Shown: piece after piece, positions 1-32,000 of the stretch | Position numbering within the stretch: the stretch's first letter is position 1 | How the letters are laid out: each line of letters begins with the position of its first letter | NCBI RefSeq assembly: GCF_037902255.1 | Contig: NZ_CP147990.1 | Coordinates: forward strand, 2,790,001-2,822,000 | Source of the DNA: Candidatus Electrothrix sp. GW3-4 | Lineage (GTDB): Bacteria > Desulfobacterota > Desulfobulbia > Desulfobulbales > Desulfobulbaceae | Length of the DNA stretch: 32,000 bases | Direction: 5' to 3' | Notes under the pieces: model-generated | Told to the model about the DNA's origin: nothing | Database searches by the model: none | What the model saw: the letters and a program-made list of their open reading frames with translations, nothing else | Translations under genes and position numbers: made by a program

Positions 1-3000
1 GATCGTGCAACGCCGTGCAGAGATTCATGGCCCCGATTATTTTAGGCTGGATCTCCTCCAGGGCCTGCCCGACAGATACATGACAAAGCTCACCAGGTCG
101 ATTCAGAGCACTGCCATGAATAACGCCGCTAATGGTTCCCTGTTCATTCTCTACCTGACGAACGAGCCGCTTCACGGCCTCAGTATCTGTGACATCGCAT
201 TGATAATAATGTGCTGAAAGACCGGCCTCGTTGGCACGCTTCAGGGTAGAGAGGATCTCATCCTGCTGTTCATTGCGCATTGCTGGTGAAGAACTGCCCA
301 CCAAGGCCAGCTGTACCCCGGTAGCACGAGCAAAGGCCAACACGCATTCCGCAGTAATGCCTTTTGCCCCACCAGTAGCAAGAATCACATCTTTTGACGA
401 CCATGGTATGGGCCGCGCTTGATCAGCAGCAATATTCCTTACAACAGGCCGGGGAACCCGACGAATCTGATCGGCCGCATAACCAACAGCTGCATAGTGC
501 TCAGCAGTGCCCAGTTCCAGCAGTATATATTCACAAAGCTTATCAGCTGCAATCTGCGGCGAAAAATCAAGCACCCTCACCTTAAGATCAGGTTGTTCAA
601 GATGATAGCTGGCAGCCAAGGCCTTTGCTGAACAGCGGCGAATATTCACCTTCAGCGGCCCATCACCGAAAAATCCATCCCCAATTTGCACCACAGCAAG
701 CATCTGATTTGCCCCCCCGGTTCGGTGAAAAGAGGGTGAGAAGATGGTATGCAGCCTGATGACCTGGTCAGCCAGAGCTTGCTGATCAAGAGATTCATCA
801 GATTCCTGCTGCGGCAGCAGGGCAATGACATAGGTAAACCTGGTCAGCAGGGAAGCGATCGTTTGGCGCGCATCTAGAAAAGGGATGAGTTCCACCTTGA
901 CTGTAAAACGATGTAATACCCCCTCAAGCTGTTCTGCAAGAGGCCGTTCAGTTGGCTCAAAAAGGATCAGGACCTCCTCTTCCCAAGGCAACAGGTCATG
1001 TCCAGCTACATCTTCTGGAAGCGCCTCAGGAAGGTATTGCAGGATAAAATCACGGACCCAGCCAGGATACCTCGGAGAATTATTCTCAGCAATGTCCTCC
1101 AAGGGTTGCTCTGGTTCCCTGTCAAGGAGTTCAGTCAGTTCCTGCAGGGTGGCGTTGGCGTATTCGAAAACATTCAGTTTGGCGGCAGCCACCCCTGCCT
1201 GGCTTGCAGCTTCGAAAAGCAACTCAGAGGCCTTGATGGAATCAAGATTCAGGTCATCCAGGAGGCGAAGATCCATAGAAAGGCTTTCCGGTGGAAAGCC
1301 GGTTCGTTCTGCAATCAGGGTAACCAGTAAGTCAGCACAGGATATCTTCTCTCCCTCAGCTCTCTCATCGACACCGGGTACCTTTTTCTCGGATAAAGCA
1401 GGCAGGGGATGGATGGGGATCAGCTTCCGGGGGGAATCAGAGGGGACGGGCACGGGCCCCAAAGAGACCAGATTATCAAGATCTACCCTGATAAGATCCC
1501 CGAGAAATCGGCTACGCTGCCCCAGATAAGCAGCCAATTTTTCCTGTGAAATACCAGCGGATTCAGCAAGGAGACGATCTGTCTCGCCAAAGTTACCCTG
1601 CTCTGACAAAGGGACCGTTGCTGAAGGAGATGCCTCATCTTTTTGCTCTGCAAAAGGCAGTTCGCAGGGGTTGCTCAAAAAAACACGTTCATCCACCGGG
1701 GTAAAGGGACGAATAAGACGGTCTGCATACAGGGCATGCCAGTTGATTGTTCCGCCACGGACAAAATAGTTTGCCAAAAAGAGATTCAGGTCCCTGTCCT
1801 GTTCCGGTTCTGTTTCAAGAGGGAAACAGGACGGAACCAGGCCTTCATCGTTTATTGCAAGGGTCTTGTGGGCAAGCCCCGTCAACACCCGCCCCGGCCC
1901 CACCTCTAATAGCAGATCGCATTCCTTGCCCATCTCCTGAACCAAGGCCATAAAATCGACCGGAGAGGTCACCTGTGCTGAAAAATGTCTCCTCAGATCG
2001 CAGTCCAGCTCAATCTGTCGTCCCTGGAGACCGGTAAAGAGTGCTGTTGTCAGCTCTCTCGGTTGTTCAGGAAGAACCCGGGATTCTGCCAACGTCTGAG
2101 CAGCCCGGCTGACAAAGCGGGAGTGGAAGGCATTGGCAACAGGGAGTAAAACGCCCCGGATGCCCTGTTCTTTGGCAGAGCGACAGGCCTGTTCAACACA
2201 AGCGACCTCCCCAGAGATAACGGTCTGAGAGGGACTGTTTCTATTGGCAACAACGGCATATCCTTGCCCGGCATCAAGAAGGGCCTGGGCCTGGGCAGCT
2301 GAACAGGCAAGACTGGCCATGGTTCCGGCATGGCCCTGCCTTGGGGCCATTGCCTGCCCTCTGAGGGCGGCAAAACGGATCAGCTCTTCTCGGGAATAGG
2401 CTCCGGCCGCATAAAAGGCCGTCAATTCACCAAGACTATGCCCGCCAACCACATCAGGTTGAAGACCAAGTCGGGCCAGTTGCTCCAAACGGAGCATGGA
2501 GGCCAAGCAAAGGGCGGGTTGGGCAACCTCTGTTTGTTTGAGCTGCTCTTGCCAGTGAGTAACGTGGGCAAGATCAAGCGCCCTTTCCAGCGGTCGAAAA
2601 ATAATATCGCTCAGCTGTTGCCCTTCCGACCACCCGAGGGCCCTTTCCATTTTCTGCACAATCGCCTCAGCCCAATCATGCCGTTGCACAAGCTGGCGCC
2701 CCATATTGATCTTCTGCGAGCCCTGACCAGGAAAGAGAAAACCAACACGAGGGTTCTGCACATCATTGCCAATACAGATACCTGCTTGAGGATCAAAAAA
2801 GATGCGCTGCTCCTTAGGGGGTGCTGTACAAAGGATATGGGCAAGGTTGGCAAGCGCTCCGAGGAGCATCTCCGGCGATTCTGCGGAGAGCGCTGCCCGG
2901 ACCGGGCCACAGGTTGTATTATGTCCGTACAGAGTGGTAAGATGGGCTGCCAAGTCAAGACGTTCACCTTCACAGATGTTTCGAGCAAGGTCTTCAGCTG

Positions 3001-4534
3001 CGCGCACTCTCCTCAGCAGGTCCTTAACAGTCTGGGCACTGAAGACAAAGAGCTCTGTGTGCTGGTAATCTGCCAGCAACTTTTGTTCACGGATTGCAGG
3101 CATGAGCTTGGGTGAAGGCGGATCACCCGAGGCAAGGGCAAGATGCGAGTTAATACCGCCAAAGCCCATGCCTGAGACACCGGCCCGGAGGGTTTCCTGC
3201 GGGGGGCAAACTTCTCCGTGCAGAAGAGGATAGAGCCCTGTTGCCCTGTCGGCAAAAATGGGATTGGGGGTAAAACAATTGGCAAGGGGGGGAAGGATGC
3301 GTTGATTCAGGGCGATCACGGTTTTGATCAGGCCACCAACTCCTGAGGCCGCCTTGGTATGACCGATGAGCGATTTCAATGAGGTCATCCCGCAACGACG
3401 CAGCTCCATCGGCCTGCCCGCCTTGTCCCTTGTGTTCGTTCCCATGGCCAGAGCTATCCCCTCCAGCTCAATTTTATCGCCAACAGCGGTACCGGTTCCG
3501 TGCCCTTCTATGAAATCGAGATCCTGCATATTCCAACCCGCCCGTTCATAGGCCCGCTGCAAGGCCCTGGCCTGGCCTTGGGCGTTAGGGGCTGTTAAAC
3601 CACCTTTTCCATCCGAGGAAATACCCCAGCCGTGGAGTACAGCATAGACATAATCGCCATCAGCAACAGCGTCCTCCAGGCGTTTCATCACCACAAAGCC
3701 ACAGCCTTCCCCAGGGATAAATCCATTGGCCCTGCGATCATAGACCCGCATATCCTCGGTGGCCAGAGCAGCAGTTTTGGCAAAGCCGACCAGCTCAAAG
3801 GTGTCCAGACTGATATCCACCCCGCCTGCCAAGGCCAGATCCAGATCCCGGTTCATAAGATGTGTTGCAGCGGTTGCTGCCGCAATGATCGAAGAAGAGC
3901 AGGCCCCGTCAACGGTGTAGCCGCCCCCATGCAGGTCAAGATAATTACAGATTCTTCCAGCAATGGTATTGGACAGGGCGCCAGCCAGGGTATCTTCGGT
4001 GATCGGCGTAAAGACAGACTTATAATAGGCCTCTGCTGTACTGAGCAAGGCAGAGGTCTGCTCCGCAGACAACCCCTTTTTCAAGGCAGCTTTTTCGACG
4101 ACTCGTCGGACAAAAGGCCATCGAAGACGCAGGCCCTCAGCCCGGGAATGTTCCCCGGTCAAGGTGTTCCCGAGAATGACCCCTGTTCGTTCCTTGGGTA
4201 CGGCTTCTTTACTCAAACCTACGTCGTCCAACGAGGCAAGGGCAACCTTGAGGGCCAGCCAGTGGACGATATCGGCGGATTCAAAGGTTGAACGAGGAAT
4301 ACGATACTGGGCAGGATCAAAAGAAAACCCATCAACCAACCCGGCCTGACGACAATATGTTGTCTCTGGTGCAGCAGGATCAGGATCATAATAATCTGCC
4401 AAGGATAAACGGGTATCTGGAAAAGGACGAAACTGACGCCTTCTCGTCAAGATATTTTCCCAAAAAGCGCGAAGGTCCTGTGCGCCCGGATAATGGCAGG
4501 CCATACCGACAATGGCAATCAATGTTGAATTCAT
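1..4534 (-). CDS. Type I PKS / PUFA-synthase PfaA-like megasynthase, domain order KS-AT-ACP-KR; 3' end runs off the window
   Basis: Absent from the ORF track, apparently because it has no stop in the window. The minus frame from ATG 4534 is stop-free to position 1, and no other ORF is listed in that frame. My translation starts MNSTLIAIVGMACHYPGA. KS active site is TVDGACSSS (Cys codon 3899-3901) with GHTKAASG later. AT motifs are FPGQGSQ, GGHSLGE (Ser codon 2445-2447) and AFHS. ACP motif is LNLDSIK (Ser codon 1238-1240). KR Rossmann motif is ILATGGAKGIT (353-376). Confidence 0.9.
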   Translation of the reverse strand, partial: MNSTLIAIVGMACHYPGAQDLRAFWENILTRRRQFRPFPDTRLSLADYYDPDPAAPETTYCRQAGLVDGFSFDPAQYRIPRSTFESADIVHWLALKVALASLDDVGLSKEAVPKERTGVILGNTLTGEHSRAEGLRLRWPFVRRVVEKAALKKGLSAEQTSALLSTAEAYYKSVFTPITEDTLAGALSNTIAGRICNYLDLHGGGYTVDGACSSSIIAAATAATHLMNRDLDLALAGGVDISLDTFELVGFAKTAALATEDMRVYDRRANGFIPGEGCGFVVMKRLEDAVADGDYVYAVLHGWGISSDGKGGLTAPNAQGQARALQRAYERAGWNMQDLDFIEGHGTGTAVGDKIELEGIALAMGTNTRDKAGRPMELRRCGMTSLKSLIGHTKAASGVGGLIKTVIALNQRILPPLANCFTPNPIFADRATGLYPLLHGEVCPPQETLRAGVSGMGFGGINSHLALASGDPPSPKLMPAIREQKLLADYQHTELFVFSAQTVKDLLRRVRAAEDLARNICEGERLDLAAHLTTLYGHNTTCGPVRAALSAESPEMLLGALANLAHILCTAPPKEQRIFFDPQAGICIGNDVQNPRVGFLFPGQGSQKINMGRQLVQRHDWAEAIVQKMERALGWSEGQQLSDIIFRPLERALDLAHVTHWQEQLKQTEVAQPALCLASMLRLEQLARLGLQPDVVGGHSLGELTAFYAAGAYSREELIRFAALRGQAMAPRQGHAGTMASLACSAAQAQALLDAGQGYAVVANRNSPSQTVISGEVACVEQACRSAKEQGIRGVLLPVANAFHSRFVSRAAQTLAESRVLPEQPRELTTALFTGLQGRQIELDCDLRRHFSAQVTSPVDFMALVQEMGKECDLLLEVGPGRVLTGLAHKTLAINDEGLVPSCFPLETEPEQDRDLNLFLANYFVRGGTINWHALYADRLIRPFTPVDERVFLSNPCELPFAEQKDEASPSATVPLSEQGNFGETDRLLAESAGISQEKLAAYLGQRSRFLGDLIRVDLDNLVSLGPVPVPSDSPRKLIPIHPLPALSEKKVPGVDERAEGEKISCADLLVTLIAERTGFPPESLSMDLRLLDDLNLDSIKASELLFEAASQAGVAAAKLNVFEYANATLQELTELLDREPEQPLEDIAENNSPRYPGWVRDFILQYLPEALPEDVAGHDLLPWEEEVLILFEPTERPLAEQLEGVLHRFTVKVELIPFLDARQTIASLLTRFTYVIALLPQQESDESLDQQALADQVIRLHTIFSPSFHRTGGANQMLAVVQIGDGFFGDGPLKVNIRRCSAKALAASYHLEQPDLKVRVLDFSPQIAADKLCEYILLELGTAEHYAAVGYAADQIRRVPRPVVRNIAADQARPIPWSSKDVILATGGAKGITAECVLAFARATGVQLALVGSSSPAMRNEQQDEILSTLKRANEAGLSAHYYQCDVTDTEAVKRLVRQVENEQGTISGVIHGSALNRPGELCHVSVGQALEEIQPKIIGAMNLCTALHD

Positions 4535-4801
4535 TAAATTTATCTTATGAAGTAAGTCCTTCCCGGCTCAGAGAAATAAGGTCATCAGAGCAGCGCCCTT
4601 TTTTCTTTGTAACGCCCATCCCTCCCCCTCTAGAGAGGGGCAATAAAACATGAAAGTTGATCGGAGGACTCCAAGAAGTCATCGGTACTTTCATATAAAC
4701 AAATCGTTCTGAACCCCGTACCTGCGCTTGCTCTACCTGCAATCCTTTTGAATTTTGAACGTACCTCCCCCTGGTCTTTTTCTCAGCAAGAGGTTGTCAT
4801 G

Positions 4802-6013
4802 TTAAAAGAAGTACTGCAATTGGATGGTAAGATGACTGTCCTGCTCAAGAGGCCGCACGGAATCCTGGTCAGCTGCATCAACAATAAACAGGGCCTCAAG
4901 ATGCAGTTTCAAATGCTCGCTTAACCGACGATTGATCTCTCCTGAAAACATAGCGGTGGAGAATTCGATATCCTTCATAATCCCAGCAAGTATCTCGGTT
5001 CCGGCGGCATCATTAAAGGCCAAGCGGATCCCTCCGATAACATCATTATTAAAAGGCGTTAAGGACGTGTCCGCCCGATCATCAAAGACGTATTCTCCTA
5101 TAATCCCAAGATCAGTCGAACTCTCATAAATGCCGTAAAAAGTGTACTCAAAACCAGCAACAGCGGCAGCAAAACCCCTGCCCTGGCCGCTTCGATACAG
5201 GGCCTCTCCTTTCAACAACCAATCACCGGCAACCATTTGTATATCCATACCGGTCTGGCTGATTTGGCGATAATAGGGGCGCAGCACAGGACTGCTCCTG
5301 TCACCGCCCAACAGCAGGTCAGGGTCCCGGGATGTGCCGATGAAATGAGACAACCCCACATCAGCATTACCCAAGGTATAACTATAACGCACGGCAAAAT
5401 CAAGATGTGACTGCTCAGCAGCACTCTCGTACAGAGGACTATCAATGATTGGTTCACTGCGGAGACGATCTTTTTGACCAGGAAAGGTGCGCTCACGAAA
5501 CCAGGGGAGCAGGAAGGCCTCAATCATGCCCTGATCCTGCAGGAGGGTGAGATGCAGCATGGGCTGCCCGAGTTTTTTTTCGCCGCTAAAATCCTCTACA
5601 GAGTCTGTCTGATTGATAATATCAACCAGGTGAACAAACTCGGTCGCCCCCCAAAAGACCTTGCTGATGCCAACCTGCATCTCCCAGTTTTCAGCTGGAT
5701 ACAAAAAGTTTGCCTCCCGAATATCCCAATGACTGCGCGCATCCGCATTGCTGTCCAGACGGACAAAGGGTTTGAGGAGAAGGCTTGCCCCATCACTGAA
5801 GGCATGATAGAGCTCAGGTGCAAGGACAACAGAGGCATTATGCTCCTTCTGGGCAGGGTATTTTGGTTCTTCTGGGAAATATCGTCCTTCAAGGACTATA
5901 TTCCCGGCCAACTCAAAAGCGAAAGCCTGCAGAGGAGAGAGAAGAAAAAGAGGCGTTGCCGCTGTGAGTACTATGGATCGTAAACGTTTTTTTCTGCGAC
6001 GCGTTATCTGCAT
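4802..6013 (-). CDS. Secreted putative outer-membrane beta-barrel protein (family not recognised)
   Basis: 403-aa ORF starting at ATG 6013. It has an N-terminal signal peptide (MQITRRRKKRLRSIVLTAATPLFLLSPLQAFA) and the aromatic C-terminus ...IQLQYFF typical of OM barrels. It sits in the same-strand cluster with the RND and LolA-like genes. Confidence 0.6.
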   Translation of the reverse strand: MQITRRRKKRLRSIVLTAATPLFLLSPLQAFAFELAGNIVLEGRYFPEEPKYPAQKEHNASVVLAPELYHAFSDGASLLLKPFVRLDSNADARSHWDIREANFLYPAENWEMQVGISKVFWGATEFVHLVDIINQTDSVEDFSGEKKLGQPMLHLTLLQDQGMIEAFLLPWFRERTFPGQKDRLRSEPIIDSPLYESAAEQSHLDFAVRYSYTLGNADVGLSHFIGTSRDPDLLLGGDRSSPVLRPYYRQISQTGMDIQMVAGDWLLKGEALYRSGQGRGFAAAVAGFEYTFYGIYESSTDLGIIGEYVFDDRADTSLTPFNNDVIGGIRLAFNDAAGTEILAGIMKDIEFSTAMFSGEINRRLSEHLKLHLEALFIVDAADQDSVRPLEQDSHLTIQLQYFF

Positions 6014-6032
6014 ATCGATAATGGATCAGAAA

Positions 6033-6848
6033 TCATCGGGCCCTTTTCAAGCTATTTTTCTTAAAGTCATTCTCAGTTAAACCTGTCTGGAATCGGTACT
6101 GGCTGTAGAGCAGGACGGTGGATTTTCCGCTCTGATGGTTGATCATATGCATTTCCCCAGCCCGCCAGTATTGTCCCTTATATTGCTTGTAGCCTTTCAG
6201 GGTCAGGGTCTTCAATAGGCTGTTCTTGCGGTCATAAAAATCCACCTTACGGATGCGGTACTCGTCGCTATCCCGCCAAACGACCTGGCGGCTATAACCT
6301 GAGTTGTCCCGATCAACAGGATAATATGCAGACACCGTGCAGGCATGGCCATCAAGGTCTTCATCTCGAAGATATTTATAAGTATACTCCTCAATCTCCT
6401 GACTGGAAATATCCTCATAGGAAAACTCAGAGCCGACAAAGGAGCCGGATTTATTGCGGGAGTTAATCCGCTTCACCCGTTTCAGGGCGGGCAGATACAG
6501 CCACTGTTCGTCATCACCGGATTTATGGGAAAAGGTCAACAGGGCTGTCCCTCGGACATCACGGGGAGTATGAAAAAGAGCCAGGCTCTTGTCGCCATCA
6601 TCTTTTACCTCCAAAATCTTATTGGTCATCTCCCGGCGACTCTCCTGACCGTTTCTGTTACGCAGGATCATCACCATGTTCGCAACCAGATCACCAAAAC
6701 CCTGATCACGGCGTTCCGCTTCCTGGACAATGGCCAGTCCTTTCTCTTCAGGCGTCTCTGCAAGACTGGTTTTTCCGCAGGGCGGCAAAAAAAATACGCT
6801 CACCAGGAGCACCCCTGACAAGACTACAAAAAACCTCATAACATTCAC
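6033..6848 (-). CDS. LolA-like outer-membrane lipoprotein-sorting family protein
   Basis: 271 aa with an N-terminal signal sequence (MNVMRFFVVLSGVLLVSVFFLPPCG). By eye it resembles the LolA-like proteins that usually sit next to MMPL-type RND permeases. The call rests on recognition, not a search. Confidence 0.6.
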   Translation of the reverse strand: MNVMRFFVVLSGVLLVSVFFLPPCGKTSLAETPEEKGLAIVQEAERRDQGFGDLVANMVMILRNRNGQESRREMTNKILEVKDDGDKSLALFHTPRDVRGTALLTFSHKSGDDEQWLYLPALKRVKRINSRNKSGSFVGSEFSYEDISSQEIEEYTYKYLRDEDLDGHACTVSAYYPVDRDNSGYSRQVVWRDSDEYRIRKVDFYDRKNSLLKTLTLKGYKQYKGQYWRAGEMHMINHQSGKSTVLLYSQYRFQTGLTENDFKKNSLKRAR

Positions 6849-6928
6849 CTCATATTCTGAATATTTTTCCCGTTAGGGAATTTCCAAAAAATACGCTCCC
6901 CATTTTGGTATATGTTGTAAGGACAAGG

Positions 6929-6967
6929 CCCCTGTGCCTGCCCGATAAGCAAGGGCAAACACAGGGG
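6929..6967 (-). other. Imperfect long hairpin in the RND/LolA-like intergenic spacer
   Basis: cccctgtgcctgccc - gataagcaa - gggcaaacacagggg. The 15-nt arms have 13 complementary positions. The overlapping ORF 6845..7027 looks spurious. Confidence 0.4.
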
Positions 6968-7039
6968 TTCGCTCCTACGGTGCTTGACATAACGGGTAAG
7001 ATATTTCTTGTTAAATTCCTTACTCAAGCGCAGACAATA

Positions 7040-9379
7040 TTACTCGCTTAGTGCAGACAGAGATGCCCTCGGACGATCGAATTGTAACAGCAGGACAGGA
7101 AGAAAGAAGAAATCCAGCAACAGGGCAAAGCTGATCGTAATCGCGGTCATACTGCCCATATGTGCGTTGATCTGAAAACCTGAGCAGGCAAGGACAATAA
7201 AGCCCCCAACCAGGGTGACCGTCGAGATCCACATGGGCGCAGCAACGGTCCGAAAGGCAAAACGGACTGCGTCTTCCGGAGACATCGCATGTTCGGTCCG
7301 CCCCCGCTGATATTTAGCGAGAAAATGAACGGTATCATCCACGACAATCCCCATGGTCATAGCGATCAGGACAGAGACGGCCAGCCCGACCTGACCAACA
7401 GCATATCCCCACACGCCAAAGCCCATAAATGCCGGAGCAATATTGGGAAGCAGGCTCAGCAGACCGAGTTTGAAGCTCCGCAGCACAACAATCATAATGA
7501 GCGAAATCAGGGTCAGGGCAAGCAATGAAGAAGAAAGCATGGATCTGATATTACGGGCCGAGAGGTGAGAATACATCATGGTCACCCCGGAACCATGCGT
7601 ATACATGGTGGGCGGGGCATTCTTGGTGAGCCAGTCCCGGCCTGCGCTTTCCAACTCGCGCATCTCCCGGGTACTTGCCCCAACCAGGGAGACCGTCATC
7701 CTCGTAGAGGATTTATCCACATTGATCCGGTCGTTTAAATCCAGGCCAAAAGGCAGATTCATCTCATAGAGCAGGAGGTATTGGGCAGCCAGATTCCGTT
7801 CTTCCGGGAGCCTGTAATAGGCCGGGTCGTTCCCATGCATATTGCGATTGATCTGCTTCATGATATCCGTCATAGTATACACATGGCGAACATATTTTTG
7901 CTGACGAAACCAGTTGGCAAAGGCCTCAACGGTTCGCTGATATTCCGGTTCATTGATGCCCCCCTCCTCTCCTGACTGAAGATCCCAATCAATGATATAC
8001 ATACCGGTCAGATTCTTCGCAGTAAAATCTGTGGCTCGGCGAAAATCAAAACGCGGGCTGAAAAACTTGATAAAATCATCATCCAGTTGGATACGGGGGA
8101 TCCCTGTGGTGACGCCGATGACCATGATGATCATTGCCCAAAAGATGGCGAAACGCCTGCGTATAATCATATCGGCAAGACGTTCATAGATATGTGCCGT
8201 TGAGGTTGAGGACAGTTGAGCCGCCTTAAGGGGCAGAACTGCAACCAGGGCGGGCAGGAGAAGCACTGAATAAAAAAAGGCGCTCATGATACCCATTGCC
8301 ACCACATTGCCAAGATCGCGGAACGGCGGGGCATCGGAAAAGTTCATGGTCAGGAAGCCCACAGCAGTGGTCAGACTGGTGACCAGTACTGGCCAAAAAT
8401 TGATCCGAAGGGATTGCGCAATGGCCTGACGCCGATCAAGCCCGTTCCGCATCTGGTGAAACATCGTGGTCAGAATATGGACAGAATCGGCAACAGCCAG
8501 GGTAAGAATAATGGTCGGAGCATTGGCTGAAGCCGGATTCATAGGGATTCCCAGCCAACCAGCCAGGCCGAGTCCGGTCAGGGTAGAAAAAATAATCACC
8601 AAAAAGGTCAGGCCCATACCAAGTGCTGAACGCAAACAGATAGCCAGGATCAGCAAAAGAAGCCCGCACATGATGGGGACCAGTAGCCTGATATCCTCCT
8701 TGGCAGCCAACTCAAAGGTCGTATCGATCATCACCACTCCGGTGACGTAGATATCCAGCTGGGGATATTTTTTTTGCATCTCCGCTTGCAAGGCATAGGC
8801 AGCCTCTGCAATGGTGTCCGAGGCCTTGCCATTGTCATCCGGCTTCACCACATTGACATTTACCCCGGTGACATGACCGGTGGGCGAAATAAGGCGTCCT
8901 TGCAGCAGCGGCTCATTTAGAGCGATGTTGCGAATTTCCTCAAGTTGGCCATCCGTGAGGTGTTCTCCATTGTCCACCAGGTCTTCAACAATCAGATCGT
9001 CCCCTTCTACCTGGGTATGCTGATAGTTGGTTATGGAGTCGACCCGGCTCGAATAGGGCAGTTGCCAGGCCCGTTCTGTGAGATCCTGCACAGCACTGAG
9101 CACATCCCGGCTAAAAACATTTTGGCTCTTCGGGGCAAGGGTAAAAAAGACATTCTCAAACTTGGTATAGGTCTGTTCCAGGGCGTTAAAGGCCTGGAGT
9201 TCGGGATTGTCCTCGGAAAAGAACATCCGGCTATTACTGGAGAAGGTAAGAAAACGGGTACCATAGCCGGTTCCCGCTACAAAAAGCAGGCAAAGAAGAA
9301 TCAGCGGAATCCTGTATGTGATGACAAATCGGCCCAGCCGTGCTTCAAACATTTCCATCAGCTTGTCTTCCTTTTTCAT
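7040..9379 (-). CDS. RND superfamily permease, MMPL/HpnN-like lipid exporter
   Basis: 779 aa starting at ATG 9379. It has two repeats of one TM helix, a large periplasmic loop and about 5 TM helices. Hydrophobic blocks such as LLLILAICLRSALGMGLTFLVIIFSTLTGLGLAGWLGIP are typical of MMPL/SSD-type RND transporters. Confidence 0.85.
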   Translation of the reverse strand: MKKEDKLMEMFEARLGRFVITYRIPLILLCLLFVAGTGYGTRFLTFSSNSRMFFSEDNPELQAFNALEQTYTKFENVFFTLAPKSQNVFSRDVLSAVQDLTERAWQLPYSSRVDSITNYQHTQVEGDDLIVEDLVDNGEHLTDGQLEEIRNIALNEPLLQGRLISPTGHVTGVNVNVVKPDDNGKASDTIAEAAYALQAEMQKKYPQLDIYVTGVVMIDTTFELAAKEDIRLLVPIMCGLLLLILAICLRSALGMGLTFLVIIFSTLTGLGLAGWLGIPMNPASANAPTIILTLAVADSVHILTTMFHQMRNGLDRRQAIAQSLRINFWPVLVTSLTTAVGFLTMNFSDAPPFRDLGNVVAMGIMSAFFYSVLLLPALVAVLPLKAAQLSSTSTAHIYERLADMIIRRRFAIFWAMIIMVIGVTTGIPRIQLDDDFIKFFSPRFDFRRATDFTAKNLTGMYIIDWDLQSGEEGGINEPEYQRTVEAFANWFRQQKYVRHVYTMTDIMKQINRNMHGNDPAYYRLPEERNLAAQYLLLYEMNLPFGLDLNDRINVDKSSTRMTVSLVGASTREMRELESAGRDWLTKNAPPTMYTHGSGVTMMYSHLSARNIRSMLSSSLLALTLISLIMIVVLRSFKLGLLSLLPNIAPAFMGFGVWGYAVGQVGLAVSVLIAMTMGIVVDDTVHFLAKYQRGRTEHAMSPEDAVRFAFRTVAAPMWISTVTLVGGFIVLACSGFQINAHMGSMTAITISFALLLDFFFLPVLLLQFDRPRASLSALSE

Positions 9380-9800
9380 CGCCTATGTCAGAGTATCCGG
9401 CAGATTGCGATGTGTATATTTTTTCTACAAAGCTACCTCCTGCATAAGGATATTACAATGTTTTTTCAGACAAAAAAATTGTACAAGAAAACAGTACGAG
9501 CACATCTTCCCCGATTACCTCTCAGAAATCCTGCCCCCAAAACTTTCCTCGCTGCTTTAAACAGGATTGAGTATTAAAATTAAAACAGCCCCAAAAAAAA
9601 GACCCTGATACAATCAATTTAAACGTTCAGAAACAACACATTAGCTAGGATTCTCCTTTTAGAGAAAGAGCCCCTACGAGATGAGCAAAATCTAACTATC
9701 AGCTCTCTGGACCGGCATCTTTCTCGAACGCGGTCGAAAAACAAGAGAAGAGCAAGAGACATCATCACAACATCATAAGGTTAAAGAGAAAACAACTTCC

Positions 9801-10805
9801 TCACTCAGTCGAGTTAGAGAGAACAGGAAAGGGGTGAGCAATCTCCGCAAGAGCGACCGTCACATTGGGAAATTTCATTTTTTGTACCAGCAAAGGGCCA
9901 TTGCCAGAGCTCAGGATGGCAGCAGGTTCAGCCACGGCCCTGGCTCCGGTGACACGCAGAACAACATCTGAGCCCACGATCCCTTGAACCTGATTGAGTT
10001 GGTCCGGGCGATAAAAGTCCAGGGAAAGCCCCTGGCCATCAGTAAAGGCAAGCAGACCAGGTTCATCACTTTTCAGATCAATGGAGGCGAGCTTACACAC
10101 AGCGTCGCGGGCCAGCTTATGGGCCTGGCATGCCTGCTCCAAGGCCTCGCCGATCTCCTCTGCCGGGGTATTGCGATTACAACCGATACCTGCCACTAAG
10201 GCCTTGGGATGGAGCAAAACAGCATGACCTTTACAGTCGGTGCGGCATGTGATAAACAAATCCGCATCATCCAGTTGTTCAACAAGGACAATATCCGGGG
10301 GAAGAGGCGGGAGTGGATAGTCACTGTACAGAAAGACGGAGCCGGTATTGACCAGCTTTGCCATGACACGAATCAGGCCCTGCTTATCCTGCACCGTCAG
10401 CCCCATGTCACGGCACCAGAGATCCAAAGCAGTGTGACCGAGCACGTCGGAGGCCGTGGTGATCACTGCCTGCCCGTCGAGCAGCTCAGCGACCTTGTGG
10501 GCCAAGGCATTGCCTCCGCCCAGATGCCCGGAAAGGAGGGAGATGGCAAACTGCCCCTGCTCATCACAGACCACCACAGCCGGGTCCACGGTCTTATCCT
10601 GGAGCAAGGGGGCGATACCGCGCACCACGATACCGGTGGCCATGATACAGATCAGGCTGTCATAGTTCTGCCAGGTCTGGGAGAGGGTGCGGTAGATGCC
10701 ATCTTGGTGGGGGACAACCTCGCTTCCGGGAAGAAGGCTTGCGAGACGTTGGGCCAGCTGCTTTCCGCCCTTGGTCAGGGCGATGATGGCGGTGTGTGCG
10801 GTCAT
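9801..10805 (-). CDS. cbiG: Cobalt-precorrin-5A hydrolase CbiG
   Basis: Contains the conserved CbiG block ATGIVVRGIAPLLQDKTVDPAVVVCDEQGQFAISLLSGHLGGGNALA. The track ORF starts at GTG 10898. The internal ATG 10805 (MTAHTAIIALTKGG) matches usual CbiG N-termini, so the start is uncertain. Confidence 0.85.
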   Translation of the reverse strand: MTAHTAIIALTKGGKQLAQRLASLLPGSEVVPHQDGIYRTLSQTWQNYDSLICIMATGIVVRGIAPLLQDKTVDPAVVVCDEQGQFAISLLSGHLGGGNALAHKVAELLDGQAVITTASDVLGHTALDLWCRDMGLTVQDKQGLIRVMAKLVNTGSVFLYSDYPLPPLPPDIVLVEQLDDADLFITCRTDCKGHAVLLHPKALVAGIGCNRNTPAEEIGEALEQACQAHKLARDAVCKLASIDLKSDEPGLLAFTDGQGLSLDFYRPDQLNQVQGIVGSDVVLRVTGARAVAEPAAILSSGNGPLLVQKMKFPNVTVALAEIAHPFPVLSNSTE

Positions 10806-10937
10806 GGGAGGTGTTTTGCGATGTTTTTCATGCCCGGCGTTGAAACACCGGGCTATTTTCGGCAGTCCCTCCGGGACGCTGTTTTCCGAATGCCCCACCC
10901 CTGAAGGGAATATCCCCGGTAACGGTGGGCAGGCATC

Positions 10938-11252
10938 TTAATCAAGGTAGGAACAACAATAATCGGTCACCGTGCCGATCTTAATACCGAATTTAGAATT
11001 CGCAGGCACCTCAAAGGACTCCCCAGGTGCAATGATCTGCCATTCCTCAGAACCGGGCAGCAATACCGTCACCTCACCACTGAGGATCTCCATGAGCTCC
11101 TTTTTCTCGGTACCGAACTCGTACTCACCAGGCATCATGATCCCCAAGGTCTTAGTGCTCCCGTCGGCAAAGGTAACAACCCGGCTGGTTACCTTGCCAT
11201 CATAGTAAATATTCGCAGCCTTTTTGACCGTTACATCATTAAACTCTGTCAT
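10938..11252 (-). CDS. ppnP: Pyrimidine/purine nucleoside phosphorylase PpnP (DUF1255 cupin)
   Basis: MTEFNDVTVKKAANIYYDGKVTSR...GEYEFGT...E.MEILSGE is the typical PpnP/YaiE pattern. ATG 11252 is preceded by AGGAGA at about 5 nt. The track start at 11267 is probably too long. Confidence 0.8.
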   Translation of the reverse strand: MTEFNDVTVKKAANIYYDGKVTSRVVTFADGSTKTLGIMMPGEYEFGTEKKELMEILSGEVTVLLPGSEEWQIIAPGESFEVPANSKFGIKIGTVTDYCCSYLD

Positions 11253-11284
11253 ATTATCTCCTTGCAAATAACCGTCAGATACTC

Positions 11285-11596
11285 TTAGCGAAGAGTCATG
11301 GTCTCTACCAGCTGCGACTTCATTTGAACACGAATTTTCTCTATCATGGCAGGCTGGATGCTATCCTTCATGAAGTTCTGAGGAACACGCACTGCCATCA
11401 TTTTGGCACGCATCTGATTTTTCAGCAGCCGAGCAGAGTAGTTTTGTATGATCATCTCCTGCTGCATCTCAGCTATTAACTTATCAACTGTTATCGCAGC
11501 GGTGTCAGTTTCCATCTGTACTGCGGAAGCAGAATCAGTCATAACAAAACTGCCAGCCGCCAGTCCGAGTGCTAATATCATTATTATCTTTCTCAT
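11285..11596 (-). CDS. Small secreted Met-rich protein, unknown function
   Basis: 103 aa with a signal peptide (MRKIIMILALGLAAGSFVMTDSASA) and roughly 15 Met residues. The C-terminal half is similar to that of the next gene. Confidence 0.5.
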   Translation of the reverse strand: MRKIIMILALGLAAGSFVMTDSASAVQMETDTAAITVDKLIAEMQQEMIIQNYSARLLKNQMRAKMMAVRVPQNFMKDSIQPAMIEKIRVQMKSQLVETMTLR

Positions 11597-11700
11597 TTTC
11601 CCCCCTCATTTTTATGTAAAAAACCGGAATACTCCGCGTATCGACAATCGCCCGGAGTGTTTCATCAAAAAATTGCCGGTTTAATCATTTGCCTGAGTAC

Positions 11701-12192
11701 TTACTGTTTGAAACGTGCCCGAACCCTTTCAATAATCCCACCACTAAACATCGGTATCGTACTCACTTGAATTTTTCTTCTTACTTCCTGTGACATATGA
11801 GGTTGAATAATCGGCATACACAATTCCTGATTATGAGAAATAATATCATTGGTAATATTACCCATCACCTGGTTCCTCATTTTACCCATCAAATGGATCG
11901 GGATATCGCGTTGCCCAAGGTACTTCCGTAATAATGGCTTCTCCTGGATAGCCATTGCTACTGCCAACTGATTTCGTTCCTCAGGTGTTAAGGCATCAAG
12001 CCCTTTTTGTTCTTTCATAAGCCGTATATGCCGCTCTGCCATCTTATCCATAATTGTATCACGATCCTGCTGGGGCAAGGCCTGAAGGGCCTGTTCAAAC
12101 ATCTGCGTTGCGGAATGAGCCGTAACAGGTACCGTCATCAGGAAAGTACCAACAACCACTATAGCAAGGACAGAACCAAGTCTTCGTTTCAT
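11701..12192 (-). CDS. Secreted Met-rich periplasmic protein, possibly Spy/CpxP-like
   Basis: 163 aa with a signal peptide (MKRRLGSVLAIVVVGTFLMTVPVTAHS). The LTPEERNQL motif is reminiscent of the LTxxQ motifs of CpxP/Spy. The family call is weak. Confidence 0.5.
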   Translation of the reverse strand: MKRRLGSVLAIVVVGTFLMTVPVTAHSATQMFEQALQALPQQDRDTIMDKMAERHIRLMKEQKGLDALTPEERNQLAVAMAIQEKPLLRKYLGQRDIPIHLMGKMRNQVMGNITNDIISHNQELCMPIIQPHMSQEVRRKIQVSTIPMFSGGIIERVRARFKQ

Positions 12193-12382
12193 TTCTTCCT
12201 CCTTAGTTGAAAAATAGCCTTCTGCTCAAACGAATAAGAGCAAAAACGCCTGTGAATAAAAAAACGCTATGCACTCAGAATTCCCTCTCCTCAAACGAAT
12301 GAGAATCTTTCTCCAATGCATATCTTTTTTTTCTATCACCAACAGGGGGTGGTGTATAGTTTTTTTTATTTTTTCTCCAAAA

Positions 12383-12420
12383 GAAAAAAAGGGCGCTATC
12401 TTCCTCAGAAAATAGCGCCC
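12383..12420 (-). terminator. Rho-independent terminator downstream of the 12519-12929 gene
   Basis: gggcgctat (12391-12399) pairs with atagcgccc (12412-12420). On the minus strand the hairpin is followed by a T-run (complement of the A-run 12383-12390). Confidence 0.6.
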
Positions 12421-12518
12421 TCTCAGCAAGCAATGTTTAAAGCAAAGCCTTTTCCAGCAGCCGTCCTTACCCCTTTCCTGTTCCCGACGAAGTATGGCGG
12501 TGAATATCGCTAGTACAG

Positions 12519-12929
12519 TCAGGCGCAAATTACCCTATTCTTTCTGGAGCCGCTTTCCCGTTCTTTACAAGGTAGTTTGCTGTGAAAAGTAGCGCAAGAC
12601 TTACGCCGCACTGTACTAGTCCGGGTGCCGCCCGCCATTTCGTACTCGCTGCTGTCCTTGCCGAACTTGCCCGCGACCCCGGCTAACATCCGCGATGACC
12701 ACTCATTGACTTTCTTCTCCGCCGCCTTCAGCTCATTGGCCTTATTATCCAGCAAAGCAAGCAGGGTGTTGTATTCATCAAGGATAGTTTCGGCAGCTGC
12801 GATCTCGGCTTCATAGGCGGGCAGGGTGAGCGGGCCGCCTAATGCCAGGTTCGGGTCTATCGCCTTGATGCCAGCGGCACGCTGTAGCGCCTTGACAATG
12901 ATTTTGGATGCTCTGCGTTTAAAGGCCAT
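12519..12929 (-). CDS. Hypothetical coiled-coil-like protein
   Basis: ATG 12929 is preceded by GGAGGAAAGATC. The protein starts MAFKRRASKIIVKALQRAAG and contains SEYEMAGGTR. The track ORF extends to 13082 without RBS support. No family recognised. Confidence 0.45.
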   Translation of the reverse strand: MAFKRRASKIIVKALQRAAGIKAIDPNLALGGPLTLPAYEAEIAAAETILDEYNTLLALLDNKANELKAAEKKVNEWSSRMLAGVAGKFGKDSSEYEMAGGTRTSTVRRKSCATFHSKLPCKERESGSRKNRVICA

Positions 12930-13557
12930 GATCTTTCCTCCGTGAAAAAAAAGTTTTTTCCAGCAGTCAAGGAGCGAACAGACATGCGCAGTCCGTCCAC
13001 TGCCCTGTAAAAACAGATTGTACACCTCTGAAGATTGGTTGCAGGAACCTGCAACTTCCCTGTGGACATCCGAATAGTCCAACGTGGCATGCCGAGGGAA
13101 GATCTAAACGTATGTAACTCTTCTCTGAGAGCTACGAGGAATGGTTTCTGACCTACATACGTCGTCTCGGAGAGCTGCGAGGAGACTGTCAGACCAGCAA
13201 ATCATCCAGAGCAGAGCTTCTCACGAGCTTTCGGAGGTACACATGCTGCCTCGTACCAGTCCGAGGTGCGTTCTGCAGGAACAAAAACCGCAGAGGGGCG
13301 CTGCGTTCCTGGGTGCAAAGGTTGGAAAGGCGATTATCTTCCTTCCTTTTCTTTAACGCAGTTGCACAATATTGCAAGAGAAAAATAGAGAGGACGTTCC
13401 ATTTAAGCTACTGGCGGACTTGAAGGAACCTTTTTACTGCATGGACAAGGGTTGTTGTGTTATACTTTAATCCATCAGAAAAAAACTTATTTATATTTTC
13501 GGTGAAAAAGTCTATGGAGCCGATTATCACCACTCTTGCGGCAGCCGGTGCTTGTTC

Positions 13558-13673
13558 ACCCCCTTCGGGGTAGGGATATTGCAGGACGTTAACAATATGC
13601 CCAGATCCCTGAGCAGGATAAAACCCGAGCCCTGAAAGGGTTCAGGGCTAATAGCCCAAGGTCATCACCTTGG
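13558..13673 (+). repeat. Diverged copy (A) of the multi-hairpin repeat family, 22 nt upstream of DGR target 1
   Basis: Shares three hairpin modules with copies B and C. These are cccc(c)ttcgggg, ccctgaaaggg (extended here to agccctgaa/ttcagggct) and cccaaggtcatcaccttgg. The last stem carries a compensatory g>a / c>t pair relative to cccagggtcaccaccctgg. Confidence 0.6.
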
Positions 13674-13694
13674 TGTATACAATTTATAACCGTC

Positions 13695-14426
13695 ATGCAT
13701 AACGAAGAACCTACCATCCAACTCCCCTCCGGCCCGGTTATTGAACTGAGGTACGTCCAGGGCGGAAAATTTATGATGGGGGATGACAAAAGTGAATATG
13801 GTGACGAGAAGCCTGCCCATCCGGTCAGACTGTCAGATTTTTACCTCGGCAAGTTCCCGGTCACTCAGGAGGTCTGGCAGGCAGTAATGAATAACAATCC
13901 CTCCAGCTTTAAAGGTGAACACCGTCCGGTGGAAACTGTCTCCTGGGAAGATGCACAGGAGTTTCTTGCCCGGCTCAATCAGCAGACCGGCAGGGTCTTT
14001 CGTCTGCCTACAGAAGCGGAATGGGAATACGCGGCCCAAGGCGGCAGGCACAGTGAGGGGTATATCTATGCAGGCAGCGATCGATTGAAACAGGTGGGCT
14101 GGTATGAGAAAAACAGCGGCGATGAGACCCATGAGGTCGGTCTGCTGTATGACAATGAACTGGGCCTGTACGACATGAGCGGCAATGTCTGGGAGTGGTG
14201 TCAGGACTGGTTTTCCAAGGAATACTACGTAGCATGCCATCAACAGGGAACCGTGGACAATCCCCAGGGGCCTGACACCGGGTCGTACCGCGTTCTGCGC
14301 GGCGGCGGCTGGATCTACTACCCGGTGGGCTGCCGTTCCATCTATCGGAGCAGCAACCCGCCGGTGTATCGGCACCACCACATCGGCTTCCGCCTTGCCC
14401 TCCCCTCCCAGTCAGCTGGAAGCTAA
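13695..14426 (+). CDS. DGR target protein 1, FGE-sulfatase (SUMF1) / C-type-lectin-fold domain protein
   Basis: 243 aa. RLPTEAEWEYAAQGG, NVWEWCQDW and the C-terminal RVLRGGGW....GFRLA are hallmarks of the FGE/CLec fold. No signal peptide. The last 44 codons are VR1. Confidence 0.92.
   Translation: MHNEEPTIQLPSGPVIELRYVQGGKFMMGDDKSEYGDEKPAHPVRLSDFYLGKFPVTQEVWQAVMNNNPSSFKGEHRPVETVSWEDAQEFLARLNQQTGRVFRLPTEAEWEYAAQGGRHSEGYIYAGSDRLKQVGWYEKNSGDETHEVGLLYDNELGLYDMSGNVWEWCQDWFSKEYYVACHQQGTVDNPQGPDTGSYRVLRGGGWIYYPVGCRSIYRSSNPPVYRHHHIGFRLALPSQSAGS
14280..14411 (+). repeat. DGR variable repeat VR1
   Basis: 132 nt aligned without gaps to TR (offset 1762). There are 13 mismatches, all at TR adenines: 16048, 16069, 16078, 16081, 16090, 16091, 16105, 16112, 16115, 16127, 16129, 16135 and 16141. 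Confidence 0.95.
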
Positions 14427-14531
14427 TCCTGGTTTCCCGTGAGCAAAAGAGCAAGCGAGTGGAGCAACGGCTGCAAAGAGGCGAGGGACGAGCCGACAGC
14501 AACCGCAGCGTAGCGAGGCGGCAAGGGGGGT

Positions 14532-14548
14532 TCGGGGCGCAGCCCCGA
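14532..14548 (+). other. GC-rich hairpin in the conserved post-VR1 segment
   Basis: tcggggc-gca-gccccga: 7-bp stem, 3-nt loop. An identical copy lies after VR2. Confidence 0.5.
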
Positions 14549-14573
14549 TGAATTTTTTATCGGATAAGCGACA

Positions 14574-15026
14574 ATGCAAATTAAACTTTTCACCATTCCA
14601 ATCCACGGAGGAGAGCAGCTCTGTGAAGCAATGAATCGATTTCTGCGTTCCAAAAAAATCCTCCAGACAGAAAGCCGTCTTGTGAGTACTGTCGAGGGAA
14701 GTTTCTGGTGCTTTTGCATCAGATATCTTGCCGAAAATCAGCAGACAGACAAGCGAAGAAAGATTGATTACCGTGCAGTATTGGACAGCGGCAGTTTTCA
14801 ACGTTTTGCCGCAATGCGGGAAATCCGAAAAAAACTGGCGCAGCAGGAGGGCATCCCGGCATACGCTGTCTTCACCGATGCCGAGCTGGCTGAACTGGCC
14901 CGGATTGAGCACCTTACCTTGGCGGATCTGCGCGGGGTGCATGGCATTGGCGCTGCCAAGGTGGAAAAATACGGAGCGCATTTCACCGCGCAGGAGAACA
15001 ATGAAACGGGCAAGCCGACTGCTTGA
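14574..15026 (+). CDS. DGR accessory protein with C-terminal HRDC domain
   Basis: 150 aa. FAAMREIRKKLAQQEGIPAYAVFTDAELAELARIEHLTLADLRGVHGIGAAKVEKYG matches the HRDC consensus of RecQ/RNase D. The ORF overlaps the RT start by 26 nt. Confidence 0.85.
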   Translation: MQIKLFTIPIHGGEQLCEAMNRFLRSKKILQTESRLVSTVEGSFWCFCIRYLAENQQTDKRRKIDYRAVLDSGSFQRFAAMREIRKKLAQQEGIPAYAVFTDAELAELARIEHLTLADLRGVHGIGAAKVEKYGAHFTAQENNETGKPTA

Positions 15027-16038
15027 GCGGATTGCCGAGCCTGACAATCTGCGCCTGGCCTTCTGGAAGGCCCGCAAGGGCAAAAGTCTGTCCACCCAGA
15101 TGCAGGCCTATCAAAACAGGTTGGAGCACAACCTGCTTCTCCTGCGGGGACAGATTTTGTCAGGAAAAATTTCAATCGGCGCGTACTCCTGCTTTGCAAT
15201 CCATGACCCCAAGAAACGACGGATCTGCGCGGCTCCGTTCACCGAGCAAGTGCTTCATCATGCCCTGATGAATGTCTGCCATTATCATTTTGAGACAAAG
15301 CAGATCTATGATAGCTATGCCAGCCGTCCCGGCAAAGGGACCCATGCCGCAGTCAGGCGGACGCAGATGTTCTCCGGCGCCTCTTCCTGGTTTCTCAAGC
15401 TGGATGTCCGCAAGTTTTTTGCCAGCATTCATCACGGCTGCCTGAAAGAGCAACTGAGGAGGATGTTCAAGGATCATCATTTGCTTGGTCTGCTGGATAC
15501 TATTATTGACAGCTATGAAGACAGCCCCGGGCGCGGCCTGCCGATCGGCAATCTGTCCAGTCAGTATTTTGCCAATCATTATCTGGCAGGACTTGATCAT
15601 TTTATCAAAGAGCAGCTCCGCTGTCGGGCATACATCCGCTACATGGACGATATGGTCCTGTGGCATAACGACAAGAAACGGCTGAAGGAATGGCATCATC
15701 AGATCAGGGAATTCGTGCGCAACAGGCTGCAATGCGAACTGAAGCCGATCCTGCTCAACCGGACGGAACACGGGGTCCCCTTTCTCGGCTACAGAATCTT
15801 TCCCTTTCATATTCGGCTGCTGCAACGAAGCAAGGCTCGATTTATCCGAAAAATGCGGTATATTGAGCGAAAGTACCAATCCGGCGCATGGAGCGAGCAG
15901 AACTGCCAACGGCACGCCCTGCCGCTTATCGCCTTTACCGCTCTCGCCAATGCCGAGGTCTTCAGAAGAGATGTGATGCAGCGATTGCAAAACGACAGGG
16001 CATCGGACGTGGAAAAAGGAGACGGTTCATTGTCATAA
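15001..16038 (+). CDS. DGR reverse transcriptase
   Basis: ATG 15001 is preceded by AGGAGA. Sequence features are MKRASRLLERIAEPDNLRLAFWKARKGK, LPIGNLSSQYFANHYL (the DGR-specific [I/L/V]GxxxSQ motif) and YIRYMDDMVLW (the catalytic YxDD box). The track start at 14728 is an upstream alternative-codon extension. Confidence 0.93.
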   Translation: MKRASRLLERIAEPDNLRLAFWKARKGKSLSTQMQAYQNRLEHNLLLLRGQILSGKISIGAYSCFAIHDPKKRRICAAPFTEQVLHHALMNVCHYHFETKQIYDSYASRPGKGTHAAVRRTQMFSGASSWFLKLDVRKFFASIHHGCLKEQLRRMFKDHHLLGLLDTIIDSYEDSPGRGLPIGNLSSQYFANHYLAGLDHFIKEQLRCRAYIRYMDDMVLWHNDKKRLKEWHHQIREFVRNRLQCELKPILLNRTEHGVPFLGYRIFPFHIRLLQRSKARFIRKMRYIERKYQSGAWSEQNCQRHALPLIAFTALANAEVFRRDVMQRLQNDRASDVEKGDGSLS

Positions 16039-16041
16039 AAG

Positions 16042-16173
16042 GGGTCGAACCGCGTTCTGCGCGGCGGCAGCTGGATCAACAACCCGGTGAACTGCCGTTC
16101 CATCAATCGGAACAACAACCCGCCGGAGAATCGGAACCACAACATCGGCTTCCGCCTTGCCCTCCCCTCCCAG
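16042..16173 (+). repeat. DGR template repeat (TR)
   Basis: Starts 4 nt after the RT stop. It contains 29 adenines, mostly in AAC/AAT codons when read in the VR frame (GSNRVLRGGSWINNPVNCRSINRNNNPPENRNHNIGFRLALPSQ). The 3' part (16145-16171) is adenine-free and identical in TR, VR1 and VR2. Confidence 0.95.
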
Positions 16174-16272
16174 CTCACGGGAAAGCCGGATAGCTTCCAC
16201 TGAACAGACAATGATCCTGTTCCCGGCCTGGACGGCGGGACAAAAAGGCAGCCGGGTTGCCGGTTGCATCAG

Positions 16273-16318
16273 GCGGCAGTGTCAGTAGCCCTGGGCGAAA
16301 GCTCTGCCGCTGTTTTTC
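16273..16318 (+). terminator. Candidate intrinsic terminator / 3' structure of the RT-TR transcript
   Basis: gcggcag (16273-16279) pairs with ctgccgc (16304-16310), with an inner agc/gct pairing, followed by tgtttttc. An 8-bp hairpin gcagccgg-gttg-ccggttgc lies just upstream at 16248-16267. Confidence 0.4.
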
Positions 16319-16338
16319 ATCAGACAAAGGATAGCGTG

Positions 16339-17070
16339 ATGGACAACGACAATCTTATCATCCAACTCCCCTCCGGCCCGGTTATTGAACTGAGGTACGT
16401 CCAGGGCGGAAAATTTATGATGGGGGATGACAACGCGAAAGACGATAACGAGAAACCGGCTCATCCGGTCAGACTGTCAGATTTTTACCTCGGCAAGTTC
16501 CCGGTCACTCAGGAGGTCTGGCAGGCAGTAATGAATAACAATCCCTCCAGCTTTAAAGGTGAACACCGTCCGGTGGAAACTGTCTCCTGGGAAGATGCAC
16601 AGGAGTTTCTTGCCCGGCTCAATCAGCAGACCGGCAGGGTCTTTCGTCTGCCTACAGAAGCGGAATGGGAATACGCGGCCCAAGGCGGCAGGCACAGTGA
16701 GGGGTATATCTATGCAGGCAGCGATCGATTGAAACAGGTGGGCTGGTATGAGAAAAACAGCGGCGATGAGACCCATGAGGTCGGTCTGCTGTATGACAAT
16801 GAACTGGGCCTGTACGACATGAGCGGCAATGTCTGGGAGTGGTGTCAGGACTGGTTTTCCAAGGAATACTACGTAGCATGCCATCAACAGGGAACCGTGG
16901 ACAATCCCCAGGGGCCTGACACCGGGTCGCACCGCGTTCTGCGCGGCGGCAGCTGGCTCAGCTACCCGGTGGACTGCCGTTCCATCGATCGGCTCATCAG
17001 CCCGCCGGAGTATCGGGACCACGACCTCGGCTTCCGCCTTGCCCTCCCCTCCCAGTCAGCTGGAAGCTAA
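16339..17070 (+). CDS. DGR target protein 2, FGE-sulfatase / C-type-lectin-fold domain protein (paralog of target 1)
   Basis: 243 aa from ATG 16339 (MDNDNLIIQLPSGPV). The protein is identical to target 1 between HPVRLSDFY and GPDTGS. The C-terminus is VR2. The track start at 16264 is an unsupported extension. Confidence 0.92.
   Translation: MDNDNLIIQLPSGPVIELRYVQGGKFMMGDDNAKDDNEKPAHPVRLSDFYLGKFPVTQEVWQAVMNNNPSSFKGEHRPVETVSWEDAQEFLARLNQQTGRVFRLPTEAEWEYAAQGGRHSEGYIYAGSDRLKQVGWYEKNSGDETHEVGLLYDNELGLYDMSGNVWEWCQDWFSKEYYVACHQQGTVDNPQGPDTGSHRVLRGGSWLSYPVDCRSIDRLISPPEYRDHDLGFRLALPSQSAGS
16924..17055 (+). repeat. DGR variable repeat VR2
   Basis: 132 nt aligned without gaps to TR (offset 882). There are 14 mismatches, all at TR adenines: 16048, 16075, 16079, 16081, 16090, 16105, 16111, 16112, 16115, 16118, 16129, 16135, 16141 and 16144. 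Confidence 0.95.
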
Positions 17071-17172
17071 TCCTGGTTTCCCGTGAGCAAAAGAGCAAGC
17101 GAGTGGAGCAACGGCTGCAAAGAGGCGAGGGACGAGCCGACAGCAACCGCAGCGTAGCGAGGCGGCAGGGGT

Positions 17173-17189
17173 TCGGGGCGCAGCCCCGA
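17173..17189 (+). other. GC-rich hairpin in the conserved post-VR2 segment
   Basis: The same tcggggc-gca-gccccga hairpin as at 14532-14548. Confidence 0.5.
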
Positions 17190-17258
17190 TGAATTTTTCT
17201 TCTCACGAATGGGTGGTATGAATCAGCTCAGAATCGTCACCCTGGTTATCCAACCGAT

Positions 17259-17381
17259 GCTTGGGATGGTATCCCAAGCTGAGATGCAGAACCCCTGCGG
17301 GGTAACGGGCAGGTGCTACATCCGAACCAAGCAAAGGAACCCTGAAAGGGTTCCTGATATCAGCCCAGGGTCACCACCCTG
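17259..17381 (+). repeat. Multi-hairpin repeat copy B, 36 nt upstream of the Y1 transposase gene
   Basis: Hairpins in order: gcttgggat-ggt-atcccaagc, cccc-tgc-gggg, gaaccct-gaa-agggttc and cccaggg-tcacca-ccctg. By eye about 85-90 percent identical to copy C, in the same orientation. Confidence 0.75.
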
Positions 17382-17416
17382 CCCTGAGCCTATACCGATA
17401 AAGGGAATCAAACGCC

Positions 17417-17872
17417 ATGCCGCAATCACTGAGCAGGATCTTTCTCCATCTCATCTTTTCGACCAGGAAACGAATCCCCTTCCTTGTTGATGCCGAACTG
17501 CGCGACCATACCCATGCCTATCTCGCTGAGGTCTGCCGTCAGTTGGGGGTACTGCCTCTCCGTATCAACGGCACGGAAGATCATGTCCATATCCTCTGCG
17601 CCATGTCCCGAACCCGGACTGTCGCCGATCTGGTCAAGGAGCTGAAGCGAACCTCGTCCAAATGGCTTAAGCAGCAGGGGGAAGAATTGCTCTGTTTCTA
17701 TTGGCAGGGCGGCTATGGCGCGTTTTCCGTCAGCCCGTCCCATGTCGATGAGGTGGAACGGTACATTGCCTGCCAGCCGGAGCACCATAAGACCCTATCG
17801 TTCCAGGATGAATTCCGACGGATTCTGAAAAAATACGGAGTGCAATACGATGAACAATATGTCTGGGACTGA
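17417..17872 (+). CDS. IS200-like / REP-associated tyrosine transposase (RAYT, Y1 HUH family)
   Basis: 151 aa. It starts MPQSLSRIFLHLIFSTRKR, carries the HUH motif EDHVHIL and the catalytic-Tyr region YWQGGYGAFSV. Size and motifs fit IS200 TnpA/RAYT. Confidence 0.85.
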   Translation: MPQSLSRIFLHLIFSTRKRIPFLVDAELRDHTHAYLAEVCRQLGVLPLRINGTEDHVHILCAMSRTRTVADLVKELKRTSSKWLKQQGEELLCFYWQGGYGAFSVSPSHVDEVERYIACQPEHHKTLSFQDEFRRILKKYGVQYDEQYVWD

Positions 17873-17922
17873 TTGTTCATCGTATTGCCCAAATAATGTC
17901 CGGGGTGTCATCATCCTGGGTG

Positions 17923-18049
17923 GCTTGGGATGGTATCCCAAGCTGAGATACAGAACCCCCGCGGGGTAAAAAGGACAGGTGTCACATCCAAACCAAGCAG
18001 AGGAACCCTGAAAGGGTTCTGGAGATCAGCCCAGGGTCACCACCCTGGG
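17923..18049 (+). repeat. Multi-hairpin repeat copy C, 34 nt upstream of the Roco gene
   Basis: Same four hairpin modules as copy B. The track ORF 17930..20269 and ORF 17209..17490 both translate through the repeats (MVSQAEIQNP / MVSQAEMQNP). That explains their similar but spurious N-termini. Confidence 0.75.
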
Positions 18050-18082
18050 GGAATAAACACAACTCCTTCGGGGGTATATCTA

Positions 18083-20269
18083 ATGAACATCATCAAACCG
18101 ATAATCATCCAACAGATCGAAGAGCAGCTCCAGCTTACCCTGCAGCCTGCACCATCCCTGCCTACGCCCCTGCGCGGCCTGATGACCTATAAAGAAAATC
18201 AGCCCAAATACCTGCTGGACGAACAGGACCGGCTCATCGGCCTCAATCTGGCCGCAACCGAGCTGGATGATGCCCGCTGGCAGCAGATTGTCATCCTGCT
18301 GGATAAACATGGCGTTCAGCTCCAGGCCCTGAACCTGTGCGAGAATCAGTTAAAGGACTTTGTTCCGCCACCGGGCATTGCGGTCATGACCGATCTTGAC
18401 CTGGATGACAACCCGCTAGAATATCCATCACCGGAAACTGTTCAGCAAGGAAAAGCTGCTGTGCTTCGTTTCCTGCAAGTTGCCGCCGCCCAGGGTACAC
18501 GCGAGGCCTTTGAAGTCAAAATGCTCATTGTCGGCGAAGGCGAGACCGGCAAGACCACGCTCTGGAACCTACTCCAGACCCCTGACCATCCAGTGCCGGA
18601 TGAGGACCAAAAAAGAACGGTCGGTATCCAGATCAAAGAAGGCTGGGAGTTCCCCCATCTCGACCATCCAGACACCCCGTTCTTTATCAATCTCTGGGAT
18701 TTCGGCGGCCAGGAGATCCAATACATGACCCACCAGTTCTTCCTCACCCGCCGCTCCTTCTATGTGCTGCTTGCCGACGGGAGAAAGGAGGCTGCCAATT
18801 TTTCCTATTGGCTGGACATCATCAGCCTGCTGGGCCGCGACCCGGATCAGGACGGCAGATTACCTTTGCTGGTGGTTGTGAATGAAAAGGGCAATACAAA
18901 CCCAACCCTTCCCTACGATTCCAACACGGTGAAGGAACAGTATCCCGGCCTGGAGATCATCAGAAAGCATATTGACTTTGCCGAGAAAGGCGGACGGCTT
19001 GATGATCTGCGGGATAAAATCAAAAAGATCCTCTGCCGCAATATCGCCCACCTGCCGATCACCATTCCCAAGCTCTGGGACGAGGTACGGAATGAACTCA
19101 AGGTACTGCGGCAGGAGGTCAACCATATTGACCACCAGAAGTTCTTGGATATCTGCAACCGGCACGGCATCAGCGACCGCCAGCAGCAGGACGACCTGAG
19201 CCAATTCTTCCATGACCTCGGGCTGATCCTCCATTTTCACGAAGGAATATTGGAAGATTTTATTGTTCTCAATCCAAGCTGGGCGGTGAACGCGATCTAT
19301 ACCATCTTGGAAAGCGAGGATGCCACATATAATCAGGGCCGTTTCAACCAAGAGGTCCTTAAATCTATTTGGAACAAAAAGGGCTTCTCCATTGCCGAAC
19401 AGGGCAAGCTGCTCAACCTGATGCTGAAGGACGGGCTGGAGGTCTGCTTCAAAGCCAAAGAGCAGGGCGATGAAATCTTCATTGCGCCCCAGCTCTTGCC
19501 CGAGGAGGCCCCTGAAGAGGCGCAATGGGAGGATAGCCCGGAGACCCTGCGCTACATCTATCATTACCCCTTTATGCCCAAGGGATTGATCGGGCGGCTG
19601 ATTGTTCGCCTGCATGAGGACATCGAAGACTGCTGCGACACGGATCAATGTCATCTGGACTGCCGAAAGATGGTCTGGAAAAATGGTATGTATCTGCGTA
19701 AAGCCCACTGCCGGGCACGGGTGCGTTATATCAATGACCGCAAGCAGGGACGGGAGATTATCCAGCTTGAGGTACAGGGGCCGGAGGTTGAAGATCGTCG
19801 ATATGTTTTGCGAGATATCCGGGAAGAATTAGAAGAAATACACAAGAAGCCCTTTTCCTCACTGCGTTTCTTTGAGAAGATCCCCTGCTGCTGCGATGAG
19901 TGCAAAAAATCCGTCATGCCCCATGAATACGACAAGGACGACCTGCAACGGATGAAGAAAAAGGATGTCGAGGAAATGCGCTGTATGCAGAGCGGCATGA
20001 ACGTCCCGATCCGCCAGCTTTTGGATGGGGTGTTTCAGGAAAGGGAACTTTGTGCGGAGCCGAAGCTACAGGAAAGCAGCACACCGGTGACAGTAAACGT
20101 TTATGCCAACCAGCATAAAGAATCATCGGGTGAATCAGCTGATGCCAGCAAGAAGCCTTGGTGGAAACGCTGGTGGCTTGGTATCGTCGGAGTTCTTGGG
20201 GCTATCGGGGTAGTTCTTGCCAACTTGGTGAAGATTATAGAGGCGATAGAAAAATTCCTTGGCCCATAA
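18083..20269 (+). CDS. Roco-type GTPase: LRR - Roc (Ras-like GTPase) - COR, with a C-terminal Cys cluster and TM anchor
   Basis: 728 aa from ATG 18083 (MNIIKPIIIQQ). LRR-like units include LQALNLCENQL and LDLDDNPLEYP. The P-loop is IVGEGETGKTTL and the switch II motif is WDFGGQE. The long following region is consistent with a COR domain. It ends with PCCCDECKK and KKPWWKRWWLGIVGVLGAIGVVLANLV. Confidence 0.8.
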   Translation: MNIIKPIIIQQIEEQLQLTLQPAPSLPTPLRGLMTYKENQPKYLLDEQDRLIGLNLAATELDDARWQQIVILLDKHGVQLQALNLCENQLKDFVPPPGIAVMTDLDLDDNPLEYPSPETVQQGKAAVLRFLQVAAAQGTREAFEVKMLIVGEGETGKTTLWNLLQTPDHPVPDEDQKRTVGIQIKEGWEFPHLDHPDTPFFINLWDFGGQEIQYMTHQFFLTRRSFYVLLADGRKEAANFSYWLDIISLLGRDPDQDGRLPLLVVVNEKGNTNPTLPYDSNTVKEQYPGLEIIRKHIDFAEKGGRLDDLRDKIKKILCRNIAHLPITIPKLWDEVRNELKVLRQEVNHIDHQKFLDICNRHGISDRQQQDDLSQFFHDLGLILHFHEGILEDFIVLNPSWAVNAIYTILESEDATYNQGRFNQEVLKSIWNKKGFSIAEQGKLLNLMLKDGLEVCFKAKEQGDEIFIAPQLLPEEAPEEAQWEDSPETLRYIYHYPFMPKGLIGRLIVRLHEDIEDCCDTDQCHLDCRKMVWKNGMYLRKAHCRARVRYINDRKQGREIIQLEVQGPEVEDRRYVLRDIREELEEIHKKPFSSLRFFEKIPCCCDECKKSVMPHEYDKDDLQRMKKKDVEEMRCMQSGMNVPIRQLLDGVFQERELCAEPKLQESSTPVTVNVYANQHKESSGESADASKKPWWKRWWLGIVGVLGAIGVVLANLVKIIEAIEKFLGP

Positions 20270-20522
20270 CTCTTCAAGTAGATAATGTTACTGCCCAGCC
20301 AGCCCTTCCGTAATCTCTTTGTGCAGATGAGATGCTGCACAAGGGCAAAGAGACCTTGGCTGTTACGCATGGGACTCCCGATAAGATCGGCCCCGTTGAT
20401 AATCGCCTGCCCGTAGCCTAATCCTCCAGTAGGTTGCGCAGGTCGGAACAACCAGAGCGTTGTGCCTTCCTGTTCGGAAGCGGGTAAACTAAGGATAATT
20501 CCTGCCTTTCAAGGAGAAGAAC

Positions 20523-20750
20523 ATGCCAACCAAAGAACGCTACATCAACCTGTTCACAGATTACGATTTCAAAAAGATCTTCGATACCGCCTTTGATGAG
20601 GGATGGATAGGAGGACGAGAGCAACGCACATTAGAAATCGCCAAAGAAATGCTGGCTGAAGGAGAACCGGTGGAAAAGGTGGCACGGTTTACCGGGCTTG
20701 CGCCTGCAATAGTGGAGAAGTTGGGCGGTAACCGACAGACCACAGTTTGA
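20523..20750 (+). pseudogene. Remnant of an Rpn-family (PD-(D/E)XK, TIGR01784-like) recombination-promoting nuclease/transposase
   Basis: Only 75 aa. The typical family N-terminus (ERYINLFTDYDFKKIF) is joined directly to the typical C-terminal HTH-like tail (EIAKEMLAEGEPVEKVARFTGL). The roughly 200-aa nuclease core is missing. Confidence 0.55.
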
Positions 20751-20916
20751 TCCAGCGGCGGATTACGCAGCCGGAATAACCAGCGCATAGCCTTGCAGAA
20801 CTCTGCTCTTTTCCTTTCTCCTTTCCTTCTTGTTTTTTCGTACAAAACACTTTACCCTTATAGTCATAGGTAACATCTGTTCCCAATTTCCCAAACATAC
20901 TGCTCTGGAGGATACC

Positions 20917-21534
20917 GTGGAGTTAGCACAACAGGAATGCTACACATGGCAGGATTACAGGAAAATGCCTGACAATGAACGTTACGAGCTGATATCCGGC
21001 ACCTTCTATGCCATGAGCCCGGCACCATCACGCTTTCATCAGGAAATCAGCATGGAGCTTGCCCGGCAACTCAGCAACTATCTTCTTGATCACTCCTGCT
21101 CGGTCTATCCTGCCCCCTTTGATGTCCGCCTTCCGACTGCCCATGAATCTTCCGACACAAGCACTACTGTGTTGCAACCAGATATCTCCATTATCTGTGA
21201 TGCGAAAAAACTGGATCAACACGGCTGTGTCGGTGCCCCGGACTTTATTGCTGAAATCAGCTCTCCTTCCACAGCTGCCCATGATAATATCACCAAAACA
21301 GCCCTCTATGAGCAGTTTGGAGTTCGAGAATATTGGATCATTCACCCGTTGGACAGGTTAGTCACGGTCCGCCTTCTCGGTCAGGACAACCTTTTTCTTC
21401 CGCCTCATATCCATGAGGGCAAAGGCATGCTCGCGTTGACCATACTCCCTGAACTTGAGATCGATCTGGACCTCCTGTTCCGAAGCATTACGCTCAACGA
21501 ACAGACTCTATTTTCCATAAAAAAAAGCGACTGA
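20917..21534 (+). CDS. Uma2 family (DUF820) endonuclease
   Basis: GTG 20917 is preceded by GGAGGA. Sequence features are YTWQDYRKMPDNERYELISGTFYAMSPAP, PDISIICD and APDFIAEISSPST....K...Y...GVREYWIIHP, the characteristic Uma2 pattern. Confidence 0.8.
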   Translation: MELAQQECYTWQDYRKMPDNERYELISGTFYAMSPAPSRFHQEISMELARQLSNYLLDHSCSVYPAPFDVRLPTAHESSDTSTTVLQPDISIICDAKKLDQHGCVGAPDFIAEISSPSTAAHDNITKTALYEQFGVREYWIIHPLDRLVTVRLLGQDNLFLPPHIHEGKGMLALTILPELEIDLDLLFRSITLNEQTLFSIKKSD

Positions 21535-21539
21535 CCTGC

Positions 21540-21827
21540 TTATCTCCGGCGACCAGCAGCTTTTTTATACACCATACTGTTCTCCCGTTTGCCCACAGCA
21601 ATAACCACAACAACCAACTCAGAGTCAATCACTTCGTAAACCAAGCGGTAACCGACAGACCGCAACTTGATTTTATACCGATTTTCACTGCCCGAAAGCT
21701 TGGCTGCCGGAACAAAGGGATTCTGGAAACGTTCTGCCAGCTTTTTCTTGAACTGCTTTTTTACGGAACCATCCAATGCCTTCCATTCCTTGAAGGCTTC
21801 AGACAGAAACTCCAGTTCATAGCTCAT
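21540..21827 (-). CDS. relE: Type II toxin RelE/StbE
   Basis: 95 aa. MSYELEFLSEAFKEWKALDGSVKKQFKKKL...YKIKLRSVGYRLVYEVIDSELVVVVIAVGKRE is closely collinear with E. coli RelE. Confidence 0.9.
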   Translation of the reverse strand: MSYELEFLSEAFKEWKALDGSVKKQFKKKLAERFQNPFVPAAKLSGSENRYKIKLRSVGYRLVYEVIDSELVVVVIAVGKRENSMVYKKAAGRRR

Positions 21828-22071
21828 CCAGTTTCACCTTGATTCGCTCCTGACCTTTACGGGTATCAGCAATGGCATTCAGTTCCATATCTTCCAGCCG
21901 GTTAAGCAGTTCTTCGTATGCCTGCGCCGGAACACAGTAAAAAGCCGGTTTATTCCGATTCAGGATCGCAACAGGATCGCCTTCTCCCTGGGCAAGAACC
22001 CCCATCGGATTTTTTTTCAGTTCAGAAATACTGGCTATCCTGCCAGCTAAAATACGCTCCGCCATATCCAT
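21817..22071 (-). CDS. Phd/YefM/StbD-family antitoxin
   Basis: 84 aa, overlapping the toxin start by 11 nt. Contains SISELKKNP.....GEGDPVAILNRNKPAFYCVPAQAYEEL. Confidence 0.85.
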   Translation of the reverse strand: MDMAERILAGRIASISELKKNPMGVLAQGEGDPVAILNRNKPAFYCVPAQAYEELLNRLEDMELNAIADTRKGQERIKVKLDEL

Positions 22072-22090
22072 TCCTCCAGAGTCTATTTAA

Positions 22091-22108
22091 AGTACTTCTA
22101 ACAGTACT
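22091..22108 (-). promoter_or_regulatory. Candidate TA operator: two AGTACT palindromes
   Basis: agtacttctaacagtact lies 20-37 nt upstream of the antitoxin start. AGTACT occurs twice, 12 nt apart. Confidence 0.4.
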
Positions 22109-22136
22109 TAGAATAGGTCTTTTCAGGACGGATGTC

Positions 22137-22172
22137 AAAAAAAAACGGCATCATCCCAAGGGACAGTGCCGT
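22137..22172 (-). terminator. Rho-independent terminator after mvhD
   Basis: On the minus strand acggca...tgccgt, with inner tccc/ggga pairing, is followed by a 9-nt U-run (complement of the A-run 22137-22145). Confidence 0.65.
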
Positions 22173-22240
22173 TTGTATATTCTTGTCAATGCCTGCTTTG
22201 TGCTGTACAGAGAGGAGCAGGCACAACAATCAGGCAATTA

Positions 22241-22843
22241 TTAGGCCATTGCCTTCTCCAAAGTCTTCGCCATCTTGCTGGTGACCACCTCGTCGATATG
22301 CTCCGGCGTCCAGATCGCATCCTTGCGTACCGCCTTGGCAGCATTACCAAAGCTGACCCGGACCTTCTGATCAGAGACCACAGCAAGGGCCTTTTCCAGC
22401 CGATCCTTGATCTCTTCTTGGGACATACCTTCGGCCTCACCCAAGGGACCAAGCTCGCGCATCCGCTCGGTAAAATCCGTAATCAATTTCACAAAACGTG
22501 GCGCCTCAGCAGCGGAAGCCCACTCAAGATCATAACGTTCTTTGCGGATACCTACGTCTTCCAGGACCTTTCTGACCAGTGCATCCACACCCATTGCATC
22601 GTAATTACCTACCTGGTAATGACATTCGCCATGCTGTCAGCCGCCGGTAAAGATACCATCTGCGCCCTCGATAAAGCCACGCAGGATAAAGGCCGGATCA
22701 ACCCGACCGGTACACATCACCCGGATAGTGCGCAGGTTGGGTGGATATTGAAACCGGGAAACCCCGGCTGCATCGGCTGCTGCATAGCAGCACCAGTTAC
22801 ATAAAAACCCCAAAATCTTGGGACTGAAATCATTGCTCATCAA
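22241..22843 (-). CDS. mvhD: MvhD/VhuD-like hydrogenase delta subunit, selenocysteine-containing (TGA at 22637-22639 read as Sec)
   Basis: Track ORFs 22637..22843 and 22241..22594 are in the same frame and form one homolog. The joined sequence reads ILGFLCNWCCYAAADAAGVSRFQYPPNLRTIRVMCTGRVDP...GADGIFTGG-U-QHGECHYQVGNY...LEWASAAE. The TGA aligns with the first Cys of the family motif GGCHxGDCHY. Confidence 0.8.
22601..22623 (-). promoter_or_regulatory. Candidate bacterial SECIS hairpin for the mvhD UGA
   Basis: Minus-strand RNA is gucauuacc-aggua-gguaauuac, a 9-bp stem with one mismatch. It starts 13 nt after the UGA and has GGU in the loop. Confidence 0.55.
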
Positions 22844-22942
22844 AACACCTCGCGTTTGATGTTTAATGTTTATTGCAAATCACGCTGTAGAGGTGAACCT
22901 ATATGTTCGCCCGAACATTTCCGTTCCCCGGAAAATTCTAAC

Positions 22943-22970
22943 GTAGGGGCACGGCGCGCCGTGCCCCTAC
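22943..22970. repeat. Perfect 28-nt GC-rich palindrome in the hdrA-mvhD spacer
   Basis: gtaggggcacggcg|cgccgtgcccctac is exactly self-complementary. A second palindrome, atgttcg-cc-cgaacat, lies at 22903-22918. Confidence 0.8.
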
Positions 22971-22999
22971 ACGGATAACAACGTTATATAAGGGGTGCG

Positions 23000-25900
23000 T
23001 TACGCCTCAACCGGCTCATCAGCCGTGACCGTGCCAAAGGCGGAGATCTGATCCATAATCTGCTCATTGGTAAACCCGCCCATAGAGATGGCAAAGGTCG
23101 GACAATGGCTGGAACAGATTCCACAGGCCTTACAGGAGGCCGCAATAGTCTGGGCCTTGCGCTTCTTATCTACCTTGATCATCTCAATAGCGCCAAAGGG
23201 ACAAAGGCTGGCGCAGATACCGCAACCAATACATTTTTCCTGCTCAACCACCGAGACAATAGGATCAATGCTGACCTTGCCCTTGACCAAGGGGATGGCC
23301 GCCTTGGCCGCAGCAGCCTGGGCCTGGGCAATGGTCTCGTCCACCGGCTTAGGACCGTGGGCCAAGCCGCAGACATAGACACCAGAGACCGGCAGTTCCA
23401 CCGGCCGCAGTTTGACATGGGCCTCCAGGAAGAAACGATCATCGGTGAGCGGGGCCTTGAGCAGCTTGCTCAGATCCTCGGTGCCGTCCGGGACAATGCC
23501 CACAGACAGGGCCACCATATCCGGGCTCATCTGCACTTCTTCCTGCAACAGGCTGTCAAAGAACTTCACAGTCAGCTTCTTACCCTTTGCCGATGCAGAG
23601 ATCTGTGGTTTCTGATCCAACTCGTAGGGGATGAAGATCACACCCTTGAGACGGGCCTCACGATAGGCGTCCTCGGCATAGCCATAGGTCCGCATATCCC
23701 GATAGAGGACGATCACCTGGCTGGCAGGATTCAGTTCCTTGATCTTGAGCGCATTCTTGACCGCATGGTTACAGCAGACCTTGGAACAATAGTTCAGATC
23801 ATCACCCCGTGAACCAGCGCACTGGACCATAATGATGGACTCCGGTGCCTTGCTATCCGCAGCCAGCTGCTGCTCCAGCTCGGTCTGGGTAACCACCTTG
23901 TCGTTCTCCTCCAGCAGATAGCCCTCTGGACGGTGCTCATGCCCACCAGTGGCCAAGACCACCACGCCATGATCCACTGTATGTTCGGCACCACCCTCTT
24001 CTGCAATCACAGAAGAGAAGTTGCCAACAAAGCCGGAAAAGTCCTTGAGCTCGGCCTTGGTCAGGACATCAACATGCTGATTCGCCTTAACCTCGGCCAC
24101 CAGCTTGTGCAGATGCGAGGCCGTCTCGTGGGCATCCAGGGTATGATTCAACAGCCCCAGACTGCCGCCCAGCCGTTCGCCCTTCTCTACCAGCACAGAG
24201 TCAAAGCCCTGCCCTGCCAGATTCAAGGCCACGGTCATGCCAGCAATACCCGCCCCGATGATCAGGGCCTTAGGGGTCACCGGCACGGTCTGCTCCGGCA
24301 GAGGTTTCATGCCTCTGGCCTTGGCAACCGCCATGCGCAGGAGATCCTGCGATTTATCCGTGGCCGCTTCCGGCTCACCAGCATGGACCCAGGAACATTG
24401 ATCGCGAATATTGACCATCTCGATCAGGCAGCGGTTCAGACCTGCATCGCGCAGGGTCTCCTGGAAGAGCGGCTCATGGGTTCGCGGTGAACAGGCGGCA
24501 ATAACCACCCGGTTCAGATTATGCTCAACAATGCGATCCTTGAGGGTCTTGACAGCATCTGCGGAACAGGAATAGAGGGAATCGGTATGGTAGACAACCC
24601 CTTCCATGCCCTCAACAGAGTCTTCCACCTTATGAACATCCACCACCGAGGCGATATTAATACCGCAATGGCAGACAAAGACCCCGATCCGGACCTCTTC
24701 ATCCATGGGCTTCTCGTCCGGGTAGGACTTATGGACAATACCCAGTCCGCGCTGTTTTTCCAGCATCCCAGCTACAATACCGGCTGTTGCCGAGGCCTGG
24801 GTAACTGACTCGGGAATATCCTTGGGGCCCTGGAAGGCACCAGCCACCACCACCCCTTCCACGCTGGTGTTCAGCGGCGAGAAGGTATCTGTTTTGGCAA
24901 AATCATAGTGATTCAGCTCAATGCGGGTTATATCGGCAATACCCTGGGCATCCTTGGGAGCTTCCAGGCCCACAGAGAGGACCACCATATCATGGGGCTT
25001 AAACTCATGCCTGCCATCCAGGGTGGAGTAGGTCAGCTGGAGGTGATTCTCCCAAGGGGTCACACCGGCGACCTTGGCCCGGACAAACTTCACGCCCATG
25101 GCCTCGGCCCGTTCCCTGGCCTTATCAAAATCCTTACCCTGGGTACGGATATCCATGTAATAGACGGTGATATCCACTTCCGGGTCATGCTCTTTAGCCA
25201 CCATTGCTTCCTTGATGGCGTACATACAGCAAACCGAAGAGCAATAGCCGTTATCGCAGCCCAGATCTCGGGAACCCACGCATTGGATAAAGGCCAGAGA
25301 CTTGGGATGACGTCCGTCGGAAAAGCATTTCACCTCGCCGAGGAAGGGGCCAGAGGCCGTGGTCATGCGCTCAAACTCAACAGCGGTCACCACGTCAGGA
25401 TGCTTGCCGTAGGAGTACTTCTCCAGGGTGGTATCATCAATCCTGCCGAATCCCGGCGAGAGCACCATGGCCCCGACCTTGATATCTACCTCTTCCGGCT
25501 GCTGACTGAAGTCAATGGCATGACTCTGGCAGACCGGCACGCAGATCTGGCAGGTATCATGCTGCACAGACATACAGGCCGAAGGATCAATATAATAGGT
25601 CGCAGGCACGGCCTGGGCATAGTCAATATGAATAGGACGGGTCAGAGACAGTCCTTCATTGTACGCATCTGTCAGATGCTTGGGACAGTATTGGGTACAG
25701 AGCCCGCAGGCCGTACACTTGTCCGCATCAATATAACGAGGGCGTTTCCGTACCTTGACGGTAAAATCACCCGGTTTTCCGTCCAATGCCAACAGATCAG
25801 CATTGGTTATCATCTCTATGTTTGGAGACCGACCGGCCTCTACCAGCTTAGGTGCAAGTATTCAGAGAGAGCAGTCATTGGTCGGAAAGGTCTTATCGAG

Positions 25901-26050
25901 CTGGGCCATAACCCCGCCCACAACCGGTGCTTTTTCCAGCAGGTAGACGTAATAACCAAGTTCAGTCAGGTCAAGGGCGGTTTGTATCCCGGCGATACCG
26001 CCGCCCACGACCATCACTGATCCGGCCCTGTGTTCCATTCCTTTTCCCAT
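23000..26050 (-). CDS. hdrA: Heterodisulfide reductase subunit A-like flavoprotein (long form, about 1016 aa), selenocysteine-containing (TGA at 25862-25864 read as Sec)
   Basis: Track ORFs 25862..26050 and 23000..25813 are in frame. The N-terminal FAD motif is [17 protein letters not shown]. The junction reads [35 protein letters not shown], which aligns with the HdrA motif TNDCSMCIL.PK. A second Rossmann motif ([10 protein letters not shown]) and 4Fe-4S CxxCxxCxxxCP motifs lie downstream. ATG 26050 is preceded by GGAGA. Confidence 0.85.
25825..25840 (-). promoter_or_regulatory. Candidate SECIS hairpin for the hdrA UGA
   Basis: Minus-strand RNA is gaggcc-GGUC-ggucuc, 6 bp including one G-U pair. 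It starts 21 nt after the UGA. The GGUC apical loop is the same as in the E. coli fdhF SECIS. Confidence 0.55.
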
Positions 26051-26130
26051 TGCAATCTCCAGTGTTTATTGATTGGTTCAACGCTTTTTTATTCAGTTCT
26101 CAACCGAGTAAGCCAAGAGTAATGTGAACG

Positions 26131-26394
26131 CTATTCGTAATGTGTCCACATACGATAGACTTTAATCAATTTTTCGTTTTCAAAAACTTCATAGACCAAA
26201 CGATGCTGTTTATTAATACGTCGGCTGATCAAGCCTTTCATGTCACCTTTCAAAAATTCATATTCCGGCGGATATTGATAAGGATCATCTTTGATAATAT
26301 CTATCAACTTCGAAACCTTCCTTTTCAACCCACTGGAACTCAGTTTTTTTGCATCCTTTTGTGCCTGCCTCAAAAAGGTAACTGTGTACATCAC
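26131..26394 (-). CDS. yoeB: Txe/YoeB-family type II toxin
   Basis: 87 aa. ...GLISRRINKQHRLVYEVFENEKLIKVYRMWTHYE matches the YoeB C-terminal signature (SRRI..EHRLVY......R.HY). Confidence 0.85.
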   Translation of the reverse strand: MMYTVTFLRQAQKDAKKLSSSGLKRKVSKLIDIIKDDPYQYPPEYEFLKGDMKGLISRRINKQHRLVYEVFENEKLIKVYRMWTHYE

Positions 26395-26606
26395 CAGTCT
26401 AACTTGTCCAGGGTTACGCCATGATGATCAGGTTCTTTTCTGGCTTCCTGAATACTTTCAACCATACCGTCAACAGATCTCAGGTACTCATCATCAGAGA
26501 TATATTCTGACTGATCTAGTATTTTAATTTCATTTTTAAAATGTTTTAGGAGCCACAGGAATTTTTCGATAATGCCATCATCTATTTTTAATGTAACTGT
26601 CTTCAT
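26391..26606 (-). CDS. Putative cognate antitoxin (family not recognised, not obviously YefM-like)
   Basis: 71 aa. Its stop overlaps the toxin start (ATGA-type coupling). The call rests on position and size only. Confidence 0.55.
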   Translation of the reverse strand: MKTVTLKIDDGIIEKFLWLLKHFKNEIKILDQSEYISDDEYLRSVDGMVESIQEARKEPDHHGVTLDKLDW

Positions 26607-26921
26607 ACAATGACCTTCTATAAATTTTTTAAAAATAGACTGTTATGGCTTCCAGTATTGAGAGGATATTCAGCTTGTCCTTCTCAAACATAGATCACCT
26701 CTTTCTCAAGGTAATCCCTACTATGTCATTTTATTTCAACATTACTTCAAATCATTATAGTGTTATTGGTGCGTAAACGCACCCTACCCGGCTTAACAAG
26801 AATTTACCTGAAACTTCTTCATAAAATTTAACAACTACTTATTCCTGTAGACCAAACAGCCCCATCATCTTGCGACGACAGGGCTGTATTCTACAAAGCA
26901 AAACCGCACTGTCAGCCCTGA

Positions 26922-28271
26922 TTACGCTGCCGGTTTCCACTCTTTGAGGAAGGCTGGCAGATGGCCAGCCTCACGAGGACCGATGGTAATAGTCCACTCA
27001 GGCAGCTCCTCTTCCAGCTCACCCTTAATGGTGGCCAGATACCCCGGAATGATCAGCTCCCGATGCTTGACCTTATCCAGGATGCCAGACTTATTGACAA
27101 ACATGGCGATCAAATCAGCACCGAATTTACCCGCAGCCCAGGCAGTCAATACGGACAGACCTTCAGTATCCTTGATCAGCAACCAGCTGGGCACCTTGGA
27201 CCCCTCAATCTCACCGGACACGATAAAGTAGGTGAGCGAGAAATTACAGGTGATCAAGACCGGTGAATTCTCATCCGGCCCGGTAATCGGGTAAATATCC
27301 TCAGCCACAACCATAGGCCGCTGCGGATCAGTAAAGATGTTGAGCTGCTCAAGCAGAAGCGGGAACAGAATATCGCCCTGGATATCGGAGAAGACGGTAA
27401 TGCCTGCGTACTTGGCCAGCAGGACAGAGCCGATCATGGCCTCCATCATCAGGTCGTCACACATCTCGCAGGGGAAGGCGATGGTCGGGAAGCCCAGGGG
27501 CTTGAATTTATCCTTGACCGCCGAACGACGGGCAACAACATTATCCTCAAAGGCACCACGCAGGGTCCGGGCCCCGGTATCAATGACCATGTCTTTGACT
27601 CCAGCGGCGAGCAGCTTATCTGCTGTCTCCACCAGATCATCAAGATTCTTGCCCTTGACACCGATGACACAACCGGTCTCTTTGGCAAGCTCAGCAAAGG
27701 CATCCACATTCTCAGCGCTGGCACCGTAGAGCAGCGGCTTATTATCACCGCAGGCCTCGGCTCCGGCCTTGAGATTCTCTGGATTCTCGCTCATCAGGAT
27801 AATGGCCTGCTTGGGAGCACCTTCCATCACCTTCTTGGCCATATCTGCCAGCGATGCGCCACCATTATCCTTGATAGCGACCAGGTTATTGCGCATCATG
27901 ACGCCGACACGCTCATACTCAAACGCGTTGGCCCGTTTAATCTTGCCATCAACAGAGGCAGCATCCTCATCTGTCGCAATCAGGACCGCCAAGCCAGTCT
28001 GGTTCTCAAACCGCTTCTCATGGCGAAACTGACAGGTTTCACCACCTGCGGTGAATACTGCATCTCCGCTACCGATCTTGATGGTACGAATCGGCGGGGC
28101 CGAGGCCTCACCAATGGTGGCCTTTGCCTCATCACTGACATAAGGACATGTTTCGATCTCAGCCTGCCCGGCTGCCACTTTCATGGCAAAGGCGAGACAG
28201 GTAGGTATGCTACACTCGCCGCAATTCTTCTTGGGCAGCATCTTGAGTATCTGTATACCGGTTAACGCCAT
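26922..28271 (-). CDS. acsC: Corrinoid iron-sulfur protein large subunit (AcsC / CdhE-type)
   Basis: 449 aa. The N-terminal 4Fe-4S motif is KKNCGECSIPTCLAFAMKVA....CPY, followed by a TIM-barrel-like body. ATG 28271 is preceded by GGGAGG. Confidence 0.88.
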   Translation of the reverse strand: MALTGIQILKMLPKKNCGECSIPTCLAFAMKVAAGQAEIETCPYVSDEAKATIGEASAPPIRTIKIGSGDAVFTAGGETCQFRHEKRFENQTGLAVLIATDEDAASVDGKIKRANAFEYERVGVMMRNNLVAIKDNGGASLADMAKKVMEGAPKQAIILMSENPENLKAGAEACGDNKPLLYGASAENVDAFAELAKETGCVIGVKGKNLDDLVETADKLLAAGVKDMVIDTGARTLRGAFEDNVVARRSAVKDKFKPLGFPTIAFPCEMCDDLMMEAMIGSVLLAKYAGITVFSDIQGDILFPLLLEQLNIFTDPQRPMVVAEDIYPITGPDENSPVLITCNFSLTYFIVSGEIEGSKVPSWLLIKDTEGLSVLTAWAAGKFGADLIAMFVNKSGILDKVKHRELIIPGYLATIKGELEEELPEWTITIGPREAGHLPAFLKEWKPAA

Positions 28272-28405
28272 TATCTATCCTCCCATGCAGCAGCCGTTTT
28301 TCTTCATCCGCCCGGCGGCTGTTCGTTTGTTCTCAGAGTACCTGTTATATCTTGAGCGCATCCGCCAGACCTGTCTGGAGGATGCGATGCTTTCTTCTTT
28401 TTCGT

Positions 28406-28460
28406 GAATCAACATCGAATCAGCGTTGATTCAGCGTGCAATCAGCGCCGACTCAGCCCA
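28406..28460. repeat. Five tandem 11-nt units spanning the acsB stop and the acsB-acsC spacer
   Basis: GAATCAACATC / GAATCAGCGTT / GATTCAGCGTG / CAATCAGCGCC / GACTCAGCCCA in exact 11-nt phase. Confidence 0.7.
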
Positions 28461-30660
28461 TTGCTGTTTCCATTTCCAGGGCAGGATGACCTTTTTCCTT
28501 GAGAAAGGTGAGGATCTCTTCCTCTGTGGTGCCCTGCTCTTCGGTGGCGATCATGTCATAAAGCTCGGGCATTCCTTCATACTCACAAAGGGCCTTGAGC
28601 TTCTCGCTGATCTCATCCTTGAGAATTTTCGGCATCCAAACCATGCGCTTAACGCCACCTTCTGCCTTAAACAGCTTCTTACTGGTCATGTAATGCTTAG
28701 ACACCCCCATGAAACCAGGGGTCTGCATACCGCCACCCGCCATACCGGCCAAGGTGGTAAACTTCATACCAGAAGGGGTCATGCCCATGTAATCACGGTT
28801 GACCACCATGATGCCATTGCATTGCGGTAACATGGCTGCGATGGCCTCAAAGCAACCACAGGCAGTCATAGGGTTATTCATCAGAGAATAGCAGCTGACC
28901 TCTGGCACCGCCCCACGGGAAGCCTGGGAAACAAACTCATTGATGCCGGTAAAGTAGCCGTTATCAGGGTCTGTACACTCCCCCTTATCAATGGGCTGAT
29001 TCGGCCCTGTTGGGTTGATCTGATAGGAGGCCTTACCATCCAGCCAGTTATAGGCACCACACATTCCGATGCGCTCCGGTGTAATAACGCAGACATGGCT
29101 GGGCGCAAAGGACTGACACAGGGTACAGGAGTAGAAAACATCTTCCGTCTCATCGGTCATGGAGCCAAGGCGCAGGTCACGCTCTTCATAGACCTGCTTG
29201 GCAATATTCATGACTTCTTCAACTTTTTCCTGCTCAGTGTAGATCTTGACCTGGACCTTATCGAGAATGGCCCCAAATTCCTGATGCAGCTTACCGTGCA
29301 GCACCACACCGAGGTGTTTGAAAGAAAATCCTTTTTCCACGGCAGCCTTGCCAATCCGGATCCACATGATGTTGCGCTGCCCGATATGCATAATGCCCTG
29401 AATATAGTTCATCAGATGATGAAACTGACGCTCCAGGATGGGCTCAAAATCCGACTGCATCTCACGACCAGCCACCTCGACCAGGATACCGATGGGCAGG
29501 TTCTGCCCCTCTTCGATATCAGAGATATCCGGTCCTTCCAGGGTGACGAGACCGTCTTCGACCTCATCCATTTCCTTGGAGATCAGGACCTCCACACCGG
29601 TGGTTCGCCCACCACCACATTCCATGAACAGGTCGTCCTTGCGGATACGCTCACCCTCAAAGGCCGGGCCAAAGGACATAGGGATATCAATCTTGCTGAC
29701 ATTGACCTTCAGGCCGCGCACCTCAATGGCCTTCTGGACAATCTCGTCATGGGGTATATCAGAAACCACATGCTCATAGGTACAAACACCTGTGGGCAGG
29801 ATCTCAGGAATCGCATAGTCAGAGATAGTCGGGAAGCCCCAGTTGATAGCACCGGCTGCGTTAGCATACCATTCGTCACTGACCTGACCAAAAGGCATAA
29901 CAAAGGCATAGGTCCTGTCCTTATTATAGAGCAGGTTGCCCTTATAATCGCCCGGTTTAATACCACCAAAGGCCATAGCCACACGACAGGCAAAACCGAT
30001 GGAGAAGACCACCGAGGTATAACGCTTACCAAAAGGCACCAGACGGGTGTTCCAGCCTACCTGTACCCCGTTCTTCACCAGCAGATCCGGCATATAATTG
30101 CCATCAGAATCCGTGTGCATAAAGATATAGAGATTCTTCTCCTGCAATTCCAAGGCTATCTTGGAGGCGACCTCAGGGTCAGAAGGAGAACCGACGATGG
30201 CAGCAAAGCCTGGAGCCGTGCCATCAACGAACTCAACCCCTCGTTTTCGGAAGATAACGTCATCTGCTGCACCCAGCCAGATATTATCGGCCGTTGGGTC
30301 TTCGGTCTTGGTGTAGTAATCCGGTGAATTCAGGTAGTCGATGGCCTCGTACATTTCCTCGGCAAAATAGGTTGCCATACCGGCATCCAAGGCAGGCCCT
30401 AAGTACGGCAGCCACATATCCTCGGTAACAACAGATGGTAAGAGCTTCCGACATTCCTGAAAAATATCTTTCATATCGCCGAGTCGTTCCACCTTGGCTC
30501 CAAGCATGGAATAAATAATCGGCAGGTAGTAGGCAGTATTGGGAAAGGAAACTTCCTGTTCAGGGCCGTACTTCTTTACAGCCTCTTCATAGGACGCTTC
30601 GGCCATATCCACGATTTTTTGGGCACCGCGAATCGCTGCGGAGCAGATAATCTTTGACAT
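28453..30660 (-). CDS. acsB: CO-methylating acetyl-CoA synthase (ACS, AcsB / CdhC-type)
   Basis: 735 aa. It starts MSKIICSAAIRGAQKIVDMAE and contains FYSCTLCQSFAPSHVCVITPERIGMCGA (A-cluster Cys region) and MTACGCFE. ATG 30660 is preceded by AAGGGAG. Confidence 0.92.
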   Translation of the reverse strand: MSKIICSAAIRGAQKIVDMAEASYEEAVKKYGPEQEVSFPNTAYYLPIIYSMLGAKVERLGDMKDIFQECRKLLPSVVTEDMWLPYLGPALDAGMATYFAEEMYEAIDYLNSPDYYTKTEDPTADNIWLGAADDVIFRKRGVEFVDGTAPGFAAIVGSPSDPEVASKIALELQEKNLYIFMHTDSDGNYMPDLLVKNGVQVGWNTRLVPFGKRYTSVVFSIGFACRVAMAFGGIKPGDYKGNLLYNKDRTYAFVMPFGQVSDEWYANAAGAINWGFPTISDYAIPEILPTGVCTYEHVVSDIPHDEIVQKAIEVRGLKVNVSKIDIPMSFGPAFEGERIRKDDLFMECGGGRTTGVEVLISKEMDEVEDGLVTLEGPDISDIEEGQNLPIGILVEVAGREMQSDFEPILERQFHHLMNYIQGIMHIGQRNIMWIRIGKAAVEKGFSFKHLGVVLHGKLHQEFGAILDKVQVKIYTEQEKVEEVMNIAKQVYEERDLRLGSMTDETEDVFYSCTLCQSFAPSHVCVITPERIGMCGAYNWLDGKASYQINPTGPNQPIDKGECTDPDNGYFTGINEFVSQASRGAVPEVSCYSLMNNPMTACGCFEAIAAMLPQCNGIMVVNRDYMGMTPSGMKFTTLAGMAGGGMQTPGFMGVSKHYMTSKKLFKAEGGVKRMVWMPKILKDEISEKLKALCEYEGMPELYDMIATEEQGTTEEEILTFLKEKGHPALEMETAMG

Positions 30661-30740
30661 TGAGACAACTCCCTTAGGGTATAGACGGTTCAGAGTTCAG
30701 GTTCAGGACTTGCTTTTTGGAGCAAATTGGCAAATCGTCA

Positions 30741-32000
30741 TTAACCGGCCAGACCGTTAATGAGCGCCTTGGTCATATTGACCGCCTTGGGATGGCGCAT
30801 GATCAGGACTTCACCACCGGCCATAAGCATACAGGATGCAGTGATCGCCTCCATCATGATACCGCGACTTTCCTGATCCCCCATCATCTCATCGGTGGGC
30901 AGCCCAACCTCTTTGGCCTTCCAAACCTCACGTCCGAGGTTACAGATAATCGGCACCTGGAGTTTTTCATCTTTCTGGGTCAAGGCGGCGATACGAATAC
31001 GCTCCATCACTGAATAGGTGTACTCAATACCGTAGCCCAAGGCACCAACGGACGGATCCATCATCACCGTATCAAGGGGTACACCGAGATTCTCCAGAAG
31101 AATGTTCAACTGCTTGGCCAGGTTGACATCAATGGGCGAAGCAGCAACCATGGGATGCTGAAAGGCCATTGCTGTTGCCCCGATAGCACGGTAGTTGGCA
31201 TCCTCCAGGGGCGCCAGACATACCTTCTTATCACCGATCAGGGAGGTCACCTCACGCAGGGTCTCGGTATCCTTCTCCGCATTACCACAGCCCCAGATAA
31301 TAATCGGTACATCAACGGCATCGATTACAGCGGCTGCGTCCTTGGCCGCATCTGCTGCGGAACGATTGGCGCCATTGGGATCTGTGCCGTTGAGCCAGAT
31401 ATTCAGGGCATCGGCCTTATAGACATCAACACATTTCTTTGCCCAGTCCACCGGGCTATCCATGACATCGTCAAAGTATTGAGTCAGGGTATCAGGCCAG
31501 TTATCAGGACGGACATCCATGATCTCCATAGCGATAAGCGGCTTATTGCCCAGCTCGCCTTCAAAGAGATGGAAGGGCAGAGAAGTGGCCCCCCCCACGG
31601 TCACGGCCTTGTCGCCGTTCCCCAGAGTTACCTCGCGAATCGCACCTGAATAGTCTGTCTTATAGCTGGCAGCTGGCACCTTGGTCGCGCGCTCAGCAAA
31701 AGGTGTCTCCTCTGTGGAGAGAACCGGAGCGTCCAGATCAGAGGGCGCAGCAGCAGCCGGAGCAGGCTTGGCAGCAGCAGCCTTCTTTTCCGCCTCTGCT
31801 TTGGCAGACGCTTCTGCAGCGGCCTTCTTTTCCGCCTCTGCCTTGGCAGCAGCTTCGGCCGCAGCCTTCTTCTCTGCTTCTGCTTTGGCTTTGGCCTCTG
31901 CATCCGCCTTTACTTTGGCTTCAGCTTCAGCCTTGGCAGCAGCTTCGGCTTTTGCCTTTGCTTCAGCCTCTGCCTTGGCTTTTGCCTCTGCTGCCGCAGC
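30741..32000 (-). CDS. acsD: Corrinoid iron-sulfur protein small subunit (AcsD / CdhD-type); reading frame stays open through an Ala/Glu/Lys-rich repeat to the window edge
   Basis: The conserved body runs from about 31679 (VPAASYKTDYSGAIREVTLG...) to the stop at 30741. The track start at 31679 is a GTG without a convincing RBS. The same frame continues upstream without a stop: ...AEAKAKAEAEAKAKAEAAAKAE...KPAPAAAAPSDLDAPVLSTEETPFAERATK. The true start is undetermined. Confidence 0.8.
   Translation of the reverse strand, partial: AAAAEAKAKAEAEAKAKAEAAAKAEAEAKVKADAEAKAKAEAEKKAAAEAAAKAEAEKKAAAEASAKAEAEKKAAAAKPAPAAAAPSDLDAPVLSTEETPFAERATKVPAASYKTDYSGAIREVTLGNGDKAVTVGGATSLPFHLFEGELGNKPLIAMEIMDVRPDNWPDTLTQYFDDVMDSPVDWAKKCVDVYKADALNIWLNGTDPNGANRSAADAAKDAAAVIDAVDVPIIIWGCGNAEKDTETLREVTSLIGDKKVCLAPLEDANYRAIGATAMAFQHPMVAASPIDVNLAKQLNILLENLGVPLDTVMMDPSVGALGYGIEYTYSVMERIRIAALTQKDEKLQVPIICNLGREVWKAKEVGLPTDEMMGDQESRGIMMEAITASCMLMAGGEVLIMRHPKAVNMTKALINGLAG

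Follow-up and report, generated by a model that had tools for sequence, protein, structure and literature searches.

The 32,000-nucleotide window analysed here comes from the chromosome of the cable bacterium Candidatus Electrothrix sp. GW3-4 and contains a diversity-generating retroelement (DGR) whose components all lie on the forward strand: a first target gene (13695-14426), a gene for an HRDC-domain protein (14574-15026), the reverse transcriptase (RT; 15001-16038), the template repeat (TR; 16042-16173) and a second target gene (16339-17070). All components are intact, including every ORF and the catalytic motifs. The initial annotation had described a complete one-strand DGR with the TR 3' of the RT, two targets of the C-type lectin (CLec)/FGE fold, an HRDC accessory gene and no Avd-like ORF; each of these elements is present where it had been placed, the structural reading was right, and we likewise found no Avd at the DGR locus. 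The locus is a genuine chromosomal DGR of the HRDC type, and it belongs to a cellular lineage, because viral RTs reach at most 46% identity. The targets form part of a duplicated unit of target and 3' flank, in which 13691-14557 matches 16335-17198, the last position being the end of the unit. After target 1 comes a terminator-like hairpin with a T-run (14532-14557, forward strand), of which an identical copy follows target 2 (17173-17198; repeat family D13). Between target 2 and a downstream gene for a Roc-COR GTPase (18083-20269) lies an IS200-like Y1 transposase gene (17417-17872, forward strand; PF01797, E 6e-22), bordered by REP-like repeats (17259-17381 and 17923-18047; repeats D3 and D4). 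The functional locus probably extends to include the Roc-COR gene. This gene, a structured RNA 3' of the TR and an inverted flank at each variable repeat (VR) had been passed over in the initial annotation.

The RT (345 aa) shows 100% identity to the Ca. Electrothrix sp. GW3-4 protein at NCBI, matches Pfam RVT_1 and carries both IGNLSSQ and YMDD in its translation, as first read. Among PDB entries it matches 8ub7 best (E 3e-40), a reverse transcriptase of 328 aa that we take to be the BPP-1 bRT; group II intron and retron-type RTs score about 1e-12, and the RT groups with DGR RTs. That the enzyme instead derives from a retron, group II intron or defence-associated RT system, with the repeats being incidental, is exceedingly improbable. 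There are weak sub-threshold NCBIfam and PADLOC matches to group II intron, retron and DRT models, and some source annotations use the label 'retron-type RT'; however, the curated cut-offs are far from reached (80 versus 300 bits for the group II intron, 56 versus 235 for retron St85), 8ub7 heads the PDB matches with a margin of 27 orders of magnitude, no RNA family of introns or retrons was found, and the relationship between TR and VRs is adenine-specific. The adenine signature, the NCBIfam cut-offs and the 8ub7 match refute such an identity.

The accessory gene (forward strand) encodes a 150-aa protein of pI 9.05, with an N-terminal β-α-β-β domain (residues 1-52) and an HRDC domain at about residues 66-141, of which residues 75-138 are matched by Pfam (PF00570, E 2.7e-16). 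Its AF2 model (pLDDT 83) resembles the RecQ HRDC domain 1wud (TM 0.79). The overlap of this ORF with the RT start, reported earlier, amounts to 26 nt. Related elements form a set of about 80 cellular loci that share the RNA element and the inverted VR flank, and in nearly all 80 the RT is directly preceded by a gene for a full-length homologue of the HRDC protein. About 70 of the loci show the order target-HRDC-RT-TR, a TR of about 132 nt whose start lies 10-60 nt after the RT stop and mismatches restricted to A.

Three copies of a 132-nt repeat occur in the window, all on the forward strand: VR1 (14280-14411), spanning codons 196-239 of target 1, the TR, and VR2 (16924-17055). The Logan contig breaks at these repeats. 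As had been stated, the TR closely follows the RT, its first nucleotide being the 4th nt past the stop codon; it contains 29 adenines among its 132 nt, distributed over 18 A-containing codons. VR1 differs from the TR at 13 positions and VR2 at 14, and all 27 of the 27 mismatches fall on TR adenines (13/13, hypergeometric p 2e-10, and 14/14, p 3e-11), with perfect conservation at the other positions; the proposed TR/VR relationship thus survives computational alignment. The adenines occupy codon positions 1, 2 and 3 in the ratio 15/14/0, the codon design of the TR is AAC-rich (9 AAC and 2 AAT codons), and VR1 is in frame, with stop codons impossible. The two VRs differ from each other at 15 of 132 nt, versus 1 of 464 and 0 of 112 nt in the flanking sequence of the copies. 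This comparison shows that divergence of the target copies is recent and confined to their VRs. Outside the A-templated VR positions the copies hardly differ, so homing took place after their last homogenisation, and the DGR is apparently active. An element that is fossil or was recently inactivated, with mutagenic homing lost and the VR differences being historical behind intact-looking components, is an unlikely explanation. The terminator-like hairpin between target 1 and the HRDC-RT genes could be taken in its favour, as could the failure to find a sigma-70-like promoter on the forward strand, which is uninformative for this phylum. Against it stand the intact ORFs with their catalytic motifs, the TR perfectly conserved outside its adenines, the near-identity of the two targets beyond the A-templated positions, and the intact state of the RNA element and both VR flanks.

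Both targets are 243-aa proteins, 90% identical to each other, and consist of a stand-alone CLec/FGE fold (PF03781, E 1.6e-49 for target 1 and 6e-50 for target 2). The start of target 2 is most likely the ATG at 16339, which gives it the length of target 1, rather than an upstream TTG. The best PDB sequence match of target 1 is TvpA (2y3c, 5e-35), which is also the best fold match of its AF2 model (pLDDT 92; TM 0.85, rmsd 2.1 Å); the fold first assigned to the targets is therefore upheld by the FGE-sulfatase Pfam matches and the TvpA-like predicted structure. Judged by hydropathy only, neither target has a signal peptide, in agreement with the initial annotation: both N-termini are acidic, and no hydrophobic segment was found in either protein (maximum 19-residue Kyte-Doolittle mean 0.27 for target 1 and 0.62 for target 2). 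Thus, the targets are apparently cytoplasmic. We consider it improbable that they are exported or surface-associated proteins like the TvpA and LdtA lipoproteins, acting in adhesion or cell-cell contact. It is true that their closest solved relative, TvpA, comes from the T. denticola DGR, whose targets are lipoproteins, and that an Electronema DGR target combines a signal-peptide-like N-terminus (MKKIIFSLCLCLLPSLSAGQ) with LRRs. Nevertheless, short acidic N-termini without a hydrophobic stretch are seen in targets 1 and 2 and in their orthologues in the related loci L002 and L003, an in-frame upstream extension of target 1 is impossible, and there are no secretion genes adjacent to the targets.

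Immediately 3' of the TR we detected a conserved structured RNA of about 145 nt (16172-16316, forward strand), scored at 133 bits by the covariance model R1, which detects a single full-length copy in nearly all of the related loci. Its elements are P0 (16175-16177/16201-16203), P1 (16180-16186/16193-16198), an invariant GAACAG (16202-16207), P2 (16221-16227/16234-16240), CAAAAAGG (16241-16248), P3 (16249-16253/16262-16266) and P4 (16272-16289/16295-16311), followed by a U-run. In the R1 alignment, which was fitted to the model's own structure, 91.8% of cells are paired versus 72.5% in shuffles, and 31 of the 33 pairs show compensatory changes. The single-sequence fold of the window RNA is not more stable than its shuffles (z -0.56), and Rfam holds no family for this RNA. 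Covariation supports the structured nature of the RNA abutting the TR.

The 3' flank of each VR (14412-14443, spanning the stop codon of target 1, and 17056-17087; forward strand) is an inverted copy of the approximately 30 nt after the TR, with a local alignment score of 22 between the VR1 flank and the reverse complement of the TR flank. Across the related loci, the inverted flank scores 15.4 against its own locus, versus 8.6 against other loci, 6.7 in direct orientation and 5.9 for shuffled sequence, and for 52 of 87 VRs the best-scoring of 67 TR flanks is the cognate one. On the TR side, 60 of 61 pairs have their homology starting at nt 0 after the TR; on the VR side, it lies no more than 4 nt from the VR boundary in 52 of the 61. 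This locus-by-locus covariation of VR flank and TR flank suggests that an RNA primer might dock the cDNA at the target through the VR flank. A GC-rich cruciform with a 4-nt loop was not found after the VRs. Alternatively, the inverted flank could be a footprint of primer RNA that is sometimes copied into the target during repair, with targeting resting on TR/VR homology and the identical GC-rich 3' segment alone; we regard this as the less probable account, though a serious one. A repaired-in RNA-cDNA chimera would by itself regenerate the inverted arrangement, and the VR flanks are no more stable as DNA hairpins than shuffled sequence, which we also count towards a footprint. Conversely, homing in BPP-1 requires sequences lying just 3' of the VR (Guo 2011), and the inverted flank is kept in nearly all VRs of the clade, remote second targets included. 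Whether recognition signal or footprint, it reports the same chimeric intermediate.

Taking docking by the primer as the preferred reading, we propose that the HRDC-RT-TR transcript ends at the P4 hairpin and U-run, and that its structured RNA is bound by the RT, with the basic HRDC protein perhaps helping in place of Avd. The P0/P1 fold-back beside the TR could then prime cDNA synthesis near the invariant UGA/ACAG (about 16203-16204), and adenines would be miscopied in the cDNA. The resulting RNA-primer-cDNA chimera would be co-linear with each target's minus strand, its RNA part pairing with the VR flank and the cDNA with the VR, and this pairing might dock and orient VR replacement. The priming nucleotide and the RNA-DNA pairing are deduced from comparative sequence only. 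In BPP-1, pairing of an RNA primer with the VR 3' end has been proposed (Naorem 2017), and cis-priming depends on a structured RNA that directly follows the TR (Handa 2024).

The Roc-COR gene (forward strand; probable true start ATG 18083) encodes an LRR-like region, the Pfam domains Roc, COR-A and COR-B, a Cys-rich segment and one C-terminal TM helix (residues 701-719); no recognised effector domain and no PADLOC match was found for this protein. In the window it sits downstream of target 2, behind the IS200-like insertion. Orthologues with 59-64% identity lie directly upstream of target 1 in L002 and L003, and 20 of the 31 well-flanked related loci have a neighbouring LRR-Roc-COR GTPase gene with TIR, CHAT or caspase effectors, on the same strand and often ending 20-50 nt before the VR-bearing CLec gene. 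The Electronema relative is without Roc-COR, and its target is an LRR-CLec protein with a signal peptide. On this contextual evidence the GTPase is a probable functional partner of the targets. There is some chance, clearly the smaller one, that its proximity is coincidental, the CLec proteins acting alone and the GTPase being just another conflict-system gene in a variable region: no Roc-COR/CLec fusion occurs in the loci examined, 11 of the 31 lack the gene, the gene order in the window differs and is interrupted by a transposase, and filamentous Bacteroidota have many Roc-COR paralogues (Kaur 2021). Besides the same-strand arrangement in the 20 loci, partnership is favoured by the cable-bacterial orthologues, which remain linked in other genomic surroundings and whose divergence parallels that of the RT, HRDC protein and targets, and by the AP-GTPase-FGS combinations already described in linkage to DGRs.

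The initial annotation had further presented the locus as a departure from the phage-tail and surface-display paradigm. Here its structural part stands but the novelty does not, since the literature already contains HRDC-type DGRs, DGRs with the TR 3' of the RT, DGRs with several targets, and cytoplasmic targets in multicellular bacteria. HRDC-containing DGRs constitute 'Architecture C', about half of them without avd (Wu et al. 2018, PMC5758913), and cytoplasmic CLec targets of multicellular bacteria have been read as intracellular sensors (Dore et al. 2024, PMC10907252; Kaur et al. 2020 and 2021, PMC7159879 and PMC8195603). Like the Treponema denticola DGR of this architecture, the present element is chromosomal, without phage genes nearby, has an HRDC gene overlapping the RT start (by 47 bp in T. 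denticola) and a TvpA-like FGE/CLec target with a C-terminal VR; T. denticola, however, has the order TR-HRDC-RT, and its targets are lipoproteins rather than CLec-only proteins lacking a signal peptide and linked to a Roc-COR GTPase. With the Bordetella phage BPP-1 DGR (mtd-avd-TR-brt) it shares the adenine-specific signature of mutagenic retrohoming and a homologous RT, if 8ub7 is taken as bRT. It differs in having an HRDC protein in the place of Avd, the TR 3' of the RT, an inverted TR-flank copy instead of a GC-rich 4-nt-loop cruciform after the VR, and a cellular host with cytoplasmic targets instead of a phage with a tail-fibre target. The clade 5 DGRs, which diversify putative antigen sensors, likewise combine a multicellular filamentous host with cytoplasmic CLec targets, short CLec-only ones being noted for clade 5A (Dore et al. 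2024, whose main text makes no mention of Roc, GTPase or LRR). The NTPase-FGS/AP-GTPase conflict systems (Kaur et al. 2020, 2021) resemble the related loci in joining an NTPase switch with nearby TIR, caspase, CHAT or EAD effectors. Unlike in these systems and clade 5, the Roc-COR (AP-GTPase) has a gene of its own and is not fused to the CLec protein, and the accessory is an HRDC protein whereas a four-helix Avd is mentioned by Kaur 2021.

Together, these observations make it likely that an HRDC-type cellular DGR varies two paralogous, cytoplasmic proteins of the CLec-only kind at their C-terminal ligand-binding face, by the mechanism and for the function proposed here. We infer that the diversified CLec proteins could serve as intracellular binders or sensors which, with the membrane-anchored LRR-Roc-COR GTPase, might constitute an NLR-like conflict system of the multicellular filament. 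What is new is an RNA element and a target-site signature that had gone undescribed in the relatives of this DGR, and which are relevant to target finding by the mutated cDNA.

A 132-nt sequence occurs in three copies in the window (14280-14411, 16042-16173 and 16924-17055), and the ORF listing together with repeat finding reproduces every element from which the initial annotation had assembled a complete DGR. With the middle copy taken as the template repeat (TR), all 13 of its mismatches to the first copy (VR1) and all 14 of those to the last (VR2) fall at TR adenines, which, given 29 adenines in 132 nt, has a hypergeometric probability of 2e-10 and 3e-11, respectively. The TR/VR relationship thus survives computational alignment, with 27 of 27 mismatches at TR adenines. 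The TR reading frame is that of both targets, its adenines are distributed 15, 14 and 0 over codon positions 1, 2 and 3, and its A-bearing codons comprise nine AAC, two AAT and seven others. Variation in at least one VR is seen at 18 of the 29 adenines; no stop codon can arise by substitution at the VR sites, and the capacity of each VR is about 1.4e17 proteins. The VR spans codons 196-239 of 243, at the 3' end of the target ORF, and its GC-rich last 28 nt (GGCTTCCGCCTTGCCCTCCCCTCCCAG), identical in TR, VR1 and VR2 with divergence setting in immediately afterwards, would correspond to an IMH-like element.

The RT encoded at 15001-16038, in which Pfam detects RVT_1, carries the sequence IGNLSSQ, corresponding to the motif-4 [I/L/V]GxxxSQ signature, and YMDD (YxDD). 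Its closest PDB sequence is 8ub7, a 328-aa reverse transcriptase that we take to be the bRT of Bordetella phage BPP-1 (E 3.3e-40, residues 2-285), with group II intron and retron-type RTs next at about 1e-12, a separation that bears out the DGR type proposed for the enzyme. Identification as a retron, group II intron or defence-associated RT was rejected, as all of these NCBIfam models score far under their cut-offs (group II intron, 80 vs 300 bits; retron St85, 56 vs 235; Drt3a, 57 vs 200) and an Rfam search of the window returned no match, and thus no msr/msd or intron RNA. An NCBI protein encoded on a 4.64-Mb contig of Candidatus Electrothrix sp. GW3-4 is 100% identical to it, from which it follows that the window is cable-bacterium chromosomal DNA; cable bacteria are filamentous, multicellular Desulfobulbaceae. 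The flanking genes are housekeeping ones (CbiG, an MMPL/LolA-like pair and a CODH/ACS operon), and no phage or tRNA genes were found in the window; the chromosomal location earlier ascribed to the DGR is upheld. CbiG (9801-10898) and the MMPL/LolA-like pair (6033-9379) lie on one side, and the CODH/ACS (Wood-Ljungdahl) cluster, with a large Fe-S/FAD oxidoreductase alongside, on the minus strand of the other (23000-31679), an ordinary metabolic context.

The accessory gene (14574-15026) encodes a basic protein of 150 aa (pI 9.05) with a RecQ-like HRDC domain (PF00570, residues 75-138, E 2.7e-16; structure match 1wud, TM 0.79), and the RT start codon at 15001 lies within it, as was read from the sequence at the outset; the overlap is 26 nt, here and in related loci. 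Residues 1-52 are confidently modelled as a β-α-β-β domain that has no significant PDB match. Most DGRs have Avd as their accessory protein. The reported lack of an Avd-like ORF here also stands, as no small ORF at 11.7-17.5 kb matches Avd by Pfam or PDB search. The sole unannotated ORF nearby, which we call orfX (12522-12929, minus strand), encodes a basic, helical-looking protein and was rejected as an Avd, since it is without Pfam or PDB similarity and without a homologue in the other 83 loci (L001-L084).

Both targets (13695-14426 and 16339-17070) contain the Pfam FGE-sulfatase domain. Homology between them begins at the ATG at 16339, which is almost certainly, by this comparison, the start of target 2; with it both proteins have 243 aa. 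The closest PDB sequence to target 1 is the Treponema denticola DGR variable protein TvpA (5e-35), which is also the structure best superposed on its AlphaFold model (built with 47 homologues; pLDDT 92, pTM 0.91; TM 0.85, rmsd 2.1 Å). The VR aligns with the C-terminal variable segment of TvpA. Direct reading of the sequences reveals a single Cys where FGE has its catalytic Cys pair, and the targets are binding modules rather than enzymes. Their N-termini are short and acidic (MHNEEP and MDNDNL), neither protein contains a hydrophobic stretch (maximal 19-residue Kyte-Doolittle means 0.27 and 0.62), and no in-frame upstream extension of target 1 is possible. This agrees with the earlier statement that they have no signal peptide, and, as judged by hydropathy, supports a cytoplasmic location.

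The two target copies lie in a duplicated unit, 13691-14557 matching 16335-17198. Its 5' end (13691-13815 vs 16335-16459) differs at 19 of 125 nt, synonymous changes included, its middle at one of 464 and its 3' flank at none of 112, while the VRs differ at 15 of 132 nt, all of them A-templated sites (15/132 vs 1/576 in the flanking sequence). Because the VRs differ while the middle and the 3' flank are nearly identical, mutagenic homing has probably taken place since the last homogenisation of the target copies. From 13816 on the copies are virtually identical apart from the VR, and, together with the divergent 5' ends, this pattern suggests that the 3' three-quarters underwent gene conversion or that the copies are mosaic in origin. 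Target 1 and target 2 are each followed by the same terminator-like hairpin and T-run (14532-14557 and 17173-17198); the first ends only 16 nt before the HRDC start codon, and expression of HRDC, RT and TR may depend on read-through past it. In a search for VR variants in other assemblies, a Logan contig with an identical RT proved to be 1645 bp long and to break at the repeats, and the 90% protein cluster containing target 1 comprised just two members. The short CLec family is also present in several Electrothrix and Electronema genomes.

The element is a cellular DGR of the HRDC type whose CLec targets are probably cytoplasmic and whose host is multicellular, and its kind has already been described. 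HRDC-containing DGRs constitute Architecture C of Wu et al. 2018 (PMC5758913; 14 of 372, about half without avd, with the Treponema DGR as representative), whose defining HRDC gene in the cassette adjoining the RT is shared by the window; the same study lists architectures in which the TR follows the RT and counts more than one target in about 15% of DGRs. Membership of the RT in the clade of the Treponema enzyme would find indirect support in the TvpA-like target. In the T. denticola DGR, in contrast, the gene order is TR-HRDC-RT, the HRDC/RT overlap is 47 bp and the targets are lipoproteins. Dore et al. 2024 (PMC10907252) and Kaur et al. 2020 and 2021 (PMC7159879, PMC8195603) treat cytoplasmic CLec targets of multicellular bacteria, which they regard as hypermutable antigen sensors within conflict systems. 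The departure from the display paradigm, on which the initial annotation had based its main argument for novelty, is therefore not new. In the literature searched, we found no paper linking DGRs with cable bacteria or Electrothrix.

Homologues of the RT (52-72% identity) are encoded by other cable bacteria and chiefly by filamentous Bacteroidota (Saprospiraceae, Lewinellaceae); two more sources are MAGs, one of a Nitrosomonas and one of a marine gammaproteobacterium. Given that the identity to viral DGR RTs is 46% at most, the RT belongs to a cellular lineage. Among 83 loci (L001-L083), a full-length HRDC homologue lies directly upstream of the RT almost everywhere, with a short CLec gene before it. 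In about 70 of these, a TR of roughly 132 nt begins 10-60 nt past the RT stop, and its mismatches to the one to three VRs present are essentially confined to A. The window locus is a typical member of this large, coherent family. In Ca. Electronema sp. JC (L001), a DGR target of 573 aa (5710-7431) combines a signal-peptide-like N-terminus, LRRs, a coiled coil and a CLec domain; past its TR there are only decayed CLec fragments (8984-9502), with no Roc-COR gene nearby. One type of DGR therefore serves both exported and cytoplasmic targets within the cable bacteria.

Alignment of these loci reveals strong conservation downstream of the TR. An alignment made with MAFFT only (A4) scrambled the variable hairpins, and we therefore used one (A6) fitted to a covariance model, R1, for which 16 sequences and a structure derived by hand had served as input. 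R1 gives 80 matches of 37-137 bits, a single full-length copy in each locus, lying immediately past the TR and on the same strand as the RT; the window copy (16172-16316) scores 133 bits. From 5' to 3', the element begins with a fold-back (P0/P1) adjoining the TR and the invariant motif GAACAG. Two variable hairpins come next, P2, with CAAAAAGG after it, and P3; last is a long hairpin (P4), whose internal loops hold the conserved motifs AGUAG and CGAA and which precedes a U-run. Standard pairs fill 91.8% of the cells; column shuffling lowers this to 72.5%, and displacing the partners by 1-3 columns to 30-52%. Compensatory changes are found in 31 of 33 pairs, and the covariation score of 0.578 compares with 0.228 in shuffles and is reached by none of 500, margins that are large, even though the alignment, being model-fitted, favours the structure. 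An independent RNAalifold prediction made earlier on the MAFFT alignment had compensatory changes in 15 of 16 pairs. Thermodynamic stability of the single sequence is not significant (z -0.56), and it is the comparative evidence that argues for a structured RNA here. Rfam holds nothing resembling it.

Two further pairings were rejected. A UCCC/GGGA hairpin that links the end of the TR to its flank in the single-sequence MFE structure has no consistent compensatory changes elsewhere in alignment A4, and a template:primer duplex of the TR 3' end with CAAAAAGG (GCCUU/AAGGC) fits the window and fails in a related locus (L013). As for the placement of the element, a Saprospiraceae locus (L072) has two copies (7158-7308 and 9675-9825), and in the Nitrosomonas locus (L010) it lies at 366-508, upstream of Roc-COR and about 4 kb before the RT. 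Among 80 viral DGR loci, of which two contain HRDC, R1 finds only weak matches (22 bits at most). Full-length ones of 15-22 bits occur on three viral contigs (L125, 3852-3974; L104, 3876-3983; L088, 5179-5293), in two loci immediately upstream of the RT, the site of the canonical TR-RT spacer, and in one HRDC-bearing locus downstream of it. These matches may be due to chance or to a remote relationship with the BPP-1-type spacer RNA. In BPP-1, RNA downstream of the TR envelops the bRT-Avd complex and cis-primes cDNA synthesis, and the conservation of such downstream elements was surveyed for Avd-containing DGRs only (Handa et al. 2024).

The first 30 nt after the TR (CTCACGGGAAAGCCGGATAGCTTCCACTGA), which form the P0/P1 fold-back, recur as their reverse complement in the roughly 32 nt (TCAGCTGGAAGCTAATCCTGGTTTCCCGTGAG) that follow VR1, at 14412-14443, and VR2, at 17056-17087. 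In local alignments of the flanks of 87 VRs to the reverse complement of the TR flank, the mean score is 15.4 within the same locus, 8.6 with the TR flanks of other loci, 6.7 in direct orientation and 5.9 after shuffling, and the cognate TR flank ranks first of 67 for 52 of the 87 VRs. The boundaries are equally regular: the inverted homology starts at the first nucleotide past TR/VR identity in 60 of 61 pairs, and in 52 of 61 its distance from the VR boundary is no more than 4 nt; GAACAG begins 28 nt after the TR in 51 of 61, and the homology ends -1 to +3 nt from it in 52 of 61. DGRs of the BPP-1 type have a GC-rich hairpin or cruciform at this place (Guo et al. 2011), with a 4-nt GRNA loop and present in about 34% of DGRs. 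Such a hairpin was rejected here, as DNA folding of the VR flanks over two different stretches gave mean energies equal to those of shuffled sequence (-3.2 vs -3.2 and -2.8 vs -2.8 kcal/mol). What is conserved at the VR flank is complementarity to the TR flank, not a GC-rich cruciform. In the window and most related loci, a CAAAA(A/G) run follows the inverted copy past each VR (14444-14452 after VR1; GTGAGCAAAAG), and another follows hairpin P2 (16241-16248; GGGACAAAAAGG). By analogy with the 'stem-loop followed by adenosines' of the BPP-1 RNA, it is possible that these runs constitute a shared protein-recognition motif.

The simplest reading of the comparative sequence data, from which all of it is drawn, is that the P0/P1 fold-back would prime cDNA synthesis near the UGA|ACAG boundary, and that the RNA primer, still joined to the cDNA, would base-pair with the VR flank, making the RNA-cDNA chimera co-linear with the minus strand of the target. 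Pairing of the primer with the VR has been proposed for BPP-1 by Naorem et al. 2017, who called integration an unanswered question. Alternatively, the copy at the VR flank could be a footprint, left when primer RNA was copied into the target, which implies the same RNA-cDNA intermediate. If docking of the primer at the VR flank indeed guides targeting, any gene followed by this tag of about 30 nt would become a programmable DGR target.

A second recurrent feature of the family is a Roc-COR GTPase gene. In two metagenomic loci (L002 and L003), whose chromosomal context differs from that of the window, an orthologue of the window gene (59-64% identity) lies immediately upstream of target 1 and is conserved to an extent comparable to the RT (about 70%), HRDC (66%) and the targets (60-67%). 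In the window the gene (18083-20269) comes after target 2, behind an IS200-like transposase with REP-like repeats. Its mechanical ORF begins at 17930, within such a repeat, and alignment of orthologues places the true start at the ATG at 18083 (MNIIKP...). The transposase, a RAYT-like Y1 enzyme (17417-17872), is set between direct repeats of about 123 nt (17259-17381 and 17923-18047) that hold palindromic units (GAACCCTGAAAGGGTTC), of which the only other copy in the window is at 13597-13665, just upstream of target 1. REP-like sequences therefore bracket the DGR cassette, and this may explain the position of Roc-COR relative to L002 and L003. Farther on, 20830-21534 encodes a Uma2-family putative endonuclease (PF05685) matching the PADLOC candidate defence family PDC-S03 (1e-50), which suggests that the DGR and Roc-COR lie within a small defence-island-like stretch.

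A Roc-COR gene on the same strand is present in 20 of 31 related loci having at least 6 kb on each side of the RT, and commonly ends 20-50 nt before a CLec gene with a TR-matching VR. Fusions of the two, sought as Rosetta-stone evidence, were found in none of about 30 loci; the genes are separate. According to Pfam, ten Roc-COR proteins all have LRR, Roc and COR-A, and eight have COR-B; their effector domains are TIR in four, CHAT in two, caspase in one and EAD11 in one, with none in the remaining two. The window protein combines Roc, COR-A, COR-B, a Cys-rich segment and one C-terminal TM helix, with no effector domain recognised by Pfam and no PADLOC match. Kaur et al. 2021 (PMC8195603) reported LRR-AP-GTPase-COR proteins that vary in their effectors, as well as DGR-linked NTPase-FGS systems, and the concept of such systems is therefore already known. 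Of the features they describe, the LRR-Roc-COR core and the variable effectors beside a DGR are present in this family of loci, and the FGS-NTPase fusion is absent. The literature consulted makes no mention of a split arrangement in two genes alongside a DGR of the HRDC type, and the words Roc, GTPase and LRR are absent from the main text of Dore et al. 2024 (PMC10907252).

We tentatively propose, with our doubts slightly the stronger, that Avd-less HRDC-type DGRs combine RNA-guided target choice with CLec-only proteins acting as detachable sensor subunits of LRR-Roc-COR (ROCO) proteins. Together these would form a split NLR-like receptor, in which a hypermutable ligand-binding CLec module is paired with a ROCO death-effector switch. 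ROCO-type switches are relatives of human LRRK2 and DAPK.

As a DGR the window locus is ordinary, and it adds cable bacteria, which are multicellular and electrogenic, to the cellular DGR hosts with intracellular targets. Its main interest, which we consider moderate, lies in the clade-wide RNA element and the TR-flank/VR-flank signature, and also in the recurrent partnership with a ROCO-type GTPase. In a clade of about 80 members, a conserved, covarying RNA lies beside the TR in DGRs that do without Avd. The signature makes the targeting step of DGR homing testable, for example via compensatory mutations, and its VR-flank part could serve in engineering as a minimal tag for targeting. With Roc-COR proteins bearing TIR, CHAT or caspase domains as recurrent partners, the idea of the 'hypermutable antigen sensor' extends to ROCO-type switches.

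Follow-up and report, generated by a model that had tools for sequence, protein, structure and literature searches.

Template repeat of an HRDC-type DGR in a cable bacterium: two paralogous targets and a flank complementarity that may mark them

The 32-kb window, by which we mean the whole stretch of DNA that was analysed, is part of the chromosome of the cable bacterium Candidatus Electrothrix sp. GW3-4. The locus consists of a CLec/FGE-fold target gene, an HRDC accessory gene, a reverse transcriptase (RT) gene, a template repeat (TR) and a second target gene, in this order and all on the + strand. Its parts are as follows.

13695..14426, + strand: target gene 1, 243 aa, stand-alone CLec/FGE-sulfatase fold (Pfam FGE-sulfatase, E=1.6e-49); WP_339133307, an exact NCBI match
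14280..14411, + strand: VR1, 13 mismatches to the TR, all on TR adenines
14412..14444, + strand: 3' flank of VR1, a putative docking site, 29/33 against the reverse complement of 16173-16204
14532..14557, + strand: intrinsic-terminator-like hairpin and T-run after target 1
14574..15026, + strand: accessory gene, 150 aa (Pfam HRDC, E=2.7e-16)
15001..16038, + strand: DGR reverse transcriptase, 345 aa, WP_339133311 (RVT_1; motifs IGNLSSQYFAN and YMDD)
16042..16173, + strand: TR, with 29 adenines, 11 AAY codons and a final 28 nt that are nearly A-free
16173..16207, + strand: 3' flank of the TR, complementary to both VR flanks; it holds P1 and a conserved CUGAACAG
16174..16322, + strand: structured 3' element of the TR RNA, with P1, P2, an A-run, P3 and P4, then a U-run
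16339..17070, + strand: target gene 2, a paralogue of target 1, 243 aa from the ATG at 16339; WP_339133315
16924..17055, + strand: VR2, 14 mismatches to the TR, all on TR adenines
17056..17088, + strand: 3' flank of VR2, identical to the VR1 flank
17173..17198, + strand: intrinsic-terminator-like hairpin and T-run after target 2, the same as that of target 1

The first 26 nt of the RT gene lie within the accessory gene, and 165 nt of non-coding sequence separate the TR from target gene 2. Both targets have an FGE-sulfatase fold (E about 1e-49 to 1e-50) and carry the VR at the C-terminus, which is the placement that defines DGR targets, at the 3' end of a coding gene that is typically of CLec/FGE fold. 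Each VR ends 15 nt before the stop codon of its target, and the TAA of target 1 falls within the VR1 3' flank, 14412..14444. The window holds no further copy of the TR/VR repeat. The neighbouring genes encode CODH/ACS, CbiG and MMPL/LolA (housekeeping functions), an IS200-type transposase and a Roc-COR protein. No phage genes were seen among them, no VR was found in the Roc-COR gene, and an Rfam search of the repeat flanking the IS200-type element matched no family. The NCBI annotation gives the genes of the locus generic protein names only.

The TR is 132 nt long and is composed of 29 A, 50 C, 33 G and 20 T. A first-pass annotation of the window had counted 13 mismatches between the TR and VR1 and 14 between the TR and VR2, and a gap-free alignment gives the same numbers. 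All 27 of the 27 mismatches fall on TR adenines, as had been claimed; the 103 non-A positions are unchanged in VR1 and VR2 alike. The chance that every mismatch should land on an adenine is 2.1e-10 for VR1 and 2.8e-11 for VR2. The other counts of that annotation were also reproduced: the VRs both depart from the TR at nine positions, and 18 of the 29 TR adenines are substituted in VR1, VR2 or both. At six of the nine positions the two VRs have acquired different bases. The three peptide strings quoted in the annotation read exactly in frame 0. The boundaries of the repeat are exact at both ends. Identity between TR and VR stops at ...CCCAG, and the final 29 nt are the same in the TR and both VRs. 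Mismatches restricted to template adenines in this manner are the textbook signature of a DGR.

The TR is built such that its adenines recode the target without interrupting it, another property by which DGRs are recognized. All 29 adenines lie at codon position 1 or 2, with 22 of them in the 11 AAY codons, and no stop codon can be reached by substitution of a TR adenine. Up to 18 codons can be recoded, giving about 1.4e17 reachable proteins. Substitutions are concentrated in the AAY codons (23/44 vs 4/14 at other adenines).

The RT carries LPIGNLSSQYFAN and YMDD, the motifs by which a DGR-type RT is recognized, and the same start was called for it on an independent contig. It has 33% identity to BPP-1 Brt over 286 aa (E=3e-45); with the group II, retron, Drt and Abi RT models it stays far under the cut-offs. 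The NCBIfam model for group II RTs gives it 80 bits, where the cut-off is 300; the element does not belong to the group II introns. The accessory protein consists of an N-terminal beta-alpha-beta-beta domain (residues 1-52) and a RecQ-type HRDC domain. Its AF2 model has a pLDDT of 82.6, and the HRDC domain superimposes on that of E. coli RecQ with a TM score of 0.80. A search with the confidently modelled N-terminal domain gave no significant structural relative. No ORF from 4.3 to 22.8 kb has an Avd-like Pfam match; the accessory position is occupied by the HRDC protein and not by a BPP-1-type Avd. The cassette encodes no nuclease gene. An HRDC-domain gene inside the cassette is what defines the HRDC-type DGRs (Architecture C). 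The region at 16042-16173 is thus shown to be the TR of a DGR that is intact, chromosomal and of HRDC type, with two paralogous targets on either side of the HRDC-RT-TR cassette.

The duplicated segment spans 13691-14557 and 16335-17198. The two target proteins share 90% amino-acid identity, differ only in the N-terminus and the VR, and belong to the same NCBI 90% cluster. The first-pass annotation had described the rest of the two genes as nearly identical. This holds for 13818-14285 and 14412-14523, where identity is 100%, but not for the first 41 codons, which contain 24 differences, clustered at 13694-13714 and 13790-13817. Since the differences are gathered in this N-terminal part and the genes are elsewhere identical, the paralogues are mosaic. 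Identity between the copies is complete over 468 nt ahead of the VRs and over 112 nt behind them; between these limits VR1 and VR2 differ at 15 of the 29 A-templated sites and at none of the 103 other sites. As read from these sequences, the 3' 700 nt of the paralogues were homogenised recently, by duplication or gene conversion, and at least one VR, probably both, would have been rewritten after that event.

Of the nine sites altered in VR1 as well as VR2, three have the same base in each, in keeping with independent draws (P=0.62). The number of doubly changed sites is slightly in excess (9 vs 6.3 expected, P=0.048), because substitutions prefer AAY codons. With identical sequence around the VRs and differences at A sites only, separate homing into each target is the simplest reading. 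The earlier description of the homing as "independent and probably recent" is therefore sustained in its first part, by the identical surroundings of the VRs and the base identities at the shared sites. Its second part has a relative meaning only: "recent" signifies later than the last gene conversion or duplication.

Look-ups with the exact HRDC and RT proteins gave a single match, a 1,645-nt Logan contig (L081) that is broken at the repeats. It spans HRDC-RT-TR and has a TR identical to that of GW3-4, with a 1-nt difference in the A-run just upstream of the TR. Two metagenome scans, with the VR flank and the A-free TR tail as queries, gave no match. A scan of genomes with the RT recovered 176 relatives, and 80 of these loci were examined. 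The HRDC gene lies directly upstream of the RT in 78 of the 80 and a target homologue is present in 77. In 72 of the 80 the TR directly follows the RT and A-specific VRs are found, in the layout target-HRDC-RT-TR. The HRDC-RT-TR clade that was sampled also has 480 HRDC homologues and is widespread, being found in Bacteroidota, Chlorobiota, cable bacteria and others.

The population test proposed in the first-pass annotation, that polymorphism should be confined to the adenine-templated positions while the TR stays invariant, was borne out in these relatives. Six pairs of closely related loci have TRs that are nearly identical, with differences at 8 of 787 positions; between the orthologous VRs of these pairs, 107 of 205 A sites differ vs 7 of 574 others. 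Family-wide, adenines located 21-125 nt from the TR end are substituted at about 50-60%, and non-A positions at <1%; adenines are scarce in the last 20 nt of the TR, which do not vary. As judged from these comparisons, the DGR family of related loci is active in nature.

The 150 nt that follow the TR are conserved among about 55 loci and appear to form a structured RNA. P1 is a short hairpin with a GGAU loop (16182-16196). It is followed by the conserved CUGAACAG motif (16200-16207), by P2 (16220-16241) and an A-run, by P3, a variable hairpin (16248-16267), and by P4, a long stem with conserved internal sequence (16272-16317) that runs into a U-run and gives the element a terminator-like end. 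When 43 TR-downstream sequences were aligned with MAFFT and folded with RNAalifold, P1 alone emerged. Helices P2-P4 were placed by hand on a 16-sequence subset and then counted. In these 16 sequences compensatory changes occur in 14 of 22 pairs and 93.7% of cells are paired, a level attained in 0 of 500 shuffles. An Rfam search of the TR RNA element matched no family. In BPP-1, the spacer RNA recruits the RT-Avd complex and primes in cis (PMC12875486, bioRxiv 2023.10.23.563531). By position and complexity the 3' element corresponds to this BPP-1 "spacer" RNA, from which it differs in sequence.

The flanks of the repeats showed an additional feature. The 30 nt following the TR, GCTCACGGGAAAGCCGGATAGCTTCCACTGA (16173-16203), are the reverse complement of the VR 3' flanks. 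The 33 nt after each VR, TCAGCTGGAAGCTAATCCTGGTTTCCCGTGAGC (14412-14444 and 17056-17088), agree with the reverse-complemented TR flank in 29 of 33 positions. The predicted energy of the duplex between the two flanks is -49.6 kcal/mol, compared with -15.2±3.2 for shuffles (z -10.8). The VR flank as ssDNA folds with -3.1 kcal/mol (z=0.19), and forms no stable hairpin and no GRNA loop; the GC-rich hairpin nearest to the VR is the terminator, 121 nt away.

The complementarity extends over the family. It has z>4 in 75 of 94 TR-VR pairs (about 80%) from 72 related loci, and the median score over the 94 pairs is 31.5 for the reverse complement vs 12 for the direct orientation. The match is locus-specific. 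The median is 34 within a locus vs 14 between loci, and a TR flank ranks its own VR first of about 90 in 39 cases and among the top four in 64. VRs that lie remote, 4-5 kb away, also carry the complementary flank. In two loci whose short VR flanks lack the hairpin, L018 and L057, just the two outer complementary segments remain, adjacent to each other. Helix A, the nine pairs that adjoin the TR end (14436-14444 in the VR1 flank), abuts the last TR base exactly and shows the strongest covariation: 92.7% of cells are paired, compared with 77% in shuffles and about 30% after sliding, and compensatory double changes occur in 8 of 9 pairs, with 0 of 500 shuffles reaching the observed value. For the VR-proximal helix B (14412-14423 in the VR1 flank), an ungapped register test gave own-locus and permuted means that were equal, which is uninformative given bulges of 1-2 nt. 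The gapped test that replaced it gave an own-locus mean of 7.6 vs 3.9 permuted (z=8).

Long complementarity is absent in 13 of 89 family pairs, most of which still show pure A-mutagenesis (L020, L035 and L003 among them); it is therefore common and not strictly required. Non-A mismatches are three times more frequent in VRs that lack the flank (Fisher P=5e-4), some of which look decayed. Among 50 BPP-1-like phage loci there is little flank complementarity (own 14.6 vs permuted 13.6), and the small signal is mostly the known pairing of primer and IMH. For BPP-1 itself the match is borderline: Sp 22-41 can pair with the VR hairpin in its 3' half, at a score that only equals the best of 200 shuffles. 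Since the BPP-1-like loci show no comparable signal, long flank complementarity is not general to DGRs.

The positions that deviate from Watson-Crick pairing indicate which strands pair. Written as paired sense strands, they comprise 74 of G:T type vs 5 of A:C type. The sense strands thus pair with each other, TR RNA with the target top strand or with mRNA. This asymmetry excludes cDNA and double-stranded DNA as the pairing partner, and makes a function as an inverted repeat at the level of dsDNA unlikely. Transcription of each target ends at a separate terminator, and the flanks of VR and TR therefore normally reside on different transcripts; a long-range intramolecular stem in a single operon transcript is unlikely for the same reason.

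By analogy with known elements, we infer that the established DGR mechanism applies to the GW3-4 locus. The TR would be transcribed as the 3' part of the HRDC-RT transcript and the RT would copy the TR RNA into cDNA, with random bases inserted opposite adenines. The cDNA would then replace the VR at the 3' end of each target, recoding the ligand-binding surface and leaving the TR intact. Within this framework the flank complementarity suggests a docking step, in which the ~30-nt 3' flank of the TR RNA pairs with the DNA just 3' of the VR and marks the target, replacing the IMH and the GC-rich hairpin of BPP-1. We hold this to be a nearly even call, falling if anything slightly on the doubtful side. 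If cDNA is primed in cis just after the RNA flank, near CUGAACAG, RNA flank and cDNA would form one strand that is colinear with the bottom strand of VR plus flank, and the RNA-cDNA hybrid could anneal to the target top strand in the manner of an RNA-primed Okazaki fragment. The priming site for the cDNA was sought from the sequence and none was located. The TR itself would escape being a target, since the flank that follows it has the opposite orientation to that of a VR; in this way directionality would be explained without IMH/IMH* mismatches. Extended to the HRDC-RT-TR clade, the proposal is that a guide-like RNA of ~30 nt sets both target choice and directionality, such that any gene with a complementary flank could be a target. 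We regard this wider form as plausible, at somewhat less than an even chance. Several observations count against docking: BPP-1 tolerates exchange of the stem sequence that lies downstream of its VR (PMC3240598), some family pairs lack the long complementarity yet show pure A-mutagenesis, and the BPP-1 clade has no comparable signal.

The complementarity could also serve other ends. It may act between RNAs, the flank of the TR transcript pairing with the 3' UTR of the target mRNA after the stop codon; the pairing would then serve to regulate the target mRNA, to process it, or to offer RNase III a site for trimming the TR RNA, and no cDNA would dock on DNA. Sense-strand pairing with a G:U-type bias (74 vs 5) fits RNA:RNA as well as RNA:ssDNA, and the VR flank is inside the transcribed region, before the terminator of each target. 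However, nothing known in DGR biology requires the target mRNA, whereas the sole cis element known to be needed is the target DNA directly 3' of the VR (PMC3240598). The colinearity of RNA flank plus cDNA with the bottom strand would also have to be a coincidence, and we consider a role between RNAs unlikely. The exact abutment of helix A on the last TR base, where covariation is greatest, would suit target-primed reverse transcription. Here the top strand would be nicked after ...CCCGTGAGC (14444 / 17088), and the 3'-OH, annealed to GCUCACGGG directly 3' of the TR, would prime cDNA into the TR and give a fold-back intermediate. A primer-binding site needs less than the whole 30 nt, though, and the complementarity includes helix B. 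In addition, BPP-1 makes its cDNA independently of the target, by priming in cis (PMC5703328; bioRxiv 2023.10.23.563531), and the cassette encodes no nuclease. Priming by the target is thus quite improbable.

Other alternatives concern the VR differences themselves, which might not record two discrete recent homing events. They could be old and spared by gene conversion, or represent the consensus of a population, as the source genome is a MAG and each VR could be the consensus of several variants. The 1-nt homopolymer discrepancy with the independent contig shows that the assembly is not error-free, and the paralogues are mosaic. Yet gene conversion would need to skip exactly the A-templated sites, and a mixed-population consensus would still imply DGR activity at both loci, leaving only a small chance for this view. 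That the repeats are ordinary paralogous ones, with an A bias due to chance or to mutation unrelated to reverse transcription, draws on the gene duplication and on nothing beyond it. It is opposed by a P of about 1e-10 per VR, by the intact DGR-type RT that adjoins the TR and by the same pattern in 72 related loci; the mismatch statistics, these loci and the VR divergence between relatives refute it, and we give it practically no credence. The best explanation overall, which we hold with high confidence, is an intact HRDC-type DGR to which the established mechanism would apply, with each VR rewritten separately and docking as a hypothesis within it.

Homing of the cDNA into the VR was still called "incompletely understood" in 2026 (PMC12875486). 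A rule of 30-nt pairing between RNA and target makes this step directly testable by compensatory mutagenesis. If true, it would be the first covariation-supported answer to the question of how DGR cDNA finds its target, and it would furnish a simple design rule for retargeting, with compact HRDC-type DGRs as tools for diversification in vivo. The DGR literature that was searched does not describe complementarity between TR flank and VR flank, so what is new here may be the clade-wide complementarity and, with it, a variant in the way the target is marked. The literature searched yielded no link between DGRs and cable bacteria, and within it the GW3-4 element is the first DGR found described for a cable bacterium.

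The prototype BPP-1 DGR, with the order mtd-avd-TR-brt, shares many features with the GW3-4 locus. The RTs have the motifs IGxLxSQxFAN and YMDD in common at 33% identity, the gene of a CLec-fold target carries a VR of about 130 nt at its 3' end, template adenines are substituted at about 50%, the 3' end of TR and VR is A-free and invariant, and a structured RNA lies 3' of the TR. There are also differences. BPP-1 has Avd where GW3-4 has the HRDC protein, its TR is upstream of the RT instead of downstream, it does not share the arrangement of two target genes, and it is phage-borne whereas the GW3-4 DGR is chromosomal. A BPP-1-type IMH is recognized by a few VR/TR mismatches in the last ~21 nt, which set directionality; at GW3-4 the TR and VRs are identical to the last base. 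BPP-1 also has, 4-34 bp after the VR, a GC-rich hairpin or cruciform of 7-10 bp with a GRNA loop (Guo 2011; MyDGR criteria), and GW3-4 has none at that position. Conversely, the 30-nt flank complementary to the TR flank in GW3-4 is absent from the 50 BPP-1-like loci.

The GW3-4 locus falls among the HRDC DGRs of Architecture C (Wu et al. 2018, PMC5758913), exemplified by Treponema denticola (PMC4891356). These too have a small HRDC gene that overlaps the RT in another frame and targets of CLec/FGE fold, and multiple targets can occur. The Treponema order is TR-HRDC-RT, in contrast to HRDC-RT-TR in GW3-4, and IMH-like mismatches are reported at its VR/TR 3' ends (PMC4891356), which are identical in GW3-4. 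The survey of Wu et al. 2018 listed only 14 HRDC DGRs (PMC5758913), compared with >170 RT relatives in genomes for the clade sampled here.

A hybrid RNA-cDNA, Okazaki-fragment model of homing was proposed for BPP-1 by Naorem et al. 2017 (PMC5703328). In that model the RNA primer still attached to the cDNA pairs with the target at the VR 3' end and sets directionality, and the flank geometry of GW3-4 fits it exactly. The BPP-1 pairing comprises about 9-13 nt with the IMH, lies within the repeat and is backed by mutagenesis of one element (PMC5703328); that of the GW3-4 type comprises about 30 nt, lies outside the repeat and has covariation across about 60 loci, a sequence-level result, as its support. 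The retrohoming of group II introns (EBS/IBS) resembles the proposed docking in its working only, in that an RT-associated RNA selects a DNA target by covarying Watson-Crick pairing. Unlike these introns, the GW3-4 locus has no ribozyme, reverse splicing or endonuclease domain. The DGRs of multicellular bacteria (Dore et al., bioRxiv 2023.09.22.558884), reported with no mention of cable bacteria or HRDC accessory genes, are like that of GW3-4 in being chromosomal, in having a filamentous host and short CLec-only targets, and in an adjoining NTPase gene of the "conflict-system" type, which in GW3-4 is the Roc-COR gene.

The target sites of the loci related to this DGR are not all built alike. 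In most of them the ~30 nt 3' of the TR and the ~30 nt 3' of the VR are mutually reverse-complementary. Some related loci have VR flanks that lack this complementarity to the TR flank, for example L001 (6368-6497) and L020 (3960-4104 and 10521-10665). One VR with a non-complementary flank has a decayed appearance, with four of its 20 mismatches at non-A positions. In its place L020 has its own hairpin, which is long and perfect, and two further loci, L018 and L057, keep only two outer segments of the complementary flank. Several target-site architectures therefore exist side by side in the clade.

The prototype DGR of phage BPP-1 (L083:2743-2886, 3353-3442) was also compared. Nucleotides 22-41 of the spacer RNA, the RNA 3' of its TR (CUUGGCGGGCUGGCCUUUC), show complementarity to part of the DNA hairpin downstream of the VR, namely its loop and 3' arm, which agrees with the known primer-IMH pairing of this phage. 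The complementarity score ties with the top shuffle out of 200 but does not exceed it, and the match is not conserved among 50 related phage loci.

The two target paralogues are mosaic. They differ at 24 positions, some of them synonymous, in two short patches within the first 41 codons:

13694-13714, first divergent patch, target gene 1
13790-13817, second divergent patch, target gene 1
16338-16358, first divergent patch, target gene 2
16434-16461, second divergent patch, target gene 2

The remaining ~700 nt show no differences except in the VRs. Such a pattern suggests gene conversion between the two copies. Within the VRs, changes at the 11 AAY codons of the TR are uneven. With both VRs pooled, the first adenine is changed in 16 of 22 cases and the second in 7 of 22, an excess that could come from selection on the encoded residues or from a sequence-context effect of the RT.

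The A-run that separates the RT stop codon from the TR reads AAAA in the window (16037-16041) but AAAAA in the independent contig L081 (1510-1514). Either one of the assemblies has a sequencing error in this homopolymer or the polymorphism is real. Many short-read contigs with homologues of the HRDC gene, L081 among them, are 1.6-1.75 kb long, which is exactly the length of the HRDC-RT-TR unit. The match indicates that assemblies break at the TR/VR repeats, and metagenomes probably under-detect the DGRs of this clade. Residues 1-52 of the HRDC accessory protein (14574-14732) form a conserved β-α-β-β domain, modeled with pLDDT above 90, that belongs to no Pfam family and lacks a significant fold match in the PDB. 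The protein may bind RNA or a junction through this N-terminal domain.

Genes downstream of target gene 2 include:

17417-17872, IS200/IS605 Y1 transposase
17930-20269, Roc-COR GTPase protein, probably with a membrane segment at its C-terminus, just downstream of the DGR
20830-21534, Uma2-family endonuclease, just downstream of the DGR

Neither the Roc-COR nor the Uma2 gene contains a VR. With these two genes beside it, the Electrothrix DGR has surroundings similar to the "conflict-system" neighbourhoods that have been described around DGRs in multicellular bacteria. The transposase gene is flanked on both sides by a ~125-nt direct repeat (17259-17381 and 17923-18047, 88-96% identical), each copy with three or four short hairpins. 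Rfam has no family for these repeats; they could represent the ends of the IS, a MITE-like element or a small RNA. The Roc-COR ORF start at 17930 falls within the second copy and is probably too far upstream. One repeat hairpin, GAaCCCTGAAAGGGTTC, occurs a third time at 13627-13643, just upstream of target gene 1.

Follow-up and report, generated by a model that had tools for sequence, protein, structure and literature searches.

We lean toward reading a Roco (LRR-Roc-COR) GTPase gene of a Candidatus Electrothrix genome, that of a cable bacterium, and the standalone FGE/CLec-fold genes near it as one conserved functional module, for which the adjacent DGR would be an optional diversifier. Sequence comparisons across genomes make it very probable that the Roco and FGE proteins are functional partners; whether their module is an immune or abortive-type system we regard as evenly balanced. 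The window, which is the whole 32,000-nucleotide stretch analyzed, carries the following features, each given with its strand and the evidence behind it.

13597..13672, plus strand: relic of a RAYT 5' end (13597-13619) and a copy of a two-REP-hairpin element (13627-13672), 5' of target 1 (repeat comparison)
13695..14426, plus strand: DGR target 1, standalone FGE/CLec-fold protein, 243 aa, with VR1 at 14280-14411 (Pfam FGE-sulfatase 1.6e-49)
14527..14557, plus strand: GC-rich hairpin and T-run, 3' of target 1 (repeat/hairpin analysis)
14574..15026, plus strand: HRDC-domain DGR accessory gene (Pfam HRDC 2.7e-16)
15001..16038, plus strand: DGR reverse transcriptase (RT), 345 aa (RVT_1 4.9e-15)
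16042..16173, plus strand: template repeat (TR), 29 adenines, 18 variable codons (repeat and TR-VR alignment)
16339..17070, plus strand: DGR target 2, standalone FGE/CLec-fold protein, with VR2 at 16924-17055 (Pfam)
17168..17198, plus strand: second, identical copy of the 31-nt hairpin, 3' of target 2 (repeat/hairpin analysis)
17259..18047, plus strand: RAYT (Y1_Tnp 17417-17872) with flanking REP-like direct repeats of about 125 nt (Y1_Tnp 5.7e-22)
18083..20269, plus strand: Roco (LRR-Roc-COR) GTPase gene, 728 aa, predicted to be tail-anchored (Pfam, AlphaFold2, Foldseek, homolog N-termini)
18083..18502, plus strand: N-terminal cap (aa 1-45) and short LRR (about 3 units, aa 46-140) of the Roco (pLDDT 89-98)
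18518..18832, plus strand: Roc GTPase domain, aa 146-250 by Pfam, with G1 GEGETGKT, G3 DFGGQ and G4 NEKGN (Pfam, motif alignment)
19067..19498, plus strand: COR-A domain, aa 329-472 (Pfam 6.9e-37)
19541..20029, plus strand: COR-B domain, aa 487-649, with conserved Cys cluster (Pfam 1.1e-31)
20042..20161, plus strand: disordered linker, aa 654-693 (pLDDT <50)
20162..20257, plus strand: C-terminal helix, aa 694-725, KKPWWKRWW juxtamembrane motif followed by predicted TM core 698-716 (hydropathy, AlphaFold2)

A longer ORF of 779 aa, ending like the gene at 20269 but opening at 17930, was rejected as the gene start. Its extra 51 codons lie inside the REP-like repeat at 17923-18047 and the N-termini of homologs are level with the ATG at 18083, so the 728-aa version, which a preliminary description made from the sequence alone had also adopted, is correct. 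Pfam recognizes Roc (2.8e-15), COR-A (6.9e-37) and COR-B (1.1e-31). COR lies directly C-terminal of Roc and Foldseek matches 6HLU and 3DPU, which places the protein among the Rocos and makes a COR domain of what had been described as a COR-like region. The Roc motifs GEGETGKT (aa 151-158) and DFGGQE (206-211), already picked out in that description, prove near-invariant among 111 Roco homologs. The canonical G4 motif NKxD is absent; the Roco reads NEKGN at this site (aa 267-271), as do about 80 of the 111 homologs, and this aligns to NKID of Methanosarcina barkeri Roco2. Because NEKGN lacks the canonical Asp, guanine specificity of the Roc domain is not assured. The Cys-rich stretch noted earlier falls within Pfam COR-B, and 90% or more of the homologs retain each of its four cysteines C602, C604, C607 and C634 (PCCCDEC...C, nt 19886-19984).

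The LRR units of the preliminary description are less firm: about three putative units can be made out by eye as LxxLxLxxN-type repeats (LIGLNLAATEL, LQALNLCENQL, MTDLDLDDNPL), and some homologs score Pfam LRR_4 or LRR_8, but Pfam gives no LRR match in this protein at E<=0.1. The cap and short LRR are specific to the clade and well conserved within it. Residues 1-110 are matched by only 98 representative clusters among 1.84 billion, and alignments with distant Rocos begin only at about aa 78-110. This region is a candidate docking site for the FGE partner.

AlphaFold2 models the protein (pLDDT 88.5, pTM 0.83) as an ordered body (1-653), a disordered linker (654-693) and a terminal helix (694-725). 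The best structural match to the model is the Chlorobium tepidum LRR-Roc-COR structure 6HLU (Foldseek E=7e-33), aligned over 688 of 728 columns, with little of the N-terminal region left unaligned. By sequence, the Roc-COR region matches C. tepidum Roco (6HLU, 3DPU, 8R4B) and M. barkeri Roco2 (4WNR) with E of 1e-46 to 1e-49. CtRoco has a long LRR, its Roc-COR aligning from chain residue ~416-439, and no TM tail, whereas the present clade combines a short LRR with a specific N-terminal cap, the four-Cys cluster in COR-B and a non-canonical G4. Human LRRK2, LRRK1 and DAPK1 are homologous to the window protein in the Roc-COR switch (LRRK2 E ~1e-19), but the window Roco has no kinase, ankyrin, armadillo or WD40 region, and its output would be the TM tail.

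That tail has the single C-terminal TM helix preceded by KKPWWKRWW of the first description. The TM core, rich in small residues, is the sole hydrophobic segment of the protein (Kyte-Doolittle 2.39) and coincides with the AlphaFold2 helix. With one predicted TM in the last ~35 residues and no predicted signal peptide, the protein is a probable tail-anchored protein.

The two standalone FGE-fold targets that had been placed beside the NTPase gene are borne out by Pfam and by TR-VR comparison. The reverse transcriptase adjoins both the template repeat and an accessory gene, which is of HRDC type rather than Avd, and each VR lies at the C-terminus of a CLec/FGE target and is followed by a GC hairpin. 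This 31-nt hairpin element, by its sequence, may be a DGR target-site hairpin and/or a terminator. All mismatches between template and variable repeats fall on template adenines, 13/13 for VR1 and 14/14 for VR2, and judged by these 27/27 mismatches the DGR beside the Roco is real, with signs of activity. Its template could in theory specify about 1e17 variants. At a Saprospiraceae locus with a TIR-tailed Roco, 20/20 mismatches likewise fall on TR adenines. The closest solved relative of both targets, and the top PDB match of target 1 (E=4.9e-35), is the Treponema denticola DGR variable protein TvpA (2Y3C), which shares their CLec fold of FGE type and likewise has its VR at the C-terminus. TvpA is a surface lipoprotein; the window targets, unlike it, lack a signal peptide, and a cytosolic location is predicted for them.

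Linkage between Roco and FGE genes was surveyed across genomes. Same-strand standalone FGE genes occur within about 2 kb at 16 of 17 loci whose Roco is at least 40% identical to that of the window, the single exception being at a contig end, compared with 5 of 79 loci with more distant Rocos, a set drawn from the matches listed in a profile search of genome contigs, most of which were distant Rocos (Fisher p=5e-13, with loci counted as independent and kinship ignored). Enrichment of Roco homologs near FGE-fold genes, which the preliminary description had named as the test of a functional link, is thus found. The linkage recurs among Desulfobulbales, Bacteroidota and Nitrosomonas, across at least ten genomic contexts and at least five gene orders, including those below.

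Roco-FGE-HRDC-RT-FGE: L083, L084, L088
FGE-HRDC-RT-Roco-FGE: L087
FGE-HRDC-RT-Roco(TIR): L091
FGE-FGE-Roco: L089, Nitrosomonas
FGE-FGE-Roco(EAD11)-FGE: L092
FGE-FGE-Roco-FGE-FGE: L093
Roco then 5 tandem FGE genes: L001, Bacteroidia
FGE-RAYT-Roco, resembling the window: L086
RAYT-FGE-FGE-Roco: L095

Spacing can be operon-like: stop and start codons overlap by 4 nt in L084, and the genes of L092 are 4 nt apart. The FGE protein is encoded by a separate gene in the window and at 16/16 linked loci, and a search for PF03781 in the best 120 Roco homologs found no such domain, hence no FGE-NTPase fusion among them. In a phylogenetic tree, one clade of 39 FGE proteins contains 36 of the 40 Roco-linked FGE genes, and the three members of that clade scored as unlinked lie on contigs of 1.1-2 kb. 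FGE and Roco proteins also co-diverge (Mantel r=0.61, a value reached by 1 of 5000 permutations). The pairing of a diversified sensor with an NTPase, first put forward as a hypothesis, gains support from the linkage, from its clade-to-clade character and from this co-divergence.

FGE proteins of this general kind can function without a Roco, since 77 of 80 standalone-FGE loci (44-56% identity) found by a metagenome search with target 1 have no Roco nearby. At first sight this result told against the link, but the tree puts the linked FGE proteins in a clade of their own. Neighbors of the sampled unlinked FGE arrays are mixed: AAA-ATPase_like with PDDEXK_9, Schlafen AlbA_2, AAA_14 with DUF4143, and Pkinase. 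A search of viral contigs returned no copy or relative.

As for the DGR, the earlier suggestion of a link between the Roco and the DGR with its targets stands for the FGE protein, which is the conserved partner, and in part only for the DGR, whose HRDC and RT genes are present at about half of the linked loci. The position of the Roco beside or inside the RT cassette at several loci might suggest that its task is to control the DGR, for example by letting mutagenic retrohoming proceed only upon a signal, rather than to act with the targets. We give this scarcely any credence. Five loci (L001, L081, L089, L092, L093) keep Roco and FGE genes without RT and HRDC, so that it is the FGE protein, rather than the retroelement or retrohoming, to which the Roco is tied; conversely, L127 and L138 have an HRDC-type DGR and standalone FGE targets but no Roco.

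Between target 2 and the Roco gene lies the RAYT insertion of the preliminary description, an IS200-like Y1 transposase gene (Y1_Tnp 5.7e-22) set between palindromic repeats (17259-17381 and 17923-18047) of two hairpins each. With it stands a terminator-like hairpin at 17173-17189, so that co-transcription of target 2 and Roco is not required here. The repeat said to be common to the upstream regions of target 1 and the Roco does exist, as a two-hairpin element of about 45 nt (copies at 13627-13672 and 18003-18047), whose hairpin 2 shows a compensatory change. A third copy (17337-17381), however, precedes the RAYT. The copy upstream of the Roco is the RAYT's 3' flanking repeat, and that upstream of target 1 adjoins a relic of the RAYT start. 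As a RAYT-associated REP-type element, the repeat is uninformative on co-regulation, and we rejected it as a sign of it. No exact match to it turned up in 173 other loci.

RAYT copies recur in Electrothrix loci, the genomic context of the window locus differs from that of its orthologs, and TA and Uma2 genes lie nearby. These facts would suit an origin of the adjacency in a variable or defense island, through RAYT/REP activity or horizontal transfer, with no direct functional link from the Roco to the FGE/DGR genes. This explanation is highly improbable, given that the linkage extends across phyla and at least ten contexts, the genes invariably sharing one strand and in places overlapping or nearly abutting, that clade-to-clade specificity runs in both directions, and that the two proteins co-diverge. 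Moreover, the loci outside Electrothrix (L001, L087, L089, L091-L093) have no RAYT match.

A functional module of Roco and FGE proteins has close counterparts in the literature. Kaur, Iyer, Burroughs and Aravind (eLife 2021, PMC8195603) cataloged LRR-AP-GTPase-COR conflict proteins as well as fused NTPase-FGS proteins, and their source data include an operon 'FGS->?->RVT->LRR+AP-GTPase+COR' from a Saprospiraceae MAG. Like the window Roco, these LRR-AP-GTPase-COR proteins have an LRR, Roc and COR core with a swappable C-terminal effector (TIR, caspase, EADs or TM), and like the present module they are frequent in filamentous or multicellular bacteria. In the literature, too, their counter-invader function is predicted. 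In that catalog FGS appears as an effector-position domain; no Roco clade obligately paired with a standalone FGE clade is singled out, and neither an HRDC-type DGR, nor a short conserved LRR with a specific cap, nor cable bacteria with the module are mentioned. The NTPase-FGS fusions of that study and the STAND/CLec "antigen sensors" that Dore et al. (PNAS 2024, PMC10907252) describe from Thiohalocapsa PB-PSB1 and other multicellular bacteria resemble the present system in joining a DGR-diversified FGE/CLec domain, an NTPase switch and conflict effectors in multicellular bacteria. There, the NTPase (STAND, KAP or AP-GTPase) bears the CLec domain as a C-terminal fusion, and an accessory protein of the four-helix Avd type is described. 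Here the FGE protein (~240 aa) has a gene of its own, often present 2-5 times, a Roco serves as the NTPase and the accessory is HRDC. The terms Roc, GTPase, HRDC and Electrothrix are absent from PMC10907252. STAND/NLR-like anti-phage sensors (Avs, bNACHT) follow the same logic of sensor, NTPase switch and variable death effector; the module differs from them in its Ras-like GTPase with COR, in a sensor that is separately encoded and hypermutated, and in having no PADLOC match. The split Roco/FGE module is a new form of the cataloged AP-GTPase conflict proteins and fused NTPase-FGS proteins.

The C-terminal helix of the window Roco occupies the position that effectors hold in its relatives. On a core 40-70% identical, that position carries a TM, a TM with a conserved tail (2-TM-like), TIR, EAD11 or other tails, and relatives sharing the Roco N-terminus carry EAD11 with CHAT, TIR or caspase. 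A conserved LRR-GTPase-COR core with varied C-terminal effectors (TM, TIR, EAD11, caspase, CHAT) in close relatives is as seen in AP-GTPase conflict systems. A single TM helix alone is no recognized toxin, and it may be just an anchor.

Alternatively, the pair could serve signaling of a non-immune kind, in which DGR-diversified FGE receptors would tune recognition of self, kin or environmental ligands within the filament, a membrane-tethered Roco would relay this by switching reversibly as a GTPase, and the TM helix would provide localization only. The anchor-like helix on its flexible tether suits such a role, as does a PADLOC v2 search in which 0 families were matched by the Roco or the FGE protein, and for cyanobacterial DGR targets a part in tuning regulatory pathways has been proposed (PMC7517822). 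We hold it to be rather unlikely, because TIR, EAD11, caspase and CHAT, typical death or immune effectors, stand at the orthologous position in close relatives, and because genes for Uma2 (a PDC-S03 candidate) and ParE are also near the locus.

The roles might also be reversed, the Roco LRR being the sensor and the hypervariable FGE proteins the output, as antibody-like binders that neutralize or mark an invader after Roco activation. Kaur et al. (PMC8195603, PMC7159879) count FGS among the domains found at the effector position in AP-GTPase and vWA systems, which fits this arrangement. It is nonetheless improbable, since the LRR is short (about three units), conserved and not fast-evolving, the Roco already has a variable effector-position tail of its own, and recognition would most naturally fall to the hypervariable partner.

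In the conserved module that we favor, the cytosolic FGE-fold proteins, two copies here, would be variable ligand receptors, about 18 codons of each being rewritten by the HRDC-type DGR. A ligand-bound FGE protein would dock on the conserved cap and short LRR at the Roco N-terminus. The Roc-COR tandem would then act as a nucleotide-dependent switch, probably though not surely using GTP, whose altered oligomeric state would gather or release the C-terminal module. Here that module would be the flexible 40-aa tether ending in a small-residue-rich tail-anchor TM helix, which might damage the membrane; in close relatives it would be TIR, an EAD11 adaptor, caspase/CHAT or a 2-TM tail. Most likely, the affected cell of the filament would as a result stop growing or die, possibly in response to an invader, and a multicellular bacterium would thereby have an NLR-like system of conflict or immunity.

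Structural work on LRRK2, the protein of Parkinson's disease, takes its main models from bacterial Rocos, yet we know of no established biological role or partner for any of them, CtRoco included. The present locus and its relatives supply a concrete candidate partner, a dedicated clade of standalone FGE-fold proteins, and the swappable TM, TIR, caspase or EAD tails supply a readable Roco output. Full-text literature searches returned no paper mentioning a DGR in cable bacteria and nothing relevant on Roco proteins together with anti-phage activity. The idea of a DGR-hypermutated "antigen sensor" extends here from fused STAND-CLec proteins to a split, two-gene receptor and switch, to GTPase switches and to cable bacteria. 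The split design lets 2-5 receptor paralogs per locus feed one executioner, an architecture unlike known NLR-like sensors. The NEKGN motif at G4 could additionally mean that the Roco switch does not use GTP.

We tentatively suggest that cable and other filamentous bacteria may possess an antibody-like intracellular surveillance, in which free cytosolic lectin-fold receptors, somatically diversified by a DGR, would on meeting a ligand trigger a Roco executioner with a TM, TIR, caspase or EAD tail. If true, this would give the first physiological role and the first natural partner of a bacterial Roco, and it would suggest that the ancestral role of the Roc-COR of LRRK2 and DAPK1 was the control of immune cell death.

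A 728-residue LRR-Roc-COR GTPase, here called Roco, is encoded at 18083-20269 (+). Its reading frame ends at 20269, and a mechanical start at 17930 gives 779 residues; that start was rejected, as its first 51 codons fall within a REP-like repeat (17923-18047). Because, in addition, the N-termini of 110 homologs are level with the ATG at 18083, the 728-residue reading of the preliminary description is correct. Profile searches with Pfam bear out its Roc GTPase (2.8e-15) and COR-like region (COR-A, 6.9e-37; COR-B, 1.1e-31). The LRR is the weakest element of that description: about three units can be counted, but Pfam search gave no LRR in this protein. By sequence, the nearest solved protein is M. 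barkeri Roco2 (4WNR, 2.8e-49); C. tepidum Roco (3DPU/6HLU) matches at about 1e-46 and LRRK2 at about 1e-19. An AlphaFold2 model built with 111 homologs as input is confident (pLDDT 88.5, pTM 0.83), and among solved structures it most resembles 6HLU, an LRR-Roc-COR crystal structure (E=7e-33, 688 aligned columns). The model has an ordered body (1-653), a disordered linker (654-693), and a terminal helix (694-725). Within this helix lies the sole hydrophobic segment, residues 698-716 (Kyte-Doolittle 2.39), just after KKPWWKRWW, in agreement with the single C-terminal TM helix first described; because there is no other such segment, Roco is predicted to be tail-anchored, with the bulk of the protein in the cytoplasm.

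The Cys-rich stretch noticed earlier is real and lies inside Pfam COR-B. Its pattern is C-x-C-x2-C ... C (residues 602-634, window 19886-19984), and C602, C604, C607, and C634 are each kept in at least 90% of homologs. The cluster may bind a structural metal; the C. tepidum Roco sequence match ends before it, at residue 601. The N-terminal 110 residues, a cap plus short LRR, are conserved rather than fast-evolving, and matches to them are limited to 98 of 1.84 billion representative clusters; among the matches listed, more distant Rocos align only from about residues 78-110 onward. The G4 motif is NEKGN instead of NKxD (residues 267-271, window 18881-18895), as in about 80 of 111 homologs, with a one-residue insertion and then Asn where the guanine-contacting Asp stands. 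A D-to-N change at this position moves the specificity of other GTPases towards xanthine nucleotides, so this Roco clade may be something other than a plain GTPase.

The DGR (diversity-generating retroelement) beside Roco is real, and its FGE-fold targets are standalone, as first described. Its parts are:

13695-14426, target 1, FGE-sulfatase fold (1e-49)
14574-15026, HRDC accessory gene
15001-16038, reverse transcriptase (RT)
16042-16173, template repeat (TR)
16339-17070, target 2, FGE-sulfatase fold (1e-49)

All mismatches between TR and the variable repeats (VR) fall at template adenines, 13/13 for VR1 of target 1 and 14/14 for VR2 of target 2, and the 18 variable codons allow about 1e17 theoretical variants. 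Identical copies of a 31-nt hairpin element lie downstream of each target. The closest solved relative of both targets is TvpA, a DGR variable protein, and neither has a signal peptide by sequence.

Close Roco homologs were examined on their contigs for neighboring genes. The gene orders by locus (L numbers) are:

L083, L084, L088: Roco-FGE-HRDC-RT-FGE, one common context (NAD synthase ... LpxK); in L084 the Roco stop and the FGE start share 4 nt
L081 (Ca. Electrothrix laxa): Roco-RAYT-FGE-RAYT-FGE
L086: FGE-RAYT-Roco, different context
L087: FGE-HRDC-RT-Roco-FGE, third context
L095: RAYT-FGE-FGE-Roco
L089 (Nitrosomonas): FGE-FGE-Roco
L091 (Saprospiraceae): FGE-HRDC-RT-TR-Roco(TIR), TR-VR mismatches at adenines 20/20
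L092 (EAD11-tailed Roco): FGE-FGE-Roco-FGE, 4-nt gap
L093 (fifth tail type): FGE-FGE-Roco-FGE-FGE, 49-aa RT relic
L001 (Bacteroidia MAG): Roco, then five tandem FGE genes

The linkage extends to homologs in other phyla and to those whose C-terminal tails differ. A same-strand FGE gene occurs within about 2 kb in 16 of 17 loci whose Roco is at least 40% identical; in the lone exception (L082), Roco lies 411 nt from the contig end and has a RAYT fragment upstream. Among the matches listed, 5 of 79 more distant Rocos have an FGE gene nearby, and the enrichment among close homologs, whose absence the preliminary description had named as refuting the pairing, is strong (Fisher p=5e-13, uncorrected for relatedness).

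In the opposite direction, 80 metagenome loci were retrieved with target 1 (44-66% identity). Most hold standalone FGE genes, singly or in arrays with as many as nine copies; because only 3 of the 80 hold a Roco, FGE proteins as a whole are not Roco-dependent. In a neighbor-joining tree of the FGE constant part (residues 12-190), 36 of 40 Roco-linked FGE genes fall in a single clade of 39, whose three "unlinked" members come from contigs 1.1-2 kb long, one of them with a Roco C-terminal fragment. Across 17 loci, pairwise Roco (Roc-COR) identity correlates with that of the FGE partners (Mantel r=0.61, a value attained in 1 of 5000 permutations). The linkage therefore joins one clade to another and holds in both directions, and comparative genomics supports the proposed pairing of diversified sensor and NTPase. 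Roco is linked with the FGE protein, not the RT, since the pair persists in RT-less loci, and some HRDC-type DGRs whose FGE targets are standalone lack a Roco (L127, L138). The 49-aa remnant in L093 (8557-8700), between two FGE genes, aligns to window RT residues 283-331 and is the only trace of RT there, which suggests that RT-less loci derive from DGR-bearing ones.

Another FGE clade forms Roco-less tandem arrays of 4-9 copies (L097, L106, L109, L111-L113, L118, L122). Neighbors of Roco-less FGE genes, sampled in arrays L106, L109, L111, and L113 and non-array loci L101, L116, L131, L159, and L169, include AAA-ATPase_like+PDDEXK_9 (twice), Schlafen AlbA_2+HATPase_c_4, AAA_14+DUF4143, and a Ser/Thr kinase, which could represent further receptor/NTPase pairings.

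Between target 2 and Roco lies the insertion noted at the outset:

17417-17872, RAYT (IS200-like Y1 transposase), 125-nt direct repeats on either side

The upstream repeat said to be common to target 1 and Roco is present as the distal 45 nt of the 125-nt repeat. It comprises two hairpins, with a compensatory change in hairpin 2, and stands 23-36 nt upstream of the target 1, RAYT, and Roco start codons. Ahead of the target-1 copy lies a 23-nt relic of a RAYT start. We read the element as a REP/RAYT remnant, not a common regulatory signal, and the argument from the repeat for a functional link fails. RAYT-related sites in the window are 17259-18047 and 13597-13672 (the relic fused to REP hairpins). 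Several Electrothrix-type loci carry RAYTs within or next to the module (L081, 12272-12727 and 14164-14619; L082, 143-298; L086, 9456-9911; L095, 7419-7871), and the two in L081 occupy the positions of HRDC and RT in relatives. RAYTs may be attracted by the DGR hairpins or may simply be common in these genomes.

The surroundings include:

11285-12192 (-) and 12519-13082 (-), opposite strand, immediately upstream of the DGR, two small proteins (103 and 163 aa) with N-terminal signal-like hydrophobic segments and a 187-aa ORF, none of the three products with a Pfam match
20830-21534 (+), directly downstream of Roco, Uma2-family putative endonuclease, matching PADLOC candidate system PDC-S03 (1e-50)
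21540-21827 (-), downstream of Roco, ParE-family toxin
26922-30660 (-), genes for the gamma and alpha/beta subunits of CODH/ACS (Wood-Ljungdahl); like housekeeping genes of the window, they fall in 90%-identity clusters that carry the name Candidatus Electrothrix, which identifies the host

Uma2 and ParE give Roco a defense-island-like context. In L087 (1-2916), about 7 kb from the module, nSTAND1-WD40 and SIR2-EAD11 genes are parts of other conflict systems, the latter possibly an EAD11-recruited effector.

This kind of system is already known as a computational prediction. Kaur et al. 2021 (PMC8195603) report LRR-AP-GTPase-COR proteins, whose C-terminal domains are of at least 24 types, and NTPase-FGS fusions linked to DGRs, AP-GTPase being one possible NTPase; their source data hold one Saprospiraceae protein in the arrangement FGS->?->RVT->LRR+AP-GTPase+COR, and entries with TM, TIR, and EAD11 tails. 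In Kaur et al. 2020 (PMC7159879), FGS figures as an effector of vWA ternary systems. The DGR-diversified sensors of multicellular bacteria described by Dore et al. 2024 (PMC10907252) have CLec fused to STAND, whereas FGE and Roco are split here; that paper uses none of the terms Roc, GTPase, HRDC, or Electrothrix. No PADLOC model matches Roco or the FGE protein, and a literature search combining cable bacteria with DGRs found no paper. What appears to be new is the split module in which a Roco clade and an FGE clade are reciprocally paired, together with its HRDC-type DGR, the cap and short conserved LRR, and the occurrence in cable bacteria.

Tails on the Roco core are interchangeable. About 18 closest relatives have one TM helix and a KPWW-RWW motif; another type has a TM region and then a conserved segment of about 45 residues (LGALQLKND...KKIPPLNWF); TIR, EAD11, and further tails also follow the core; EAD11+CHAT, TIR, or caspase occur in more distant relatives with the common N-terminus. 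We infer the steps of FGE-Roco binding, activation, and killing as follows. Hypervariable cytosolic FGE proteins would be the receptors, the conserved cap/LRR of Roco would sense their state, Roc-COR would be a nucleotide-dependent switch, and the tail would be the output. In the window Roco, switching would cluster the small-residue-rich tail-anchor helices and so perturb the membrane. In paralogous clades that position is occupied by TIR (NADase), caspase/CHAT (protease), or EAD11 (adaptor) modules. The main rival is reversible signaling, with the TM helix a mere anchor. Under the killing model, in a host that is a cable bacterium growing as a multicellular filament, the system would likely serve to stop an invader through the sacrifice of one cell in the clonal filament.
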